In this document: positions 1 to 64,000 of the stretch, piece after piece
How positions within the stretch are numbered: position 1 is the first letter of the stretch
Layout of the letters: every line of letters starts with the position of its first letter
Assembly (NCBI RefSeq): GCF_023055435.1
Contig: NW_025963802.1
Location: 614,355-678,354 of the forward strand
Reading direction: 5' to 3'
Source of the DNA: Haliotis rufescens
Lineage: Eukaryota
Length of the DNA: 64,000 nt
The notes under the pieces: model-generated
What the model was told of the DNA's origin: nothing
Databases searched by the model: none
The model's input: only the letters and a program-made list of their open reading frames with translations
Translations under genes and position numbers: made by a program

Positions 1-3000
1 GAAGTGGGACAGAAGTGATGTGTGACAGAAGTGATGTGTGAACTGGGACAGACGTCATGTGTGAAGACCAGAAGTGATGTGTGAAGTGGGACAGAAGTGA
101 TGTGTGAAGTGGGCCCGATGTGATGTGTGAAGACCAGAAGTGATGTGTGAAGTGGGACAGACGTGATGTGTGAAGACCAGAAGTGATGTGTGAAGTGGGA
201 CAGAAGTGATGTGTCAAGTGGGACAGAAGTGAAGTGGGACAGAAGGGTTGTGTGATGTGGGACAGAAGTGATGTGTGAAGTGGGACAGAAATGTTGTGTG
301 AAGTGGGGCAGAAGTGAAGTGGGACAGAAGTGTTGTGTGAAGTGGGGCAGAAGTGATGTGTGAAGTGGGACAGAAGTGATGTGTGAAGTGGGACAGAAGT
401 GATGTGCGAAGTGGCTCAGAAGTGATGTGTGAAGTGGGACAGAAGTGATGTGTGACAGAAGGGTTGTGTGATGTGGGACAGAAGTGATGTGTGAAGTGGG
501 ACAGAAATGTTGTGTGAAGTGGGACAGAAGTGTTGTGTGAAGTGGGACAGAAGTGAAGTGTGAAGTGGGACAGAAGTGTTGTGTGAAGTGGGACAGAAGT
601 GTTGTGTGAAGTGGGACAGAAGTGATGTGTGAAGTGGGACAGAAGTGATGTGTGACAGAAGTGATGTGTGAACTGGGACAGACGTCATGTGTGAAGACCA
701 GAAGTGATGTGTGAAGTGGGACAGAAGTGATGTGTGAAGTGGGCCCGATGTGATGTGTGAAGACCAGAAGTGATGTGTGAAGTGGGACAGACGTGATGTG
801 TGAAGACCAGAAGTGATCTGTGAAGTGGGACAGAAGTGATGTGTCAAGTGGGACAGAAGTGAAGTGGGACAGAAGGGTTGTGTGATGTGGGACAGAAGTG
901 ATGTGTGAAGTGGGACAGAAATGTTGTGTGAAGTGGGGCAGAAGTGAAGTGGGACAGAAGTGTTGTGTGAAGTGGGGCAGAAGTGATGTGTGAAGTGGGA
1001 CAGAAGTGTTGTGTGAAGTGGGACAGAAGTGATGTGTGAAGTGGGACAGAAGTGATGTGCGAAGTGGCTCAGAAGTGATGTGTGAAGTGGGACAGAAGTG
1101 ATGTGTGAAGTGGGACAGATGTGTTGTGTGAAGTGGGACAGAAGTGATGTGTGAAGTAGGACAGAAGTGATGTGTGAAGTGGGACAGAAGCGATGTGTGA
1201 AGTGGGACAGAAGTTTTGTGTGAAGTGGGACAGAAGTGATGTGTGAAGTGGGACAGAAGTGATGTGTGAAGTGGGACGGAAATGTTGTGTGAAGACCAGA
1301 AGTGTTGTGTGAAGACCAGAAAAGATGTGTCAAGTGGGACAGAAGTGATGTGTGAAGTGGGAGAGAAGTGTTGTGTGAAGTGGGACAGAAAGGATGTGTG
1401 AAGTGGGACAGAAGTGATGTGTGAAGTGGGACAGAAGTGATGTGTGAAGTGGGACAGAAGTGATGTGTCAAGTGGGACAGAAGTGTTGTGTGAAGTGGGA
1501 CAGAAAGGATGTGTGAAGTGGGACAGAAGTGTTGTGTGAAGTGGGACAGAAGTGATGTGTGAAGTGGGACAGAAGTGATGTGTGAAGTGGGACAGAAGTG
1601 AAGTGGGACAGAAGTGATGTATGAAGTGGGACAGAAGTGTTGTGTGAAGTGGGACAGAAGTGAAGTGGGACAGAAGTGATGTGTGAAGTTGGACAGAAGT
1701 GATGTGTGATGTGGGACAGAAGTGTTGTGTGAAGTGGGACAGAAGTGATGTGTGAAGACCAGAAGTGATGGGTGAAGTGGGACAGAAGTGATGGGTGAAG
1801 TGGGACAGACGTGATGTGTGAAGTGGGACAGAAGTGTTGTGTGAAGTGGGACAGAAGTGATGTGTGAAGTGGGACAGAAGTGATGTGTGAAGTGGGACAG
1901 AAGTGTTGTGTGAAGTGGGCCCGATGTGCTTGTGAAGACCAGAAGTGATGTGTGAAGTGGGACAGAAGTGATGTGTGAAGTGGGACAGACGTGATGTGTG
2001 AAGTGGGACAGAAGTGATGTGTGAAGTGGGAGAGAAGTGTTGTGTGAAGTGGGCCCGATGTGCTGGTGAAGACCAGAAGTGATGTGTGAAGTGGGACAGA
2101 AGTGATGTGTGAAGTGGGACAGACGTGATGTGTGAAGTGGGAGAGAAGTGATGTGTGAAGTGGGACAGAAGTGTTGTGTGAAGTGGGCCCAATGTGCTGG
2201 TGAAGACCAGAAGTGATGTGTGAAGTGGAACAGAAGTGAAGTGTGAAGTGGGACAGAAGTGATGTGTGAAGTGGGACAGAAGTGTTGTGTGAAGTGGGAC
2301 AGAAGTGTTGTGTGAAGTGGGACAGAAGTGTTGTGTGAACTGGGACAGAAGTGATGTGTGAAGACCAGAAGTGATGTGTGAAGTGGGACAGAAGTGATGT
2401 GTGAAGTGGGACAGAAGTGTTGTGTGAAGTGGGCCCGATGTGCTTGTGAAGACCAGAAGTGATGTGTGAAGTGGGACAGAAGTGATGTGTGAAGTGGGAC
2501 AGAAGTGATGTGTGAAGTGGGACAGAAGTGATGTGTGAAGTGGGACAGAAGTGTTGTGTGAAGTGGGACAGAAGTGATGTGTGAAGTGGGACAGAAGTGA
2601 TGTGTGAAGTGGGACAGACGTGATGTGTGAAGTGGGACAGAAGTGATGTGTGAACTGGGACAGACGTGATGTGTGAACTGGGACAGACGTGATGTGTGAA
2701 GTGGGAAAGAAGTGAAGTGTGAAGTGGGACAGAAGTGAAGTGTGAAGTGGGACAGAAGTGATGTGTGAAGTGGGACAGAAGTGATGTGTGAAGTGGGACA
2801 GAAGTGTTGTGTGAAATGGGACAGAATTGATGTGTGAACTGGGACAGACGTGATGTGTGAAGTGGGACAGAAGTGATGTGTGAAGACCAGAAGTGATGTG
2901 TGAACTGGGACAGACGTGATGTGTGAAGACCAGAAGTGATGTGTGAAGTGGGACAAAAGTGTTGTGTGAAGTGGGCCCGATGTGCTTGTGAAGACCAGAA

Positions 3001-6000
3001 GTGATGTGTGAAGTGGGACAGAAGTGATGTGTGAAGTGGGACAGAAGTGATGTGTGAAGTGGGACAGAATTGATGTGTGAAGTGGGACAGAAGTGATGTG
3101 TGAAGTAGGACAGAAGTGATGTGTGAAGTGGGACAGAAGTGATGTGTGAAGTGGGACAGAATTGATGTGTGAAGTGGGACAGAAGTGATGTGTGAAGTGG
3201 GACAGAATTGATGTGTGAAGTGGGACAGAAGTGATGTGTGAAGTGGGACAGAAGTGATGTGTGAAGTGGGACAGAATTGATGTGTGAAGTGGGACAGAAG
3301 TGATGTGTGAAGTAGGACAGAAGTGATGTGTGAAGTGGGACAGAAGTGATGTGTGAAGTGGGACAGAATTGATGTGTGAAGTGGGACAGAAGTGATGTGT
3401 GAAGTGGGACAGAATTGATGTGTGAAGTGGGACAGAAGTGATGTGTGAAGTGGGACAGAATTGATGTGTGAAGTGGGACAGAATTGATGTGTGAAGTGGG
3501 ACAGAAGTGATGTGTGAAGTGGGACAGAAGTGATGTGTGAAGTGGGACAGAAGTGATGTGTGAACTGGGACAGACGTGATGTGTGAAGTGGGACAGAAGT
3601 GTTGTGTGAAGTGGGACAGAAGTGATGTGTGACAGAAGGGTTGTGTGATGTGGGACAGAAGTGATGTGTGAAGTGGGACAGAAATGTTGTGTGAAGTGGG
3701 ACAGAAGTGTTGTGTGAAGTGGGACAGAAGTGATGTGTGAAGTGGGACAGAAGTGTTGTGTGAAGTGGGACAGAAGTGTTGTGTGAAGTGGGACAGAAGT
3801 GATGTGTGACAGAAGTGATGTGTGAACTGGGACAGACGTCATGTGTGAAGACCAGAAGTGATGTGTGAAGTGGGACAGAAGTGATGTGTGAAGTGGGCCC
3901 GATGTGATGTGTGAAGACCAGAAGTGATGTGTGAAGTGGGACAGACGTGATGTGTGAAGACCAGAAGTGATGTGTGAAGTGGGACAGAAGTGATGTGTCA
4001 AGTGGGACAGAAGTGAAGTGGGACAGAAGGGTTGTGTGATGTGGGACAGAAGTGATGTGTGAAGTGGGACAGAAATGTTGTGTGAAGTGGGGCAGAAGTG
4101 AAGTGGGACAGAAGTGTTGTGTGAAGTGGGGCAGAAGTGATGTGTGAAGTGGGACAGAAGTGATGTGTGAAGTGGGACAGAAGTGATGTGCGAAGTGGCT
4201 CAGAAGTGATGTGTGAAGTGGGACAGAAGTGATGTGTGACAGAAGGGTTGTGTGATGTGGGACAGAAGTGATGTGTGAAGTGGGACAGAAATGTTGTGTG
4301 AAGTGGGACAGAAGTGTTGTGTGAAGTGGGACAGAAGTGAAGTGTGAAGTGGGACAGAAGTGTTGTGTGAAGTGGGACAGAAGTGTTGTGTGAAGTGGGA
4401 CAGAAGTGATGTGTGAAGTGGGACAGAAGTGATGTGTGACAGAAGTGATGTGTGAACTGGGACAGACGTCATGTGTGAAGACCAGAAGTGATGTGTGAAG
4501 TGGGACAGAAGTGATGTGTGAAGTGGGCCCGATGTGATGTGTGAAGACCAGAAGTGATGTGTGAAGTGGGACAGACGTGATGTGTGAAGACCAGAAGTGA
4601 TCTGTGAAGTGGGACAGAAGTGATGTGTCAAGTGGGACAGAAGTGAAGTGGGACAGAAGGGTTGTGTGATGTGGGACAGAAGTGATGTGTGAAGTGGGAC
4701 AGAAATGTTGTGTGAAGTGGGGCAGAAGTGAAGTGGGACAGAAGTGTTGTGTGAAGTGGGGCAGAAGTGATGTGTGAAGTGGGACAGAAGTGTTGTGTGA
4801 AGTGGGACAGAAGTGATGTGTGAAGTGGGACAGAAGTGATGTGCGAAGTGGCTCAGAAGTGATGTGTGAAGTGGGACAGAAGTGATGTGTGAAGTGGGAC
4901 AGATGTGTTGTGTGAAGTGGGACAGAAGTGATGTGTGAAGTAGGACAGAAGTGATGTGTGAAGTGGGACAGAAGCGATGTGTGAAGTGGGACAGAAGTTT
5001 TGTGTGAAGTGGGACAGAAGTGATGTGTGAAGTGGGACAGAAGTGATGTGTGAAGTGGGACGGAAATGTTGTGTGAAGACCAGAAGTGTTGTGTGAAGAC
5101 CAGAAAAGATGTGTCAAGTGGGACAGAAGTGATGTGTGAAGTGGGAGAGAAGTGTTGTGTGAAGTGGGACAGAAAGGATGTGTGAAGTGGGACAGAAGTG
5201 ATGTGTGAAGTGGGACAGAAGTGATGTGTGAAGTGGGACAGAAGTGATGTGTCAAGTGGGACAGAAGTGTTGTGTGAAGTGGGACAGAAAGGATGTGTGA
5301 AGTGGGACAGAAGTGTTGTGTGAAGTGGGACAGAAGTGATGTGTGAAGTGGGACAGAAGTGATGTGTGAAGTGGGACAGAAGTGAAGTGGGACAGAAGTG
5401 ATGTATGAAGTGGGACAGAAGTGTTGTGTGAAGTGGGACAGAAGTGAAGTGGGACAGAAGTGATGTGTGAAGTTGGACAGAAGTGATGTGTGATGTGGGA
5501 CAGAAGTGTTGTGTGAAGTGGGACAGAAGTGATGTGTGAAGACCAGAAGTGATGTGTGAAGTGGGACAGAAGTGATGGGTGAAGTGGGACAGACGTGATG
5601 TGTGAAGTGGGACAGAAGTGTTGTGTGAAGTGGGACAGAAGTGATGTGTGAAGTGGGACAGAAGTGATGTGTGAAGTGGGACAGAAGTGTTGTGTGAAGT
5701 GGGCCCGATGTGCTTGTGAAGACCAGAAGTGATGTGTGAAGTGGGACAGAAGTGATGTGTGAAGTGGGACAGACGTGATGTGTGAAGTGGGACAGAAGTG
5801 ATGTGTGAAGTGGGAGAGAAGTGTTGTGTGAAGTGGGCCCGATGTGCTGGTGAAGACCAGAAGTGATGTGTGAAGTGGGACAGAAGTGATGTGTGAAGTG
5901 GGACAGACGTGATGTGTGAAGTGGGAGAGAAGTGATGTGTGAAGTGGGACAGAAGTGTTGTGTGAAGTGGGCCCAATGTGCTGGTGAAGACCAGAAGTGA

Positions 6001-9000
6001 TGTGTGAAGTGGAACAGAAGTGAAGTGTGAAGTGGGACAGAAGTGATGTGTGAAGTGGGACAGAAGTGTTGTGTGAAGTGGGACAGAAGTGTTGTGTGAA
6101 GTGGGACAGAAGTGTTGTGTGAACTGGGACAGAAGTGATGTGTGAAGACCAGAAGTGATGTGTGAAGTGGGACAGAAGTGATGTGTGAAGTGGGACAGAA
6201 GTGTTGTGTGAAGTGGGCCCGATGTGCTTGTGAAGACCAGAAGTGATGTGTGAAGTGGGACAGAAGTGATGTGTGAAGTGGGACAGAAGTGATGTGTGAA
6301 GTGGGACAGAAGTGATGTGTGAAGTGGGACAGAAGTGTTGTGTGAAGTGGGACAGAAGTGATGTGTGAAGTGGGACAGAAGTGATGTGTGAAGTGGGACA
6401 GACGTGATGTGTGAAGTGGGACAGAAGTGATGTGTGAACTGGGACAGACGTGATGTGTGAACTGGGACAGACGTGATGTGTGAAGTGGGAAAGAAGTGAA
6501 GTGTGAAGTGGGACAGAAGTGAAGTGTGAAGTGGGACAGAAGTGATGTGTGAAGTGGGACAGAAGTGATGTGTGAAGTGGGACAGAAGTGTTGTGTGAAA
6601 TGGGACAGAATTGATGTGTGAACTGGGACAGACGTGATGTGTGAAGTGGGACAGAAGTGATGTGTGAAGACCAGAAGTGATGTGTGAACTGGGACAGACG
6701 TGATGTGTGAAGACCAGAAGTGATGTGTGAAGTGGGACAAAAGTGTTGTGTGAAGTGGGCCCGATGTGCTTGTGAAGACCAGAAGTGATGTGTGAAGTGG
6801 GACAGAAGTGATGTGTGAAGTGGGACAGAAGTGATGTGTGAAGTGGGACAGAATTGATGTGTGAAGTGGGACAGAAGTGATGTGTGAAGTAGGACAGAAG
6901 TGATGTGTGAAGTGGGACAGAAGTGATGTGTGAAGTGGGACAGAATTGATGTGTGAAGTGGGACAGAAGTGATGTGTGAAGTGGGACAGAATTGATGTGT
7001 GAAGTGGGACAGAAGTGATGTGTGAAGTGGGACATAAGTGATGTGTGAAGTGGGACAGAATTGATGTGTGAAGTGGGACAGAAGTGATGTGTGAAGTAGG
7101 ACAGAAGTGATGTGTGAAGTGGGACAGAAGTGATGTGTGAAGTGGGACAGAATTGATGTGTGAAGTGGGACAGAAGTGATGTGTGAAGTGGGACAGAAGT
7201 GATGTGTGAAGTGGGACAGAATTGATGTGTGAAGTGGGACAGAAGTGTTGTGTGAAGTGGGACAGAAGTGATGTGTGACAGAAGTGATGTGTGAACTGGG
7301 ACAGACGTCATGTGTGAAGACCAGAAGTGATGTGTGAAGTGGGACAGAAGTGATGTGTGAAGTGGGCCCGATGTGATGTGTGAAGACCAGAAGTGATGTG
7401 TGAAGTGGGACAGACGTGATGTGTGAAGACCAGAAGTGATGTGTGAAGTGGGACAGAAGTGATGTGTCAAGTGGGACAGAAGTGAAGTGGGACAGAAGGG
7501 TTGTGTGATGTGGGACAGAAGTGATGTGTGAAGTGGGACAGAAATGTTGTGTGAAGTGGGGCAGAAGTGAAGTGGGACAGAAGTGTTGAGTGAAGTGGGG
7601 CAGAAGTGATGTGTGAAGTGGGACAGAAGTGATGTGTGAAGTGGGACAGAAGTGATGTGCGAAGTGGCTCAGAAGTGATGTGTGAAGTGGGACAGAAGTG
7701 ATGTGTGACAGAAGGGTTGTGTGATGTGGGACAGAAGTGATGTGTGAAGTGGGACAGAAATGTTGTGTGAAGTGGGACAGAAGTGTTGTGTGAAGTGGGA
7801 CAGAAGTGAAGTGTGAAGTGGGACAGAAGTGTTGTGTGAAGTGGGACAGAAGTGTTGTGTGAAGTGGGACAGAAGTGATGTGTGAAGTGGGACAGAAGTG
7901 ATGTGTGACAGAAGTGATGTGTGAACTGGGACAGACGTCATGTGTTAAGACCAGAAGTGATGTGTGAAGTGGGACAGAAGTGATGTGTGAAGTGGGCCCG
8001 ATGTGATGTGTGAAGACCAGAAGTGATGTGTGAAGTGGGACAGACGTGATGTGTGAAGACCAGAAGTGATCTGTGAAGTGGGACAGAAGTGATGTGTCAA
8101 GTGGGACAGAAGTGAAGTGGGACAGAAGGGTTGTGTGATGTGGGACAGAAGTGATGTGTGAAGTGGGACAGAAATGTTGTGTGAAGTGGGGCAGCAGTGA
8201 AGTGGGACAGAAGTGTTGTGTGAAGTGGGGCAGAAGTGATGTGTGAAGTGGGACAGAAGTGTTGTGTGAAGTGGGACAGAAGTGATGTGTGAAGTGGCTC
8301 AGAAGTGATGTGTGAAGTGGGACAGAAGTGATGTGTGAAGTGGGACAGATGTGTTGTGTGAAGTGGGACAGAAGTGATGTGTGAAGTAGGACAGAAGTGA
8401 TGTGTGAAGTGGGACAGAAGCGATGTGTGAAGTGGGACAGAAGTTTTGTGTGAAGTGGGACAGAAGTGATGTGTGAAGTGGGACAGAAGTGATGTGTGAA
8501 GTGGGACGGAAATGTTGTGTGAAGACCAGAAGTGTTGTGTGAAGACCAGAAAAGATGTGTCAAGTGGGACAGAAGTGATGTGTGAAGTGGGAGAGAAGTG
8601 TTGTGTGAAGTGGGACAGAAATGATGTGTGAAGTGGGACAGAAGTGATGTGTGAAGTGGGACAGAAGTGATGTGTGAAGTGGGACAGAAGTGATGTGTCA
8701 AGTGGGACAGAAGTGTTGTGTGAAGTGGGACAGAAAGGATGTGTGAAGTGGGACAGAAGTGTTGTGTGAAGTGGGACAGAAGTGATGTGTGAAGTGGGAC
8801 AGAAGTGATGTGTGAAGTGGGACAGAAGTGAAGTGGGACAGAAGTGATGTATGAAGTGGGACAGAAGTGTTGTGTGAAGTGGGACAGAAGTGAAGTGGGA
8901 CAGAAGTGATGTGTGAAGTTGGACAGAAGTGATGTGTGAAGTGGGACAGAAGTGTTGTGTGAAGTGGGACAGAAGTGATGTGTGAAGACCAGAAGTGATG

Positions 9001-10210
9001 GGTGAAGTGGGACAGAAGTGATGGGTGAAGTGGGACAGACGTGATGTGTGAAGTGGGACAGAAGTGTTGTGTGAAGTGGGACAGAAGTGATGTGTGAAGT
9101 GGGACAGAAGTGATGTGTGAAGTGGGACAGAAGTGTTGTGTGAAGTGGGCCCGATGTGCTTGTGAAGACCAGAAGTGATGTGTGAAGTGGGACAGAAGTG
9201 ATGTGTGAAGTGGGACAGACGTGATGTGTGAAGTGGGACAGAAGTGATGTGTGAAGTGGGAGAGAAGTGTTGTGTGAAGTGGGCCCGATGTGCTGGTGAA
9301 GACCAGAAGTGATGTGTGAAGTGGGACAGAAGTGATGTGTGAAGTGGGACAGACGTGATGTGTGAAGTGGGAGAGAAGTGATGTGTGAAGTGGGACAGAA
9401 GTGTTGTGTGAAGTGGGCCCAATGTGCTGGTGAAGACCAGAAGTGATGTGTGAAGTGGAACAGAAGTGAAGTGTGAAGTGGGACAGAAGTGATGTGTGAA
9501 GTGGGACAGAAGTGTTGTGTGAAGTGGGACAGAAGTGTTGTGTGAAGTGGGACAGAAGTGTTGTGTGAACTGGGACAGAAGTGATGTGTGAAGACCAGAA
9601 GTGATGTGTGAAGTGGGACAGAAGTGATGTGTGAAGTGGGACAGAAGTGTTGTGTGAAGTGGGCCCGATGTGCTTGTGAAGACCAGAAGTGATGTGTGAA
9701 GTGGGACAGAAGTGATGTGTGAAGTGGGACAGAAGTGATGTGTGAAGTGGGACAGAAGTGATGTGTGAAGTGGGACAGAAGTGTTGTGTGAAGTGGGACA
9801 GAAGTGATGTGTGAAGTGGGACAGAAGTGATGTGTGAAGTGGGACAGAAGTGAAGTGGGACAGAAGTGTTGTGTGAAGTGGGACAGAAGTGTTGCGTGAA
9901 GTGGGACAGAAGTGATGTGTGAAGACCAGAAGTGATGTGTGAAGTGGGACAGAAGTGATGGGTGAAGTGGGACAGACGTGATGTGTGAAGTGGGACAGAA
10001 GTGATGTGTGAAGTGGGACAGACGTGATGTGTGAAGTGGGACAGAAGTGATGTGTGAAGTGGGACAGAAGTGTTGTGTGAAGTGGGTCCGATGTGCTTGT
10101 GAAGACCAGAAGTGATGTGTGAAGTGGGACAGAAATGATGTGTGAACTGGGACAGAAGTGTTGTGTGAAGTGGGACAGAAGTGATGTGTGAAGACCAGAA
10201 GTGATGTGTG
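1..10210. repeat. Tandem satellite with a 23-bp monomer (GTGAAGTGGGACAGAAGTGATGT). Variant monomers include GAAGACCAGAA (20 bp) and a 16-bp form, and the array is organised into a higher-order repeat of about 3.78 kb. It continues past the left edge of the window.
   Basis: Direct reading shows 23-bp periodicity across the whole interval. The identical 846-aa ORFs at 416..2956 and 4200..6740 give an exact 3784-bp offset. The block at 1-420 recurs at 644-1070, 3781 and 7261. The array ends abruptly at about 10210 into GA-rich sequence. Confidence 0.97.
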
Positions 10211-12086
10211 AAGAGAAAAAGATAGAAAGAGAAAGAGAAAGAAGGCTGTGTGACTCAGTTCAATGCATGTCCTGGCCTATCAATTGGTTAGATCAACCCT
10301 GGTGATGTCAATCATAGGATTGTCTTTACATTCTCAAAATACAGACCGCCATCATATTGCTGACTGCTGCACTAAACAACATTCAATCACTAACACACTC
10401 ATTTGACAATAATCCTGAAACAAACAAAGCCATGGTGGAAAAGAGATCAATTTATTTACTTCTTAATCTTTGTAAGGACAGCTCCAATTCACAAGTAGTG
10501 TTCTACAGCAGTAGAGCAGGATTACTGTGATACCAAAAAATTGAGGTGATACTGTTTCTAAAATGTTGACAAATGCCAAGATCCAACATAAGGTATTGTG
10601 GGGTCTCATACACTGAACCCTATATTCATGAAACCATTGTCAAAAGGAACATCACCGCAAGCAGTAGGTGAGTTCTCTCCCTTTGTCCACGTTCCTGACA
10701 GGCATCATGGTCTGCCTACTTGTGGTGAATAGGCCAAGGGGACTGACTGCAAATTTAAAAAATGTGACAGCATCTAATTCACAGGAACAATTGTCAGAAA
10801 TAGCACTGTGCCAAACTGAAATAGCCAACAAGGTCCAAACACTTTGTTCCTTGAAGAAATAATTCACTATTGATGAAAATTCTTAAAATAATTCATCTTT
10901 TTTTCTAACGAAGGCAGAACCTGACATATTCACAGACTTGTGACAGGCTACCTTTAAACCATGAAACTTTTTTATTTACCTGTCCACTCTAATTTTGATG
11001 GATAAGAAAAGTTTCAAGGACAAATGCAAGAACATGTTAACTCAATTTTGTTACAATAACGGTTCAAATGCATAGTATACCTGTTATCTCAGGCAAAGGC
11101 AAACACAACACATTCAATACAAGCCTTTCTCGGCGATAATTGAACACCTGTAATGGTAGAGATAAACACAGGTTTATCCACTACCATGTTTACCTGATCA
11201 ACACATACAATGTCATACAAACACACACACACAATATTTTGACCAACCCATGCCACCTGTTCATAAAAACTTCTGTAAATCATACATTATTTTTTAAATC
11301 CCAGACTGTAGACTGTACTGCCACCTTTTTCATGAACACTTTCAGTTATATTTAGCACTATAACTTAAGGAAACCCTAAAACAACATCCCCCCCTGATCT
11401 TGACAGCAGGAATCTCATGAACCCAATATACAGCCAAGGCACTAACAGGCAAGCAGACTTCCCCCAGATGCAAAAGCCTGAGTTCAGAGCTCCAGATAAG
11501 CTGCGTATCTGCGTGAAATACGCATCAGAAATGCAGAAATACACAGTAAAATATAATCCAAGCATATCAAATATGCAACGAACATTACAGATATGCTACA
11601 AAAATAAAACTTGTGCGTATCATCAAAATATTGTGAAATAACCCTGTGTATTCGATTAGCAAACCAGCAACTTATTTTGAAATTATAAACGGGCATTCCG
11701 TCAACCTTGCCAAACTCCACGATGACAGTTACATCATGATCATTTGCCATCACACTTTCTTGTGGAAGTATCGTGGTATTTTTGAGTCCTATAAAGCTCT
11801 CGAACCCCCACGACACCAGTTTGCAGGGACTAGATGAATAGTGTTTTTAAATATTTAACTTAAATACCCACATGTGTAAAAACTAGTGGGTAACAGAAAT
11901 TTGAATACGCAGATAGAATTACTGATACCCAATGATTTTAAAATGCATGGGTAAAATACCCACAACACCAAAAGCTTATCTGGAGCTCTGTGAGTTAAAT
12001 GCAAATCATGTTATCACATGTTATTTGGTGATAATGTCTGATAATGTGTGGTGATTATGTCTCATAATGTCTGGTGCTTTCACCAA

Positions 12087-12873
12087 TCACTGCCGCCTGA
12101 TCCGGCGCCTCTGTACACCATTGTAAGGTTGGTACCGACAACGGTTGAAGTCCACATGCCGAGCCGTTTGTTCGAAGTTGTTGTTGCTGTACGGCTGCCA
12201 CTGGAAGTTGTCCCTGGATCCAAGGTCTGTCGCATAGCTGTTGTCCTCCATGCTGCGGCTGTACCCACAATCGTTTCTCAGCTTCCTGTTGGTGTCCATT
12301 ATCTGTCTGTTCAGAGTGCCGCGGTTGATGTTCATGGGGTTGATGTCCTTCAACATACGGTTCACGTCAAGATTGAGTGGGCGACGTTGGGACCGAAGAC
12401 CTTGTTCCTGCCTGTTCAAAGCTCTGGAAGGAATGGTGTTACTTCCAAATCGGAATACCTCTGGGTTCTTTTCCTGGTTTTTCTGGACGTTACCAGGGAG
12501 AAGAAAGCCCCAGGCATCCGAGATGTGAGTAAGCAGCAGGTTGGTCATACGCCGGTGAGCCGTCATGTCCCAGTGTATGCCATCATCGGCACGACGGTGA
12601 AGCTGATAACGCAGGAAGTAATGCAGGTCAAGGACATCGAAGTCGTTTTCAACCACGACCTTGGCTGCATAATAGTTGGCTTCCAGGATGTCCAAACGCA
12701 GAGTGGAGTTCATGAATTCAATCTCAGGAATAATGAAACCTCCCCTAGCATTCTTTGAAATGGGAAGTGTGGTGTTCCAGATGACCAGACAGTCAGCAGG
12801 CAGCACCTCCTTGAACCGCCGGAACAGGGTCTTCAGGTTCTCTTTGTATTCATCGATTGCTCTCACACCATAC
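12087..12873 (-). CDS. PCED1-like terminal exon. Encodes (R)YGVRAIDEYKENLK...DGIHWDMTAHRRMTNLLLTHISDAWG... through to the stop codon.
   Basis: The acceptor is ctgttgcag|GTATGGTGTGAGAGCAATC. The ORF 12087..12866 continues in frame to a TGA at 12087-12089. The sequence DGIHW...HRR resembles the SGNH block V region, and the C-terminal part is low-complexity. Confidence 0.8.
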
Positions 12874-13196
12874 CTGCAACAGAGAAATGTAGGAACTAAC
12901 TAACAACATATATCTGCTCACAATCACTGAACAGCTCATTGCCACCTGGAGATTCACAAAAAAAGAATTTATTCAAGAGAATATCCTGAGCTGACGTTGA
13001 TGCCAATTTCATGTTCAGCTGTGATATCATGATGAGTTAGAAATCTGGGAAGGTCTTGACAATAAACACTAGTATTTCAATAACATGAAGGTATTTGGGG
13101 GGTTTTATCACCTAGATTAAATTTAATCTAAAATCTTTAAATTTAAATGTGTGTGTGTGTGTGTGTCAAACCCCATGATAACCTATGAGTTAAACC

Positions 13197-13351
13197 AGCC
13201 ATAGAAACTAACAGTTTTAGTCCACTAGTCCTTTTCATGATAACATGTAGCAAAACCTTTAAAAAGGGCAACTTTCTACTAATCCTTATGATACCTTAAC
13301 TATTGGGCATTTGGCAAGGACTACAGGACTAGTGCCAATTTCTACGCAGGG
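13197..13351. mobile_element. MITE-like repeat of about 155 bp (agaaactaacagttttagtccactagtcc...ggactagtgccaatttctaac), copy 1 of 3.
   Basis: Three near-identical copies lie at 13197, 17393 and 22037. The termini are short inverted repeats (ttagaaa / tttctaa), and ctagtcc motifs are repeated internally. Confidence 0.6.
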
Positions 13352-13765
13352 AAAACATCAACTTTTTCAGTTCACATGTCATTTGAACTAAAGCAAAATG
13401 TTCTCTTCATTAGGCATTTCTCCCTGAGCTCACTACAATCAGGATGATTGATAGTAATTCTGGCACAAAGTGTTATTTTACAAGTTCAAAACACTGAGAT
13501 CATATTTTCAGATAAATCTAGCATTTCATAACAAAAAGAATAAAAAGTATGGTTATCAAATAACAGGTATAACAAATACCATGATAAAGGTAACAAATAA
13601 AATCAGAATCTGTTGGGGTAATTTAAGGATAAATATGCAAATGAAAAAGGTCAGACAAGTACTTCTTTCAGTGATTACAAATTTGGAATCGCCTTTGTCT
13701 TTCGGTTATCAAGTCAGAATTGACCATCAGGGATCAAGACATAATTGAGATAATTGTCCGCTTGT

Positions 13766-15003
13766 ATGCTGTATAATGCTGCATAATGCTGTATAATGCT
13801 GTATAATGCTGTATAATGCTGCATAATGCTGTATAATGCTGTATAACGCTGTATAACGCTGTATAATGCTGTATAATGCTGTATAATGTTGCATAACGCT
13901 GTATAATGCTGTATAATGCTGTATAATGCTGTATAATGTTGTATAATGCTGTATAATGCTGTATAATGTTGCATAACGCTGTATAATGTTGCATAACGCT
14001 GTATAATGCTGTATAATGCTGTATAATGCTGTATAATGTTGTATAATGCTGTATAATGCTGTATAATGTTGTATAATGCTGTATAATGCTGTATAATGTT
14101 GCATAACGCTGTATAATGCTGTATAATGCTGTATAATGTTGTATAATGCTGTATAATGTTGCATAACGCTGTATAATGCTGTATAATGCTGTATAATGCT
14201 GTATAATGTTGTATAATGCTGTATAATGCTGTATAATGTTGCATAACGCTGTATAATGCTGTATAATGCTGTATAATGCGGTATAATGCTGTATAATGCT
14301 GTATAATGCTGTATAATGCTGTATAATGTTGTATAATGCTGTATAATGCTGTATAATGTTGTATAACGCTGTATAATGCTGTATAATGCTGTATAATGCT
14401 GTATAATGCGGTATAATGCTGTATAATGCTGTATAATGCTGTATAATGCGGTATAATGTTGTATAATGCTGTATAATGCTGTATAATGCTGTATAATGCT
14501 GTATAATGCGGTATAATGTTGTATAATGCTGTATAATGCTGTATAATGCTGTATAATGCTGTATAATGCGGTATAATGTTGTATAATGCTGTATAATGCT
14601 GTATAATGCTGTATAATGCTGTATAATGCTGTATAATGCGGTATAATGTTGTATAATGCTGTATAATGCTGTATAATGCTGTATAATGCTGTATAATGCG
14701 GTATAATGTTGTATAATGCTGTATAATGCTGTATAATGCTGTATAATGCTGTATAATGCGGTATAATGTTGTATAATGCTGTATAATGCTGTATAATGTT
14801 GTATAATGCTGTATAATGCTGTATAATGTTGTATAACGCTGTATAATGCTGTATAATGCTGTATAATGCTGTATAATGCTGTATAATGCGGTATAATGCT
14901 GTATAATGCTGTATAATGCTGTATAATGCTGTATAATGCTGTATAATGCTGTATAATGCGGTATAATGCTGTATAATGCTGTATAATGCTGTATAATGCT
15001 GCA
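13766..15003. repeat. 10-bp tandem array (GCTGTATAAT)n of about 120 copies. Variant units are GTTGTATAAT, GCGGTATAAT and GTTGCATAAC. There is a local higher-order repeat of 60-70 bp.
   Basis: Direct reading. The ORFs at 13714..15114 and others in this interval are periodic artefacts. Confidence 0.95.
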
Positions 15004-15273
15004 CAAAGCAATATTCCAGCTATCGGACGGCAGGACACATTCTACCCTGGGACCCATGGGGCCAGAGATATTGTTATCATGAAAATGATACTTTAAGATA
15101 TCGAAAGTCATCATCTAAGTTGGGCGTAGTTGAGGCCTTAAACAAGTGCAGGCAGAATTGGCAATAAAATACAGCACAGTTCGCATATTAATTTCCAAAC
15201 TTGTGCTTGTGAAACCTCTGCAGCTTGTGCTTTTTCCCGGAATCTAATATGGTTGGATTTGGCCAAAGGCATC

Positions 15274-15815
15274 TTCCTGAGGCAAGGGAGTTAACTGTCT
15301 GTAAAAGTCCAGTTTCCACCCTTGCCGAACTAAGCTGGAATTTCGGAGTTACATTTTGGCTGGACTAACGAGTCTATGCATACTCCAATGAAAATCGTGC
15401 AACGAACATCCGGTTCATAAACAACATGGATTTAAACGTGTAGATTTCCGGCAACTACAGGATTTGCAAAGCATGTGTACTCTCAATTGGGCGCCAACAG
15501 ATGTATTCCAAATCTTTTCATGTTTTTAATCAAGGTTCTCAAATGATCTGACGCACTTCGCGACGAAAGACCTGTTTTATTACAATACAGATCTTGATTA
15601 TCAATCAGATCGTCTTGACTTGGTACTGCCATTTTGTTTGCAGCAAATATAAGGGATATGAGAGGTTGATTATGATTGGTCAATAGAACGTACAAAGAAG
15701 ACTCATAACTCGAAAAAACCACTGATGGCGCTACTATCGAGTCTCGAAATTCCAGCCTATTGGGCAAGGGTGGAAACTGGACTTTTGTAGTCAGTTAACA
15801 CCCTTGCCTCGGGAA
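15274..15815 (-). mobile_element. Non-autonomous element (MITE-like) with terminal inverted repeats of about 80 bp, copy 1.
   Basis: The left terminus at 15274-15355 (cttcctgaggcaagggagttaactgtctgtaaaagtccagtttccacccttgcc...gctggaatttcggag) is the near-perfect reverse complement of 15735-15815. The internal sequence matches copy 2. Confidence 0.6.
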
Positions 15816-16214
15816 GATGGGCCGAAATAAGCTAAATATTACTTTGTTTCATTTTTATGCTTGTGGGCCATTTGGCTGCACTTCTAAACTTCATGACAAC
15901 GTAATATGACCAGGTAGACTAAAAAAAGATTGATGTCTCATACACTAGAGTAGCTTCCCTTTGATAAGGGCAAATACTCCAGCATTCGGACCTATGGATT
16001 GCCACTGACAAGGCTATTTATGTGTTTTACAAAACATACTTTGCCAATATTTTGATTAAGCTACTGTCTAGAAACCAAGTTTCAGTTGAAAATGCCTGTT
16101 GTCTCTGACTGACTAATCCCTTATTGTGACATAATATATTAATGTATACATTCCAAGAAAACTGGCAAATGTTCAGGTACCGTTTGAGAGAGACTTGTTT
16201 CGTTGATAAAATTT

Positions 16215-16373
16215 AGTGAGTATGGTTTTACGCCGCTTTTCGCAATATTCCAGCAATATCACTGTCAGGGACACCACAAATAGGCTTCAAACTTTGTACC
16301 CATGTTGGGAATTGAACCTGACTCTTCGGCGTGACAGGTGAATGCTATAACCAGTAGGCTACCCCAACACCCC
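16215..16373 (-). mobile_element. tRNA-derived SINE of family A. On the sense strand it has a tRNA-like head (ggggcggtcgggtagcctagtggttaaagcgttcgctcgtcacgccgaagacccgggttcgattccc...) and a (GAGT)n tail.
   Basis: The head has tRNA-like A-box and B-box sequences (tagcctagtgg, ggttcgattcc). Many copies are present in the window. Confidence 0.75.
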
Positions 16374-17392
16374 TGATGAAATATAAGAATGACAGTATAT
16401 GATAAAGAGCTTTTCATGCTTGAGTGTTTTGGGATGGTAAATAACACAAGGCTCGCAAATAACAATATTTATTCATAAAACAGGATACTTACCATCCCTA
16501 AACAAAACTTGTATAATAACCCCTATTTATCACAAATTGAAAATTATATAATTAATTGTATATTATTAAACTTATTGTATCTCACACTTTGCATTTCTTC
16601 CTTCTATTTTCGACCAAGGTGTGGAAATGTCCATGAAAAAAGTTTCCAGCTTCAAAACAAATTTCACCCTAACACATACCTTCATCTCCATGGTAACCAC
16701 CTAAACAAATGGGTCACACACAGCAATCCTGTGCGATGCGATGCGACCCGACACTATGTGGTCTTTTTGTGTGCAGTTTCAAGAAAGAGTACCTATTAGT
16801 TTTAGAGATGTGGTCTGGACAAACCCACCACAATGAACACAGTCGAAGTCAAACTTGTTGCCATGGAAACAGGAAACAATTAAAAAAGAATTAAAATCCT
16901 AAATAGCAAAAGGCACCACTTAAGACCTTGGTAAATACATGTACCAAGTTTGGAGTTCAAGTTGTGTTCTGGAAAAGACACCTTCCCCTCCCTTTTGAGA
17001 CTAAGTCCAAAATGTTTCCATGGAAATCGAGAAGAATAAAAATTCCAAAAATCAGCAATTATCAAAAGGCTCGACTACAGGATCTGTTTGATATATCTGC
17101 CAAGTTTTGTTAAAAGACATAAATATGTTTTTTGAGTTGTCCTCCGGAATGAAATCCACCCCTTTAGAGACGAAGTACAAGTTGTGGAAATTGGAAATTG
17201 AGAAAAATAAAAATGCCTTAACTCCATAAATAGCAAAAGGCACTACTTCATGATATGTTTGATATATCTGACAATTTCCATTGAAAAATATTGAATCGTT
17301 TTCAAGCTACGCTCCGGAAACAAAATGATGACGGACAGATGGACAGACAGATGAGGCATTGACTATATCTCCCCGCATTACAAAAGGCAGGG

Positions 17393-17545
17393 TTAGAAAC
17401 TAACAGTTTTAGACCACTAGTCCTTATAATGATAACATATAGCAAAACCCTTAAAATGGGTCAATTTCTACTAGTCCTTAGGATACCTTTACTACTGGGC
17501 AGTTTGGTAAGAACTACAGGACTAGTGCCAATTTCTAACGCTGCA
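17393..17545. mobile_element. MITE-like repeat of about 155 bp, copy 2.
   Basis: Sequence identity to 13197-13351 and 22037-22192. Confidence 0.6.
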
Positions 17546-17564
17546 AAAGGTGAGATGAAATGAG

Positions 17565-17790
17565 GTCCAAGATTATTGCACTCATATACGCGTGCATGCA
17601 CATACTAGTCTGGACTGATGCCAATTTATAGTGCTAGCACACTGAGATACTATGCCCCAGTTTAACATGAATACCCCGCTCAGACACAGCATACAAACTC
17701 CGAGCAGACCAGTCCTTGTTTTAGCCCCTTAATGCCGAGCGCCAGACAGGGTAACAATAAGTACCATCTTTTAACGTCTTTTGGTATGAC
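17565..17790 (-). mobile_element. SINE family C copy lacking the tRNA head. It ends 20 bp from the exon 3 donor of the PCED1-like gene.
   Basis: Sequence identity to the body of 40975-41232. Confidence 0.7.
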
Positions 17791-17809
17791 CCGGTTTGAG
17801 AAGGTATAC

Positions 17810-18042
17810 CTGCTGATATCCCACAGACAGGAGTTGAGAATAACAACATCAGGCCTTGGTTCATCACTCAAGTCGGCGAGGATGCTCTCCATGTAAGCGT
17901 TGTAGCAGCGGCAGACGAAGTAGAAACGGATGAGGTTGTAGTCAGACAGGTACTGTCGCACCTCACGGTAGTTGGTGCCATTAGACATCTTGCCCTTCTT
18001 GCCTCCTTCGATCAGCTCATCCTTCTCAAAGGTCATCTCACC
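17810..18042 (-). CDS. PCED1-like exon 3. Encodes [77 protein letters not shown](R).
   Basis: The acceptor is ttgatgcag|GGTGAGATG and the donor is ATCAGCAG|gtatac. The exon is 233 bp, leaving 2 bases that join the G of exon 4 to make Arg. It lies inside the ORF 17680..18051. Confidence 0.8.
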
Positions 18043-18602
18043 CTGCATCAAGGTGAGAGGTGAAAGGTCAGAAGCAAAAAACAGGAAAACTTGTCAAAGA
18101 AGAAATAAGTATCGGTATGTTTGAGGTCAGTTGATATTTCATGTCAAAGTAGCTGCTTTTATCATTTTACATTTCAAAACTTTATTCCTTCATGAAGCTG
18201 TGCTTGTTTCGCAACACTTGTGTAAACTTTTATTGCTATTTATTATCCCTTGCTTCTCAATGGTAGAGTGAGTGAGTGAATTGGGTTTAACCCAACAGTA
18301 TTCCAGTTACCGTATTCGACGTAATAAGTGCCCCGCTCTAATAAGCGCCCAAGGCGATATTTGCTAATATATTGGCTCGTGAACAATCCCAATTAGCACC
18401 CTTTCCGATTTATCAATGTACACAATACTTATTTATTCACGTATAATACGCACCCTTAATTATGGGCAATTAAATTCTGGAAAAATATATCTCTCGTATA
18501 TAAACATTTCAGGCTGTCAGCATAAACCACAAAATTTATCTTTCAACTCTGTTATTTTTCCGACAAAATAATATTCTAATAAGATCCCCCTATTTCTAAT
18601 TT

Positions 18603-18953
18603 TGAGTGAGTGAGTGAGTTTGGTTTTACGCCGCTTTTAGCAATATTCCAGCAATATCACGGTGGGAGATCTAATTTTGAGAGCGCCCTGGGCGCTTATT
18701 ACGTCGAATACGGTATATCAACGGCGTGTCAGCTCAATGTGGGAGGAAAGCACGAAGTGATGCAGGTCTCAGACGTTTATCACTTCGGTGAAACCCACGA
18801 GCATGGGTATGGTACTGACAAACCTAGAAACATAATCAGGGTGAACCGGGATTTGAACCCACAATCCTAGGTTTCTGGCGTGCCCAAGGGCCGCAACTCT
18901 GCACAGCGAATCGCAGCGCTTTAGACGACTAAGCCACCTGTGCCCGTGCCCCC
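18603..18953 (-). mobile_element. tRNA-derived SINE of family B. The head is gggggcacgggtggcccagtc...ggttcgaatcc, the body is about 200 bp, and the tail is the same module as in family A. This copy carries an internal insertion of about 45 bp.
   Basis: It matches the plus-strand copy at 25298-25575. The tail is gagtgagtgagt...ttacgccgcttttagcaatattccag. Confidence 0.7.
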
Positions 18954-19227
18954 ATATTATCTAAGAGTGTGAATATTACCACAGTGATTAGATGGTATTT
19001 CGTGGACAATTACAGAACAATTCAGCTAATAAGATAACACGCTGACTAGATTCCTCATTAGGGTCTGCGATTTAGCTGATAGCGTGTCACTGTGCCTCGA
19101 CTGCAAGGGGCGCTACTCATGGTTTCAGATACTGATGTCTGATTCTGACGGGAATATGTTTTGGGTGACGTGATATAGTTGAATGCAAATGATACATTTG
19201 AAAAATGAATATTACAAATATAGACCG

Positions 19228-19375
19228 CCTCAGTGGTCTAGTGGTAGAGCGTCCGCACGGAAAGCAGAAGGTGCGGGGTTCGATCGCCAGTCGCGTCATA
19301 CCAATAGACGTTAAAAGATGGTACTTGTTGGTACACTGCCTGGTGCTTGCCTTAGACGCCTGGGCTACCCATGCC
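19228..19375 (+). mobile_element. tRNA-derived SINE of family C. The head is gcctc(a/c)g..gtctagtggtagagcgtccgc...ggttcgatc and the body is ttaaaagatggtacttgttg....
   Basis: It matches the copies at 40975-41232 and 17565-17790. It is a SINE rather than a genuine tRNA gene because it continues into the conserved family body. Confidence 0.65.
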
Positions 19376-19574
19376 TCCTTTTCAATGGTAGAACATCTGC
19401 ACAAACACTTAGAAGTGGCATTTTTTCTCACTACAATCAATCATAGACACTTATACATTATCACTACCTGTCAATTATTGAACCATCAGGACCAATAAGA
19501 TCGAACAACCTGTTCTAATAAATCATCATAGTTTATTAGTTTCTTTAAAGAAAATTGCTAGCAAGAGTTTTGGC

Positions 19575-20442
19575 ACCTGTATATTTTGAGTTAGTGAGTT
19601 GCGTTTAACGCGGCTTTTAACAGTATTCCAGTTATATCGCGGCGTGTCAGCTTAATGTGGGAGGAAAACACGAAGTGATGCAGGTCTCAGACGTTGACCC
19701 TATATATTTTGTTTTGGTAAAACGAAATGCGGGAGCAATGTGAAATACATTCAAAATCAGGTTCTCTTCTTTTGACGAGAGTATTCGATAAAACAACTGA
19801 TGGTGTAAACTACATAATGACGGAAATTATATTAGGGGACGGGTTTTAACGACCCACTGGAGATCTCGTTGTACCACAAATAGATAGATAGAGTGAGTAA
19901 GGTTTAACGCTGCTTTTAACAGTATTCCAGTTATATCGCGGCGTGTCAGCTGAATGTGGGAGGAAAGCACGAAGTGATGCAGGTCTCAGACGTTGACCCT
20001 ATATATTTTGTTTTGGTAAAACGAAATGCGGGAGCAATGTGAAACACATTCAAAATCAGGTTCTCTTCTTTTGATGAGAGTATTCGATAAAACAACTGAT
20101 GGTGTAAACTACATAATGATGGAAATTATATAAGGGGACGGGTTTTAACGACCCACTGGAGATCTTGTACCACAAATAGATAGATAGAGTGAGTAAGGTT
20201 TAACGCTGCTTTTAACAGTATTCCAGTTATATCACAGCGTGTCAGCTTAATGTGGGAGGAAAGCACAAAGTGATGGTCTCAGATGATTACCACTTGGGTG
20301 AAACCCATGAGCACGGGTATGGTGCTGACAAACCTAGAAACATAATCGGGGCGAACCAGGATTCGAACCCACAATCATAGGTTTCTGGCGTGCCCAAGGG
20401 ATGCAACTCTTGCCTTAGACGACTGGGCCACCCGTGCCCCCT
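19575..20442. repeat. Tandem triplication of about 306 bp. Each unit contains a SINE family B tail fragment plus about 190 bp of unique sequence.
   Basis: The blocks 19587-19892, 19893-20198 and 20199-20442 align base for base (gagtgagtaaggtttaacgctgcttttaacagtattccagttatatc...gttgaccctatatattttgttttggtaaaacgaaatgcgggagcaatgtgaaa...). Confidence 0.85.
20199..20442 (-). mobile_element. SINE family B copy with an internal deletion. It forms the last unit of the 306-bp tandem triplication.
   Basis: Sequence identity. Confidence 0.7.
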
Positions 20443-21160
20443 GTACCTGTATATAACAGATACCACAATACTATGTAGCACAAACAGCAACTGCTCACAC
20501 TTTAAAATCATATGATAGTGTTTTTCTTTCAGTCGTTTGTTATAGTTATATGATGTTTGGTTAACTTTCAGGCTGACCCTAATTATTTTCATACATTATG
20601 AGGAAATGGAAAATTTAATATTAAATTTGGAATTTTTACTCTCATGGTTGCAGCAGACTATTTGCATCTGAGCCGGCCTAGATGTCATAACGATCCCTTG
20701 ACTTCCATGCTTAGTTTCGAACACTGGATTAACTGTACTGTTTGTATCTTTGTTACTTAATGCCACACTAAGCAATATCCCAGCTGTATAAAAGCAGCTT
20801 CTAAATAATCAAGTCTGGACCAGACAATTCAGTGATCCAATATTGTGAGCAATGACCATGCCATTTGGGAACAATGGCCATAGGCGATTCCAGGGGGGGG
20901 GGGGGGGGGTCTAGTGGGTCCTGACCCTTTTGAAAACCAAATGCAATATGTTGCAAGGCTGAAAAATTATATGTGGGATGTTTTTGATATTTTAGACCCT
21001 CCCTTTTAAAAATGCTGGATCTGCCCAAGTCACAGAGTCAGACCAGACAATCCATTGAGTCACCTCATACTACCAGCATGGGGTCCTAACCGTCCTATAG
21101 GGAGCCATTCTAACCGAGCATCCCCAATGGGTATGTAAAGTATGGTACTGCAGTGGTTAC

Positions 21161-21240
21161 CTTGTTGCGGAGGTTGCCATCAGTCAAGTATCTGTTCTTC
21201 TGGAGCAGCAACACCACATCCTTGTACACAGCTCGCTGGA
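21161..21240 (-). CDS. PCED1-like exon 2. Encodes (I)[26 protein letters not shown].
   Basis: The acceptor is ...cctccag|TCCAGCGAGCT and the donor is CAACAAG|gtaacc on the minus strand. Phase is consistent with exon 1 (1 base) and exon 3 (phase 0). The motif [15 protein letters not shown] is characteristic of the PCED1 family, recalled from memory. Confidence 0.75.
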
Positions 21241-21295
21241 CTGGAGGTACAATTAGCATGGGCATTACAGTCAAGCTGGATTTAATACATCTTCC

Positions 21296-21850
21296 CGAGA
21301 CAAGGGCATTTACTGACTATGAAAGTGCAGTTCTCACGCTTGCAGAACGAGGCTGGAATTTCATGGTTCGATCGAAGCACCACCAGTGGCTTTTATGAAT
21401 TATGTCCCTTCTATGTCCCTCCTACTGACAAATCAGATTCCATCTCTCATATCACTTGCATTTGGTTCAAACAAAATGGCAATGCCCAGTCAAGATGATC
21501 TGATCCATGATCAAGATCTATGTTGTAATAAAACAGGTCTTACCCCACGAAGTGCATCAAGTCACTTTAGCCTCTGGATTAAAAACATGTAAAGATGTGC
21601 AAAATATAATGCTGACACCCCGTTGACAGTACACATGCTTTGCAAATGCTGCAGTCAACCGAAATCTGCACATTGAAATCCATGATGTTTACAAACCGGA
21701 TGTCTTGTTTGTTAGCGATTTTGATTGGAGTATGGATAGACTTGATAATCCAGCTAAAATGTAACTCCAGGATTCTAGCCTTGTTCGACAAGGTTCGAAA
21801 CTGGACTTAAATAGTCCGTTAACGCCCTTGCCTCAGGAAGAGGAGTTTAA
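21296..21850 (+). mobile_element. The same MITE-like family, copy 2, in the opposite orientation. It lies in intron 1 of the PCED1-like gene.
   Basis: The internal 94-aa and 68-aa ORFs of the two copies are homologous (NKMAVPSQDDLIDNQDLYCNKTGL versus NKMAMPSQDDLIHDQDLCCNKTGL). The right terminal inverted repeat at 21770-21850 matches copy 1, and the left repeat is diverged. Confidence 0.55.
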
Positions 21851-22036
21851 GATTCATCCTCGTTCAGGGACTTTCACCTGAATTGGGTCCTGAGATCCTT
21901 CTTGTCTTCTCTAAAGGAAATATGAATTGAAAGAGGCCCAAAGTATCTTTGAACTATTAACAAGAGGGTTATGACGATGACCCCTCGACTTTCATGCTAT
22001 ATTTGGAACACTTACTACTACATAGGTACAGCGTCA

Positions 22037-22192
22037 GAAACTAACAGTTTCAGTCCACTTGTCCTCAAAATGATAACATAGCAAAACCCTTAAAAATGGC
22101 ATATTTCTACCAGTCCTTATGATACCTTAGCTACTGGGCAGTTTGGCAGGGACTGTAGGACTAGTGCCAATTTCTAACACTGAAGTGGGTGG
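22037..22192. mobile_element. MITE-like repeat of about 155 bp, copy 3. It lies 11 bp downstream of the exon 1 donor of the PCED1-like gene.
   Basis: Sequence identity to the other two copies. Confidence 0.6.
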
Positions 22193-22202
22193 TGACACTT
22201 AC

Positions 22203-22278
22203 TTGAGTCACCAATGATGACCACAAACTTGTTGTACAGGAGTTTCTCCACATCCTGGCGAAAGAATATGTCCCCCAT
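22203..22278 (-). CDS. PC-esterase domain protein (PCED1/FAM113-like SGNH hydrolase), exon 1. Includes the start codon and encodes [25 protein letters not shown], which contains the GDS block I motif.
   Basis: The minus strand reads gccATGGGGGACATATTC...GGTGACTCAA followed by the donor gtaagt. VVIIGDS matches SGNH block I. The frame joins exon 2 to give [11 protein letters not shown]. Confidence 0.7.
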
Positions 22279-25200
22279 GGCAATCTGAAACCAATATCAT
22301 ATCATATCACATAGGATTATGCAGTTTGCAATTTTAGTCATAATTCTGAAACATATGGGTCTGGTATAAGTTCTCATGGCCTCATAATAACATAAACCTG
22401 ATTAACTTATGGAAAATACACATAATTCCTGCAATGCCAGGAGTCATACACAGATTAATAAAAATCCTTCTGAATCTCATTCAGTTTTGAAAAAAAGGCG
22501 TGAAAAAAAGACAAGATTTTATAACTGGCCCAAACTCAACGCATGGGCAAAATAAAATGTTTTCTGTGCAGACAAAAAGTGATCTGTTCATCGCCCAAAA
22601 TATACAGTACCAACCTGAAACTGCCACTGCTGAGTAGTCATATCCATCAACATGATACAAATAGCCTTAGAACAAAATATTCAACACGGATAGATACCAT
22701 TGGTCATATTCAATTAAATCTCATCTCTGACTAGTCGTAGGGAATATAGATCTACCGCCCAAAGTCTTTCCCCATGTTTATACGGTAAAGCGTAATATCA
22801 CGAGATTTGGGGGAAAACAACGTGTACCTCTTTCTCTACTTTAGTGACCTTGTGTAGCCCTGACAATCCTCTACAATTCCAAAAACTGTCGGACCCTAAA
22901 TATCAGTCATAAAGATGACGACGTGTAACAATATGTCAGGTAGTCGGAGGTCTTTAGGAACCTAACATTTCTGACAAACGACTCTGTGAGCTCAAGATAT
23001 AAGGCAACAGCAGCCTGAACAATCGTGTAAGCTAACCAAATTAGACCTTCCCTCTTCTGTCGTCTGCAATAGATCAATGACATTATTTTTGGAACGGGGC
23101 AATTCAGTCTTGACTGCAAATGTTCCAAACACAAATGCTGTCAACATGTCAGGGTAGCCTATGGAAGCATGCCGAGTTTGAAGTTTCATTGAAGTTTACT
23201 TTGATCTGTCACAACTGGTGTTGTATCAGTGACAACAGCAATTAAGACATTCGGCACACAGACAAACTTCAACGGCTGGACCATTCACACCTACAACGCT
23301 CTCACCTTTATTTCATATGATGTCACTCGGTTGTTCGTGAGATACGCAAGTCTTTTCGAAGAGGCTTTGAATATAACCTTGGACCAGTCCATTTAGACGG
23401 TAGGGAGCGTGCGATGGGGAGTGTCACCTGTCACTTATTTTGGATATCTATTCTATGTCGAACGTTGAAAAGTGGTGTGTAAGTTAAACCTTACACATGT
23501 GCATATCAAATAACTGCTTAAAAGTTTGTTTTATCAAACTAACATGACCAGTCTTGTGTTTTCATGATTTGGCATAATGTGGACTATTCCATTTTTGCAT
23601 CGCACCCGGAATATCAGTTGCGGATGCCTTTGGCGCGGAATCTGTGCGTTTGATTCTCATGCAGCAAAGATTAACAATTCTCACAGATAATGGAATTCAT
23701 TTATTAGTTTTAAAAATCAAAAGTTATTGGAAATAGATTATGTATTTAACAATGTAATGTAAGAACACCACGCTCTGGTTTGTGTGTAAAAATATTTCAA
23801 ATTATCTTCTCTTTTCCGACACAAGCATAGCTAGGTCTTATACTATTTGTAAGACGACGATAACATGTACTAAAACTGTTATTTTGGCTCTGCGTGATGA
23901 AAAAAATAATAACAGAATTCATATGATTGATATCCAATTAGATCAGCACCAGCTAAGAACAGTGTTCGAAATAACTGCTTGCCCGCCTGCCCGTGGATGG
24001 TAACTTTTCTGTTGGGCTGCATGAAATTTTTTCCACCTGCCAGATAATTTTAAGACTATAACATATTCAGTTTTATTATAACTCCTCACATATTCTCAAG
24101 TAATTGTTTGCATTATTTCAACTGAATCACGATGCGATATATTTATTAGTATTCGAGATTTTTCAATATTTATAATGTCTGAATGCGGGCAGGTAACTTT
24201 GAAGACGGGCAGGCAACACTTATGGGTCTCTTGCCCTATGGTCTTGTTGGGTTTCAAAATTGGCTAAGAAAATAGATCTAAATTCAGCTATAGTAAGGGA
24301 GGTTTTCTATGTCCCAACTTTTGGCCGAATATGTGAAATCTTGTTGTGTCTTGAACGATATCCGTACCCGCCCCGTAACACAGAAAGCGGAATTGTGCTT
24401 GTCACAATATATGTAATAAACGCGGCTGTTTGTCATACAGGATTTGTTATTTACATGTTTGTTCTACTTTTTACAGATATGTACACACAAATAAGTTCAA
24501 ATAGTTGTACCGATGTTATAATTATAATAGGTCAGTGTGTGTCTGTTTTAATTATGCTTTTGAACTGTTTCCAGATATATATTTTTTTTTTCTTGTGTTT
24601 ATATACTAATGTGTTATAATATTCTATAATGTATATGGTCAGCATCTTTCATATACGAGTTAAGACTGTCACAAAGAACATATATGGCTTTTATTGAAAG
24701 CATAATAATTTTACATTCATTTTTTTCTGAATCCAGACCCCCATCTGCCACCAATCCCCCCGTCCCCCGTCCCCACCTACGACCTCAACCCCGCCCACCT
24801 TTCCCTCTCCCCCTCCTAAACAGATTATTCCCAGTCCCCGACTCCCCAACCCCAATGGCCTTGACTTGCAGCGCAAGGTGTGACGTTCTGATGACAACGT
24901 TTACCGCATCCAGGATTCCTGGTGTCAGACACCCCGGTGATTCTCACAACCGAGGGGTGATGGGAGCAGATACGAGATAACTAAGCCCCATAAATAACAG
25001 GATTGGACACAAACTAGACACGAGCTGGACACATCGGAGCAAGTCTCGTAAACAGACAGTCAAGAGCAATTTTGCTGTATAAACACATTGTAAGTGTCAA
25101 TCAAATTGGATTATCAGTGGCTGGGATGAGGGACTTCCCGTCTTCAGCCTCTTACTGTTTTACAAGCATGACTCTAAACAAGCAGCTCCGATCTTTCAAC

Positions 25201-25297
25201 ATGCTCTCACAGGGAGAGTCTCTTGTGTCAGATGTGTCATGAAAATAATTATAAACAAAACTGACATTCATTCATTCATTCATTCATTCGTTCATTC

Positions 25298-25575
25298 GGG
25301 GGCACGGGTGGCCCAGTCATCTAAAGCGCCGCGATTCGCTGTGCAGAGCTGCGTCCCCTGGACACGCCAGAAATCTATGATTGTGGGTTCGAATCCCGGT
25401 TCGCCCCGATTATGTTTCTAGGTTTGTCAGCACCAACCCGTGCTCGTGGGTTTCACCGAAGTGGTAAACGTCTGAGACCTGCATCACTTCGGGCTTTCCT
25501 CCCACATTTAGCTGACACGCTGTGATATAACTGGAATACTGTTAAAAGCGGCGTTAAAACTCACTCACTCACTCC
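25298..25575 (+). mobile_element. SINE family B, a full-length copy of about 278 bp. A (CATT)n microsatellite precedes it.
   Basis: Reads gggggcacgggtggcccagtcatctaaagcgccgcgattcgctgtgcagagctgcgtcccctggacacgccagaaatctatgattgtgggttcgaatcccggttcgcccc ... aaaactcactcactcactc. Confidence 0.85.
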
Positions 25576-27203
25576 TGCATTTCGTTTTAACAAAACAAAA
25601 TATATAAAGTCTCTCGGTATGTTCGAGAATGTATCGCTATATGTGTAAGTGTTCCGTATTTCTTTGTTAGTTTCCAAGAGTTGTTGGGAATGTTGCCACA
25701 AATTTACAACATTTCAAACATGCTAGGGGTCATGTGGTTGCAAGTTAATTTCTTACCCCACGCTTCATTGAAACAATTTATTTTTACGCAAAATTACCCA
25801 CCCACAGATTACTTTTTACAAACTGTTGCAGGAATGAGTGATGTTTAAATAGACATATAGTCAAATTTGGCAACGTTGTTCATTCAATTTTCATTTGCAC
25901 ACAAAAACAATCTCGGTATGCTTCTTTTGTCCCTTAGTTTATTACCTCACAAGCGACGTGCTCCAAGATTTGTTAAAACGTGTTTGTTACTGTCAATGTG
26001 TTAAATGACTGACATTTTCATTTAGGTTTACAAAAAGCCTAAATATATCAGTCCTTTTTCAAATTAAATGAACAAACTATGTTATAATGATAACGAATTC
26101 CAAACATTTTGATGTTGAATTTTATGTATATTTTATATTTGTTTTGGCTTCTCGTCCTAACATAATTAGTCTTTTGTGGTGTTTTTAAGCCCTTTTCAAT
26201 TTCTTAATATTATTTAGCCAACATGTCAAATATATAGACAATTTTCAATCAATTTTTTAAACGACTGAAATATTTAGGAATTTTGTAAATTGCCAAAGTG
26301 AATTACATTTTACATTGGCAGTAATCTGCATTATGTATTGGTAATCTGAAGAAAGTTACAGGAAAATAGGTTACACAAAAATATTATAGATTTGGGTAGG
26401 AAAATAATATACAGGACAAAAGTTTTAAAACTCAAATTATTTATGGCATTCTTGGAATTTTATTTGATACACAATATTTTATATACATAACACCGTATTT
26501 AATTCATAGTTGAATGTTGCTTGTGGAGTCTGATATTACAACCAACTCCTTGCAGAAATTCAACAACAGATTTTCGGCCTTCAGAGATGTCCAGGCGCAA
26601 ATTCCTAAAGGTTTTTGAAGACGGACTAACTTCCTCTTCACCCTCTTCACAGAAGGACTGCCGATGACATCTTGTGTTAGACGGTGGCGATGGTTTCATT
26701 TTCAATCTGAAACAATTCGATGGTTCGCCACACGATGGGATGGCGGTAGTCCTGTACCCTGACTGTGGAATATATTTATTTTATGAAAAAAACAAAAACG
26801 ATCTAGATATGTATACAAAAGCAAGCTTAGTCAGCGCTAGCCAGCTCTATTCCACAAAATCGGGGGAAATTAGTTGAGAAGGGTATTGTGCAAAAATGTT
26901 TACAATAATTTATGCATTTATCGATACAATTACAATTTTCGGTAACTCTTTTTCTTGCACCTTTTCTTCCGACAATCCATGTATTTTAGCAGATTTCATG
27001 TACAGCAGCTTCATTTGTTTTAACTATCTTGCATGAAGTGGGGATTTCAATACAAATATACACTCAGCTTCTATACAAAAGAGGCGTGCGTTAATATCTG
27101 CATATATTATGATTATGTATATTCTCTGTGTATACTGTTTGTATACTCTGTGTCAACGCTTGCTTTGAATACTAAAGGGGGGAACGGAAGGGGGTGGGGA
27201 GGG

Positions 27204-27204
27204 T

Positions 27205-27235
<31 letters not shown>

Positions 27236-27375
27236 GGGGGGGGGTCGTACCTAACGTTTCGATCCATAGCTTGTGTCACCAGTGACATCATTGGAGAGGG
27301 CGGAGGGGTAATACTGATAAAGACAAGTATTGCGGGCGTGCATGCATGGGGGGGGGGGGGGGGGGGGGGGGGGGG
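27204..27375 (+). repeat. A (GT)n tract plus two homopolymer G runs (27219-27244 and 27348-27375) separated by about 100 bp.
   Basis: Direct reading. The poly-Pro and poly-Gly ORFs here are artefacts. Confidence 0.9.
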
Positions 27376-27584
27376 ATTATGCAACTGTGTCTAGTAACGC
27401 AAAGGAAAGATATGTTGAATAAAACAGGAAAATATTGCGAGCATGCATGATTGGGTGGAATATTTGTGCGGTGGTGAAAGTGAGGGATATCACTATCCCC
27501 TAAGAATTCCACGCGAGTGTCTTTGGTCCTACCTGACACATGCGCATTTTATATGTTGATCTGTCATTGGTGTCCCGGTGTCCA

Positions 27585-27858
27585 CGAGTGAGTGAGTGAG
27601 TTTGGTTTAACGCCGCTTTTAACAGTATTCCAGTTATTTCGCGGCGTGTCAGCTTTATGTGGGTGGAAAGCCCGAAGTGATGCAGGTCTCAGACGTTTAC
27701 CACTTCGGTGAAACCCACGAGCACGGGTATGGTGCTGACAAACCTAGAAACATAATTGGGGCGAACCGGGATTCGAACCTACAATCATAGGTGTCTGGCG
27801 TGCCCAAGCGCCGAAACTCTGCACAGCGAATCGCGGCGCCTTAGACGACTGGACCCGT
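27585..27858 (-). mobile_element. SINE family B copy.
   Basis: Sequence identity. Confidence 0.8.
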
Positions 27859-28860
27859 CGTATAGTTTGGATATTGCTCAATGCGGCGTTAATCAAACAA
27901 ACAAACAAACATGTAAGCTGTTATTGTCCAGCCAGATGTTTAGAGATTTTATAAGCACCTATGGAGATATATTATTGAAATATTTTGAGCTGTAAGCAAG
28001 GATGAAACAGAAATGATATAAAATATTCCATGGCATGCCGTCATCTCGTCATATACAGTAAACTACGTTTATAACGATCACGCTTACAACGAACCGACGG
28101 ATATAACGAACTGTTTCTTGGTACCGTCCATTTTCTCTATATATGTTGTACATATGCTTATAACGAACTATAATATATTATAACGAACTGAAAATAGTGG
28201 TCCATTTGAGTTCGTTATAACCGTAGTTTACTGTATGTAGAAATGCTGATTGTGGTAAACTTGTTTGTATCACCGACGATGCTGATGCTGTTCTGTTACG
28301 TAGTTCCAGACGCCGTCCACTGATCCGACACGCACTGGTTCTCATCATGATAAAAAGCACGTGTGTCACGGGGGAGGTGCTGACGATGCAATAAAACAAC
28401 TGTTATACAATTGCTGACCGCAGTAACTGCCGGACCTGTCACAGAGGAAGCAGCTGATATCGCCCTGCATATTTGGGTTTTGTTTATGTGTCTGGGAGTG
28501 AATAAACATGAATCTGACCATGTGTATCTCCCGCATTATGCAAACTGTCTGCGATCTTCGCGCGCGTGTCGGTTGGGGAGGGCGTGGGGTGGGGTTGCAA
28601 CTTGGAAAAAACAACAACCCTGAGAAGAATCAAGAGTCAAGAATATTTATTGTACAGAACACCCTCGTAGGGCAGGGTACAAACTATCTACATTTGGAAT
28701 AAATATTATCATAGACATGAGAGGTAGATATACATAATGTACATTATATATAGAGATACTAGATATTATTTTCATTCACAGTGTAATTCCCTGACAGATA
28801 TATTTCCTGTGAGTGAGCGTTGGATGTCCGACAGATCTCCATTTGTGGTTGTTACATGTA

Positions 28861-28922
28861 GATAAGATAAGATAAGATAATATTTATTGCAGAAACGTTC
28901 CATTACGGGACAGATGCAATTA
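28861..28922 (+). repeat. Left arm of an inverted-repeat pair of about 60 bp (gataagataagataatatttattgcagaaacgttccattacgggacagatgcaatt).
   Basis: Its reverse complement is found at 30293-30355. Confidence 0.85.
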
Positions 28923-29759
28923 TAAATACAGAGAAGAGTTCGTTCCCAGGGGCGGTTTTAATAAACATTCTTAGAGTGCTAAAGAGGTCTTAAGTCTGAG
29001 AAAAGTCTGTGAAATACCAAAAGTTACGAATCATTTTCGCGAATGAAGAGTATTCTGAAATCTGAAGACAATTCTGAGAATGTTTATGAATACGTCCCCC
29101 AAATACCCAGATGTATGCCGGAATATTGGCCACCTCGGTCTGCTTCGATGTCAAGCATTCACCCACCTACTCACTCACTGACTCACGTAAAGACTTACAG
29201 TTTAGCTGTATGTCACCATCACACACTTCAAGACAAGAGCCAGACCAGAGCCTGACAGGTTTGTATGAGGCGCAACGTGCGGGGGTCGCATTGTCCAAGG
29301 TCACAGCCCGGCACTCCTCCACTGTACGTGGTCGCCATCTTCCTGTTTGGGACTGGAATGTTCATGCTTGCTGATGGGTATATGTTCAATTTAGATAAAA
29401 AATGTCCCCGTGTCTACAAGTTGTCAAAGTGTTAGTACAGGCGCTAACAGGCCTGACCTCGCGGTTACAATGCGGTCAGAGACCAATAAACCAGGAGACT
29501 GAGACCCCCATTGCTCTGCTTCACATCGTCCTGCTTCAGCGTTCCTGTGACACATTCCACGATTTAAAGATTACCCTTGCCCTGCTAAAACTAATGATAT
29601 CGTAACATATACTCACTGATGCACGTTAAACATGCTAAACACATACCACACATTTGCACAGGAGTTATACGATGCATCATCAATCAAATCTAAATTCAAC
29701 TCCCTCTTCAAGGAATCTCTTCAAGATGTAAATACAACAAGAGGCACAGGAAACAAACT

Positions 29760-30190
29760 TAGGACATATAGGATAGTTAAAAATGAAATAAAATGAGAAC
29801 CCTATCTCAGTCACTGTAAAGTAAAAAAATATCGAGTCCACTTTTCTAAACTAAGATTAAGTAACCATAAATTAAATATTGAACTTGGAAGACACACAAA
29901 GCCACCAACCCCACTACATCAGAGGCTATGCTCTACATGTTCAATCATTGATAACGAAAAACATTACTTACTTCACTGCATTAAACACACTCGAGAAAGA
30001 AATATACTCTTTGAAAAACTATCCAGACAAAATGTAAATGTAAATGTTCACAGTCATGAAGACAAATTATTTCAATACATCCTATCAAATAATGAAGCAG
30101 TCAATATCAACTGCATTTGTTTCCACATCTATAATTTCAAACAATAAATACCCTTTCATAATCAACCGTTGACATTTTATGTATAAAAAT
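29760..30190 (+). mobile_element. Degenerate 3' terminal fragment of a non-LTR retrotransposon ORF2 of L2/CR1-like type.
   Basis: The frame-shifted translation gives ...KLRTYRIVKNEIK...FSKLRLSNHKLNIELGRHTKPPTPLHQRLCSTCSIIDNEKHYLLHC.... This is the characteristic RLSxHxLxIExGR...RxCxxC...E.HxLxxC C-terminal motif. The interval contains multiple stops and frameshifts. Confidence 0.6.
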
Positions 30191-30292
30191 ATGTAATATT
30201 GATTATTTTGTTTCTGTATGTGTCTACAGGAATGTAAATTATGTATGTCTGTATATATGTATATATAAATCATAATGTCTTGTCTTTTAAAA

Positions 30293-30355
30293 TTGCATCT
30301 GTCCCGTAATGGAACGTTTCTGCAATAAATATTATCTTATCTTATCTTATTATCT
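30293..30355 (-). repeat. Right arm of the inverted-repeat pair.
   Basis: Reverse complement of 28861-28922 with 1-2 mismatches. Confidence 0.85.
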
Positions 30356-30582
30356 TATCATGGCTTGAAGATGTATGTTTATTGTTATTGTTCAAAATAT
30401 AACCCCGCTCCCTTACACGTCGGCATCCGCTGGTCGAATCCAGATTGTGATCGTCAAATTTTTACCCGTTCTCGTGGCTTTCCGTAACGTGTTAATTAAA
30501 CGACTACTCCCTTGGTTATAACCAGTGAATGCGACCTTCGTCACGTTGGACCCGCCATCCTCCCATATGAAACTGACACGCC

Positions 30583-31202
30583 ACTGTAATAATATGACTG
30601 TAATAATGTAGTAATGTCACTGTAATAATGTTATAATATAACTGTAATAATGTAGTAATGTAACTGTAATAATGTACCTTAATAACGTGATAATTTAACT
30701 GTAATAGTGTAATAATGTAACTGGAATAATGTATTAGTGTAATAATGTAGCTGTAATAGTGTAATAATATAACTGTAATAATGTTATAATGTAACTGTAA
30801 TGACGTTACTGCAATAGTGTAATAATGTACCTGTAACAACGTAACTAATAAGGTAATAATGTAACTGTAATTATGTAATTTTAATAATGTAATAATGTAA
30901 CTGCAATAATGTACCTGTAATAGTGTAATACTGTAACTGTAATAATGTTATAATGTAACTTGAATAGTGTAATAATGTACCTGTAATAGTGTAATAATGC
31001 ACCTTTAATAGTGTAATAATGTTACAATGTAACTGTAATAGTGTAATAATGAACATGTAATAGTGTAATAATGTAACTGTAATAATGTAATCCTGCAACT
31101 GTAATGATGTTGTAATATACCTGTAATAGTGTAATAATGTAACTGTAATAGTGTAATAATGTACCTGTGATGGTGTAATAATGCACCTGTAATAGTGTAA
31201 TA
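30583..31202. repeat. 22-bp satellite (GTAATAATGTAACTGTAATAGT)n, left part.
   Basis: Direct reading. The ORFs 30516..30839, 30871..31245 and 31005..31385 are artefacts. Confidence 0.95.
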
Positions 31203-31478
31203 ATGTAAGTTGGTTGGTTGGTCGGTTGGTTGTTTTACGCTGCACTCAGCAATATTCCAGCTATATGACGGCGGTCTGTAAATAATCGTGTCTGGACCAG
31301 ACAATCCACTGATTAATATCATGAGCATCGATCCACGCAATTGGGATCGATGACATGCATCAACCAAGTCAGCGAGCCTGACCACCCGATCCCGTTAGTC
31401 GCCTTTTACGACATGCATAGTCACCTTTAACAGCAAGTATGGGTTGCTGAAGACCTATTCTACCCCGGAATCTTCACT
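31203..31478 (-). mobile_element. Family D interspersed element (SINE-like, about 265 bp). On the sense strand the head is cccgtgaagatccggggtagaataggtcttcagcaacccatgc... and the tail is ...cggcgttaaacaac(aaac/caac)n. This copy is inserted into the 22-bp satellite with a target-site duplication of about 10 bp (taatgtaagt).
   Basis: The satellite is continuous on both sides. The flanks read gtaataatgtaa|g and gataatgtaagtgtaatg. Confidence 0.8.
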
Positions 31479-31848
31479 GGTTGATAATGTAAGTGTAATG
31501 ATGTTACAATGTAACTGTAATAGTGTAATAATGTACCTGTAATCGTGTAATAATGAACATGTAATAATGTAACTGTAATAATGTAATACTGTAGCTGTAA
31601 TAATGTTATAATGTACCTGTAATAGTGTAATAATGTAACTGTAATAGTGTAATAATGTACCTGTAATAGTGTAATAATGTTTCTGTAATAGTGTAATAAT
31701 GTTTCTGTAATAGTGTAATAATGTACGGTAACCTGTAATAGTGTAATACTGTTTCTGTTATAGTGTAATGTACCTGTAATAGTGTAATAATGTAACTGTA
31801 ATAGTGTAATAATGTACCTGTAATAGTGTAACTGTAATAATGTAACTG
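31479..31848. repeat. 22-bp satellite, right part, after the family D SINE insertion.
   Basis: The same monomer as 30583-31202. Confidence 0.95.
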
Positions 31849-32559
31849 CTATACATTATTAAACACTATGTAGAGGATATTCGACCACTTAAAACGCTTT
31901 CCTACTTTTACAGTTTGACAAAATATTTTCTCTAGTGGAAATATTTTGAAAAATAAACTTGGATTCTTTGTAGACTGTGTTTATACCGTGTGAGACGCCC
32001 TTGCGGTGATGCACGAGGAATGCGTTCTCTGTCGCCGTTGCACGTGCACTAAGCTCCGTCGCGAGCTGATATTTACAATGCATGGCTCTTCATGATTTCG
32101 TGGGGACCAAGACGAATAATTTATCAATCGCTTGCACATTGTAAATACACATGCTGACAGGATTATAGGAAATATCGAGCCCAGAGCAAGGATATATATG
32201 TTTTTTTATATAGTTAATGTCACACCATACCTTCAGGTGTCGCCGTAGCTGTGGTCGACAATCTCATGTCCACAAATCTGACGATGCAGGTTCGAACCCC
32301 GCTGGCGACACATGTTTTCCGACAAAATTTGAAATCATTCACTTGTCGAAATATTTAAAAAATAGTTCCTTCAATTCCAAGTGCAAATTAATTGAAATGT
32401 TGATTCAAGATAATCTATACTTGACAATCAACTCGCCATTCCTGAAAAATAATGGAGCGTTTAAACAATACAATGACGTCACGGAAGATTATATTAATAA
32501 TAAGAACAAGTTGTCCCTATAAAAGACTTGCGTCCTTAGGCTGTCCCTTTATCTAGAGA

Positions 32560-32821
32560 CCCGTGAAGATTCCGGGGTAGAATAGGTCTTCAGCAACCCA
32601 TGCTTGCCGTAAAAGGTGACTATGCTTGTCGTAAAAGGCGACTAACGGGATCGGGTGGTCAGGCTCGCTGACTTGGTTGATACATGTCCCAATTGCGTGG
32701 ATCGATGCTCATGATATTAATCAGTGGATTGTATGGTCCAGACTCGATTATTTACAGACCGCCGTCATATAGCTGGAATATTACTGAGTGCGGCGTTAAA
32801 CAACAAACCAACCAACCAACC
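32560..32821 (+). mobile_element. Family D copy with a target-site duplication of about 10 bp (tttatctaga).
   Basis: The flanks read cctttatctagagac|cccgtgaag and ccaaccaacc|tttatctagacttg. Confidence 0.8.
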
Positions 32822-32879
32822 TTTATCTAGACTTGCCTATTATAAGGATAGAACTTACTATACACACATGCACTTATCA

Positions 32880-33245
32880 TTCAATGGAGCCTTGGAGCAA
32901 GGCTAACTACAGAGCGTGGAGCGAGGCTTGCGCATGGAAGCTCCAAGGCTGCACCGAATGATAAGTCCAGGGCCCACTTGCACAAAGCGATCTTAGCACT
33001 ACAACTATTGTAAGCCTATGTAAAAGGATGGGAGTTACAATCATCTTAGCGCTAAGATCGCTTTGTGCAAGTGTGCCCAGGTGTGTAAGTAATTCCATCC
33101 TTATAGTTGTAATAGGAAAGTCTAGATACGGGACAGTCTAATGACGCCAGTCTCTTGGAGGGATAACTTGTTCTTATTATTTATATAATCTTGAAATTAT
33201 GACTTAAATTGATAGTTTTTAAATTAGAGACTTGTGCAAGTCTAG
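32880..33245. repeat. Interspersed repeat family E (ccttgctccaaggct.tactgaaag...caagtctagata.gggacag...cttgttcttag/atatttacataatctagaa.ttatgatttaaac). This copy carries an internal 18-bp-stem palindrome (gcacaaagcgatcttagc...gctaagatcgctttgtgc).
   Basis: Related copies lie at 38045-38215, 51955-52160, 63480-63640 and 63830-63950. Confidence 0.55.
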
Positions 33246-33689
33246 TTCCCACTCTGACTGTTTATTAACAAAGAGGTCATTCCAGCCATCCGAGTCCTCG
33301 CGCCCTTATCAGTAGATCGGAAAGCTCCCGTCTCCCTGTCATATACATTTTCATAAACTATTAGCAACAATTGGAGGCAAATTCCACCGTTCTCGGTCTT
33401 TAAAGACAGGAACGTCCTCATAGACATGTAAACAATGATTGCCCGAAGTAATCGAAAGAGCAAGTTCATATCACAGCTGTGCCACGATTTCCTGTCTATT
33501 AGTTGTCTTACTAGTCTGTCTCACACTCCCTGAACAATATTATTTTCCTCCCGTAACCCCCTCCATCCCCTCCTGTAATAAAGCAAGTCTAGATTTTCCA
33601 CAGGTTCGGGTCTGAATCTCCCATCTCACTGAGGCTCCTTTTCAATTTAAATGAACTTGTTTCTTTCTACCACATGTATATTTTTTCTG

Positions 33690-34210
33690 ATACTAAGCGT
33701 TAGTCTAGCTGTCTTAGACTAACATCTAGTCTCTGAAAAGAACATATCGTACAGAAAAAAAACATTTGTTCAATTATGTTAATAAAAATATAATAAAAGG
33801 GAGCCCAGAGACTCTCTTCATTTTCTGGTACTGCAGTAATCTAGACTTGCCAAACATTATAGACTTGCATGGGTTGTATTTGATATATATTTGTATCAGG
33901 GTCTGTAAGACAGACTCTAGTTGTCCATGCCTACACATTTCAACATATGACTCTTGTTTTATATGAAACCGCCGACGTTCTGTTGTAAAGAAATTGGGTT
34001 GGGTCGATAACTCATGTGGTACGGGATGGTCTTGACTAACATCTTGTCTCTGAAATGAACATATCTTACAGAAAAAAAGTTGTAATATTATCTTAATAAA
34101 AAGAAGCCCAGAGACACTCTTCATACTGCAGTAATCTAGACTTGCGAAACATTATAGACTTGCATGGGCTGTTTTCGATATATTTGTATCAGGGTCTGTG
34201 TGACAGACTA
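33690..34210. repeat. Local tandem duplication of two blocks of about 200 bp about 310 bp apart (repeat family F: ...tctctgaaa.gaacatatc.tacagaaaaaaa...cccagagac.ctcttcat..tgcagtaatctagacttgc.aaacattatagacttgcatggg...gatatat.tgtatcagggtctgt...gacagact).
   Basis: Related inverted copies lie at 40270-40650 and 36990-37140. Confidence 0.6.
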
Positions 34211-34489
34211 AGTCCCACGCGCCGCCTCTTCACATCACTATGCAACGTGATACCGTATACATCCCACTCACTATTTTCCAAGGAACCGGCGATGAGATGT
34301 AGTGATGACAGAAGCATGCACTGTTCAGACTCCACGGAGAGGGCCAATAAATATGCCTGTCATTTGAAACTTTATAAAAGAATAAATACATAATAATCGA
34401 CAAATTAAACACTATGAAAAAAATAAAATATTTGATAATTGACAATCAGGATTTATAAATTGTTTCAGAATATCTGACAACATCTCCAC

Positions 34490-34915
34490 AATGTACCCAA
34501 CATCCGACCCTATCAGAACAGTGAGACCCTTCCTTCTGTACAGTCCGACCCACACAACAGAAACTAGTGTACAGTCATTCCTACTCAGCTGTAGCTGGTG
34601 TACAGTCCGACCCACACAACAGAAACTAGTGTACAGTCAAACCCTCCGAACAGTGGCTTTGTACAGTCATACCCTCCAAACAGTGGCTGCTGTACAATCT
34701 GACCCATCCAACAGTATCTGTGTACAGTCAAACCCTCCAAACACTGGCTGCTGTACAATCTGACCCATCCAACAGTATCTGTGTACAGTCAGACCCTCCC
34801 AACAGTAGCTGGTGTACAATCTGACCCATCCAACAGTATCTGTGTACAGTCAGACCCTCCCAACAGTAGCTGGTGTACAATCTGACCCATCCAACAGTAG
34901 GCTGATCAGTGGACA
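34490..34915. repeat. Tandem repeat with a unit of about 61 bp (ctgtgtacagtcagaccctcccaacagtagctggtgtacaatctgacccatccaacagtat).
   Basis: About 6-7 units can be read directly, with the units to the right being more homogeneous. Confidence 0.85.
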
Positions 34916-35744
34916 ATTCATGCACAATTATTGACCATTTCATGGCGACCCGCCAACGGTTTAAGGCAAGGTCGTGCATCATCTGGACACGTGAAATGCG
35001 GATAGTACGCTCGTCTCATCAACACTGTTGATGCACTTCAACCTGTCCAGCGTTATCAGCATCGTTACTTGTGACTGTACAGAGTGTACAACCGTACACA
35101 TGCTGACTGGCTTAAATAAGCCTGCCGTATGCATTAGTAGTACACCTGTTCTCACCGACATTGTCGTTGAGGTCTTTAATCGTCCGCAATTGATATCACT
35201 CTCAGGTGACCTCAATTGGCACGTATCAGATGAGTCAAATGACAAGGGAGTGATAAAGGACATTCAGCAGGAGGCAACACACATCTATATCGGTCAGCGA
35301 AAGTTGGGCCATGTTACTCCTGTACAGCGCCGTGGTCACCGTCTGCGTGTGTGTCCGGAGCGTGGTCTCTCAACCTGTGTCCGGCTGCCCGTCATACGGG
35401 TGCACACCCACGGGGTCCTTCTCTCTTTTGACGCCATCAGGGATTCCAAGGTCAGGGGTCAAGGTCGTCTGGACGGCACAACTGTCAAATTCATCAGGAA
35501 CCGGAAGTCGTCTGCTTGGCTGCGTCAGTAACGATAGATATGTCGTCTGCCCGTCGCAAAAGTGGGTAGCAACATTCGTAATGACTCTTGTTTCATGCAC
35601 AAGATGTTGATTTTGTAATTCGTAATTCATGAGAACGTTCGTAGTTCCGTACTGGTCACCGCGTTAGACGAGGTATGATGCCGTGTCCTTGACAACGTGG
35701 GTCGACACTAAGATTTAGGATCACAGGTCTGTCTGTCCCAACAT

Positions 35745-35947
35745 GGGGGCACGGGTGGCCCAGTCGTCTAAGGCGCCGCGATTCGCTGTGCAGAGTTGCG
35801 TCCCTTGGGCACGCCAGAAACCTATGATTGTGGGACCGAATCCCGGTTCGCCCCGATTATGTTTCTAGGTTTGTCAGCACCATACCCGTGCTCGTGGGTT
35901 TCACCAAAGTGGTAAATGTCTGAGACCTTCATCACTTCGGGCTTTCA
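35745..35947 (+). mobile_element. SINE family B copy, truncated at the 3' end.
   Basis: Sequence identity. Confidence 0.8.
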
Positions 35948-37548
35948 ATAAGTTCATCATCAACCGTGCTGTTGAAAGCAACGTCACTCATTAAGCGTCA
36001 TGATTCACCCTGATTGTGATCCTCAGCGTCACTGTAGTTTTTCTTTCGCTGTCTCGCCATATATGTCAGATATTGCCACAGGCGTCGTTAAACCAAACCC
36101 ATTCACTCATTCACCCATTCACCCATTCACCCATTCACTCATTCAACCCGTTAACCTCCATGGGCAACCCTAGAGGCCCTAGAGAATAAATTAAAAAAGA
36201 AGTCCAACACAAATCTAGAATAATTGGGTAAGTCTCGATTGCATCAGCTCCAGGTAATTAAGCATTTGTCTGGGCTCCATTTGGATTTTACTTTTGTTAT
36301 TTTGTAAATATATACTTGAATAAGATGACTTTATTTCCGGGACTAAATGCCAGGCTACCCAAGTACGTGCTTGATGTCCGAATCGACGAAGTTCTACACA
36401 AGTGACCACATTACAGATTCTGTTGTATTTTCAGACCGGTGCATCTGACATTGGAGCAAGTCTCTTTTAAGATAGTTTTGTTGGTCGTTTGTATGATATA
36501 GACAGGCCATATTGAACTGGTATCAAGTTTTGTCCTTGAGATTTTTATCTTGCACTTATCAGAGGGCCATCGGCTCACTGAACCAGACGTCTACACATGT
36601 TTTCCCTTTCAGTGACACAACTTGCGGGGTAAATTAGTGGGTAGATCGTTAGCCACGCATGAGATGTGGGTTCGATTCCCCATATGGGTAAAAAGCATTA
36701 GGCGCGTTCCTAGTGTCTTTTCATATTTCAGGATTACTACTAAAAGCGACGTTAAACCATATTCACACACTGGTATTCAAAATTGTGCGTATTTCTGTTG
36801 TTTTAACACAGCATCTTATGAATGTCCTAATGCTGCCTTTCTATACTAGCAATTTATATAGAGAGTTTAACATGGAAACAAAATCGTGATGCTGGGGGCG
36901 TTTGTAAACACCTCGTCTGTCACAGACCTTGAAACAAATATATCCAATGCATCCCGTGCAAGTCTATAATATTTTACACGTGCTGTGAAATTCCAAGCAT
37001 TTATAGCTCTGCAGATTTGTTTAGTCTCTGAAGAAAGTCCCTGGTCTCCATTTTATTATATTTTATAACTAGAATTTAACAACTGTTTTTTCTGTAAAAT
37101 TATGTTTATTTCAGAGGCTAGATGTTAGTCTAGTCAACACCTTGCAGTGGGATCTGTTCTCGCGTGAGGTCACAGGTCAACTTGCCAGCCTCACATCTAA
37201 GGGCGCTGCCGTTGGAGTGTTGAGCGATCAAACATATCTGTGTTTTGGAATTGGCTCAGACAAAGCAGAAGGTTCAAAAATCCAACACCATCGGTGTCAG
37301 CTTTGGATCATTTGATCCCATTTTGGTTCTGTCCTCGATTATAATAAGTATTAACACTATTCTATTTTGAATACTCTGGTCCTTCTTCGCCAGCCAAACT
37401 TCATTTTAGCATAACGCTAAAAATAGACGTCCAATCATATTGCACTACAATGTGACTGCATCTGCATTCGTCTTTGTTGTGCACGTCTCAAATACAACTT
37501 GGAACACCTGGTGGCATAATGGCTTAACACCCCATAAAACATGTCGAT

Positions 37549-37613
37549 GTGGTGCGGTGGGGCGGGGCGGGGTGGGGTGAGGTGGGGTGTGGTGGGGTGG
37601 GGTGTGGTGGGGT
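37549..37613 (+). repeat. G-rich (GGGGTG/GGGGCG)n tract with G-quadruplex potential.
   Basis: Reads ggtggggcggggcggggtggggtgaggtggggtgtggtggggtggggtgtggtgggg. Confidence 0.85.
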
Positions 37614-37649
37614 TACCATTTAGAGGTTCCGGGCCAGAATGATTTGGTC

Positions 37650-37895
37650 GCCAGAAACATACGCTAGTCGTAAAAGACGACCAAATGGACAGGTGGGTTG
37701 GCAATTTTTGAAGGCTAATTGATGAATTGCAGGCTCGCTGCTATGGTTGATGCGTGTCATCGTATCCCAGCTGCGTAGATCGATGCTAATGATGTAAATC
37801 ACTGGATTGCCTGGTCCAGACTCGATTATTTACAGGCCGCCGTCATATAGCTGGAATATTTCTGATTGTGGCGTCAAACAACAAAAGAAAAGAAA
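37650..37895 (+). mobile_element. Family D copy with a diverged 5' part.
   Basis: The 3' part is identical to the family. Confidence 0.65.
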
Positions 37896-38254
37896 ACGTG
37901 TGACAGCTTTCCAATGGGTTAACTGACGAATACACAAATGAGCCGTGATCTTTGACTTAAACAGTTAAATAGCAAATAAACAAACAAACAAAGCGTATCA
38001 TCGTACCCTGACGGCGTGGATCGTTGCTCTGGACTATCTGGTCCAGACTCGTGTCGAACAGACCACCTAACCTTGCTCCAAGGCTGTACTGAAAGATAAA
38101 TCAATGGATGTGTAGTAATTCTATCCTTGTAAAAGACAAGTCTAAAGACGCGGGTCTATTTAGGAGACAACTTGCTCTTACTATAAATAATCTAGAAATT
38201 ATGATTACAGTCTACAGACCACCAGCACATTAAGTGGAACATTTAGTGCGGCGT

Positions 38255-38288
<34 letters not shown>

Positions 38289-38371
38289 AACCTCACAGAG
38301 TTGTGTTACTAGTATTTGATACCTTTACTTTCGCTAAAGGTACTTAACTCGTTTTATGTGTGTCGTTGCAG

Positions 38372-38597
38372 TGGCTACGTGGGGGTTGACGGAGACACCG
38401 GGAAGGTGCTGTGGAGAGACTCCAGCTTGGTGAACCCCTCGCTCCCCATCATGGACATCAGTGGCGACATCATCGGCAGCGACGGCAGATACCTCACGAA
38501 GGTCGACGGCGACGGCACGGTGGAGAAACCACTTATTCCCCTGGACCCTCCCATGACACCTGTTTTCAGGTATTATAGTGACGATGGCATCCACTAA
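38372..38597 (+). CDS. Putative coding exon of an unidentified gene, with a PQQ-like beta-propeller motif (GVDGDTGKVLWRDS). It either reads through to the TAA at 38595-38597 or is spliced at CAG|gtatta at 38569.
   Basis: A strong acceptor (tgtcgttgcag|TGGCTAC) precedes the exon. There is marked third-position GC codon bias across 66 codons. The ORF 38316..38597 is in the same frame. The sequence GxDxxTGKxLW fits the PQQ repeat consensus. Confidence 0.4.
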
Positions 38598-38694
38598 CTG
38601 TGAATGAGAGATTTGAAATTTGCTGTCACTAACACGGTTTGAAATCATAGAAAAACCCTTGCATTATTCCCAGGACATTGTGATTCTCAGTGAT

Positions 38695-40128
38695 TTGGAT
38701 AACTCAGGGTCACTTGCAGAACTCTGGGTCACATCCAAAACGCCCGAGCTTAACAAATATTGGTCACGTCCCCTAGAACACAGACCACAGGTCGATCAGT
38801 GGCTTGCGTAACTCAGGGTCACATCCCCGAGAACACAGACCACAGGTCGATCAGTGACTTACAGAACTCAGGGTCACATCCCCGAGAACACAGACCACAG
38901 GTCGATCAGTGACTTACAGAACTCAGGGTCACATCCCCGAGAACACAGACCACAGGTCGATCAGTGACTTGCGTAACTCAGGGTCACATCCCCGAGAACA
39001 CAGACCACAGGTCGATCAGTGACTTGCGTAACTCAGGGTCACATCCCCGAGAACACAGACCACAGGTCGATCAGTGGCTTGCGTAACTCAGGGTCACATC
39101 CCCGAGAACACAGACCACAGGTCGATCAGTGGCTTGCGTAACTCAGGGTCACATCCCCGAGAACACAGACCACAGGTCGATCAGTGACTTACAGAACTCA
39201 GGGTCACATCCCCGAGAACACAGACCACAGGTCGATCAGTGACTTGCGTAACTCAGGGTCACATCCCCGAGAACACAGACCACAGGTCGATCAGTGACTT
39301 GCGTAACTCAGGGTCACATCCCCTAGAACACAGACCACAGGTCGATCAGTGACTTGCGTAACTGAGGGTCACCTACCTCGATCAAACAGACGCTCAGTGA
39401 CTTACACAACTCAGGGTCACATCCCCTAGAACACAGACCACCAGTCGCTCAGTGACTTACATATCTCAGGATCACATCCTCTATCAAACAAACCACCAGT
39501 CTATCAGTGACTTGCATTACTCTTGGTCACATCCCCTAGAAGACAGACCACCAGTCGCTCAGCGACTTGCGTAACTGAGACCAACAGTCAAACAGACCAA
39601 CAGTCGTTCAGTGACTTACAGAACTCAGGGTCACATACCTCTATCAAACAGACCACCAGTCGCTCAGTGACTTACAGAACTCAGGGTCACATACCTCTAT
39701 CAAACAAACCACCAGTCGCTCAGTGACTTGCGTAACTCAGGGTCACATACCTCTATCAAACAGACCAACAGCCGCTCAGTGACTTACAGAACTCAGGGTC
39801 ACATTCCTCAATCAAACAGACCACCAGTCGCTCAGTGACTTGCGTAACTCAGGGTCACATCCCTCTATCAAACAGGCCACCAGTCGCTCAGTGATTTACA
39901 GAACCCAGGGTCACATACCTCTATCAAACAGACCACCAGTCGCTCAGTGACTTGCGTAACTCAGGGTCACATACCTCTATCAAACAGACCACCAGTCGCT
40001 CAGTGACTTGCGTAACCCAGGGTCACATACCTCTATCAAACAGACCAACAGTCGCTCAGTGACTTACACAACTCAGGGTCACATACCTCTATCAAACAGA
40101 CCACCAGCCGCTCAGTGACTTACAGCTA
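38695..40128. repeat. 55-bp satellite of about 26 copies with two subfamilies. One is ...acatccccgagaacacagaccacaggtcgatcagtgacttgcgta and the other is ...acatacctctatcaaacagaccaccagtcgctcagtgacttacag.
   Basis: Direct reading. The switch between subfamilies lies at about 39350. Confidence 0.95.
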
Positions 40129-40974
40129 CAACTGTCCGTGGGGCACGCGAGTGGCCCAGTCGTCTTATTTGCTGTACATGGTTGCGTCCCTTAGACCTGC
40201 CAGAATCCAATGATTCCTGTTCCTGGTCATTATCCAGTTCAGTCGGCATCATATCCTTGATCGTGGATTTCACTAGTCTAACGCTTAGTCTCTGAAAATA
40301 TATATTCTGATAAAAAACAAACAACTCCATTTACATTGAAAAGGGAGATGGGAGATACAAAGACTGTGGAAATCTAGACTTGCTTCGGTTAGAGTCATAC
40401 AACTACAGTAAGGGTTGGGCGGAAGGGAATATAATATGGTTCAGGGACTGTGCTAGTCTGTCATACAGACCCTGAAACAAATATAAATGAATAAAATAGC
40501 AAGTCTAGATTTCTGCAGTATCAGAAGAGAGTGGGCTCCTTTTTATTATATTTCATAACTATAATTTAACAACTATTTGTGTCGTAAAATATGATCATAT
40601 CAAAGACTAGATATTAGTCTGGGACCGTGAGACAGACTAGGGTTTCACCAAAGTGGACCGGCTCCCATCAGACTGCCACCCTTATTCAACTGTGATACAA
40701 CTGAAATACATTCAAAGCGGCGCAGAACCCAATCCACTCACCACCATTGTTCTGTTTCAGTCTGGAATTCGGAGATGGGAACATCTTGTTGATCGTGTCT
40801 CAGACGGGGGAGGTCGTCGCCTATCTCGCAAGTGAGTCAATATTCTGTCTCTGAGGTGAGGTGAGGTGAGGTGAGGTGAGGTGAGATTTAACGTCGTGTC
40901 CACGATTATTACACTTATACAGCGACCAGTGTGTGCGTGCGTGCGTGCGTGCGTGCGTGCGTGTGTTGGGTGGC

Positions 40975-41232
40975 TGCTCGTACTAGTCCGGGCTAATGCC
41001 GAGTTTATAGCGCACGCCCACTGCGATGCCATGCCGCAGTTTAACATGAATACCACACTCAGACACAGTATGCTGACTCCCAGCAGACCAGTCCTTGTTT
41101 TAGCCCCTTAATGCCGAGCGCCAGACAGGGTAACAACAAGTACCATCTTTTAACGTATTTATGACGCATCCGGGGATCGAACCTCGGACCTTCGCTATAC
41201 GAGCGGACGCTCTACCACTAGACGACGGAGGC
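40975..41232 (-). mobile_element. SINE family C, a full-length copy with a (GTGC)n microsatellite at its 3' end (40925-40968).
   Basis: Sequence identity. Confidence 0.75.
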
Positions 41233-42106
41233 GGTCTCTGTCTGAGACAGACCATGTTACACTATATATAAAAATATAACTGGTTCCTGAAAATTCTTTG
41301 GCCTCATGTTTTATAAAACAAATACATGAACGCTACAATTGCTACATGTCCTAACGGGAAATATATATGAAACCTCACAAACATATTTATTAAATCGCAT
41401 AATTCCTGTGGTTGTACTTACTTTATTCATCAATCATCACTTTTATAAAAAGTCAACATCTCACTAATTATATGAGTTTGTGTAGTCAGGCACCTCGACT
41501 ATGAAATATGTGTTTTATCACCTCAAAACCTGTAGGATATCTGCATTTAGTTTAATTCAATCAACCCATTCAAGATTATTAACAAGGCTAGTCAAGCTAG
41601 CTGAAAACAACATCAGCACAAGAAAATATACTTTCTGATGAAAGGAAATGTATTGTGTAATAAAAGTCTACATGAAATCAGTATTCATTACAAAAATAGA
41701 CGCAAGGAGAGAAATGCATTGTGTAATATACTACTCAAAAGAAGTTAAGGATCACCCGATTCTTTCATAATGGTAAAGTTAATCTGTCATGACATGAGAG
41801 ATTAACTATAGTAATATGAAAGAAACAGGTGATCCTTAACTTCTTTTGAGTAGTATATAAGATTTCAAGACTTTATAAACTGCTCTGCAAAAGTAAATTG
41901 GATTTGACTAAATATTAAAAACGTTATCAAAACGTTACTAGTCTGAAAACAGTCGCCGAAACACTGCAACCTAAAGGTCGAAAACACAACTATGATACCT
42001 ATATGAACTACATCACCATCGAATATAACTATTTCTTGTTGGCTTCCTTTTAGTCACCATTAAACATTGGTGCCACCTTGGCGTAGGATATGCTCGCCTA
42101 TTTGCG

Positions 42107-42352
42107 AAACCCGTGAAGATCCGGGTTAGTATAGGTCTTCAGAAACCCATGCTTGTCGTCAGAGGCGACTAACGGGATCGGGTGGTCAGCCTCGCTGACT
42201 TAGTTGGTGCATGTCATCGAATCCCAAATGCGTGGACCGATGCTCCTGATATCAATCACTAGATTGTGTTGTCCAGACTCGATTGTTTACAGACTAAGAC
42301 CGCCGTCACATAGCTGGAATATTGCTGAGTGCGGCGTTAAACAACAAACAAA
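42107..42352 (+). mobile_element. Family D copy.
   Basis: Sequence identity. Confidence 0.8.
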
Positions 42353-44166
42353 TTTCTCTACTAATTTCTCTACTAGCAAACACATTACTTGTTTCAGGGG
42401 AGCAATAAGCATATCTTTTTCATGTGGCAAGTGTTAATTGTTTTCGGACTATTAAATGAATGAGACAGTTCGAAGCCGGTGTGTGGATCTGCTATATGTC
42501 AGACACGCTGCTGTCCCAGTACAAACACCTAAACCCCCACTCCCACCCCCACCCCCACCCCACCCCACCCCCACCTCCACCTCCCTCACGAGGTGGCAAG
42601 CCAGCGCGGGTTGTTGTAAATCCAGCATCTATAACACATGAACATCACCACATCTCGGAATCTAAATGACAGAATATCACGATAAACATCTCCATTCCTT
42701 AGGCTGACACTTACGACCATTTCCTGACCTGAACTAATCGCGCCCCCTCCCCCCTCACAGCACCCCCCCCCCCCCCCCCCCCTCCCTCACAGCACCCCCC
42801 AGTACCGAGTGAGTTTCCACCCCCACCCACCCCAACCCTTTCCCCTACTCTCCCTCGGTTGTCAAGTCTGCCTTCACGTAATGTAATGTGAACTGCCTGG
42901 AGCATGTCACTTGATATCCTCAGTTTAGAGTTTTGGTATTTCACATCAACCGTCAGCACTCAAGTATTAAAATAAGGATGGGGGGGGGGTCTGGGGGTGG
43001 CATCTGATGACACTTTGAATACGCAATCACTACCATGTTAGCATGTTAATTTGGTTGTTAAAGTAAAATTATTAATACTGGTTTACATAAGGTGTTTGGG
43101 AATATTTGGGTACGGCTTTGGGTGGGACGACAAACTGTACTTTAAGCCATGTGCCCATACTACTGAATGAACTAATCATTTCATACTATCTAATATTAAA
43201 GGGGGACGGCTGACTCATGTATTCAATTCGTTCTTGAAGTTAAAAAAACTCCTATTATTTCTTCCCCTGTATTTACATTTTCATTCCTAAAATATAATAT
43301 TTACGATACAGAACATACTCGGATAATATCTACTTCTTTAAAACTTGACATATTTCTCTGACAAGAGAAGTTGGGGATCATGAATATTTAGTGGGATATT
43401 TTTATGAAAGTTTATGCTCAGTCTTCACTTCAAAATATATCACCCAAAATATTCATATCCATAACTTTTTTTCAGTATTGTTCATAAGCTGATGGAATAC
43501 CGTTGGATGGTAGATTTTCTGAATAAGGATTTAGTGTGACCTTGCACTTTATTTCAGCCATATGTCATTGGTAACGAACTGAACTACTTAATTACCTACA
43601 CACTCCGTCGCAGTGGTGACTCAGCATAACACCACTGCCACAGGCTAATTTGCATATTACGTGACCGGACTTTTCTCTTGTTTGTAAACAAACGCGCTTT
43701 TTTCAGAAATCAGTATAGAACGGACTAATGCAAGTATTTGGGGGCGCTTTACATATTGTTTTGCATAACTATATAGATATTCTACTACAAATGCGACAGT
43801 GAGTTGCATGACAATATATATTTATGCATCAAAGCGACCGTGTTGCTAGCTCTCCGTTGGGCTTCGATGACAGCACGCGGAGCCCTACAACCAATGTAAA
43901 CATAGGATAACTACGCAAAAACAAGTAGATTTTTACGTATTAGCATACTTTCTCAATGAAAGTTAACCATTCTTTAAAATTTGTTTATGAAAATGTGTAG
44001 ACTTGTCAAACATGAAACGAATGAAAAGCATATGCAATATCTTGAATGGACTGTGAAAGATGTGACGAATCGTCACAGGGCGCTGGCTTGTGGCAGAGGT
44101 ACTATGCTAGCTGGCTGCCGGCCGCATGGAACTCTGGGTAGGAGAGTGAATTACCTACACATGAGA

Positions 44167-44347
44167 AGAGTGAGTGGATGAGTGAGTTGGGTTTAACGCT
44201 GATTTAAACAGTGTTCCAGTTATACCACGTCAGCTTAATGTGAGAGGAAGTGATGCAGAGTTTCAGACGTTTATCAGGGCGAACCGGGAACCCAGTCATA
44301 GGTTTCTGGTGTGCCTAAGGGACGCAACTCTGTACGGCGGATTGCGG
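44167..44347 (-). mobile_element. SINE family B copy, diverged and internally deleted.
   Basis: Partial identity. Confidence 0.55.
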
Positions 44348-45192
44348 TGCTTTACACACGCCCATCGCTGTGGTGACTTAGCATAACACCACTGCCACAG
44401 GCTATTTGCATATCACGTAACCGGACTTTTCTCTTGTTCGTAAACAAACGCGCTTATTCTGAAATCAGAACAGATTAGCATAATGCAAGTATTTGGGGCG
44501 TTTTTCATATGGTATTGTATAATTATATCGATATGCTTCTACAACTGCGACAGTGAGTTGCATGACAATACATATCTATACATCAAAGTGCCCGTATCGC
44601 TGGCTCTCCGTAGGGCTTCGATGACACCACGTGGATCCTTACAACCAATGTAAACAAAGGATAACAACGCAAATGAAAATAGTTTTTCACATTGTATGAT
44701 ATTTTCTCAATGCAAATTAACCATTCTCTGACATATGTTTATTTAGATGTAAAAAATGAAACAGATATAAAGTCAACATATGCAATATCTTGAACGGACT
44801 GTGAAAGATGTGACGTATCGTCACATGGCGCTGGCCTGTGGCAGAGATTCTATGCTGGCCGCACAGGAGAGTGGGCGCCCCTGACACATAAGAAACATAG
44901 ATAATACAATACTTTATTATCCTGAAGGGGATTTGTATTACATCTGGGAATAGTTGACATGTTTGAATAATACAGTGAACCCCGACGACAGCGGTATATC
45001 GAGGGTTCGAAAATAAGTTAAGAAAACAGAGATGCCACACATTCCGACATGAGACTGATGACGGGACATAAATCAGTCGTATCCTATATTGCATGTCTTT
45101 TATGAAAACACAACCAGATTATGTATAGCAAGTCTAGCCAACTCTTGTATACAGTCTATGAAATCAGCACCAGGAGAAACATATTTAGGATA

Positions 45193-45358
45193 GTGAGTGA
45201 GTGAGTAGGGTTTTACGCCGCTTTTTGCAATATTCCAGCAATATCACGGCGGGGGACACCAGAAATAGGCTTCACACATTGTACCCATGTCGGGAATCGA
45301 ACCCGGGTCTTTGGCGTGACGAGCGAACGCTTTAACCACTAGTCTACCCGACCGCCCC
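45193..45358 (-). mobile_element. SINE family A copy.
   Basis: Sequence identity to the family consensus. It lies in tandem with the copy at 45401. Confidence 0.8.
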
Positions 45359-45400
45359 TATTTAGGATAGAAATGTATTGTGTAATAAATAATTTCATAG

Positions 45401-45551
45401 AGTGAGTGAGTGTGGTTTTACGCCGCTTTCAGCAATATCACGGCGGGGGACACTAGAAACGGGCTTCACACATTGTACCCATGTCGGGAATCGAATCCGG
45501 GGCTTCGGCGTGACGAGCGAACGCTTTAACCACTAGGCTACCCGACCGCCC
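45401..45551 (-). mobile_element. SINE family A copy.
   Basis: Sequence identity. Confidence 0.8.
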
Positions 45552-45853
45552 CTGATTTCTTACACTATATGTTAGTTTATACGGACGCTGATACACGCTC
45601 GTGACAAGAAAGCCATCACACAATAATTTGTTAGAAAAAGTGATGAAGAGGAAGAACAGATATTATAATCGATGTGATGGCTTGTACCACGGACGTATAT
45701 ACAACATCTTTTCACGTCTTTGCTTGTACATATATGTATATACCTACCTTGAACGATAAGGGAAATCTGATCTGATCACATCAAAAAACATGTTTATTTA
45801 GGTATACCGGTCTGTTACCTTTTCTCGTAGTTTTTTTAAGTGTTAAAACACTC

Positions 45854-46066
45854 GTGTCTGAAATGATATTGCCTTCGACAGCACCAATAAACCATTCCGT
45901 AATTTCCCCAGATGGAATCCCCCTGGCGTCCCTGGTGCTACGGGGAAACGTTGAGATGTACAACGGGATCTTTCATCCCATCGCCCAGCCCATCATGCGG
46001 GGGAGCCGCGCCTACATCCTCACCCAGTTCCAGCCCGACCCCCAGGATGCAGCTATACCCCAAGAA
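45854..46066 (+). CDS. Possible first coding exon (MSEMILPSTAPINHSVISPDGIPLASLVLRGNVEMYNGIFHPIAQPIMRGSRAYILTQFQPDPQDAAIPQEK) ending at the donor AAG|gtaggg. Identity is unknown.
   Basis: It is ORF-track frame 45854..46213. There is GC-rich codon-like periodicity and a GT donor at 46067. It shows a weak resemblance to roadblock/LC7-type folds, which is speculative. Confidence 0.2.
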
Positions 46067-46124
46067 AAGGTAGGGAGGCCCTGGTGGCACGCAGGGACAT
46101 CTGTTTTGTTGGTTAGTTTGTTTC

Positions 46125-46838
46125 TTGTTAAACGCCCCTTCACAGTTCCAGCAGCCTATTCTCATCCCTTTCTCAGGTCCAGCAGCCAATTCCCATCCCC
46201 TTCCCAGCTCTAGCAGCCTATACCCAACCCCTCAGCTCCAGCAGCCTAAACTTATCCCCTTCTCAGCTCTACCAGCCTATACTCATCCTCTTCTCAGCTC
46301 TAGTAACCTACACCCAACCCCTCAGCTCTGGCATCCTGTACTCATCCCGTTCTCACCTCAAGTAGCCTATGCACATCCCCTTCTCAACTCTAGCAGCCTA
46401 CACCCACCCCGTCAGCTCCAGCAGCCTAAACCTATCCTCTTCTCAACTCTAGCAGCCTATGCACATCCCCTTCTCAACTCTAGCAGCCTACACCCACCCC
46501 GTCAGCTCCAGCAGCCTAAACCTATCCTCTTCTCAACTCTAGCAGCCTATGCACATCCCCTTCTCAACTCTAGCAGCCTACACCCACCCCGTCAGCTCCA
46601 GCAGCCTAAACTTATCCCCTTCCCAGCTATAGCATCCCATACCAACCCCCTTCTCGGTTGTAGTAGCCTATACTCATCCCCTCCTTAAGTCTAGCAACAT
46701 ATACTCATCCTCTTCTCAGCTGTAGCATCCTATACCCACCCCCTCAGCTCCAACAGTCTATACTCATCCCCTCAGCTCCAACAGCCTATACTCATTCCCT
46801 CCGCTCTACCAGCCTATACCCATCCCCTTCTCTTCATT
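46125..46838. repeat. Tandem repeat with a unit of about 30 bp (ttctcagctctagcagcctatactcatcccc) and a higher-order structure of about 90 bp. It continues at 47100-47290 after a SINE.
   Basis: Direct reading. The ORF 46125..46688 is an artefact. Confidence 0.9.
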
Positions 46839-46840
46839 GC

Positions 46841-47099
46841 GGCGTCGAACCGTGAAGATCCGGGGTAGAACAGATCTTCAGCAACCCAGTCTTGCCGTAA
46901 AAGGCCACTATGCTTGTCAGGATCGGGTGGTCAGGCTCGCTGACTTGGTTGATACATGTCGTCAATCCCAATTGCGTGGATCGATGCTCATGATATTAAT
47001 CACTGGATTGTCTGGTCCAGACTCGATTATTTACAGACCGCCGTCGTATAGCTGGAATACTGCTGAGTGATGCGTTAAGCAACAAACCAACCAACCAAC
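46841..47099 (+). mobile_element. Family D copy inserted into the approximately 30-bp tandem array.
   Basis: The tandem array resumes at 47100. Confidence 0.8.
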
Positions 47100-47433
47100 C
47101 CTCTCAGCTCCAGCAACCTATACGCATCCGCTTCTCAGCTCTGGCATCCTGTACTCATCCCCTTCTCAACTCTAGCAGCCTATGCTCATCCCCTTCTCAA
47201 CTCTAGCAGGCCTACACCCATCCCGTCAGCTCCAGCAGCCTAAACCTATCCCCTTCTCCACTCTAGCAGCCTATACTCATCCCTTCTCCACATTTCAATT
47301 AAAAGTCTTAAGAATTCCTTAATACTCGAGTATGGTCAAGGTCGACCCCTCCTTCACCCGCCGTGTCCTGCACCAGTGTATCTCACAATGCTTGGCTTCA
47401 ATCACTTCCTTTGTCCGTTTTCAGATTGTGAGA

Positions 47434-48174
47434 ATGCAGCGCTTATATTCTGTCGACATCCGGGTCAGTGAATTAGAGCGCATGCGCGTGGTATGGAGCG
47501 TGAACGTTGGAACAGGAAGGGCCACATTCGCATCTGATGCCGACTCTCATGACACAGATGGTGGTTCTGAAAATGTGCTGTTGTATTATCACAGCACCAT
47601 CTACATCAGCCTGTCGGGGGTTGATGGGCGTGGTGGTGATTGTGGCGCCGTTTCGACGTTGCTGGCCGTTAGAGAAGACGGTTCCAAAGGAACCATAGTG
47701 CATACATCCAGTTATCCACCATCAAATTTTGCTGTTTACGATGACGTCACGTTTTGTCATGACGACAACGTTCAGATGCCAGTCGTCTGGGTTGCTCAGC
47801 AACGGGGTTCTGTTATTTCAGCACTTAACCCGAAAACTAAAAGCATGTTCATGAATATTACTTTAAATGCCTTACTGAATGTAAAACACGTCAGGCTATC
47901 CTCAAGACTAATGGTACACATCGACACTGCCGACAGGTTTGTTCTCATGCTCTCATTGAGCATTGCAAATACCACCGCTCTGATGTACTCCCAACACCTT
48001 GTGACGCTGCAAGGAGTTCTGTCTTCTCACAAAGCACCAACAGTGATGTGGAATACTGCATTACCTGATTCCTTTATGGTTGAAGGCCAAATCAGTTTTG
48101 TGAGCGCATCCTATGAGACGCTTGTCGGAACTGGTAGAAATATGACCGGTGTGTATGCATTTGGTTTCCGCTAA
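47434..48174 (+). CDS. Hypothetical protein, paralog 1, about 246 aa. It begins MQRLYSVDIRVSELE....
   Basis: It lies inside the 280-aa ORF 47332..48174. Similarity to the downstream ORF begins exactly at this ATG (MQRLYSVDI / MQRLYAIDL), and both C-termini end VEGQISFV.../EVQGQIAV.... No family is recognised. Confidence 0.5.
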   Translation: MQRLYSVDIRVSELERMRVVWSVNVGTGRATFASDADSHDTDGGSENVLLYYHSTIYISLSGVDGRGGDCGAVSTLLAVREDGSKGTIVHTSSYPPSNFAVYDDVTFCHDDNVQMPVVWVAQQRGSVISALNPKTKSMFMNITLNALLNVKHVRLSSRLMVHIDTADRFVLMLSLSIANTTALMYSQHLVTLQGVLSSHKAPTVMWNTALPDSFMVEGQISFVSASYETLVGTGRNMTGVYAFGFR

Positions 48175-48555
48175 AATAACATATACATGACAACTGAATA
48201 CATTAGAGAACGGTTATTTGTGCCACACGTCGTATGAATACATTCAATTGTTTCTTCTTAAATAAATTATTGTTTCAGTAGCCACGGCATTATTATTTTT
48301 TCATTTGTACGTGATTGCGAATCTATTCTATCTGTACAAGCAACCGCCTCGTTAAACTGCTTTCTACTCATTTAACGGCTGTCAACGGCGACTGTACCCG
48401 CCCCTACAGCTTAGCTTGTCCTTCCCCTCCCCTACCCCTCACACAGCACACACTACAGCTTACCTGTCCCTCCCTTCCTACCCTACCCCACTGCCTCAGA
48501 GAGCCTCGGGGAGCATCTCATCAGACAAAGATTGTTTGACCTCACTGCAAGCTGT

Positions 48556-48690
48556 CATCGTATCCTAATTGTGTGGATCGATGCTCTTGATATCAATCAC
48601 TGGATTGCCTTGTCCAGACTCGATTATTTACAGACCGCCGTCATATAGCTGGAATATTGCTGAGTGCGCCGTTAAACAACAAACAAACAC
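48556..48690 (+). mobile_element. Family D copy, truncated at the 5' end, with a target-site duplication of about 11 bp (cactgcaagct). It lies between the two unknown paralogous ORFs.
   Basis: The flanks read ctcactgcaagct|gtcatcg and caaacaaacactgcaagctt. Confidence 0.8.
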
Positions 48691-48842
48691 TGCAAGCTTA
48701 ACATTCTCACTGCCCTGGCTTAACTGAGCCTATACCCTTGTCTATAAAGACAAGGTAAAAGACTGGCATATTAATGGATATCATATTGTGTCGCAGATTA
48801 AACCAGGTTCTTCCACATTTTCCACAGCTAGGTACTCTGGGT

Positions 48843-50213
48843 ATGCAGCGTCTGTACGCCATAGACCTCTTGGACCGCTTGTTGCAGCCTATCGATATCG
48901 TCTGGTACTTCAACCTGGAACTAGAGGTCAAGGTCAACTGCCGGCGACCAGAGAAATCTACGGAATCGTCCCAAGATGAAGGGAAACAAAACGCTGGGAA
49001 CGTAGCAGGTAGTAAACATAAACCCACGTCCGAGATCTCACGTGATAAGAAGATAGTAGGACCTGGGAACCCTGATGAAATGAAACGGTCTCGTCTCTCC
49101 AGAAACAAACGTGACACACTCGAGCACGACACGAGACTGAAGTATATGACGGCTAATCAGGTGGATGGTAACTCCGTCCTCCTAGACATGCTCACACGAT
49201 CTGAAACAAAGGGTGGAACAAATATTTGGGAACCAACCAACAGTTTGCGGAATCCAGTACTTCGACATGGCGAATCTAAGGATGTTGTGGGAATGGTTCA
49301 GGACGAATTCATTCTTTCTACCGGTACAGGAAACACAAACAAGCATCAAAACTCTGGTACTTCCGGTACGGGCGGTTCACACAAGGGCCGCCATCCCAGC
49401 GACAGGATTCGTCACCAATGGTCTCAGCAGGCAAGTGAACAGTCCAGTTTGATATACTTCTTTGGAACAGTGATGGCAAGTGTGGCGCCCCCTACAGGGA
49501 TCTGTGATATGCTGACATTGGAAGAAAATCGTCAGTGCTGCCTGGAAAGCTCATTTTCCAAATTGGTGGGTATTCAAGATCTAGGTACAAACATGAGCTT
49601 GTCGTACAGCAATAACTTCTCCCTCTCTCATATGTCGGTCTATGACGATTCCTATGGCAGACAGGGTCTGGACTCGTCATGGAACGCTCGTGTGAAACAA
49701 AAACTCCGGGACACAGATCCTAACGGCGAAAAAACAACAGTCACTCACTCAAAGCAACGGGCCAGGCTTGGCGAGGGAAGCCTAGTGTGGGCTGTCACGC
49801 AGTTTGGCGACACCATTAACGGATTCGATCAAATCTCCAGCCAGGTCCAACAAATCGCTAACGTCTCCCACATGCTAAACACCAGCGTACAAGTGACGTC
49901 AAGGGTAATGGTAGCCATAGATCCCAAAACGCATGCTGACCTCCTTCTTTTCGCCGTAAGACGGGTTAATAAAACTCAGCCCCACTCTTCCTATAATGCG
50001 ACGAATTACTTGGTTGCCTTGGATACATCCTTTGGGGACGGTCAGCAAAACATAATGTGGACACTTCCGGTTCCCTATGATTATGAAGTTCAAGGTCAGA
50101 TTGCCGTGTTGGAAGTTCCGTGGGTTAAAAGCTCTTCGCCGCTTTTAGTCGCAACAGCCCAGGGTCCTGTCAGCCAGATAGCGTTCGCCTTTAACTTCAC
50201 CCAGACAGGGTGA
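48843..50213 (+). CDS. Hypothetical protein, paralog 2, about 456 aa. It begins MQRLYAIDLLDRL... and carries an inserted low-complexity region of about 170 aa rich in S/T/G/K.
   Basis: It lies inside the 479-aa ORF 48774..50213 and is homologous to 47434..48174 at the N-terminal and C-terminal thirds (VYDD, MWNTALP/IMWTLPVP, VEGQISF/VQGQIAV). Confidence 0.5.
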   Translation: MQRLYAIDLLDRLLQPIDIVWYFNLELEVKVNCRRPEKSTESSQDEGKQNAGNVAGSKHKPTSEISRDKKIVGPGNPDEMKRSRLSRNKRDTLEHDTRLKYMTANQVDGNSVLLDMLTRSETKGGTNIWEPTNSLRNPVLRHGESKDVVGMVQDEFILSTGTGNTNKHQNSGTSGTGGSHKGRHPSDRIRHQWSQQASEQSSLIYFFGTVMASVAPPTGICDMLTLEENRQCCLESSFSKLVGIQDLGTNMSLSYSNNFSLSHMSVYDDSYGRQGLDSSWNARVKQKLRDTDPNGEKTTVTHSKQRARLGEGSLVWAVTQFGDTINGFDQISSQVQQIANVSHMLNTSVQVTSRVMVAIDPKTHADLLLFAVRRVNKTQPHSSYNATNYLVALDTSFGDGQQNIMWTLPVPYDYEVQGQIAVLEVPWVKSSSPLLVATAQGPVSQIAFAFNFTQTG

Positions 50214-51102
50214 AGGAACAATTGCCCTGTTGTACAAACATTCTGGGGAAAACTGAAGGTCATTGTTCCATATGATGTCTTCGGTAATTTACGATGAATG
50301 TCTCCTGCTCGCCCCTGGATTGATGTGTCCGGTTTAATCTTAATGTATACTGGACAAAAAAAGTTAGGGATCATGACTACTTGGGGGTGGGACATTTTTA
50401 TGACATTGTGTGCGAAGTCTTCATTGCAGCATCCAATATATCTCCCGAGCTTGCATTTCCGTGAACCTACACAAATCCCAGGATCTGTTCCCGAGGTTTC
50501 GCGATCTCAAATTACCCGCCCTTGACTTTCAGCGACCAATCAAACATCGAAATAAAGAAAAGGTAAATGTGTGCAGGAGGACTTACCACTGCCAGTCATG
50601 ATGGAAATGAATCCATCAAACACATTTTTAGGGCTTTCTTTTGCGTGTCAGTCAGTTTTTCAATGTTGAATTTCTCGCAAACTCTATATCAATGAATGGA
50701 ACTGGTCGCCATGTTGTTGATATCGCCAACCTAACATTGAGCCTGGTTTGTAACTCGCATTCTGACTGGTCCCTTAGACTGAGTGGCGTAGCAAATCAAA
50801 TCATATTATATCCTCGCTTGACAACCGTATAAGGATCTATCCGATCTATACCGAAACGTCGCCTTTAAAGTAAAATAAAGAAGATGGTATCCATAAATTG
50901 TGTCTACTTTGGCAAATCAAACTGGCTAATGGTGAAAACCAAGGGTGGGTAATTTGAGATCGCGAGAACCACAGGACTGATCTAGGGATTTATAGCGTAC
51001 ATTTGCCGAGCCCTTGAGATAATTACAGAGTGTGTCGTTACAAAACAAAAATTCAAAAAATTATCATGATCCCTAACAATTTTTGTTCGGCGTATATAAA
51101 GT

Positions 51103-51352
51103 TTGTTTGTTTGATGTTTAACGCCGCACTCAGCAATATTCCAGCTATATGACGGTGGTCTGGACAAGACAATCCAGTGATTGACAACATGAGCATCCAT
51201 CCACGCAATTGGGATCGATAACATGAATCAATCAAGTCAGCGAGCCTGACCACCCGATCCCGTTAGTCGCCTTTTACGACAAGCATAGTCGCCTTTTACG
51301 GCAAGCATGGGTTGCTGAAGACCTATTCTACCCCGGATCTTCACGGGCCATA
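51103..51352 (-). mobile_element. Family D copy.
   Basis: Sequence identity. Confidence 0.8.
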
Positions 51353-51627
51353 TATAATTATAATGATCAAGTCAGATATTATGTTGTACACATTGTGACG
51401 ATTTAAAAGCTTACTGCGATTTGCTGACAAGGCCAAATGATGTGTGGTGTGTCGATGTTGATTAAAGAGTCTTGGTGATTTCCATAAATTTATACACATG
51501 TAAGATCGCTGATACGACTGATTCCTTTCCTGACAAATTATGTGTGTTATAATAACAGTGGACCAACTGTTTTATTTACATCAAACAACACAATCCGTAG
51601 TAACTAGAACATACCACCATGTTCTCC

Positions 51628-51842
51628 AGGGCTCTTCCCTAGGGCACACCAGAAACCTATGATTGTGGGTTTGAATCCCGATTCCCCCCGATTATGTTTC
51701 TAGGTTTGTCAGTACCAGACCCGTGCTTGTAGGTTATATCAGAGTGGTAAACGTCTGAGACCTGCATCACTTCGGGCCTTCCTCCCACATCAAGCTGACA
51801 CGTCGAGATATAAACGGCGTTAAATTCAACTCACTCACCCCA
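51628..51842 (+). mobile_element. SINE family B copy, truncated at the 5' end.
   Basis: Sequence identity. Confidence 0.75.
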
Positions 51843-51954
51843 AGGCTCTACTCAATGAGGAGCTGGTCATGTTTGACCTCTATGTTTGTGCGTCAGTGTA
51901 CCACAACGACGTTCACATTTAGTTTCAGTTTAAGATTAATTTTATTTCAGTGGT

Positions 51955-52160
51955 ATAGAGTAGCCTTGCTCCAAGGCTATACTGAAAGAAAAGACCACGG
52001 ATGTGTAACAATTCTACCCTCCTAACAGGCAAGTCTAGATATGTGGACAGTACTCCAGTCTCTTATAGGGACATCTTGTTCTTAGTATTTACATAATCTA
52101 GAACTTATGATTTAAACTATTAATTATTGCCTTAGAGACTTGTGCAAGTCTAGTTTGAGA
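51955..52160. repeat. Family E repeat copy.
   Basis: Identity to 32880-33245, 38045-38215 and 63480-63640. Confidence 0.55.
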
Positions 52161-52997
52161 GCAAAATATGTCATACTATACATAATGTATAATGTATAAT
52201 AATATGTATATGTATAATAATTTACATTAAACTGGTAATATTAGACTTGCACAAATCTCAAAGGCAATAATTATAAGTTTAAATGCTTTTGTTTGTTGTT
52301 TAACGCCGCACTCAAACATAACAAACTCAATTCAGCAATTATTACAGAGCTACAGATAAGCTGCGTATTTGCGTAAAATCCCCCCCCCCCCCCCCCCCCC
52401 CAAAAAAAAATAAATAAATAAATAAATATTCAAAACCCAATTACTTGCGTACAGAAACGCATACATTAAATGAAAAACTCCAATGTATAAATTGCATGCG
52501 TCAATACCCAGTGAAGCTTTTTCAGCATGCGTACAATGGAGCTAATTTCCGAAACACAATTTCGAGCAAGTTTACTTTCCGAGTCAAGCATATAGTTAGA
52601 ACCCTTATATACATCTAAACCTTATTATTATTTTTTTTGAAATCTCAAAATGTTTACTCATTTTGGAGAAAAAAAACCAATAGAGTGATGAATAGATGAG
52701 TGAAAAGATATTGGTTACTCAATGAAAAATGTTATAACCCAATTAAAATAGAAACCTTCGAGCAAAAACTCAATTGCTCAAAAAGTTATCTGGAGCTCTG
52801 GCAATACGATATACTAGAAGTATAAAGGTCTCGGCTGTACCGTCAATAGATCATAATTGAAAACTATTAAACAAAATATATGTTGCCATCGACAAATCCT
52901 TTCATGATAGACAATCATACATCGGTTTGGTGACAAAGATTCATACATTTTGAAATACCGACTACTGGTTCAAGTCATAATAAAAAGGCGAATCCGA

Positions 52998-53095
52998 TGG
53001 GCGGTGGGGTAGCCTAGTGGTTGAAGCGTTCGCTCGTCACGAGGCAGGCCCGGTTCGATTCTCCACAGCGGCGTAAAACCATACTCACTCGCTCG
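52998..53095 (+). mobile_element. SINE family A copy in plus orientation with an internal deletion.
   Basis: Reads gggcggtggggtagcctagtggttgaagcgttcgctcgtcacg...cggttcgattc...gcggcgtaaaaccatactcactcgc. Confidence 0.65.
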
Positions 53096-54304
53096 CTATT
53101 TAAATATAATGTTCTGCCACCTTCCATTTGGGAACACGACTATTTATGAGGCTGGTAAGCGGGATTCGAGTGTCTATTTAGAGGGTATTCGGGACCCAGG
53201 CTTGTGGTATGCGGAACGCAAATAAAATCGTAATAGGTGCGCAGATTCAACATTAAAACAACATTTATGGTATACGTAAAAACGTTCTTTTTATACTTAA
53301 TATTTTTACTTCATTCGTTCGGTAATTTAACTTCAAATCGCACCCTTTCATGAACTAGGAACGTGATCTGTGGGTTTTCATTCTGCCTTTGTGGAGAGCA
53401 CTCTGACGTGCTTTTGTGATTTGTGATCAGTGGTATTCGGGATTCGGGTGTGAATGAAAAGGCTCGGAATAAGACGGTATTGGGGATTCAGGGGAGGGGA
53501 GGTTGGTACCCTCATTTATCGTAATTTATAATACAAACCCTGAAACAGAAATGTCTTCCGAAAAGAATGATTATCTACATTAAAAGACAATTTCACTGTT
53601 GAACGTTCGAAGGTCGTTGAAACTAGGAAACAATTTGTCCATTTTTTTGTTACATTATTTCATGACCACGCTTCCTGTAATTAATTAGGTTTTTATCACC
53701 ACATTATATACATATTTTCGAAGATGTATTTAGACACTAGTTTTTCTCCCAGTAATCCAATGTACATATTGTATCCTACCAGAAGTGCGCGTGGCGTGTG
53801 TATAAGCACGGGCTAACTATTGTATACTCGACATCATGTACCGGTCTTGCTTTTGTGCCCCGCCCACTTCTCTGCAATAATCACGTGCATGTTGTGCTGC
53901 GCGTGGCAGACAAAACACAGACAGCGCCGCACACCATGGAGGCTAGGTGACCTTGCACGGACTGCACATGATGTAATCTTCTCAACCAGGGCGGGAATAT
54001 GCATGTTAACAAGAATAAAGTACTTATCAGCGCAGAACAAAAGAAAAAAATTCTCAGTCATCGGCTTGTCACGAGAAAATCCGAGGCTTTTCTGTCTTAG
54101 AGATCAATTATCAGTAGAAATCGGTCGGTCATCCGTTCTCTAAATATATCTTGATGAAATGCTGTTGACAAACTAATTATCATCTCCTCCTTTCATAGTT
54201 TAAAAAAACAAGAACAGGTATGCCCGAGATGTGTCACCACTCTTGTGAAGATTGTATCCATCGTCATGGTAACATGCAGCATGGCACCTCGTTAGGGGGC
54301 AATC

Positions 54305-54525
54305 ATTTGATTTTCAGCTACTTGACGGCGGTCTGTAAATAATAGTCTGGACCAGACAATCCAGTGACCAATATCATGAGCATCGATCCACGCAATTAGG
54401 ATCGATGACATGCATCAACCAAGTCAGGGTACCTGACCACCCGATCACGTCAGTCGCCTCTTTAGACAAGCATAGTCGCCATTTACGGCAAGCATGGGTT
54501 GCTGAAGACCTACTCTACTGCGATT
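54305..54525 (-). mobile_element. Family D copy.
   Basis: Sequence identity. Confidence 0.75.
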
Positions 54526-54711
54526 TTCGGGAGGGGTGGGGGAAGGGATCAATTACTTTCATAAATGAAACAAATGGGCATGTAATTTACTTTCCTACAA
54601 TGTAGAGGCTTCCATATCCCCACCCCCGAGAAGAAAATCAACAGGGTGCTATACTGAACGTTTAGGCGTGTTGTTTTAATCTAAGATACATCATGATCAC
54701 GGCATCATGGG

Positions 54712-54882
54712 GTGAGTGAGCGGGTATTGTTTTACGCCGCTTTTTGCAATATTCCAGTACTAACACGGCGGGGGACACCAGAAATGGGCTTCCCACATTG
54801 TACCCATGCATGTTGGGAATCGAACCCGGGTCTTCGGCGTGACAAGCGAACACTTTGACCACGAGGCTACCCCACCGCCCCT
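54712..54882 (-). mobile_element. SINE family A copy.
   Basis: Sequence identity. Confidence 0.8.
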
Positions 54883-54989
54883 CACTGCATCCTGACCCAC
54901 ACAGGCCCAAGTACATTTCACGAGGACATGGGTTTGAGCATACAGAATTATTACGACCTGCGTCACTGTTGTAATTGCCTCCAACATTA

Positions 54990-55132
54990 GTGAGGGAGTT
55001 TGATTTTACGCTGCTTTTAGCAATATTCCAGCAATATCACGGCGGGGGACACCAGAAATGGGCTTCACACTCGAACCCGGGACTTCGGCGTGACGAGCGA
55101 ACGCTTTAACCACTAGGCTACCCGACCGCCCC
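54990..55132 (-). mobile_element. SINE family A copy with an internal deletion.
   Basis: Sequence identity. Confidence 0.7.
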
Positions 55133-56463
55133 GCCTTCAACATTAAGGCGACATGAAATCGGGTATAACATTGCGTACAGATTCTTGCACTTACATACAG
55201 TAAATACTCATCATGAAGCCATGTCAGGATGGTGATATCTGATTGGTTCACGTGTTGATAAAATACTGTGTACTATAGTTCGGTTGGTTTTATAGTTCTA
55301 GCCTCACTGAATTGATGAGATGATGTAACTTCGCGTTCAAGATTATTGCACTTATATAGCGACGAGCAGGCACGTGTGGCTGCTGGTTTGCTTATTGTTT
55401 TTAATTCCGCACACATCAATATTCCAGCTATACAACGGCGGCCTGTAAATATCGATTCTGGGCCTAACAATCCAGTGATCGATATTATGAGCAACGATCC
55501 GCGTCGTTTGGTTACGATGACTGGCAATCAACAAGTTACCCCGATCCATTTGGTAGCTATATGGCTGAAATAATGTCGATGCGACGTTGTTTTGACTGAC
55601 TCACTCTTACGATCAGCAAAGGCTGCTGGGAAAACGACTGTCGGGGTTAACACACACTCATTTGTTAACAAACGTGTGAGTGTTAATTACAGTACATATT
55701 TTAAGTATATGCATGTTAAAACAATCGTTCCTTTCACGGTAAACTAATGTCATTTGACAAAGAAAAACAAACAATCTTGTATGAATTACATCTATATTCT
55801 ATGATACTAAAACTACTACTTCTCAATACAGCAGAGCCTTTACAAAGTCGCCCTATTTACAGGAGGCATATTCCATCAGTATTCGATACTGGCGGTCATA
55901 AAATAACATATCAATAAAACTGTCGGAAACTTCTAAAATTTCAAATTTACAATGGCGTATAATCCTACATGCTAAAGCATCATAAATAAAATCATTAAAT
56001 GCACAATAATTAAGATCTACTGGAAAATCAACAAAAACTCTGAAATCCTAAAATGTAAAATTTCAAGCTAATTCTTATAACGTACTCTGAGAATGATTTT
56101 TTTTCAAACTAAAACGTCTCCAAATTTGACAGTCCATTGCACCACATACATTGTTAAAATGTCCCTGCATTTTAACACATAAGCACTGTATTCTTTGTCA
56201 AAACGGTAAATTCGTTTTGAACACAGCACTCCTCTTCAACACATTCACGTGTTCCTAGGCTAAACAATAAACAAAACTAGATAGTTAATATCATACACAA
56301 CACAGGCGAGTTCATCATCAATTTCTCATTCGAGTCAAGATTAAAATCAGTTGCGAATAAAATCAGCTCCATTCATCTGGAAAACTGGATGCATTACGAG
56401 TCCCCGTTATAACAACACACTTGAAAGGTGGAATGTAACAGTATACACACTCTGGTAAACTCT

Positions 56464-57351
56464 TCATGTACGACGCTTTTTACCTGTGGCCATGCGCGTC
56501 GTACGGAGAGGAGAGGGGCTGGTTCGAAACTCCGAGTCGTTGTTGAAGGGACAGTATTTGATGGTGTGGGCGTGGTCCCCGATGGCTTGGCAGATTGGAC
56601 ACGGGTACTTCCTCAACACTGGGCACGCTGTATACCCACGGGAATCCTTCAAAACATGTCCTGTGTACACGTGTGGAGGTTCTTTGTTGTTCTTGCAGAA
56701 TACACAGATCAACTTCGATTTTTTCTTCCCCTGCACCTGTAGTTGTGTGGCATCACCACGGGCTGTCTTGCACTGTTTGAGCCACAGGTATTCCTTGATC
56801 CGATCATTTGGAACAACCGGGATCTCGCGGGTGGGGGGTTCGTGCCCACGCACCTTTTGTTGTATGATGTCATACTCGTCCAGTTCGTAAGTAGTTCCGT
56901 TTCTTTCGAATTCCGCCGTCGTCAAAGCACAAAGTCTTTCCTGGTCTAACTTGCTGAAATTCGAATTCACAAGCGATGGATTTGAAGCTTGGAAACTTGC
57001 ATATTTGAAGCTGTCGCTACTCTCGTCCGATGACAGGGAAATATCGGAACTAGGGCTCAGCTCGCCCCGGCCCCCGGCGAACTCCTGACACAACCCAAAG
57101 TAGTCCTGGTAGGGGTCGTAGATGTGGTCGTTCCCCAGACATAACACGTCGCTAAACGCGGAGTCATTCCTACCTATGAAGTCTTCTTTGGCGGACAAGA
57201 TTTTCTTCTTGGCGAGCTGTGGCGTGAATTTGGGGATCTGAGGGAGTAGTAGGCTTTGGTGGTTTGGAACACCATCCCCAGCGAGTAGTTCAAAGTCGTC
57301 AGTCGTACGACAGTCCCCGGAGTCAGGTTCCAGCACAGGGTGTAGTAGCAT
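56464..57351 (-). CDS. nanos: Nanos-type RNA-binding zinc-finger protein, 295 aa. It is a single exon.
   Basis: The ORF 56464..57366 contains [53 protein letters not shown]. This matches the two CCHC knuckles of the nanos zinc finger exactly, as C-x2-C-x12-H-x10-C and C-x2-C-x7-H-x4-C. The first in-frame ATG is at 57351, and the track start at 57366 is a GTG. There is an upstream in-frame TGA. Confidence 0.88.
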
Positions 57352-58805
57352 TGTTGAATCAGCCACAGGTCGCCTCCGAGTTAAAGATGGTAGCCTCGGT
57401 CAATGGTGCGCCGCCTTGGGTGATAGAATTTGGGCAGCACTGACGACTCTTGCACCTGGCACGTGTGACGGCGCACGGATTCCACGTGCATTTTATAACT
57501 CGCCATACGTCCAGGCCGCCAACGGTTTTCATTGGCTCGGGTTTTCCCGTCAATTAACAATTGGGCGGCGCTTACATTATTTGTAAACATAAATCACGTG
57601 ACACTAAAGTCGTTGGGGTAACGAAGTAACTATTTTATCAGAAATGACGATCAGTTTGATATTTTGTATCTCAACCATAAATGTTATTTTTGATGACGCA
57701 CTCAAAATACAATGATGATAATTTAAGTACGTGAAGTCGCAATATAATATATTTTCAGCATGCCAGCGGAAATCATGTAGTTATATAAAAATGTAACAGC
57801 GCCATTGACAATATTGTTTCCAATATATAAAGGAATGATGTTACCCGTTTAGATGCATATACAGCTAATAATTATGGTAAAAACTAAGTAGCATCAACTT
57901 GACCTTACACGCGAAGAATGTGGGACCTAGTATGAATGGACTGACAGTGACACAATGTAACACTACATGAATTTGCAATATAGCTACAGTATTGCCACGT
58001 CGCAATGAAACGGCCTTATCAAACACACGGCGCAATATATTTGAAGAGTATCACAATGAGCCACAATGACTGTAAACCAATATCTAATGCATTGCCATGA
58101 TGTACAAAATATAAGCGTCAAAGCCATGTCCATAATCTTAATACACCTCAGCCAATAGAAATACTTAAATTGGTCTTATCGAAAACTCCACGAAGCTGAG
58201 AAGATGCAATTTACACTGTAGTGCGTGGATTCAGATCAGTAGGGCGAATTTTTAAAAAGTCGAATATTTGTTTTGATTTCATCAAAATGTTGAGTAGGGG
58301 AAACATCAATTGTGAGAGGGTATGTTTAAGAGGAATTTTCAACAGATATTAATTATGGTATTTTAATAATTTATTTATAAGAGTATATTAACACAAAATC
58401 ACTGCTTTTCATTTTTTGTCAAATCTGGCCTTGTATGAGTAGGGGAAACATCAATTGTGAGAGGGTATGTTTAAGAGGAATTTTCAACAGATATTAATTA
58501 TGGTATTTTAATAATTTATTTATAAGAGTATATTAACACAAAATCACTGCTTTTCATTTTTTGTCAAATCTGGCCTTGTATGAACAAACAGAAATATAGG
58601 GATGTGGGTTGAAAATAGAAATATGATATAATTAAACATTGGATCAAAGCATTTCACGTATTCCTGAACAAATGCACTTGTTAGACCTTTACAAAACTGC
58701 AATATAGTTGAAAAAAATAATATAAATTTTATTTCCCAGCTATCATCAGAACGGCTATAGTGCTTGACATTTCTGCCCTCGATGTCTACAGCCCATGCAG
58801 GAATG

Positions 58806-58970
58806 TGAGTGAGTGAGTTTGGTTTTACGCCGCTTTTAGCAATATTCCAGCAATATCACGGCGGGGGACACCAGAAATGGGCTTCACACATTGTACCCAT
58901 GTCGGGAATCGAACCCGGGTCTTCGGCGTGACGAGCGAACGCTTTAACCACTAGGCTTTCCGACCGCCCC
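58806..58970 (-). mobile_element. SINE family A copy flanked by a target-site duplication of about 11 bp (tgcaggaatgt).
   Basis: The 5' flank reads catgcaggaatgt|gagtgag and the 3' flank reads ccgcccc|tgcaggaatgtaagt. Confidence 0.85.
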
Positions 58971-59077
58971 TGCAGGAATGTAAGTGCAGTTATATTGTGT
59001 ACGGCACTTACATGAAAATGGCAATGTAATGGTAAAGCGCAGACCACATCCCACCTTGGCCCACTTGCACAAAGCGA

Positions 59078-59250
59078 TCTTTGGCTCGCTAACTTGATTG
59101 ATTCATGCCATCGTATCCAAATTGCGTGGATCGATGCTCATGATGTCAATCACTGGATTGTCTAATCGAGACTCAATTATTTTCAGACCGCCGTCATGTA
59201 GCAGGAATATTGCTGAGTGAGGCGTTAAACAACAAACAAACAAACAATCG
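59078..59250 (+). mobile_element. Family D copy, truncated at the 5' end.
   Basis: Sequence identity. Confidence 0.7.
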
Positions 59251-60790
59251 AGTCTGGACCAGGCAAACCAGTGTATGGGTGGCGTTGGGTGGGTGCACTT
59301 AGCACACTGCATAGGAGATAATACCACCTACTCTATATCCGCGTATATGAGTGAAAAGTTTTATTCCAGAGCATAGTAATCAATCTGTACCAGAGTTTCA
59401 ATTCAGTAAATATGATGAGTCAAGGTTTTATAACCTCCCCAGTTACTATATACGCACACCTGTGCATGCACGGCGCTTTTCTTTGATCTTTTTTATTCTG
59501 GATACATTGTTCAACATAATGTCATTATTGACATTTGATGAAGGTTAGAAACCATGTGAAAGTCTTGCCGAATGATTCTTTTGTTTTCTCTTCCCCAACG
59601 ACCCAAAATATGTATATTTTAGTTTTATGCACCAGGGGCGCAACTAGGCTAATTTTAAGTGTAAGCAAATCTGATTTTACGAGGACCCCCCCAGAAATTT
59701 TTAGAAATTAGAAACTCTTAAACGCTACTTCCAGCGTTTTAGGGCCGTTTATGTTAGATTTTATTTGCGACAAATATTCGTATTTTTAAAATTATAATTT
59801 TGTATTAGTAATATATATACGTGTTTTAACAACACTTTTTCGACTTACATTCAAGAAACATCTATGACAAGTGAAATTTGAACATTTAAAACGAATCGAT
59901 AATATTACTTTTATGTATTTTTACATGTTCATTCGTACTTTGTGATAGTTATTTATTTTTTCATAATTTATCGCGAGCCGACCTATCATCCCAAAGAAAA
60001 TAATTGTGTGCGCGGTTTGATTTCGCCGTCTACGTCTACGACTAAATCCCAAAATGCGTAAAGATTCCGATTTAAAGTTTAACAATAAATATCACGTACG
60101 ATAGTATAGAGTTTGAGGTTTTCTAAGGTGTAAACAAAAATTGTGCTTTTTTTCGTTGTAAGCAATTGCTTTTCTGCAACAATGGTAGTTTCGCCCCTGT
60201 GCATGAAGACTTGGTTAAGATTCCATGGTGTGTGCGATGCCACCTTTTCCCCATGTCAGTTTCCACAATACCGTTTTTGAACAGTAAATGGTAAAAAAAA
60301 CTAGCTATTTATGAACACCCCCATTACCAATGTTAATAAAGCGATGAGAAATATCGTGGCCCAAAACCATATAAAGGTTTGGATGACACTTTTTTGTACC
60401 TTCTATCGCAAGTGACAAAGTTCATTCGTGTTGTTTTACCCACATTCAGCATGTTTACAGTATATCACCTGTAAGTAGTCGAACCTGGAGCAGACAAACC
60501 ACTGGTTTATATACCACGGACAGCTTATAACGAAGGCACACAACCAGCCTGTTGCATTGCAACACAGACCACAATATACAGTCCTCGTTTTCACGACAAC
60601 CACTGGAGATAATATATTCTGTCCCTTCACACACGTTGGTAACTGCAAGTTAAACACGATATTACAGAAACCATCATCACAAAAAACTAGTTGAACACTT
60701 GACAAATTTATGTTTTATAATATTACGATAAACTTGACATAGTTCTTAGAATATCTTATACTGATCTAAGGTTTATCTTACCTATTACAG

Positions 60791-60923
60791 AGTGAGTGGG
60801 TGAGTTTGATATTTCGCCGCTTTTAGCAGTATACCAGCAATATCACGGCGGGGAACACCAGAAATGGGCTTCACACTTTAAACCCATGTCGGGAATCGAA
60901 CCCGGGTCTTCGGCGTGACGAGT
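60791..60923 (-). mobile_element. SINE family A copy lacking part of the head. A family D SINE abuts it.
   Basis: Sequence identity. It ends at gtgacgag and is then followed by a family D element at 60945. Confidence 0.65.
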
Positions 60924-60944
60924 ACTGGAGTACAGGTAAACAGA

Positions 60945-61122
60945 CCAACGGGATCGGGTGGTCAGGCTCGCTGACTTGGTTGATACATGTCATCGTATCC
61001 CTATGGCGTTGGTCGATGCTCATGATATCAGTCACTGGATTGGCTGGTCCAGACTCGATTATTTACAGACCGCCGTCATATAGCTGGGATATTACTGAGT
61101 GATTAAACAACAAACAAACAAA
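60945..61122 (+). mobile_element. Family D copy, truncated at the 5' end.
   Basis: Sequence identity. Confidence 0.75.
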
Positions 61123-62037
61123 CAGGTAAACGTCAGTATTATTATTCTCCCTTCTGTCCATCCCTGACTTATAAAAGATTGTACAGAGGTTCAGATTTGA
61201 AACTTCAATCTGACTGGCGATTCTTTTCAAATTAATGCTTGTTTCTATCAAAATTATATATCCTCAGAGCCTTAGCGTCAGTCTTTGGTTACCGTGAAAG
61301 GGGCTGCTAGAGAGACAGAAACGGGTCGGGAGGCTGGGTTGTTACGGGGGAGGGGCTGGGAATAGGGAGGGGGTGTTAAATAGCGGGATCGCTTCTTCCA
61401 GGGTAATTGGAGATGAAAGATACTCATCGTTTATTGTCATTCAGCCTCTGTATCTCATTAGCTATTTGTTGATTCGTGTCACCTCACACCGCAAACACTC
61501 CTCCCTGTCCCCCCTCCCGCGGCGCCTGCTGGAATCAACAAGTGGCCATGTGAGGTGGTACCGGGCGAAATGGCGAGTTGGCTCAGGTTACATCAGTGCT
61601 TGTGTAATTAGTTAAGGATCCATTGCTAATTACACTGGCTATGGTACGGATGAGTGGAGTCAGCTCGGAATGTAAATAAACAGGTAAACAACAATCGGCG
61701 AAGGTCAGTGACCCTCAGGTATATTGGAACTCATTTATGATAATAAATAAATCTAAATATTTCTGTGCAACAGTGTATACTCTTAGAAAATCCACCCTAA
61801 AATGAAAGTTTTCCCAAACTATACAATGTTGTAATGTTATCTTTTTAAAGCACTTCAAGCTTTATGTTTTTAGTATTTTGAGAAAGTTTTTTTACAAAGT
61901 GATTCGATTATCTCTTGACATGTGTTGTGTAACGGCTTCATGGCAATACTTGTTTTTAGCTTTATTTCCTTCCTCTTCGTCTTTGCATCTTGATGACTCC
62001 TTTGCACACAGCGTTCTTGTAACCAACTTTTCAGAAG

Positions 62038-62088
62038 GTATCATCATCATCATCATCATCATCATCGTCATCATCATCATCATCGTCA
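62038..62088. repeat. (CAT)n microsatellite.
   Basis: Direct reading. Confidence 0.95.
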
Positions 62089-62997
62089 TGCCGGGAGGAT
62101 CCATAATACGGAGTGTTCAGATGACTTGTGGTGTGAACATGTTTGAAAGCAAATGGGTTAAATTGAGTTTTAATATATAATGTAAAGGAAACCATACAAT
62201 ATATCTGTACTGTTAGACTTGGGGTCTGGGGATTGGTCGTATCCCAGTTCTGGTCGCTACAGACGTCTGTTTTAGGACCTAGAGCGTACAGGTTTTTTTT
62301 ACTTTACAATCACGCCCCCCCCCCCCCCCCCCCCCCCCCTCTCTCTCTCGCTGCATATGTGCATCCCCTTTTCAGCTCTAAAAGTAATATACTTAAGGTT
62401 TCCTTATTACTCCATGCAGGGCCCCTTTATGTACGTAGACCCAATTTGAACCCCTATTTATAAAATGGACAAGTCCGACCATTGCCACTCCCCAATTGTA
62501 TTCAGGGAGTTATAATTATATAAATACGGGTAAGTATGTTTTAAAGCGTGTACTTTTTACTAACATCGTTAATGAAACTGTACGTAATGTTGATACGTAT
62601 ACGGTAATCTAGTGTTTTATTGTACGATAAACAACTCCCACTCGTCGTTTATTTCTTAAATAAATTGTGCATCAAGAACATAACATTGTATAGTATGTCA
62701 ATTTGTTAGTGACTGTGGCTTTTGCAACAATGTACACGTAGTTGATATGTAGCGCCTGGCCTCTTATTACAGTCGAGCTTTGAAGCTTGTTCAAAGAACG
62801 TCGGGGCGCTTTTTAGAGCACTACGGTATATGCAAAATAACGTACCTATCATTTTTGTTGTTGAGGTATAAAGTTGGTTTTTTTTAAATATCAAATCATC
62901 TGTGCTACTTTATAAATGTTTGCAACATAGAATAACTTATAATCAATTGCTATCATTTCCGTTTTCGCTAGCAGTGTCCGACAGCACCACCGATTTG

Positions 62998-63165
62998 CTT
63001 GTTGTTTAACGCCGCACTCAGCAATATTCCAGCTATGTGACGGCGGTCTGTAAATAATCGTGTCTGGACAAGACAATCCAGTGATTGACATGATGAGCAT
63101 CGACCCACGCAGTTGGAATACGATGACATGTATCAACCAAGTCAGCGAGACTGACCACACATCGC
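62998..63165 (-). mobile_element. Family D copy, partial.
   Basis: Sequence identity. Confidence 0.7.
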
Positions 63166-64000
63166 CTATTACAGGACAATAACAAGGTTCCCGTCTTCAA
63201 AGGCTTACATGTGCACAAACAAAGTTTTTTTTCACCATGAGGCACCTCGATCGTCGCCGAACAGCGCGGAGGGTAGGTATAGCTACCTTGTTCACTAACC
63301 TAAAATGTATACAGTACTGAATGATAAGTCCTATAGTCCTGCGACATGACTGTGGAATATATATTTTTTAGAAATGTTTTTACTAAAAGCCTAGGCAATC
63401 CTAGATCAAACTAACCAAGTCTAGTTTGCTTGATTCCGTATGAAAACAGCAGAAGAGTATTAACGATCTTTCGAAGAAAAGAAAGAAAGAATTAGTCTAG
63501 ATAAGTACGTGAATATAAGAGGACAGTATATCTATGGACACCAGTCTTTTGCAGGAACAGCTTGTTCTTAATATTTATGTAATCTAGGAATTATGATTTA
63601 AACTAATACTCATTGTTTGAGACTTTTACATGTCTATTTGTCCACTGGATAACAGAATCTGCTAACAGAACCCGGCCGGAGTCATTCGTGACAAATTCGG
63701 TGTTTTTCCGGGACAAGCCCGTTACGGAAAGGGGCGAGTGGTGACGAATGGTCCGGAGTTGAACCGTGTCGTGATATGCTCAAGCCTTGCTCAAAGACTC
63801 TACCATGGATATCTATGACAAGATAAGCCGGCCGTACAAGGATTGAGGGCGTCAGTCTTTTTATGGGTCAAATTGTTCTTATCATTTGTATAATCTAAGG
63901 AATATGAATTAAAATAATAATTTACTCATATACTTGTGCAAGTCTACATACGCCCCTACTGTAAAGATCCTCGTTGCCCATACGTGCTCCTCGCAGCGCT

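What the first reader, a model, noticed from the sequence alone, without database searches (positions are those of the whole stretch)
1..10210. Open-ended satellite of at least 10 kb with a 23-bp monomer and a near-perfect higher-order repeat of about 3.78 kb
Higher-order copies are identical over more than 2.5 kb. The 846-aa artefact ORFs at 416 and 4200 translate identically. The third copy carries small deletions and a few SNPs. Monomer variants of 20 bp (GAAGACCAGAA) and 16 bp are placed at fixed positions in the higher-order repeat. Such homogenised higher-order repeats are typical of centromeric or pericentromeric satellites, or very young arrays. The array is truncated by the window edge, so it may be far larger. 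Its right boundary is sharp, running at 10210 into a GA-rich stretch and a diverged family D SINE.
Basis: seen in the sequence. Interest (0 to 1): 0.6.

Follow-up and report, generated by a model that had tools for sequence, protein, structure and literature searches.

The report
Recently expanded abalone 23-bp minisatellite
This is a real but ordinary non-coding 23-bp tandem repeat just downstream of an abalone gene, about 1.5 kb long in a sister species and grown to at least 10 kb here by very recent duplication of a 3.5-3.8 kb block; nothing found here points to a centromere.

Summary
Window 1-10209 is one uninterrupted array of about 460 monomers (consensus GAAGTGGGACAGAAGTGATGTGT, G-rich strand). 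It is organised into 2.7 higher-order copies: 1-3784, 3785-7253 and 7254-9848. Copies 1 and 2 differ at 2 of 3414 bases. Copy 3 differs by 6 SNPs and one 23-bp deletion.

The window comes from an abalone (Haliotis, North Pacific clade). It is close to H. rufescens but is not H. cracherodii. The array is intergenic. It lies 1.9 kb past the stop codon, and about 240 bp past a conserved AATAAA, of a PC-esterase-domain (PCED1A-like) gene.

The orthologous site in H. cracherodii has the same gene-side junction. There the array is bounded on both sides, with 66 monomers (1.5 kb). H. rubra and H. asinina have no array at this site.

Between-copy divergence is 0.06-0.23%. The unique flank differs by 2.95% between species. 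The block duplications are therefore very young.

Best reading: a locus-specific minisatellite expanding by unequal exchange and slippage. "Young array" is supported. "Centromeric or pericentromeric" is not.

Three things could not be tested here: total array length (open at the window's left edge), genome-wide copy number, and read-level support for the assembly. Interest is low.

The parts
1..3784 (+). Higher-order copy 1 (170 monomers). It is cut by the window's left edge, so it may not be the first copy. It contains a nested 630-bp (29-monomer) duplication: 1-378 equals 631-1008 with 1 mismatch.
3785..7253 (+). Higher-order copy 2 (156 monomers, 3469 bp). It matches copy 1 with 2 mismatches over its first 3414 bp. 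It lacks 315 bp that are present at the end of copy 1.
7254..9848 (+). Higher-order copy 3, partial (2595 bp). Against copy 2 it has one 23-bp deletion and 6 SNPs.
9849..10209 (+). Diverged terminal monomers at the edge of the array. They share only monomer-level similarity with the higher-order copies. The last unit is the 20-bp variant GAAGACCAGAAGTGATGTGT, as in H. cracherodii.
10210..10245 (+). GA-rich stretch GAAGAGAAAAAGATAGAAAGAGAAAGAGAAAGAAGG at the junction. It is conserved in H. cracherodii, and H. rubra keeps a short remnant (GATAGAGAAAGAG).
10246..10400 (+). Diverged, 5'-truncated copy of a SINE of about 180 bp that has at least 13 copies in the window. Its 5' side faces the array.
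10451..10456 (-). AATAAA on the minus strand, inside a block invariant in four Haliotis species. It is the probable poly(A) signal of the PCED1A-like gene. This is inferred; there are no RNA data.
12087..12875 (-). Last coding exon, with stop codon, of a PC-esterase domain-containing protein 1A-like gene. Further exons lie at 17806-18045, 21161-21259, 22204-22284 and 23022-23147.

Best explanation
The feature is a non-coding, locus-specific minisatellite (a variable-number tandem repeat) in an abalone genome. It sits in the intergenic DNA just past the 3' end of a PCED1A-like gene. A short array of the same 23-bp unit already existed at this site in the common ancestor of this species and H. 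cracherodii. In the window's lineage it grew at least 6.8-fold.

Growth came from misaligned (unequal) exchange or repair between out-of-register repeats, acting at several scales:
- slippage-size events produced the 16-, 18-, 20-, 21- and 22-bp monomer variants;
- blocks of 207 and 630 bp were duplicated;
- most recently, a 156-170-monomer block of 3.5-3.8 kb was copied in tandem at least twice.

That last step created the near-perfect higher-order periodicity. The array edge next to the gene was left unhomogenised. No function is indicated, and the most likely status is a neutral, unstable repeat.

Shown: the structure, the orthology, the size difference between species, the relative youth of the block copies, and species-specific monomer variants. 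Inferred: the exchange and slippage mechanism, and neutrality.
For: - **Structure and significance:**
- **Host organism:** the nanos ORF is 96% identical to the H. asinina nanos-like protein. The PCED1A-like last exon (259-262 aa) is 100% identical to both the H. cracherodii and H. rufescens proteins; the other exons are closer to H. rufescens. H. cracherodii DNA is only 90-97% identical to the window, so the window is a different species.
- **Orthologous array in H. cracherodii:** locus L002 holds 66 monomers, about 1.5 kb, at about 21248-22770. It has the same consensus, the same 20-bp variant, and an identical gene-side junction including the GA-rich stretch and SINE fragment. It is bounded on the far side by degenerate monomers and then non-array sequence.
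- **Outgroups:** H. rubra and H. asinina have no 23-mer at <=3 mismatches within 10 kb downstream of the gene.
- **Concerted evolution:** the variant GATGAGT occurs 0 times here and 7 times in H. cracherodii. GAATTGATG occurs 16 times here and 0 there. Only 8 monomer types are shared, out of 56 here and 26 there.
- **Relative age:** block copies differ by 2/3414 and 6/2595. The unique flank differs by 55/1866 between species.
- **Local context:** other minisatellites in the same window also differ between species. The 10-bp x124 array at 13766-15001 is absent from all the orthologous loci.
- **Non-coding:** the array ORF has no Pfam match and no close homologue in either protein search. No gene is called over the orthologous array. 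The minus strand is open in all three frames only because the unit lacks TTA, CTA and TCA.
Against: - The window cuts the array on the left. Its full length and number of higher-order copies are unknown, and it could be much larger than 10 kb.
- Genome-wide abundance of the 23-mer could not be measured, because none of the DNA pattern-scan collections holds Haliotis genomes. A dispersed or large satellite family is therefore not excluded.
- No read-level check of the assembly was possible.
- Neutrality is assumed, not shown. About 400 copies of a GTGGGAC-containing unit next to a gene could bind something.
Confidence: 0.8

Rival explanations
1. One reading: this is the edge of a large centromeric or pericentromeric higher-order satellite that continues far beyond the window.
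For: There is genuine higher-order structure, with 99.8-99.9% identity between copies against about 93% between full-length monomers. The array is open at the window's left edge. The orthologous locus lies about 14% of the way along the chromosome-scale scaffold in H. cracherodii and in H. asinina, a position compatible with a subtelocentric centromere.
Against: - The orthologous array in H. cracherodii is 1.5 kb and bounded on both sides within gap-free sequence.
- The array is absent in H. rubra and H. asinina.
- A conserved gene ends 1.9 kb away, and the 54 kb to the right is ordinary gene- and SINE-bearing DNA.
- Only 2.7 copies are seen.
- The motif is not found elsewhere in about 170 kb of Haliotis sequence.
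- The only mollusc CenH3 study met here, reported second-hand in the oyster satellitome paper PMC8268682, found heterogeneous centromeric sequences with no centromere-specific repeat.
Confidence: 0.05
2. Assembly artefact: the block copies, or some of them, are false tandem duplications. For example, two haplotypes of a shorter array may have been stacked in series, or an assembler may have looped through a repeat.
For: Copies 1 and 2 differ by only 2 SNPs plus one 315-bp indel, which is about what two alleles might show. Repeats of this kind are error-prone. No reads are available here.
Against: - The three copies are distinguishable. Copy 3 has its own 6 SNPs, a 23-bp deletion and a different end.
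- The window has no N gaps.
- The same locus assembles cleanly in a PacBio HiFi assembly of a sister species, made from 15-20 kb reads at 37x.
- If the window's assembly was also built from reads of that length (its technology is unknown), single reads would span about 10 kb.
- The nested 630-bp duplication inside each copy shows that real multi-scale duplication happens at this locus.
Confidence: 0.08
3. The array is the internal tandem-repeat module of a mobile element. Candidates are the Helitron/Helentron or MITE type common in molluscs (microsatellite plus short satellite array between conserved boxes), or an outgrowth of the adjacent SINE.
For: A GA-rich microsatellite-like stretch and a SINE fragment directly adjoin the array. 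Oyster satellites are mostly found in this organisation (PMC8268682). A limpet satellite is reported to derive from a Nin-SINE (PMC11121367, title and abstract).
Against: - There is no second copy of the 23-mer in the window or in the four related loci.
- No repeated flanking boxes were found. The far flank in H. cracherodii is a different 89-bp repeat plus SINE copies.
- The SINE consensus contains nothing like the 23-mer.
- The array is fixed at one orthologous site in two species.
Confidence: 0.06
4. The long minus-strand ORFs encode a real repetitive protein with a 23-residue period (…HTSLLSHFTHHFCPTSHITSVPL…).
For: Open frames of up to 2066 codons on the minus strand.
Against: - All three frames are open merely because the unit lacks the reverse complements of the stop codons.
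- Unit lengths of 16, 18, 20, 21 and 22 bp shift the frame repeatedly.
- Usable ATG codons are scarce.
- There is no Pfam hit and no real homologue.
- No gene model lies over the orthologous array in annotated H. cracherodii.
- The exact ORFs are not in the protein collection.
Confidence: 0.01

Closest known systems
Classical hypervariable minisatellites (VNTR loci, Jeffreys type)
   Same: The unit is 10-100 bp. The array is a single locus of kb scale embedded in unique, gene-bearing DNA. There is strong G-rich/C-poor strand asymmetry: G 42%, C 6%, GC skew about 0.73. Variant repeats are interspersed. Length changes quickly between close relatives (1.5 kb versus at least 10.2 kb).
   Different: The human core GGGCAGGANG (as listed in PMC2408603) is absent, with 0 occurrences. 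The unit only resembles it (GGGACAGAAG). Population polymorphism and meiotic instability were not tested. A block duplication of 3.5-3.8 kb is, from my own knowledge, larger than usually described for minisatellites.
Higher-order-repeat satellites (e.g. primate alpha satellite)
   Same: Multi-monomer blocks repeat in tandem with 99.8-99.9% identity while monomers within a block diverge. The array edge is less homogenised than the interior.
   Different: The monomer is 23 bp, not nucleosome-sized. Only 2.7 block copies are visible. The array is adjacent to genes. The orthologue in a sister species is 1.5 kb. No centromere evidence exists.
Mollusc euchromatic short-array satellites (Crassostrea gigas satellitome; Patella PcH-Sat)
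   Same: These are tandem repeats in a mollusc genome lying in gene-bearing DNA next to a microsatellite-like stretch and a mobile-element fragment (PMC8268682; PMC11121367).
   Different: Those families are dispersed in many short arrays and are usually tied to Helitron boxes or derived from a SINE. Here only one locus is seen, with no boxes and no similarity between the unit and the SINE.

Membership tests
Minisatellite / VNTR locus | Tandem unit of about 10-100 bp forming an array of 0.5 to tens of kb | tested here: met
   The unit is 23 bp and the array is at least 10.2 kb. The orthologous array is 1.5 kb.
Minisatellite / VNTR locus | A single locus flanked by unique sequence, not a dispersed family | tested here: inconclusive
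   The right flank is unique and orthologous in two species. Both flanks are seen in H. cracherodii. No other copy exists in about 170 kb of Haliotis DNA. A whole-genome search was not possible.
Minisatellite / VNTR locus | Rapid change of repeat number between alleles or close relatives | tested here: met
   About 460 monomers here against 66 in H. cracherodii, and 0 in H. rubra and H. asinina. Within-species polymorphism was not tested.
Minisatellite / VNTR locus | Jeffreys core motif GGGCAGGANG | tested here: not met
   0 occurrences in either species' array. The motif is as listed in PMC2408603. The core defines a human subfamily, not minisatellites in general.
Centromeric higher-order-repeat satellite | Blocks of monomers repeated with much higher identity than monomers share with one another | tested here: met
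   99.8-99.9% between blocks, against a mean of 93% between 23-bp monomers, plus fixed-position length variants.
Centromeric higher-order-repeat satellite | A very long array (hundreds of kb or more) with many block copies | tested here: inconclusive
   Only 2.7 copies and 10.2 kb are visible, and the left end is cut by the window. The orthologue is 1.5 kb.
Centromeric higher-order-repeat satellite | Location in gene-poor (peri)centromeric chromatin | tested here: not met
   On the visible side, a conserved gene ends 1.9 kb away and a nanos gene lies 46 kb away. The orthologous locus is about 14% from a scaffold end.
Centromeric higher-order-repeat satellite | Association with CENP-A/CenH3 nucleosomes | not testable with these tools
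   This needs ChIP or CUT&Tag data.
Helitron/Helentron- or MITE-embedded tandem repeats of molluscs | An array preceded by a microsatellite and enclosed by conserved terminal boxes, present in many dispersed copies | tested here: inconclusive
   A GA-rich stretch adjoins the array. No shared boxes were found, and there is no second copy in the sequence available. The definition follows PMC8268682.

The most novel reading that the evidence does not exclude
The array may be a satellite caught at birth. An ancestral 1.5-kb minisatellite would have begun explosive block amplification in one abalone lineage. It may continue for tens or hundreds of kb to the left of the window. In that case it could act as a lineage-specific recombination or instability hotspot, as a sink for a factor recognising GTGGGAC-type sites, or conceivably as a new centromere-associated repeat.
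Probability: 0.06. Interest if true: 0.5.

Novelty: new member of a known kind. Interest (0 to 1): 0.2.

Why it matters
Mostly it does not matter much. It is a clean, datable example of how a small minisatellite turns into a higher-order array through nested block duplications, with an orthologous "before" state preserved in a sister species.

It has two practical uses. It could serve as a highly variable marker for abalone stock or species identification. It also flags a spot where the assembly should be checked against reads.

I found no published description of this 23-bp repeat. It is therefore probably undescribed, though of a familiar kind.

Tried and rejected
- **Rfam and tRNA scans.** Rfam at gathering thresholds found no RNA family in the whole window. 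ARAGORN found no tRNA-like SINE head.
- **Protein searches with the array ORF.** The word-indexed search gave no hit. Exact look-ups of nine window ORFs (six from the array, three from elsewhere) found none in the collection.
- **Exhaustive phmmer against 1.84 billion representatives.** All 204 hits were either compositional (LRR or low-complexity proteins at 17-28% identity) or artefact ORFs of unrelated repeats. These came from a haptophyte alga and an anonymous metagenome contig. None is the same satellite.
- **Other collections.** An exact 40-mer scan of metagenome contigs found nothing. A literature search for the 17-mer core, and for Haliotis satellites and minisatellites, found nothing relevant.
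- **Reaching the sequence left of the window.** This failed. The window's own assembly is not in the gene-position index, and H. rufescens XP_046343827 is not on record.
- **Species assignment.** I first took the window to be H. cracherodii, because its nanos protein is identical. DNA comparison rejected this at 90-97% identity.
- **A labelling error of mine.** The file /data/L002.fa also holds L003. Some BLAST rows that I first read as H. cracherodii are really H. asinina. An apparent duplicated exon, and a second orthologous site in H. rubra, were artefacts of this error.
- **Origin of the unit.** I tested whether it derives from the 89-bp repeat in the far flank of the H. cracherodii array, which shares the 11-mer GGACAGAAGTG. 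The result was not significant: 17 of 300 shuffles scored as well.
- **DNA structure.** Neither strand folds as single-stranded DNA (z about +0.8). There is no canonical G-quadruplex motif.
Full report

Yes. Tandem Repeats Finder reports one 23-bp array from 15 to 10213, with 459 copies, 84% matches and consensus GTGAAGTGGGACAGAAGTGATGT. Reading the sequence shows that the array begins at window base 1. The last complete monomer, a 20-bp variant, ends at 10209.

The + strand is strongly G-rich and C-poor: G 42%, C 6%, GC skew about 0.73. The skew collapses to about 0 right after 10.2 kb. The 23-mer matches 389 times at <=3 mismatches, against 0 expected. At <=4 mismatches it never matches outside the array, on either strand.

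A wrap-around alignment splits the array into 461 units of 56 sequence types:

| Unit length | Count |
|---|---|
| 23 bp | 355 |
| 20 bp (GAAGACCAGAAGTGATGTGT) | 51 |
| 16 bp | 19 |
| 22 bp | 15 |
| 21 bp | 10 |
| 18 bp | 10 |
| 4 bp (terminal GAAG fragment) | 1 |

**2. Higher-order structure**

Autocorrelation peaks at shifts of 3784, 3469/3446 and 7253/7230. At shift 3784, bases 1-3414 equal 3785-7198 with two mismatches. The exact runs are 1770 and 1479 bp.

- Copy 1 is 1-3784 (170 monomers).
- Copy 2 is 3785-7253 (156 monomers). It lacks 315 bp at its end.
- Copy 3 matches from 7254 to 9848, with one 23-bp deletion and 6 SNPs.
- Bases 9849-10209 are a diverged tail with only monomer-level similarity.

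Written as a string of monomer types, the order is obvious. The best type identity is 0.557 at a shift of 170 monomers, with a run of 80 identical types. The maximum over 200 shuffles of monomer order is 0.234. The 20- and 16-bp variants sit at the same places in each copy.

Smaller duplications are nested inside. One is a 630-bp, 29-monomer block at the start of each copy, where 1-378 equals 631-1008 with one mismatch. There are also 9-monomer sub-blocks. Full-length monomers within a copy are on average 93% identical. Copies are 99.8-99.9% identical.

They are artefacts. The unit lacks TTA, CTA and TCA, so all three minus-strand frames stay open for up to 2066 codons. Unit-length variants shift the frame repeatedly. 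There is no Pfam match.

**3. Where is it?**

The single-exon ORF at 56464-57351 (minus strand) is a nanos zinc-finger protein, 96% identical to the Haliotis asinina nanos-like protein. The ORF at 12087-12875 (minus strand) is the last exon of a PC-esterase domain-containing protein 1A-like gene. Four further exons lie upstream of it.

The exact nanos protein is encoded in the H. cracherodii assembly GCA_022045235.1 (identified in PMC9709981). However, that genome's DNA is only 90-97% identical to the window. The PCED1A-like exons are closer to, but not identical with, H. rufescens. The window is therefore another North Pacific abalone, close to H. rufescens.

The array ends 1.9 kb past the stop codon. 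It lies about 240 bp beyond an AATAAA that sits in a block invariant across four Haliotis species. That AATAAA is probably the gene's poly(A) signal, which is an inference.

Between that signal and the array lie a GA-rich stretch (10210-10245) and a diverged, 5'-truncated copy of a SINE of about 180 bp. The SINE has at least 13 other copies in the window.

**4. Comparison with relatives (the decisive evidence)**

The H. cracherodii locus (L002, scaffold JAJLRC010000009.1 at about 51.70 of 60.1 Mb) has the same junction, almost base for base. It has the terminal 20-bp variant, the GA-rich stretch and the SINE fragment. It carries the same repeat, but only 66 monomers, about 1.5 kb.

That array is bounded on the far side by degenerate monomers. 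Beyond them come unique sequence, a SINE and an 89-bp repeat, in a stretch without Ns.

H. rubra (L004) and H. asinina (L003) have no 23-mer at <=3 mismatches within 10 kb downstream of the gene. H. rubra keeps a short GA-rich remnant at the site.

The two arrays share the main monomer types but carry private variants. GATGAGT occurs 0 times here and 7 times in H. cracherodii. GAATTGATG occurs 16 times here and 0 there. The 16-bp units occur only here. This is the signature of concerted, lineage-specific turnover.

The unique 1.87-kb flank differs by 2.95% between the species. The block copies differ by 0.06% (copies 1 and 2) and 0.23% (copy 3). Without gene conversion, the block duplications would date to roughly the last 2-8% of the time since the species split.

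Other minisatellites nearby behave similarly. A 10-bp x124 array in a PCED1A-like intron is absent from all three other species.

**5. What it is and how it most likely works**

It is a locus-specific intergenic minisatellite. It pre-dates the split from H. cracherodii and has expanded at least 6.8-fold here, through out-of-register exchange or repair at several scales. The latest events were tandem copies of a 3.5-3.8-kb block.

The unhomogenised edge next to the gene fits the usual expectation that exchange is less effective at array ends. The 16-bp variant equals loss of 7 bp between GTGA...GTGA direct repeats, which is a slippage-type event read directly from the sequence.

No function is indicated:
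- Neither strand folds as single-stranded DNA.
- There is no canonical G-quadruplex motif, and the human minisatellite core is absent.
- No RNA family matches.

**6. Rivals**

A centromeric or pericentromeric satellite is not supported. The reasons are gene proximity, the small bounded orthologue, absence in two other species, and only 2.7 block copies. It cannot be excluded outright, because the left end is cut and centromere data do not exist.

A false tandem duplication in the assembly cannot be tested without reads. It is made less likely by the distinguishable copies and by the lack of gaps.

A mobile-element origin of the mollusc Helitron/MITE type (PMC8268682) is suggested only by the adjoining GA-rich stretch and SINE. 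No second copy and no terminal boxes were seen.

A coding repeat is effectively refuted.

**7. Novelty and score**

No paper in the searchable library mentions the motif or an abalone satellite like it. No related sequence was found in protein or metagenome collections. It is a new member of a well-known kind. The comparative "before and after" picture is neat but unsurprising. Interest is 0.2.

The main open points are the true array length, the genome-wide copy number, and read-level validation.

Noticed in passing
window 13766-15001: A 10-bp minisatellite (ATGCTGTATA x124, 92% matches) sits inside an intron of the PCED1A-like gene. Its dimer is absent from the orthologous loci of H. cracherodii, H. 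rubra and H. asinina. It is therefore another lineage-specific expansion.
   Followed up: partly
window, e.g. 32641-32821, 46920-47100, 60944-61123, 31209-31399(-), 42168-42352, 62994-63158(-), 48549-48688: An abundant SINE family of about 180 bp has at least 13 copies in 64 kb, and several more in the H. cracherodii and H. rubra loci. The consensus is given. Copies are often preceded by GTCGCCTTTTACG-type sequence. No tRNA-like head was detected by ARAGORN.
   Followed up: partly
window 56464-57351 (-): A single-exon nanos-like gene with a zf-nanos domain. The protein is identical to that of H. cracherodii and 96% identical to that of H. asinina.
   Followed up: yes
window 38762-40125; 46135-46832 and 47102-47288; 30585-31848; 34537-34900; 19603-20275; 58291-58583: The region is unusually rich in other tandem arrays: 55/56-bp x25, 31-bp x23, 22-bp x16-19, 31/61-bp x12, 299-bp x2.3, and a perfect 145-bp x2. 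Together they make roughly 11% of the non-array part of the window. The 22-bp array is also present in H. cracherodii at L002 2873-3890.
   Followed up: partly
window 47332-48174 (+) and 48774-50213 (+): Two long ORFs of 280 and 479 aa have no Pfam match and no exact entry in the protein collection. Their nature (exons of an unannotated gene, or chance) was not resolved.
   Followed up: partly
window 27219-27244 and 27348-27375: Two perfect poly-G runs of 26 and 28 bases lie about 100 bp apart.
   Followed up: no
L004 (H. rubra) 20449-21019 (-) and 26859-27454 (+): A small Gly/Tyr-rich gene (GGLYGG-type, with a 21-bp coding periodicity) and an inverted duplicate of it lie downstream of PCED1A-like in H. 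rubra. This is roughly where the window species has the array. No counterpart was found in the window or in H. cracherodii within reach.
   Followed up: partly
L002 (H. cracherodii) 23079-23301: An 89-bp tandem repeat (2.6 copies) lies in the far flank of the orthologous array. Its unit shares the 11-mer GGACAGAAGTG with the 23-bp monomer. The similarity is not significant against shuffles, 17 of 300 scoring as well.
   Followed up: yes
L005 (ENA metagenome contig ERZ16306134:k119_855898) 747-958: An unrelated contig carries 9 copies of a different 23-bp repeat (ATCACTTTCATCCAAACACACAC), about 70% similar to the abalone unit by hand alignment. It was found only because both give 23-residue-period artefact ORFs. 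The organism is unknown, and there is no evidence of common descent.
   Followed up: partly

What the first reader, a model, noticed from the sequence alone, without database searches (positions are those of the whole stretch)
18603..18953. SINE families A and B carry different tRNA-derived heads but share the same 3' tail module of about 60 bp
Family A has the head ggggcggtcgggtagcctagtggttaaagcg.... Family B has the head gggggcacgggtggcccagtc.... Both end with ...ggaatat/ctgttaaaagcggcgt(t)aaaac(c)a(a)actcactcactc, whose reverse complement reads gagtgagtgagt..ttacgccgcttttagcaatattccag. This kind of modular tail sharing implies that both families recruit the same LINE partner for retrotransposition, or that they arose by template switching. 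Family C (41 kb) and family D, with a (CAAA/CAAC)n tail, use different tails. Together this amounts to at least four SINE lineages in 64 kb.
Basis: seen in the sequence. Interest (0 to 1): 0.5.

Follow-up and report, generated by a model that had tools for sequence, protein, structure and literature searches.

The report
Abalone SINE families sharing one tail
Several families of short retrotransposons (SINEs) in this abalone genome carry the same 43-base 3' tail, an ordinary and already described feature of mollusc SINEs, and the flagged example is three mobile elements nested inside one another.

Summary
The window is abalone (Haliotis) DNA. The shared tail is real. After the terminal (ACTC)n repeat is removed, the family A and family B consensus sequences share 43 unique bases at 86% identity. 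About 29 tail copies occur in the window, against fewer than one expected by chance.

The flagged interval 18603-18953 is not one SINE. It is a family B SINE (18266-18953, minus strand) split by a 404-bp element with 26-nt terminal inverted repeats and a TA target duplication. That element in turn carries a 63-nt 5'-truncated family A fragment flanked by a 12-nt target duplication. The B copy's own tail lies at 18266-18309.

Family D, said to use a different tail, has the same 43-nt module (86% identical to A) and differs only in its terminal repeat. Family C really is different.

Two A copies are absent from a sister-species locus, with clean empty sites, so family A moved recently.

No partner LINE was found. 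The CR1-like fragment near 30 kb does not carry the tail.

Tail sharing among mollusc SINE families, Haliotis included, is published (Nishihara 2016; Matetovici 2016; PMC11481361, 2024). Interest is low.

The parts
18714..18953 (-). Family B tRNA-related SINE, 5' part (head and body, consensus positions 1-233). It is cut off by an insertion.
   Evidence: 93% identical to the B consensus over 232 nt. Once 18310-18715 is excised it rejoins 18266-18309 to give a full-length B at 92.4% identity over 275 positions.
18310..18713 (.). 404-bp element with terminal inverted repeats (MITE-like), inserted in the tail of the B copy. The TA target duplication lies at 18308-18309 and 18714-18715.
   Evidence: Inverted repeat arms at 18308-18333 and 18690-18715, 26 nt, 96% complementary. 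The B consensus reads gataTAactgg at this point, and the locus reads gataTA[element]TAactgg. Only a 104-nt internal piece has a second copy, at L001 3047-3150.
18607..18669 (-). 5'-truncated family A SINE fragment (consensus positions about 103-166), inserted inside the inverted-repeat element.
   Evidence: 96.9% identical to the A copy at 58805-58970 over 64 nt. Zero mismatches to the A-type tail motif. A-type at all positions that distinguish A from B tails.
18595..18606 (.). Target-site duplication of the A fragment, left copy (TCTAATTTTGAG).
   Evidence: Exact 12-nt direct repeat with 18670-18681 (family D3). It abuts the fragment on both sides.
18670..18681 (.). Target-site duplication of the A fragment, right copy.
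   Evidence: family D3.
18266..18309 (-). The interrupted B copy's own tail: taactggaatactgtt(7-nt deletion)gttaaacccaattcactcactcactc.
   Evidence: It carries the B-type diagnostic bases (aac, atactgt, gttaaac).
25298..25574 (+). Full-length family B copy with an intact B-type tail and (ACTC)n. This is the proper evidence for A/B tail sharing.
   Evidence: 95.4% identical to the B consensus over 282 nt. Tail sequence.
27586..27855 (-). Family B copy, 5'-truncated at consensus position 13, with an intact tail.
   Evidence: 95.9% over 270 nt. Its tail is 88% identical to the A tail over 59 nt.
19587..20441 (-). Family B multimer: one full copy followed by two 299-bp units (spacer, B 3' third and tail). 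The whole array is flanked by ATATACAGGT.
   Evidence: Tandem repeat of period 299, 2.3 copies, 96% matches. Sequence. Blast coordinates.
58805..58970 (-). Youngest full-length family A copy (98.8% to consensus). Target duplication ATTCCTGCA. Absent from the sister-species locus L001.
   Evidence: The empty site in L001 reads acttacATTCCTGCAtgggctg.
54989..55132 (-). Family A copy with an internal deletion. 13-nt target duplication TAATGTTGRAGGC. Absent from L001.
   Evidence: One search shows the clean empty site. Coordinates.
45193..45358 (-). Family A copy with target duplication TATCCTAAATA. A second A copy lies at 45400-45552.
54712..54881 (-). Family A copy shared with L001. Further A copies lie at 16215-16373(-), 60792-60922(-, 5'-truncated) and 52999-53094(+, internally deleted).
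32560..32816 (+). Full-length family D copy. It has no tRNA-like head, the same 43-nt tail module, and a (CAAA/CAAC)n end. There are 13 D copies in all, 5 of them starting at consensus position 1-2: 31217-31480(-), 42110-42352(+), 46850-47095(+), 51101-51347(-) and this one.
   Evidence: Alignment. Coordinates. Tail identity to A of 37/43. No A or B box.
36627..36771 (+). A-like diverged SINE ('family E') with a tail variant: ggattactactaaaagcgacgttaaaccatattcacacact.
35745..36145 (+). Family B variant. Its 3' half is replaced, and it ends in a diverged tail (gatattgccacaggcgtcgttaaaccaaac) followed by (ACCCATTC)n.
40961..41260 (-). Family C: tRNA-related head, unrelated 3' end, and a (CACG)n end. 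This is the one family that really has a different tail. Fragments lie at 17597-17781(-) and 19222-19347(+).

Best explanation
The window is from an abalone (Haliotis) genome that is dense with SINEs.

The flagged interval is three nested transposition events on the minus strand:
1. An old family B tRNA-related SINE inserted at 18266-18953.
2. A 404-bp element with 26-nt terminal inverted repeats cut-and-paste inserted at a TA inside the B tail (18310-18713).
3. A 5'-truncated family A SINE (63 nt) retroposed into that element, making a 12-nt target duplication.

The apparent 'B head with A-type tail' is therefore juxtaposition, not a chimeric SINE.

Separately, intact copies show that families A and B carry the same 3' module. 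So do family D, which has no tRNA-like head, an A-like family E, and some B variants. The module is about 43 nt: CGCCG, a loop of 24-28 nt that contains CTGGAATAYTG, CGGCG, then T(T)AAAC. A short tandem repeat follows.

Inferred mechanism: the module is the 3' recognition and priming end used by the reverse transcriptase of a stringent-type LINE. The RT binds the GC-clamped hairpin, primes on the terminal repeat at a nicked target (target-primed reverse transcription), and often stops early. That yields 5'-truncated copies flanked by duplications of 9-13 bp. Different heads acquired the module by RT template switching or by recombination between SINE RNAs or DNAs.

Shown here: the shared sequence, family-specific tail variants, target duplications, 5' truncations and species-specific insertions.

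Inferred only: recognition by a LINE RT, the role of the hairpin, the template-switch origin, and the identity of the partner LINE.
For: Organism:
- The nanos ORF at 56464-57366 is 96% identical to H. asinina Nanos.
- It is identical to the H. rufescens / H. cracherodii protein.
- The orthologous locus L001 is 90-97% identical to the window.

Nesting:
- 26-nt inverted repeat, and a 12-nt direct repeat at the fragment's two edges.
- The B copy's own tail at 18266-18309.
- Excising 18310-18715 restores a full-length B at 92.4% identity. Reading the interval as one element needs a 62-nt insert and gives an A-type tail.

Tail sharing:
- Searches give the counts against shuffles.
- One search gives A-B 37/43, A-D 37/43 and B-D about 36/46 without the microsatellite, all above 500 shuffles.
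- Each family keeps its own tail variant across copies.

Retroposition:
- Target duplications.
- Truncated copies.
- Two A copies missing from L001 with exact empty sites.

Heads:
- A has canonical A and B boxes at positions 13 and 56. B has a relaxed A box at 12 and a perfect B box at 89. D has neither.
- Rfam tRNA scores 25 bits on A heads, below the gathering score of 29.

Hairpin:
- The predicted folds pair the conserved arms: CGCCG with CGGCG in A and D, and an extended 7-bp ACGCCGC with GCGGCGU in B. The z-scores are -1.45, -3.6 and -2.6.

Module mobility:
- A metagenome contig (L007) has a D-type body ending in gcggcgtaaaactaaactcactcac.
- Contigs L006 and L009 have A-type SINEs ending in (CAGT)n.

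Literature: shared tails across mollusc SINE families, including Haliotis, are read as use of a common LINE (PMC4824008 section 11; PMC4758252 section 10; PMC11481361 section 13).
Against: - No LINE with this tail was found, so derivation from a LINE and RT recognition are untested.
- The hairpin has almost no covariation support. The stem is invariant, and only 1 of 4 consensus pairs shows a double change. The z-score for A is weak.
- The inverted-repeat element has no second full copy in the roughly 140 kb of Haliotis-like DNA available. Calling it a MITE rests on its inverted repeats, the TA duplication and the clean interruption of B.
- The B copy itself has no recognisable target duplication.
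- No orthologous empty site could be fetched for the 18.6-kb locus.
Confidence: 0.8

Rival explanations
1. The flagged element is a true chimeric SINE: a B head and body joined to an A tail by RT template switching, with a 62-nt linker, and retroposed as one unit.
For: The B body and the A-type tail lie on the same strand, 62 nt apart, and the interval ends in (ACTC)n. Template switching is the accepted route to mosaic SINEs (PMC4758252).
Against: 44 nt of the 62-nt linker (18670-18713) are one arm of a 26-nt inverted repeat plus adjoining element sequence. The other arm lies 356 nt away. The remaining linker bases belong to the B consensus. The A fragment has its own 12-nt target duplication inside that element. 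The B copy's own B-type tail continues directly beyond the other arm. No second copy of such a chimera occurs in the window or the fetched loci.
Confidence: 0.03
2. The common tail is not LINE-derived. It descends from one ancestral SINE whose heads and bodies were replaced over time, or it spreads between SINE families by recombination or gene conversion. The mobilising RT needs only the terminal short repeat (relaxed recognition).
For: No LINE with the tail was found. The terminal repeat varies between families and species while the 43-nt module stays: ACTC, CAAA/CAAC, ACCCATTC, CAGT. PMC11481361 reports 16 of 21 tail clusters with no identifiable LINE-derived region.
Against: The module is kept at 78-86% identity between families whose bodies share nothing else, and between Haliotis species and other mollusc-like DNA. 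That argues for selection on source copies, as expected for a recognition element. PMC4824008 groups the tails of HalSINE1 and BivaV-SINE1 together, and PMC11481361 pairs BivaV-SINE1 with a Nimb LINE. Whether that published tail is the one found here was not testable.
Confidence: 0.15
3. Family D is not a SINE. It is the 5'-truncated 3' end of the partner LINE itself, which would explain why A and B resemble it.
For: D has no Pol III boxes. It carries the tail. One reading frame is open for 63 codons up to the terminal repeat.
Against: Five copies start at the same consensus position 1-2, and the element is only about 264 nt long. No copy extends further 5'. The translated body finds only three tiny spurious ORFs and no RT protein among 5.8 billion sequences.
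Confidence: 0.04
4. The segment 18310-18713 is a local inverted duplication or rearrangement rather than a transposon.
For: No second full-length copy was seen.
Against: The break falls exactly at a TA that is present once in the B consensus and twice at the locus, one copy at the outer end of each arm. The arms are terminal. The interrupted B rejoins without loss.
Confidence: 0.08

Closest known systems
Mosaic ('jigsaw') mollusc SINEs with shared 3' tails: HalSINE1 / LitSINE1 / BivaMeta-SINE1 / BivaV-SINE1 tail group (Nishihara et al. 2016, PMC4824008), and the mosaic model for bivalve SINEs (2024 Mob DNA paper, PMC11481361)
   Same: tRNA-related heads with unrelated bodies. A homologous tail of about 40-60 nt is shared across families and species and is followed by short tandem repeats. 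It is interpreted as use of one LINE clade and module exchange by template switching. Haliotis is among the taxa described.
   Different: The published consensus sequences are in figures and supplements that are not held in the text library. I could not test whether A or B equals HalSINE1, or whether the tail is the same one. Here the tail is also shown on a family without a tRNA-like head, and with interchangeable terminal repeats.
LP-SINEs (LINE-promoter SINEs) of Haliotis, Littorina, Ostrea and Saccostrea (Matetovici et al. 2016, PMC4758252). In Saccostrea an LP-SINE shares body and tail with two tRNA-derived SINE families.
   Same: Family D has no tRNA-like head, has a defined 5' end and ends in tandem repeats. 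[quoted passage not shown] The D-like copy in contig L007 has ACTAAA just before its terminal repeat, the hexamer that paper reports for LP-SINEs.
   Different: Homology of the D head to the roughly 70-nt Nimb/RTE 5' UTR segment that defines LP-SINEs could not be tested. The paper's other reported hexamer, AATATA, is not present in these D copies.
Stringent-type SINE-LINE pairs recognised through a 3' stem-loop plus terminal repeats (eel UnaSINE1/UnaL2; Kajikawa and Okada 2002, as cited in PMC4824008)
   Same: A GC-closed hairpin lies immediately upstream of a short tandem repeat at the 3' end. There are 5'-truncated copies and variable target duplications.
   Different: No partner LINE is known here, there is no experimental test, and there is essentially no covariation support for the hairpin.
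Tc1/mariner-derived Stowaway-like MITEs (my own knowledge of the class)
   Same: Small size (404 bp), 26-nt terminal inverted repeats, TA target duplication, no ORF.
   Different: Only one full copy was seen, and no related transposase was identified.
SINE multimers of the form TSD-(SINE)n-TSD, and SINE-derived tandem arrays in bivalves (PMC11481361, section 15)
   Same: The B array at 19587-20441 is a full copy plus 5'-truncated repeats, flanked by a single target duplication.
   Different: Here each repeat unit also contains about 190 bp of non-SINE spacer.

Membership tests
tRNA-derived SINE (families A and B) | Internal Pol III promoter: A box (TRGCNNAGTGG) and B box (GGTTCGANNCC) in a tRNA-related 5' head | tested here: met
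   A has TAGCCTAGTGG at position 13 and GGTTCGATTCC at 56. B has TGGCCCAGT (relaxed) at 12 and GGTTCGAATCC at 89.
tRNA-derived SINE (families A and B) | The head is recognisably homologous to a tRNA | tested here: inconclusive
   Rfam tRNA model scores 25.0-25.3 bits on two A heads against a gathering score of 29 (E 0.5-0.65). There is no hit on B heads. ARAGORN finds none.
tRNA-derived SINE (families A and B) | Short (under 600 bp), non-coding, dispersed copies with variable target duplications and 5' truncations | tested here: met
   A is 166 nt and B is 282 nt. Duplications are 9-13 bp. Truncated copies and species-specific insertions exist.
Stringent SINE-LINE partnership | The SINE tail is homologous to the 3' end of a LINE in the same genome | tested here: not met
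   The only LINE fragment in the window (29632-30360, ending in (TATCT)n) has no tail homology. No RT motifs occur in the window or in L001-L010. This tests only about 140 kb. The genome-wide test could not be run.
MetaSINE superfamily / HalSINE1 | The 66-nt Meta-domain follows the tRNA head | not testable with these tools
   The consensus is not in the held text, and no supplements are held.
LP-SINE (family D) | A head of about 70 nt homologous to the 5' UTR of Nimb/RTE LINEs, with no Pol III boxes | tested here: inconclusive
   The absence of A and B boxes is shown, and the 5' end is discrete in 5 copies. Homology to Nimb-17_LMi and the other reference LINEs is not testable here.
Stowaway-like MITE (18310-18713) | Terminal inverted repeats and a TA target-site duplication | tested here: met
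   26-nt arms, 96% complementary, with TA on both sides of a site that has a single TA in the B consensus.
Stowaway-like MITE (18310-18713) | Multiple dispersed copies with the same termini | tested here: not met
   Only a 104-nt internal fragment recurs, at L001 3047-3150. The DNA sample is far too small to be decisive.

The most novel reading that the evidence does not exclude
The 43-nt hairpin module may be a long-lived universal 3' adaptor of mollusc non-autonomous retroposons. On this reading it is carried both by Pol III (tRNA-headed) SINEs and by SINEs without a tRNA head that may be Pol II, LINE-promoter driven. The interchangeable terminal repeat (ACTC, CAAA/CAAC, CAGT, ACCCATTC) would select among related LINE partners. 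The module would also act as a seed for satellites, as suggested by the 1.2-kb 10-mer array at 13766-15001, which begins at a D-type tail, and by the 299-bp B array.
Probability: 0.25. Interest if true: 0.35.

Novelty: new member of a known kind. Interest (0 to 1): 0.15.

Why it matters
This is mostly a matter of annotation. It shows that a 'chimeric' SINE read from raw sequence can be a nested insertion. It also gives clean consensus sequences, tail boundaries and two dated insertions for abalone SINE families that are useful as phylogenetic or population markers. Biologically it adds one more case, in a vetigastropod, to the documented mosaic evolution of mollusc SINEs, and it shows that a family without a tRNA-like head shares the tail. 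It does not open a new question. The one open item, which LINE mobilises these elements, needs a whole-genome search.

Tried and rejected
- Rfam at gathering thresholds found nothing. ARAGORN found nothing.
- At E up to 1, Rfam gave only sub-threshold tRNA hits on A heads.
- Pfam on ten large ORFs found only Nanos.
- A regex search for RT motifs in six frames of the window and L001-L010 found nothing.
It has a different terminal repeat and no tail homology.
- A pattern scan of viral contigs found nothing.
- The metagenome scan gave 7 short mollusc-like contigs with SINEs but no LINE.
- The open frame of family D was translated and searched against 5.8 billion proteins, in case D were a LINE C-terminus. 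It returned only 3 tiny spurious ORFs.
- A full-text search for tail and head sequence strings found no relevant paper. No supplements are held for the three key papers.
- A 1.1-kb window-specific segment (60005-61128) was considered as a possible LINE ending in a D tail. It was rejected because the D copy there has its own AGGTAAAC duplication, so the difference is a deletion in L001.
- The tail hairpin was tested for covariation. The stem is invariant, so the test is uninformative.
- The orthologous site of the 18.6-kb locus could not be fetched, because no exact-match protein lies nearby.

Full report
**What the window is**

The window is eukaryotic. An ORF at 56464-57366 (minus strand) has a Nanos zinc-finger domain (Pfam, 1e-22). 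It is 96% identical to the Haliotis asinina Nanos-like protein. It is identical to the protein annotated in H. rufescens and H. cracherodii.

The orthologous locus from assembly GCA_022045235.1 (L001) is 90-97% identical to window 47-64 kb. The window therefore comes from a very close congener rather than from that assembly. Loci from H. rubra (L002) and H. asinina (L003) were also fetched.

**The observation**

The tail motif TTACGCCGCTTTTAGCAATATTCC occurs 10 times at 3 or fewer mismatches, against 0 expected. A looser 29-nt pattern gives 31 hits, about 29 of them real, against 0-2 per shuffle.

Self-blast and alignments define these families:
- **Family A**: 166 nt, 8 copies or fragments.
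- **Family B**: 282 nt, 8-10 copies or fragments.
- **Family D**: 264 nt, 13 copies.
- **Family C**: 3 copies or fragments.
- **Family E**: a diverged A-like element at 36627-36771.

A has canonical Pol III A and B boxes. B has a relaxed A box and a perfect B box. D has neither.

With the terminal microsatellite removed, the consensus tails align as follows, each far above 500 shuffles:

| Pair | Identity |
|---|---|
| A and B | 37/43 |
| A and D | 37/43 |
| B and D | about 36/46 |

So the sharing is real and is not just (GAGT)n. Only family C has an unrelated 3' end, with (CACG)n.

Each family keeps its own tail variant across copies:
- A: GCTGGAATATTGCTAAAAGCGGCGTAAAAC
- B: ACTGGAATACTGTTAAAAGCGGCGTTAAAC
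- D: GCTGGAATATTGCTGAGTGCGGCGTTAAAC

**The flagged locus**

The interval 18603-18953 is not one SINE.
- **Inverted repeat.** A 26-nt inverted repeat (18308-18333 and 18690-18715, 96% complementary) brackets a 404-bp segment.
- **Direct repeat.** An exact 12-nt direct repeat (18595-18606 and 18670-18681) brackets the tail-like piece.
- **B-type tail beyond the left arm.** Upstream of the left arm the sequence continues as a B-type tail, 18266-18309.
- **Excision test.** Excising 18310-18715 restores a full-length B at 92.4% identity to the consensus. The site reads gataTAactgg in the consensus and gataTA[insert]TAactgg at the locus.
- **Reading as one element.** Reading the interval as a single element would need a 62-nt insert and gives a tail with every A-diagnostic base.

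The order of events follows from this. A B SINE inserted first. A MITE-like element with terminal inverted repeats then inserted at a TA in its tail. A 5'-truncated A SINE (63 nt, 97% identical to the youngest A copy) then inserted into that element, with a 12-nt target duplication.

The inverted-repeat element has no second full copy in the DNA available. Only a 104-nt internal piece recurs in L001.

**Evidence of retroposition**

- A copies carry target duplications of 9-13 bp: TATCCTAAATA at 45193-45358, ATTCCTGCA at 58805-58970, and TAATGTTGRAGGC at 54989-55132.
- The last two copies are absent from the sister-species locus L001, with exact single-copy empty sites. Family A has therefore been active since those species split.
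- 5'-truncated copies exist: 18607-18669, 60792-60922 and 27586-27855.
- All three families occur in H. rubra and H. asinina loci.
- A scan of public metagenome contigs returned seven short mollusc-like contigs. One has an A-type SINE ending in (CAGT)n. One has a D-type body ending in gcggcgtaaaactaaactcactcac. The 43-nt module and the terminal repeat therefore recombine.

**How it probably works**

The module can fold into a hairpin closed by conserved GC arms (CGCCG with CGGCG in A and D, extended to 7 bp in B), directly upstream of the tandem repeat. The z-scores are -1.45, -3.6 and -2.6. The stem is invariant, so covariation says nothing either way.

This layout matches stringent-type LINE/SINE 3' ends, where the LINE reverse transcriptase recognises a stem-loop and primes on the terminal repeat. 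That a LINE RT recognises it here is inference. No LINE with this tail was found:
- The window and all fetched loci lack RT motifs.
- The CR1/L2-like C-terminal fragment at 29632-30360 ends in (TATCT)n and has no tail homology.
- The D body translated in its open frame hits no RT protein.

**Comparison with what is known**

- Nishihara et al. 2016 (PMC4824008) report that HalSINE1 of Haliotis discus shares its 3' tail with LitSINE1 and several bivalve SINE families, with the partner unknown.
- Matetovici et al. 2016 (PMC4758252) describe the jigsaw exchange of heads, bodies and tails in gastropods and bivalves. [quoted passage not shown]
- The 2024 Mob DNA paper (PMC11481361) formalises the mosaic model, finds four LINE clades as partners, and pairs BivaV-SINE1 with a Nimb LINE. 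It also describes TSD-(SINE)n-TSD multimers.

The present case is the same phenomenon. Whether A, B and D are the published families could not be tested, because the consensus sequences are not in the held text.

**Verdict**

The shared tail is real, the example locus was misread, and D was wrongly excluded. It is plausible but unproven for lack of the LINE. Novelty is low: new members, at most, of a well-described kind.

Noticed in passing
window 15-10213: A 10.2-kb satellite with a 23-bp unit (GTGAAGTGGGACAGAAGTGATGT), about 459 copies, extreme GC skew (+0.74), and a higher-order periodicity suggested by repeated long ORFs about 3.8 kb apart.
   Followed up: no
window 13766-15040: A 1.2-kb array of 124 copies of a 10-mer. 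On the minus strand it reads (AGCATTATAC)n and begins exactly at the end of a D-type SINE tail (36/45 identity to the D tail). The repeat unit looks like the last 10 nt of the tail (GGCGTTAAAC) amplified into a minisatellite.
   Followed up: partly
window 19587-20441: Family B multimer: one full copy plus two 299-bp units (about 190 bp of spacer, the B 3' third and the tail). The whole array is flanked by one ATATACAGGT duplication. The end of the spacer (gcatttcgttttaccaaaacaaaatatata) also directly follows the tail of the unrelated B copy at 25298-25574, which is unexplained.
   Followed up: partly
window 56464-57366 (-): Intact single-exon nanos gene, identical in protein to H. rufescens / H. 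cracherodii. SINE copies lie within 2 kb on both sides, two of them species-specific.
   Followed up: yes
window 41740-41844: A 105-nt near-perfect hairpin that scores on both strands against a plant miRNA precursor model, well below its threshold (43 bits against 90). It is probably a small foldback or MITE, not a miRNA.
   Followed up: no
window 29632-30360: 3' fragment of a CR1/L2-like LINE: C-terminal ORF2 remnants (NKLRTYRIVKNEIK...) ending in (TATCT)n. It is unrelated to the SINE tails.
   Followed up: yes
window 31217-31480, 32560-32816, 42110-42352, 46850-47095, 51101-51347: The family D head (cccgtgaagatccggggtagaataggtcttcagcaaccc...) has no Pol III boxes and contains an internal duplication (tgcttgycgtaaaaggcgacta, twice). 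It may correspond to the LINE-promoter 'LP-SINE' class.
   Followed up: partly
window 60005-61128 vs L001 7765/7766: A 1.1-kb segment is present in the window and missing in the sister-species locus. The breakpoints fall inside a D copy's target duplication, so it is a deletion in the other lineage, not an insertion here.
   Followed up: yes
L004 and L005 (metagenome contigs PEAW01016487.1 and PEAW01016486.1): D-like elements arranged as tandem units about 350 bp apart in mollusc-like DNA inside a public metagenome assembly. The host organism is unknown.
   Followed up: no

What the first reader, a model, noticed from the sequence alone, without database searches (positions are those of the whole stretch)
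47434..50213. Tandem pair of paralogous single-exon ORFs of unknown family (246 aa and 456 aa)
The two ORFs are conserved at the start (MQRLY(S/A)(V/I)D) and at the C-terminal end, where both finish in a beta-strand-like, V/S/T-rich alternation. They also share internal islands (VYDD, MWNTALP/IMWTLPVP). The second copy carries an S/T/G/K-rich insertion of about 170 aa that is predicted to be disordered. Neither has an evident signal peptide, and I do not recognise the family. Conservation begins exactly at the ATG, and pyrimidine-rich cag acceptor-like sequences sit 9-15 nt upstream of each ATG, so they could be either single-exon genes or internal exons. A 5'-truncated family D SINE with an 11-bp target-site duplication sits between them. 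The nanos gene lies about 6 kb downstream. This is the best candidate in the window for something undescribed.
Basis: seen in the sequence. Interest (0 to 1): 0.7.

Follow-up and report, generated by a model that had tools for sequence, protein, structure and literature searches.

The report
Two alternative last exons, one gene
The two "ORFs" are a tandemly duplicated pair of alternative last exons of one five-exon red-abalone gene (RefSeq LOC124124649), each supplying a different back half to a secreted eight-bladed beta-propeller protein of unknown function. The gene models are already in RefSeq, so this is a tidy but fairly ordinary case.

Summary
Both ORFs sit at the stated coordinates and are paralogous (BLASTP E 9e-8, 27% identity over 244 aligned columns). 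They are not single-exon genes. Both are 3'-terminal exons (5a 47425-48174, 5b 48828-50213) that splice in phase 0 to the same upstream donor at 46069. Exons 1-4 (35311-46069) encode a signal peptide and the front half of the protein.

My two spliced models are letter-for-letter identical to Haliotis rufescens RefSeq proteins: XP_048249190.1 (isoform X2, 475 aa, uses 5a) and XP_046343826.2 (isoform X1, 687 aa, uses 5b). "MQRLY" is a conserved internal strand motif, not a start codon.

Both exons are intact in H. rubra, H. asinina and a fourth Haliotis genome, with conserved acceptors. Both are under purifying selection (dN/dS 0.20 and 0.28 against H. asinina). Patella vulgata annotates the same arrangement; Gigantopelta has a single last exon.

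AlphaFold plus Foldseek give a BamB/PQQ-like eight-bladed propeller. By strand count the last exon supplies about 4.5 blades. Exon 5b adds a disordered loop of about 150 aa. The family (molluscs, brachiopod, crinoid, amphioxus, choanoflagellates) is uncharacterised everywhere. It belongs to a known kind: tandem-duplicated C-terminal exon substitution. Function is unknown and I could not inspect transcript evidence.

The parts
35311..35561 (+). Exon 1. Contains the start codon, the signal peptide (MLLLYSAVVTVCVCVRSVVSQ) and the conserved GCPxYGC cysteine motif. The donor is AA|gtgggt.
   Evidence: tblastn of H. asinina and H. rubra proteins. Splice sites and translation. Exact match of the spliced product to the RefSeq proteins.
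38372..38569 (+). Exon 2 (propeller blades; sequence GYVGVDGDTGKVLW...).
40761..40831 (+). Exon 3
45912..46069 (+). Exon 4. It ends in phase 0 (...PQEK|gtaggg). This is the donor shared by both last exons, and it is conserved in H. rubra and H. asinina.
46135..47288 (.). Intron-4 minisatellite with a 31-bp unit (46135-46832 and 47102-47288), interrupted by a copy of the SINE-like repeat at about 46847-47094.
   Evidence: Tandem Repeats Finder. blastn against the orthologous loci. Repeat copies.
47425..48174 (+). Alternative last exon 5a (249 codons plus TAA). Acceptor cttcctttgtccgttttcag|ATTGTG. Gives isoform X2, 475 aa. Encodes the compact C-terminal propeller half.
   Evidence: Splice phase. 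Exact RefSeq match XP_048249190.1. Intact orthologues in H. rubra, H. asinina and the DRR299178 genome. dN/dS 0.19-0.20. AlphaFold pLDDT 82 with 19 strands.
48261..48266 (+). AATAAA, 87 nt after the 5a stop codon. Candidate poly(A) signal for the 5a isoform.
   Evidence: H. rubra and H. asinina also have an AATAAA within 11-72 nt of the stop. This is weak evidence on its own.
48543..48698 (+). SINE-like dispersed repeat (48554-48687, CAAA-rich tail) flanked by the 11-bp target-site duplication CACTGCAAGCT. It lies in the spacer between 5a and 5b. It is also present in the DRR299178 species but absent from the orthologous site in H. rubra and H. asinina.
   Evidence: Sequence. At least 12 copies in the window..
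48828..50213 (+). Alternative last exon 5b (461 codons plus TGA). Acceptor ttcttccacattttccacag|CTAGGT. Gives isoform X1, 687 aa.
   Evidence: Exact RefSeq match XP_046343826.2. Acceptor conserved in four genomes. dN/dS 0.28 overall: 0.13 in the folded C-terminal part and 0.56 in the insert.
48987..49430 (+). S/T/G/K-rich disordered insertion inside 5b (148 aa). There is a second, shorter disordered loop at 49662-49772.
   Evidence: pLDDT below 50 at P0003 residues 280-453 and 531-566, mapped to the window. Gaps in 5a in the alignment.

Best explanation
Window 35311-50213 (+) is one Haliotis rufescens gene, LOC124124649. Exons 1-4 encode a signal peptide, a four-cysteine N-terminal motif and roughly the first 3.5 blades of an eight-bladed PQQ/BamB-like beta-propeller. 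The rest of the propeller (about 4.5 blades, including the strands that close the ring) is encoded by a single large last exon.

In abalones that last exon was duplicated in tandem. The exon-4 donor can therefore splice either to 5a, which has its own stop codon and a candidate poly(A) signal, or past it to 5b. This yields two secreted proteins with the same front half and different back halves (27% identical). The 5b version also carries a disordered S/T/G/K-rich loop of about 150 aa.

Shown here: the exon structure, the phase compatibility, the identity of the spliced products to the RefSeq isoforms, purifying selection on both exons, the fold, and a parallel arrangement in Patella.

Inferred, not shown: that both isoforms are actually expressed; that each forms a closed propeller; and that the protein is a non-catalytic extracellular binding scaffold whose ligand surface is switched by the exon choice.
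For: Gene model: all four internal junctions are canonical AG/GT. Exon 4 ends in phase 0, and both 5a and 5b start in phase 0 behind strong Py-tract AG acceptors.

RefSeq match: the two spliced translations are found exactly as XP_048249190.1 (isoform X2, 475 aa) and XP_046343826.2 (isoform X1, 687 aa) of H. rufescens LOC124124649.

Orthologues: H. rubra and H. asinina proteins join exons 1-4 to 5b.

Conservation of 5a: it is intact between exon 4 and 5b in H. asinina (L003:18952-19677) and H. rubra (L005:21088-21810). Its acceptor region is almost invariant, and indels are in-frame only.

Selection:
- Against H. asinina: 5a omega 0.20 (p 1e-13); 5b omega 0.28 (p 1e-16).
- Against the close relative: 5a 0.19 (p 7e-4); 5b 0.58 (p 0.07). 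Neither exon has indels, while the flanks do.

Family: 148 representatives, typically 460-620 aa, carry the internal RLYAxD...W motif. 5a aligns end to end with the C-terminal half of the Gigantopelta protein (E 5e-17).

Other gastropods: Gigantopelta has the same five-exon layout with one last exon. Patella vulgata has two paralogous last exons, and both isoforms are annotated (534 and 475 aa).

Fold:
- AlphaFold model of the H. asinina protein: pTM 0.71, 32 strands. Its best PDB matches are BamB, with TM about 0.7 over the whole of BamB.
- 5a alone: pLDDT 82, 19 strands, in the same strand order as the 18 strands of the 5b-encoded part of the P0003 model (one strand more). All its PDB hits are beta-propellers.
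- 7 of 43 family members hit Pfam PQQ_2, best E 1e-14.
Against: - No transcript data could be inspected. The RefSeq XP_ records are computed models. The only Haliotis contigs from Logan are genomic.
- The H. rubra (RefSeq) and H. asinina annotations contain only 5b isoforms. So use of 5a is annotated in only one species.
A closed propeller with 5a is therefore inferred from strand-for-strand correspondence.
- The Haliotis protein is below the Pfam PQQ_2 gathering score (19.1 against 27.6).
- The function has no experimental or annotated support anywhere in the family.
Confidence: 0.85

Rival explanations
1. Two independent single-exon paralogous genes, each translated from its MQRLY ATG. This is the reading in the first reader's title.
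For: Each ORF has an in-frame ATG at the start of the similarity. The M is kept in all 5a copies.
Against: - The motif is internal in every family member, and the M is L in H. asinina 5b and in several relatives.
- The Py-tract AG acceptors and the codons upstream of the ATG are conserved in four genomes.
- The products would lack a signal peptide and would be only about 4.5 blades of an 8-blade propeller.
- The RefSeq, H. rubra and H. asinina models all splice exon 4 onto these exons.
Confidence: 0.03
2. Only 5b is functional. 5a is a redundant duplicated exon that is rarely or never used, and the X2 model is an annotation artefact.
For: The H. rubra RefSeq and H. asinina annotations have no 5a isoform. 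No transcript evidence was seen here.
Against: - 5a is open and indel-free or in-frame in four genomes across dS of about 0.57, with omega 0.20 (p 1e-13). It is better conserved at the protein level than 5b: 74.5% against 65.7% identity to H. asinina.
- Its acceptor is nearly invariant.
- Patella annotates both equivalents.
Confidence: 0.07
3. The protein is a PQQ-dependent or other enzyme rather than a binding scaffold, and the exon swap changes catalytic properties.
For: Foldseek also finds quinohemoprotein alcohol dehydrogenases and tetrathionate hydrolase. One family member weakly hits Pfam PQQ (PF01011).
Against: - TM-scores to the dehydrogenases are low (0.33-0.35), against about 0.7 for the non-catalytic BamB.
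- There is no sequence match to any solved enzyme.
- Animals are not known to make PQQ (my own background knowledge).
- Catalytic residues were not examined.
Confidence: 0.08
4. The ORFs are transposable-element genes.
For: SINE copies and a minisatellite surround them.
Against: - No TE domain in Pfam.
- Single-copy in the window.
- Syntenic next to nanos in three species.
- Homologous to a conserved cellular gene family.
Confidence: 0.01

Closest known systems
Tandem-duplicated exon substitution at the C-terminus (alternative last exons derived from exon duplication, e.g. the tropomyosin 3' exons; PMC9741552, PMC9013439)
   Same: Two homologous exons lie in tandem. Both are compatible with the same upstream donor, and each has its own stop codon, so the isoforms differ only by a homologous C-terminal region. 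Both copies are under purifying selection. According to PMC9741552, C-terminal swaps are an enriched class: 77 of 236 human events.
   Different: The swapped unit here is very large (249-461 aa, more than half of a single globular domain) and very divergent (27% identity). According to that paper, human terminal swaps mostly involve tails, TM helices, coiled coils or disorder. Mutually exclusive use is known here only from computed RefSeq models.
BamB (YfgL) and other PQQ-like eight-bladed beta-propellers (Pfam PQQ_2, PF13360)
   Same: The predicted fold superposes on the whole of BamB with TM about 0.7. There are 32 strands, which equals 8 blades of 4. Some family members hit PQQ_2 at up to E 1e-14.
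   Different: This is a eukaryotic secreted protein with no BAM context. The Haliotis protein is below the Pfam threshold. Sequence identity to BamB is 8-10%. It has an extra Cys-rich N-terminal motif and, in 5b, long disordered loops.
Patella vulgata LOC126815720 isoforms X1 and X2 (the same uncharacterised family)
   Same: Same exon layout. Two paralogous last exons lie in tandem, and both are annotated as alternative isoforms (534 and 475 aa).
   Different: The Patella and Haliotis exon pairs do not group one-to-one in an NJ tree. Whether this is one ancient duplication or two independent ones is unresolved.

Membership tests
Tandem-duplicated alternative last exons | The two exons are homologous to each other. 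| tested here: met
   BLASTP E 9e-8. Colinear alignment with 27% identity over 244 columns. Near-identical strand order in the AlphaFold models (19 strands for 5a against 18 for the 5b-encoded part).
Tandem-duplicated alternative last exons | The exons are adjacent in one gene, and both have acceptors in the phase of the shared upstream donor. | tested here: met
   The exon-4 donor is phase 0. 5a and 5b both start in phase 0 behind Py-tract AG acceptors. The acceptors are conserved in four genomes.
Tandem-duplicated alternative last exons | Each exon ends the reading frame and has its own 3' end signal. | tested here: met
   Stop codons at 48172-48174 and 50211-50213. AATAAA at 48261 and 50551. 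The hexamers are weak evidence.
Tandem-duplicated alternative last exons | Transcripts use one exon or the other. | not testable with these tools
   Both spliced products exist as RefSeq computed models X1 and X2, but no RNA data could be read. The Logan Haliotis contigs are genomic.
Tandem-duplicated alternative last exons | Both copies are maintained by selection. | tested here: met
   omega 0.20 for 5a and 0.28 for 5b against H. asinina, both p below 1e-12.
PQQ/BamB-like 8-bladed beta-propeller (Pfam PQQ_2, PF13360) | Sequence match above the Pfam gathering score. | tested here: not met
   P0003 scores 19.1 bits against a cutoff of 27.6. The window ORFs give no hit. 7 of 43 relatives match at E of 0.01 or better, best 1e-14.
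PQQ/BamB-like 8-bladed beta-propeller (Pfam PQQ_2, PF13360) | Eight four-stranded blades forming one closed propeller. | tested here: met
   AlphaFold model with pTM 0.71, ordered parts at pLDDT above 90, and 32 strands. Foldseek top hits are BamB at E 6e-9, with target-normalised TM 0.64-0.72 for the full-length matches. This was done for the 5b-type orthologue, not for the 5a isoform.
BamB proper (bacterial BAM-complex lipoprotein) | Bacterial outer-membrane lipoprotein that is part of the BAM complex. | tested here: not met
   The host is a mollusc. The family is found in animals and choanoflagellates. It resembles BamB in fold only.
PQQ-dependent dehydrogenases | PQQ/metal-binding and catalytic residues. 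| not tested
   Only low-TM structural hits (0.33-0.35) and one weak PF01011 hit in 43 members.
SINE insertion between the exons | Dispersed multicopy element with a target-site duplication and a simple-repeat tail. | tested here: met
At least 12 copies at 78-91% identity in the window. 11-bp TSD and a CAAA-rich tail. The orthologous site is empty in H. rubra and H. asinina.

The most novel reading that the evidence does not exclude
Swapping more than half of a single closed beta-propeller (about 4.5 of 8 blades) by alternative last exons may be a deliberate, recurrent way for gastropods to diversify the binding surface of a secreted propeller. The evidence for recurrence is that it is seen in both Haliotis and Patella, possibly through independent duplications. 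On this reading one constant half-ring is completed by either of two highly divergent half-rings, and the segments kept most similar (both ends of the exon) are those that must dock onto the constant half. This would be an unusually large structural unit for tandem-duplicated exon substitution, in a holozoan protein family with no known function.
Probability: 0.3. Interest if true: 0.5.

Novelty: new member of a known kind. Interest (0 to 1): 0.3.

Why it matters
It corrects a plausible-looking "pair of orphan genes" into one annotated gene with two isoforms. It also gives that uncharacterised gene family a first fold assignment: a secreted BamB-like 8-bladed propeller found from choanoflagellates to molluscs, a brachiopod, a crinoid and amphioxus.

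It shows that H. rubra and H. asinina carry a conserved, selected but unannotated last exon (5a). Their annotations probably miss an isoform.

If both isoforms are expressed, this is a clean natural example of exchanging half of a closed repeat domain by splicing. That could interest people who study propeller folding and evolution.

It does not open a long-standing question, and the gene models are already public.

Tried and rejected
I used the H. asinina 5b-type protein and exon 5a alone instead.
- The two single-ORF homology searches returned only cluster representatives (Logan ORF fragments). This hid the exact H. rufescens RefSeq isoforms until the exact look-up.
- Logan contigs L001 and L002 looked like possible transcripts but are colinear genomic DNA, so they carry no splicing information.
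- P0002 (H. rubra isoform X2) was not on record for locus look-up. Isoform X1 worked.
- The Littorina locus (L007) contained only the first exons and was dropped.
- NJ trees of the C-terminal halves give only 56-65% bootstrap for Haliotis 5a+5b as sisters and do not place the Patella exons. The age and number of the duplications stay open.
At 27% amino-acid identity synonymous sites are saturated, so I used orthologous comparisons instead.
- Literature searches for the locus names and for abalone, propeller and alternative-exon terms found nothing relevant.
- PDB sequence search found nothing.
Full report

Yes. The ORF list and the sequence show an ORF open from 47332 to 48174 with MQRLYSVD starting at 47434 (246 aa from that ATG). 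A second ORF is open from 48774 to 50213 with MQRLYAID starting at 48843 (456 aa).

The two are homologous. BLASTP gives E 9e-8 over the C-terminal 139 residues and a separate match over the first 25. A multiple alignment with orthologues aligns them colinearly from end to end. Identity is 27% over 244 columns, somewhat higher at both ends (30-31%) than in the middle (21-22%).

- Py-tract/AG sites lie 9 and 15 nt before the ATGs.
- An extra S/T/G/K-rich segment of about 150 aa sits in the second copy.
- A SINE-like repeat at 48554-48687 has an 11-bp target-site duplication.
- nanos lies at 56464-57366 on the minus strand.

**2. What are they?**

A homology search with the second ORF found H. 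rubra LOC124268518 (618 aa) and an H. asinina protein (712 aa). In both, the ORF is only the C-terminal two-thirds of the protein. The H. asinina protein has a signal peptide, and the "M" of MQRLY is L there.

tblastn of these proteins against the window found the missing N-terminal part in four upstream exons. I placed the splice sites by hand: E1 35311-35561, E2 38372-38569, E3 40761-40831, E4 45912-46069. All have canonical AG/GT sites. Exon 4 ends in phase 0 (...PQEK|gtaggg).

Both ORFs begin, a few codons before their ATG, with a strong acceptor in phase 0: ttttcag|ATTGTG at 47425 and ccacag|CTAGGT at 48828. Joining E1-4 to either one gives open reading frames of 475 aa (with 5a) and 687 aa (with 5b).

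An exact-sequence look-up shows that both are already in RefSeq. They are Haliotis rufescens LOC124124649 isoform X2 (XP_048249190.1, 475 aa) and isoform X1 (XP_046343826.2, 687 aa). So the window is red abalone, and the two "ORFs" are the alternative last exons of one annotated gene.

The earlier searches missed these records because the database shows only cluster representatives. Those representatives happened to be prokaryote-style ORF calls on genomic contigs of a related abalone.

**3. Are both exons functional?**

Exon 5a is absent from the H. rubra and H. asinina protein annotations. It is nevertheless present and intact in both genomes, between exon 4 and 5b: L005:21088-21810 and L003:18952-19677. 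It has only in-frame indels, a stop codon at the same place, and an almost invariant acceptor region (cttcct[t/a]tgtccgttttcag|AT[T/A]GTGAGAATG). The 5b acceptor is equally conserved.

The in-frame extension upstream of the 5a acceptor in the window (47332-47424) is closed by a stop codon in both other species. This marks the acceptor, not an upstream ATG, as the start of the conserved coding sequence.

Nei-Gojobori estimates:

| Comparison | Exon or region | omega | Detail |
|---|---|---|---|
| vs H. asinina | 5a | 0.20 | dS 0.57; binomial p 1e-13 against neutrality |
| vs H. asinina | 5b overall | 0.28 | p 1e-16 |
| vs H. asinina | 5b folded C-terminal part | 0.13 | |
| vs H. asinina | 5b disordered insert | 0.56 | |
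| vs close relative DRR299178 | 5a | 0.19 | 7 non-synonymous, 11 synonymous; p 7e-4 |
| vs close relative DRR299178 | 5b | 0.58 | p 0.07 |

Against the close relative, neither exon has indels while the flanks have many. In a blastn of the region against the two orthologous loci, 5a stands out as a conserved island of 79-80% identity between repeats.

**4. The family and the fold**

A full HMMER scan with the H. asinina protein found 148 cluster representatives, 24 of them at E 1e-30 or better. Most are 460-620 aa, which is the size of the 5a isoform rather than the 5b isoform.

Named members are all "uncharacterized". They come from gastropods (Gigantopelta, Patella, Littorina, Candidula), bivalves (Saccostrea, Ylistrum, Mactra, Solemya), the brachiopod Lingula, the crinoid Antedon, amphioxus, and the choanoflagellates Monosiga and Barroeca.

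Both 5a and 5b match the C-terminal halves of these proteins. 5a aligns end to end with Gigantopelta (E 5e-17), and 5b matches at E 1.6e-8.

Pfam gives only a sub-threshold PQQ_2 hit for the abalone protein. Seven of 43 relatives hit PQQ_2, with a best E of 1e-14.

AlphaFold2 on the H. asinina protein with a 43-sequence alignment gives pTM 0.71. 346 residues have pLDDT of 90 or more. There are two low-confidence loops (280-453 and 531-566) and 32 beta-strands. Foldseek against the PDB puts BamB first (E 6e-9, target-normalised TM 0.64-0.72 for the full-length matches, alignments spanning the whole query). Other PQQ-type eight-bladed propellers follow.

By strand count, 14 strands precede the exon 4/5 junction and 18 follow it. 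So the last exon supplies roughly 4.5 of the 8 blades, including the C-terminal strands that close the ring. This count comes from the DSSP string, not from coordinates.

Exon 5a folded alone (pLDDT 82.4, pTM 0.79) has 19 strands, one more than the 18 of the 5b-encoded part, in the same order. It matches only beta-propellers in the PDB.

**5. Is the arrangement special to abalone?**

- Gigantopelta aegis has the same five-exon layout, with the last intron at the same place, but only one last exon. There is no second copy within 10 kb downstream.
- Patella vulgata has two last exons in tandem (L006:17084-18040 and 18838-19614). They are paralogous (E 7e-7), and both are annotated: isoform X1 (534 aa) and isoform X2 (475 aa). 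I reproduced X2 exactly from the DNA.

NJ trees of the C-terminal halves put Haliotis 5a and 5b as sisters with 56-65% bootstrap. They do not pair either one with a Patella exon. The duplication predates the H. asinina / H. rubra / H. rufescens split. Whether it is shared with Patella or arose twice is unresolved.

**6. Mechanism**

This is the best-supported reading, at about 0.85 for the gene-structure part. Transcription starts upstream of 35311. After exon 4, the spliceosome joins the 46069 donor either to 5a or, skipping 5a, to 5b. If it joins 5a, the message ends at a site after 48174, and an AATAAA lies at 48261. If it joins 5b, the stop codon is at 50213 and an AATAAA lies at 50551.

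The products share residues 1-226: the signal peptide, the Cys motif and the front blades. They differ in the remaining blades, and X1 has an extra disordered loop of about 150 aa.

Several steps are inference. The protein is probably a secreted, glycosylated, non-catalytic binding scaffold. That follows from the leader peptide, the conserved cysteines, the many NxS/T sites visible in the sequences and the BamB-like rather than dehydrogenase-like fold. I put it at about 0.5. The idea that exon choice switches binding specificity is a hypothesis.

**7. Comparison with what is known**

Alternative isoforms produced by tandem-duplicated exons are a well-described class. C-terminal swaps are an enriched subclass, making up 77 of 236 human events, and tropomyosin 3' exons are one example (PMC9741552; also PMC9013439). 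This locus meets the structural criteria for that class. Transcript-level exclusivity could not be tested here.

It differs in scale. The swapped unit is more than half of one closed globular domain and is only 27% identical between the two copies. According to that paper, human terminal swaps mostly involve tails, TM helices, coiled coils or disorder.

The fold is that of BamB/PQQ-like propellers. The protein is not a BamB (it is eukaryotic and secreted), and the abalone sequence is below the Pfam threshold.

**8. Verdict**

The gene and both isoforms are already in RefSeq as uncharacterised models.

What this analysis adds:
- the fold assignment;
- the demonstration that both last exons are selected across abalones;
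- the unannotated 5a exons in H. rubra and H. asinina;
- the parallel case in Patella.

Interest is modest (0.3). The locus is a new member of a known kind.

Noticed in passing
window 15-10213: A 23-bp satellite (GTGAAGTGGGACAGAAGTGATGT) of about 459 copies, with extreme strand asymmetry (GC skew about 0.74), fills the first 10 kb of the window.
   Followed up: no
window 46135-46832 and 47102-47288 (intron 4): A 31-bp (90-bp higher-order) minisatellite, C/T-rich on the + strand, produces a spurious 187-aa ORF. A related array lies in the same intron in H. rubra, and a short one lies in H. asinina, so the array is old.
   Followed up: partly
window, at least 12 sites (e.g. 31225-31355, 32687-32812, 37755-37885, 42212-42352, 46965-47091, 59106-59242, 62994-63128): The roughly 135-bp SINE-like repeat seen between the two exons is scattered on both strands at 78-91% identity. 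All copies share the same 5' boundary as the copy at 48554. So the label "5'-truncated" could not be confirmed from this copy.
   Followed up: partly
window 56464-57366 (-); L003:27578-28465 (-); L005:31549-32436 (-): nanos (Pfam zf-nanos) lies tail-to-tail downstream of the propeller gene in H. rufescens, H. asinina and H. rubra. The synteny is conserved.
   Followed up: partly
window 40850-40885: A (GGTGA)n microsatellite begins about 20 nt after the exon-3 donor.
   Followed up: no
window 47332-47424: The in-frame ATG-initiated extension upstream of exon 5a (MVKVDPSFTRR...) is present in H. rufescens and the DRR299178 species. In H. rubra and H. asinina it is closed by a stop codon. It is intronic, and it misled a prokaryote-style gene caller into the 281-aa protein P0004.
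   Followed up: yes
protein database clusters: The exact RefSeq isoforms were hidden as non-representative members of 90% clusters headed by shorter Logan ORF fragments. Patella isoform X2 sits in a cluster whose representative is a 49-aa Bacillus cereus protein, which looks like a clustering artefact.
   Followed up: no
L006:894-6616 (Patella vulgata): Another called gene (435 aa, no Pfam hit) lies directly upstream of the Patella family member on the same strand. I did not check whether it is a tandem paralogue.
   Followed up: no
window 35374-35403 (protein residues 22-31, PVSGCPSYGC): The near-invariant family motif directly after the signal peptide (xSGCPxYGC) superficially resembles a bacterial lipobox followed by Cys. 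This is curious for a BamB-like fold. It is probably just a disulfide motif, and it was not analysed further.
   Followed up: no

Follow-up and report, generated by a model that had tools for sequence, protein, structure and literature searches.

The window, a stretch of 64,000 nucleotides from the abalone Haliotis rufescens, almost certainly holds a compact nanos unit of ~1.7 kb on its minus strand, with one coding exon, a five-part protein, and a mode of action that would be that of its family. The minus-strand sequence at 56464-57351 is a nanos gene, an ortholog of the H. asinina gene HasNanos. Nanos proteins are translational repressors of the germline and of stem cells, and the abalone gene is an ordinary, well-conserved member of this well-known family. 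Abalone nanos was already known: Kranz et al. reportedly cloned it from H. asinina in 2010 and described its expression. Judging from sequence, the protein would consist of an N-terminal extension, a NOT1-interacting motif (NIM), a second acidic motif, a domain of two CCHC fingers, and a basic tail, which are laid out as follows.

56464..57351, minus strand: nanos coding sequence, 295 codons plus the TGA stop at 56464-56466, in a single coding exon
57127..57351, minus strand: N-terminal extension (residues 1-75), for which only Haliotis gave matches
57283-57300, minus strand: DDFELL, residues 18-23, inside the N-terminal extension
57070..57120, minus strand: candidate NIM, residues 78-94 (core 78-87), from aromatic spacing and conservation
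56866..56916, minus strand: second conserved motif, residues 146-162, with the pattern D/E-F-x-x-N-G-x4-L/I-D-D/E-x-D
56548..56706, minus strand: Nanos zinc-finger domain, residues 216-268, from Pfam, CCHC spacing and fold
56623-56706, minus strand: finger 1 (C216/C219/H232/C243), canonical spacing
56551-56601, minus strand: finger 2 (C251/C254/H262/C267), canonical spacing
56467..56508, minus strand: basic C-terminal tail, residues 282-295, from conservation

The open reading frame that had been reported here is real and encodes 295 amino acids from the ATG at 57351. Its product is 100% identical to two RefSeq models, XP_046343830.1 and XP_071090883.1 (H. rufescens and H. cracherodii), both labeled only as "uncharacterized protein," and the gene calls of all three annotated genomes (H. 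rufescens, H. rubra, and H. asinina) give an 888-nt span for a 295-aa product. A protein search returned 1726 homologues at E ≤ 0.001, 983 of them at E ≤ 1e-10. The original prediction of a nanos ortholog is borne out by the zf-nanos match, by sequence and fold matches to solved Nanos structures, and by the closest named relative, the Nanos-like protein of H. asinina (HasNanos, ACT35656.1), which is 96% identical over 295 residues without gaps. The seven other long ORFs of the window matched no family in a Pfam search, and no tRNA genes were found in the window.

The zinc-finger domain carries most of this identification. Residues 216-268 match zf-nanos (PF05741) over model positions 1-53 of 54 with E=1.1e-22 and 80.4 bits, against a gathering threshold of 27 bits, and a regular expression search finds the double CCHC architecture C-X2-C-X12-H-X10-C-X7-C-X2-C-X7-H-X4-C exactly at residues 216-267, as had been claimed. 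None of the eight zinc ligands varies in an alignment of 22 sequences. Among solved chains, phmmer matches Drosophila Nanos (5KL1/5KL8, both Pumilio-Nanos-RNA ternary complexes) at E=1.5e-16 and zebrafish Nanos (3ALR) at 2e-14. The AlphaFold model has a pLDDT of 81-92 across the fingers, and its top six Foldseek matches are all Nanos chains (5KL8_B, 5KL1_B, and 3ALR_A-D), with E-values of 6e-7 to 5e-6, target-normalized TM scores of 0.72-0.96, and RMSDs of 0.5-2.2 Å; all lower matches have E >0.8. A few finger residues are uncommon, with NNKEPP in abalone where the spiralian and ambulacrarian Nanos proteins have NNGE.., and a 12-residue stretch where those have.YTCPLCGASGD. The fingers had been described as the C-terminal 53 residues of the protein, which is wrong, as 27 further residues follow the finger domain.

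The coding sequence is, by its pattern of substitutions, under strong purifying selection. Its dN/dS is 0.054 in comparison with H. rubra and 0.069 with H. asinina, no nonsynonymous change is seen in the fingers across four Haliotis species with a dS of 0.37-0.51, and the fingers and tail together show 0 nonsynonymous versus 16-20 synonymous differences.

The mechanism proposed for abalone Nanos follows that of the family. The finger domain would by itself show little specificity in binding RNA and would join Pumilio on UGUA-containing elements of target 3'UTRs, while the NIM would dock on the C-terminal domain of CNOT1 and thereby recruit the CCR4-NOT deadenylase, which would repress translation and shorten poly(A) tails. 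By analogy with its relatives, a partnership with Pumilio is probable. The phmmer match to the Drosophila Nanos chain stops where the fingers end; since the Drosophila tail region beyond them is not recognizably conserved, the mode of Pumilio contact may differ. Expression of the H. rufescens gene would, again by analogy, resemble that of its ortholog in H. asinina, which is described as maternal, enriched in the micromere and D-quadrant lineages, and later present in the mesodermal bands (PMC8871563). This distribution raises the possibility that the main role of the protein lies in somatic multipotent lineages (2d/4d derivatives and mesodermal bands) and that the term germline repressor is too narrow. 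[quoted passage not shown] A mainly somatic role is possible, if on the unlikely side; it is compatible with a germline role, sequence cannot discriminate between the two, and it would alter the biology of the protein and not its molecular identity as Nanos.

The recognizable effector motif of the N-terminal region is the candidate NIM at residues 78-94, which the original prediction missed. The candidate reads Y78, Y81, D83, Y84, then F85, G86, and L87. The NIM of human Nanos1 has aromatic residues at positions i, i+3, and i+6 and an invariant Asp at i+5, with hydrophobic residues after (Bhandari et al., 2014; PMC4003280), and Y78/Y81/D83/Y84 of abalone correspond to F40/W43/D45/Y46 in this description. 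Within a representative set made up of the best ~150 of the 1726 homologues at E ≤ 0.001, the NIM pattern is present in 57 of 149 sequences, where it aligns in column and includes the vertebrate-type FNSWNDYLGL. Within the 22-sequence alignment D83 does not vary, and Y84 and L87 reach at least 90% conservation. AlphaFold models residues 80-83 as a short helix, with the neighboring residues at pLDDT <50. A sequence search of the PDB with residues 60-113 gave no matches among chains of at least 20 residues, for which the motif is too short to score.

From these features, the NIM of abalone Nanos would probably dock on CNOT1. An alternative is that the protein is a genuine Nanos that reaches its effectors by another route, as through the NED in Drosophila or through the second acidic motif, and that its Tyr-bearing, NIM-like stretch no longer binds CNOT1. 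The W43E and F40A mutations each abolish binding of human Nanos1 to CNOT1 (PMC4003280), and abalone has Tyr at both positions. [quoted passage not shown] A second conserved motif is also present in abalone Nanos. However, the abalone substitutions exchange one aromatic residue for another, F or Y is the commonest residue at the Trp position among invertebrate homologues that otherwise keep the motif, the invariant or nearly invariant positions Asp83 and Tyr84 are retained, and the DNA that codes for the NIM forms a 38-nt run that is invariant in four species. Loss of CNOT1 binding thus appears improbable, and docking through the NIM is the preferred reading.

The regions around the NIM vary in how widely they are shared. 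Disorder of the N-terminal region had been proposed, and AlphaFold agrees, with pLDDT <50 at residues 1-74 and 93-130. Its description as S/D-rich holds for a patch at residues 97-114 and is weaker for the N-terminal region as a whole (L 11%, S 9%, D 9%). DDFELL is indeed present at residues 18-23, but it is not a recognized Nanos motif and sits in the Haliotis-only segment: among the best 150 of the 1726 homologues, no best-scoring stretch from outside Haliotis starts before query residue 74. The dN/dS of this extension (0.15-0.25) is the highest of the gene, yet the segment is still constrained. Synonymous divergence over codons 1-75 falls below that of the finger region with p=0.03 against H. 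asinina and p=0.5 against H. rubra, so a lower synonymous divergence in these codons is not established.

The second motif, at residues 146-162, is present in 46 of the 149 representatives (best ~150 of 1726), with F148 and D158 at least 90% conserved in the 22-sequence alignment. It is common to Nanos proteins of mollusc, annelid, hemichordate, and sea-urchin type, with named carriers in Patella, Magallana, Pecten, Liolophura, Owenia, and Saccoglossus, and is absent from the aligned vertebrate-type sequences. A narrow literature search found no established function for it and no published description of either this motif or the Haliotis extension. Sea-urchin Nanos carries a protein degradation element (NPDE). 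Residues 146-162 could be an undescribed short linear motif, either one more docking site for effectors or an NPDE-related element that affects stability, and the extension with DDFELL a lineage-specific regulatory add-on, but this proposal is tentative and we hold it to be rather doubtful. The conserved basic tail occupies the end of the 27 residues after the finger domain; in the 22-sequence alignment R286 and G290 reach at least 90% conservation, and the consensus LKTxRxSTGKKR recurs in molluscs, an annelid, a hemichordate, a sea-urchin-like sequence, and a vertebrate-type Nanos1-like sequence.

Beyond the coding sequence, an alignment of four Haliotis species delimits the unit of ~1.7 kb and suggests the following promoter and UTR features.

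57466..57604, minus strand: predicted conserved core promoter, from the four-species alignment
57570-57604, minus strand: 35-nt block, invariant in four species, containing CACGTG and TGTTTAC
57483-57488 and 57595-57600, minus strand: two CACGTG boxes in the core promoter, conserved
57563-57568, minus strand: CCGCCC in the core promoter
57531-57535, minus strand: CCAAT in the core promoter
57492-57497, minus strand: TATAAA in the core promoter, conserved
57352..57465, minus strand: predicted 5'UTR, ~115 nt, its start placed ~27-32 nt below the TATA box
55775..56463, minus strand: predicted 3'UTR, ~690 nt, its 3' end placed by conservation and motif
Starts at 55991, 55919, and 55903, minus strand: UUUUAU elements, from a motif scan of the 3'UTR
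55957-55991 and 55912-55954, minus strand: invariant runs in the 3'UTR, from the four-species alignment
55854-55861, minus strand: Pumilio-type UGUAAAUA, one copy in the 3'UTR, conserved
55793-55798, minus strand: variant putative poly(A) signal AATATA, with a T/GT-rich tract after it

The mechanical ORF (56464..57366) opens at a GTG, which the original prediction rightly set aside as the start: the first ATG lies five codons downstream of the GTG at 57366, at 57351, with an A at -3. The in-frame upstream TGA that it also mentioned is found in the predicted 5'UTR, where the nearest such stop is at 57400-57402, and from the predicted TATA box down to 57351 no other ATG occurs. The predicted 5'UTR is 90% identical to those of H. 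rubra and H. asinina. Divergence in the promoter is 0.12, versus 0.26-0.29 at synonymous sites (Fisher p ~1e-5 to 1e-4).

Divergence in the 3'UTR is 0.09-0.17, versus the same synonymous values; the conserved promoter boxes and 3'UTR blocks diverge two to three times less than synonymous sites do, and conservation across the four Haliotis species stops near 55750. Neither AATAAA nor ATTAAA is present in the predicted 3'UTR, and the transcript would end shortly after the variant AATATA. The most conserved block of the 3'UTR (55790-56000) gives no signal of a stable RNA fold (z=-0.07 versus shuffles), and linear binding sites are therefore the likelier reason for its conservation; Rfam matched nothing in 55000-58200 at E ≤ 1, and no miR-430-type GCACUU site occurs in the 3'UTR. 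UGUA cores are found there at 13 per kb versus a background of 7.5 per kb, a comparison of nine sites only. The Pumilio-type UGUAAAUA occurs 34 times in the window, which gives ~0.18 expected per 690 nt against one observed, and the lone copy in the 3'UTR does not exceed what chance predicts; because of this expectation, and because the whole block is conserved anyway, it does not count as independent evidence. Taken as a whole, the conserved 3'UTR suggests that the nanos mRNA is itself under post-transcriptional control.

The gene had also been called intronless. For the coding region this holds, as the ORF is continuous, the gene calls span 888 nt, and ACT35656.1 is collinear with the genomic ORF of H. 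asinina, from which it differs by two substitutions and zero gaps. For the UTRs the claim draws on genomic sequence: conservation is unbroken between the TATA box and the putative poly(A) signal, and no polypyrimidine-AG acceptor was seen upstream of the ATG; the UTRs may lack introns as well. One Logan contig was considered as a transcript and rejected, being collinear genomic DNA of another close species and uninformative on splicing.

Single-exon nanos genes are common in animals. The lack of an intron in the coding region could nonetheless stem from retroposition, in which case the locus would be a processed pseudogene or a recent retrocopy of nanos, and no other support for this was found. 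We consider it very improbable. The ORF is intact and of equal length in five Haliotis sequences at a dN/dS of 0.05-0.07, and the promoter, with its TATA box, and the 3'UTR, neither of which a retrocopy would bring with it, are conserved beyond the neutral rate. The flanks of nanos in the window align with the annotated loci of H. rufescens (90-97% identity by BLAST, with indels), H. rubra, and H. asinina, and the locus keeps a Haliotis-only neighbor gene that adjoins nanos in H. rufescens, shares its contig in H. rubra, and shares its chromosome in H. asinina. The sequence read showed neither a poly(A) tract nor a target-site duplication flanking the gene, and the protein collection yielded a single cluster of Haliotis Nanos. 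The locus is thus best read as the nanos gene itself.

Three ORFs run antisense to it, as follows.

56428-56742, plus strand: antisense ORF, 104 aa
56486-56890, plus strand: antisense ORF, 134 aa
56743-56949, plus strand: antisense ORF, 68 aa

All three are present in the window, but that these plus-strand ORFs (56428-56949) code for real overlapping proteins merits practically no credence, as each runs into stop codons in one or more other Haliotis species while the minus-strand frame stays open there, and every substitution is consistent with purifying selection on the minus frame; their dismissal as artefacts in the original prediction was sound.

The identification matters little beyond annotation, since gene models exist in several abalone genomes; the RefSeq label "uncharacterized protein" in H. 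rufescens, H. cracherodii, H. rubra, and H. asinina could become nanos. The clear candidate NIM would suggest that molluscs side with the vertebrate manner of CCR4-NOT recruitment and not with that of the fly. For abalone aquaculture, the promoter and 3'UTR blocks conserved in Haliotis are concrete candidates from which to build germline reporters or to engineer sterility.

Among known systems, Drosophila Nanos resembles the abalone protein in its fingers, which are 57% identical over 54 aligned columns with an RMSD of 1.0 Å, and in the recruitment of CCR4-NOT, which is presumed for abalone. Vertebrate Nanos1-3 share two CCHC fingers (45-52% identity; RMSD 0.5-2.2 Å to zebrafish 3ALR) and a NIM with the same aromatic and Asp spacing in a disordered N-terminal region, and a vertebrate-type Nanos1-like sequence also has a basic tail after the fingers. 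They differ in that abalone has Tyr for Phe40 and Trp43 and places its NIM behind a 75-residue extension, and the vertebrate-type sequences aligned lack the second acidic motif. Closer in layout are the spiralian and ambulacrarian proteins (Patella caerulea KAK6177972.1, Magallana gigas nanos homolog 1 XP_011456725.2, Pecten maximus XP_033757476.1, Owenia fusiformis CAH1784498.1, and Saccoglossus kowalevskii NP_001161595.1), which have the same order of NIM, D/E-F-x-x-N-G...L-D-E-x-D motif, fingers, and basic tail, with 30-40% overall identity from abalone residue ~75 to the end; their N-termini lie at the NIM or close to it, whereas abalone has ~75 extra N-terminal residues. HasNanos (ACT35656.1/C7EAA0), from another species of the same genus, is likewise 295 aa long and identical in its fingers, NIM, second motif, and tail, and the thirteen substitutions that distinguish it all lie outside the fingers and tail.

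The nanos gene lies on the minus strand, in an ORF that begins with a GTG at 57366 and ends in the TGA stop codon at 56464-56466. Its first ATG, at 57351, yields 295 residues, the length found in all annotated orthologues, which agrees with this ATG being the start. The stretch from the conserved TATA box down to 57351 contains no other ATG, an A occupies position -3, and the nearest in-frame stop 5' of the ATG is the TGA at 57400-57402. The original prediction was thus right about the ORF, in favoring this ATG over the GTG, and in placing an in-frame TGA further upstream. Gene calls in the H. rufescens, H. rubra, and H. asinina assemblies assign exactly 888 nt to the 295-residue product, and the H. 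asinina GenBank protein (ACT35656.1), which we take to be cDNA-cloned, differs from its own genomic ORF by two substitutions and zero gaps; the coding region is therefore one exon. The description of the gene as intronless holds for this region, while the UTRs are predicted from conservation, which continues unbroken from promoter to putative poly(A) signal when the window is aligned to its counterparts in H. rufescens, H. rubra, and H. asinina (the four-species alignment).

Membership in the Nanos family is well-supported. Residues 216-268 match Pfam zf-nanos (PF05741; gathering score 27) at 80.4 bits (E=1.1e-22) over model positions 1-53 of 54, and residues 216-267 fit C-X2-C-X12-H-X10-C-X7-C-X2-C-X7-H-X4-C exactly, as expected of the canonical double CCHC finger that had been proposed. 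Sequence matches include Drosophila Nanos in the Pumilio-Nanos-RNA complexes 5KL1/5KL8 (E=1.5e-16) and zebrafish Nanos 3ALR (E=2e-14), and 1726 relatives at E<=0.001 emerged when 1.84 billion representative proteins were scanned without a profile. An AlphaFold model built from a 22-sequence alignment has pLDDT 81-92 across the fingers, and its only significant Foldseek matches in the PDB are Nanos chains (RMSD 0.5-2.2 A, target-normalised TM 0.72-0.96), every match ranked below them having E >0.8. At residues 1-74 and 93-130 pLDDT falls below 50, in keeping with the predicted disorder of the N-terminal region. The fingers had been described as the C-terminal 53 residues; their architecture stands and their placement does not, as a 27-residue tail follows them. 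The last 14 residues of this tail fit the consensus LKTxRxSTGKKR, which is common to molluscs, an annelid, a hemichordate, a sea-urchin-type sequence, and a Nanos1-like sequence of vertebrate type. Overall, the original observation is confirmed and its nanos interpretation supported with minor corrections.

Several relatives align only from abalone residue 74-79 on, which is their N-terminus, and the start that they have in common with abalone Nanos is residues 78-87. This segment opens a candidate NOT1-interacting motif (NIM, residues 78-94). The human Nanos1 NIM comprises 17 residues, with three aromatics, F40, W43, and Y46, reaching into a CNOT1 pocket (Bhandari et al., 2014, PMC4003280) and an invariant D45 (PMC4003280). 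Abalone Y78, Y81, D83, and Y84 share the spacing of F40, W43, D45, and Y46, but Tyr takes the place of Phe and Trp. That substitution is what could make the abalone motif non-functional, which is possible but unlikely, because F or Y at the Trp position also occurs in invertebrate homologues that match the NIM. A regular expression for the motif is satisfied by 57 of 149 representative homologues, including vertebrate-type FNSWNDYLGL as well as these invertebrate forms. D83 never varies in the alignment, and conservation at Y84 and L87 is 90% or higher; a short helix is modelled at residues 80-83, and the 38 nt coding for the motif are unchanged in the four species.

The ORF evolves under strong constraint. 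Values of dS and dN are 0.315 and 0.017 against H. rubra and 0.364 and 0.025 against H. asinina (dN/dS 0.05-0.07), and residues 216-295 carry 16-20 synonymous and 0 nonsynonymous differences. This selection pattern, together with a conserved promoter and a conserved position beside the same neighbor gene, excludes a processed pseudogene. Likewise, the three overlapping plus-strand ORFs each carry stop codons in one or more further Haliotis species, which excludes a coding function and bears out their dismissal as artefacts; they are by-products of the minus-strand nanos gene.

Conservation in the four-species alignment is confined to one block, ~57,660 to ~55,750, with unalignable sequence on either side. 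Its promoter elements, identical in the four species, are as follows.

57595-57600, minus strand: CACGTG box
57570-57604, minus strand: 35-nt invariant promoter block, GTGTCACGTGATTTATGTTTACAAATAATGTAAGC
57531-57535, minus strand: CCAAT box
57492-57497, minus strand: TATAAA box
57483-57488, minus strand: CACGTG box just 3' of the TATA box

The 35-nt block pairs its CACGTG box with a forkhead-like TGTTTAC. If transcription starts ~30 nt below the TATA box, the 5'UTR would be ~115 nt long. Conservation also extends ~690 nt downstream of the stop. Neither AATAAA nor ATTAAA was found in the predicted 3'UTR; a variant signal, AATATA (55793-55798), precedes a T/GT-rich tract, and beyond it the conservation fades. 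Against H. rubra and H. asinina, divergence is 0.09-0.13 for the promoter and 3'UTR blocks as opposed to 0.26-0.29 at nanos synonymous sites (Fisher p ~1e-5 to 2e-4), indicating that these blocks are under constraint of their own. On the minus strand at 55912-55991, two stretches, of 43 and 35 nt, do not vary among the four species, where synonymous sites differ by 26-29%; these stretches are AU-rich and carry UUUUAU and UGUAAAUU elements, with three UUUUAU elements in the most conserved distal block. The suggested search for Pumilio motifs yielded one canonical element, UGUAAAUA at 55854-55861, which all four species share, although a sequence this long would hold ~0.18 such sites by chance alone. 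Since Rfam gave no match for the nanos region and the conserved 3'UTR block has no excess folding energy (z=-0.07) and no predicted stable structure, linear binding sites are likelier than a folded element. The transcript ends and these regulatory readings are predictions from conserved sequence. Two exact tandem copies of a 145-bp unit lie at 58291-58583, ~0.8 kb upstream of the promoter; both the H. rufescens locus and a genomic contig of run DRR299178 carry this unit only once, so the duplication is recent in the window's lineage.

A large gene, placed by BLAST alignment of the window and H. rufescens loci, stands head-to-head with nanos on the plus strand, starting near 63.2 kb, and encodes a 2652-residue product in H. 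rufescens. Two ATG-initiated ORFs lie tail-to-tail with nanos.

47332-48174, plus strand: 280-aa ORF
48774-50213, plus strand: 479-aa ORF

Both are preserved as ORFs in H. rufescens, neither has a Pfam family, and they resemble each other weakly (27% identity over 139 residues). The 479-aa ORF matches only "uncharacterized" Haliotis proteins at 66-75% identity (H. rubra LOC124268518, on the nanos contig, 75%; H. asinina, 66%). From their sequences, these ORFs look like a gene that evolves rapidly and whose matches to date are confined to Haliotis. Minisatellites built of 55/56-bp and 31-bp units occur at 38762-40125, 46135-46832, and 47102-47288, the 31-bp arrays directly preceding the 280-aa ORF. 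A 23-bp satellite (consensus GTGAAGTGGGACAGAAGTGATGT, 15-10213, ~459 copies, 84% matches) with GC skew +0.74, a strong strand asymmetry, occupies the first 10 kb and continues past the left window edge, and a 10-bp tandem repeat, ATGCTGTATA (13766-15001, ~124 copies, 92% matches), produces spurious long minus-strand ORFs.

The abalone nanos gene itself is already known. The protein is identical to XP_046343830.1 (H. rufescens LOC124124652) and XP_071090883.1 (H. cracherodii), and 96% identical, gapless across all 295 residues, to the H. asinina Nanos-like protein ACT35656.1, the HasNanos of Kranz et al. (2010), which PMC8871563 cites under that accession. By BLAST, window DNA and the annotated H. 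rufescens locus share 97.4% identity within the gene block, falling to 85-95% with indels in the flanking sequence; the DRR299178 contig, likewise 97.4% identical, codes for the same protein. All four Haliotis RefSeq models (XP_046343830.1, XP_071090883.1, XP_046559469.1, and XP_067656543.1) are named "uncharacterized protein", a naming that persists despite the strong zf-nanos domain and a named 2010 GenBank ortholog.

Only two features go beyond the literature reached, an N-terminal extension (residues 1-75) matched only in Haliotis and a second conserved motif. DDFELL, noted in the original prediction, is present in the extension at residues 18-23, in a segment predicted to be disordered; among the 150 matches listed, no non-Haliotis sequence has a best-scoring stretch that reaches residues 1-75. 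We know of no Nanos motif of this form.

56866-56916, minus strand: second conserved motif, residues 146-162 (17 aa), D/E-F-x-x-N-G-x4-L/I-D-D/E-x-D

The second motif occurs in 46 of the 149 representative homologues, its carriers including Patella (limpet), Magallana (oyster), Pecten (scallop), Liolophura (chiton), Owenia (annelid), Saccoglossus (hemichordate), and sea-urchin-type Nanos; it was not found in the vertebrate-type sequences aligned, and a narrow literature search found no description of it. [quoted passage not shown]

By analogy with other family members, the fingers would most likely bind RNA together with Pumilio and the NIM would most likely recruit CCR4-NOT, which in turn would most likely repress translation and promote deadenylation. 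Post-transcriptional control of nanos mRNAs themselves is known from other animals. Sea-urchin nanos mRNAs are also under such control (bioRxiv 10.1101/2022.08.12.503758), which the strong 3'UTR conservation in abalone would fit. PMC8871563 describes nanos mRNA of H. asinina as maternal in origin, enriched in the lineages of the micromeres and the D quadrant, and present later on in mesodermal bands; by extension, it is likely that nanos acts in multipotent somatic lineages in addition to the germline. Because the NIM has been reported in all vertebrates and some invertebrates (PMC4003280), its presence in abalone is not new. Judged from its residues, the motif would place abalone Nanos with the vertebrate mode of CCR4-NOT recruitment as opposed to that of Drosophila, which uses the Nanos effector domain (NED).
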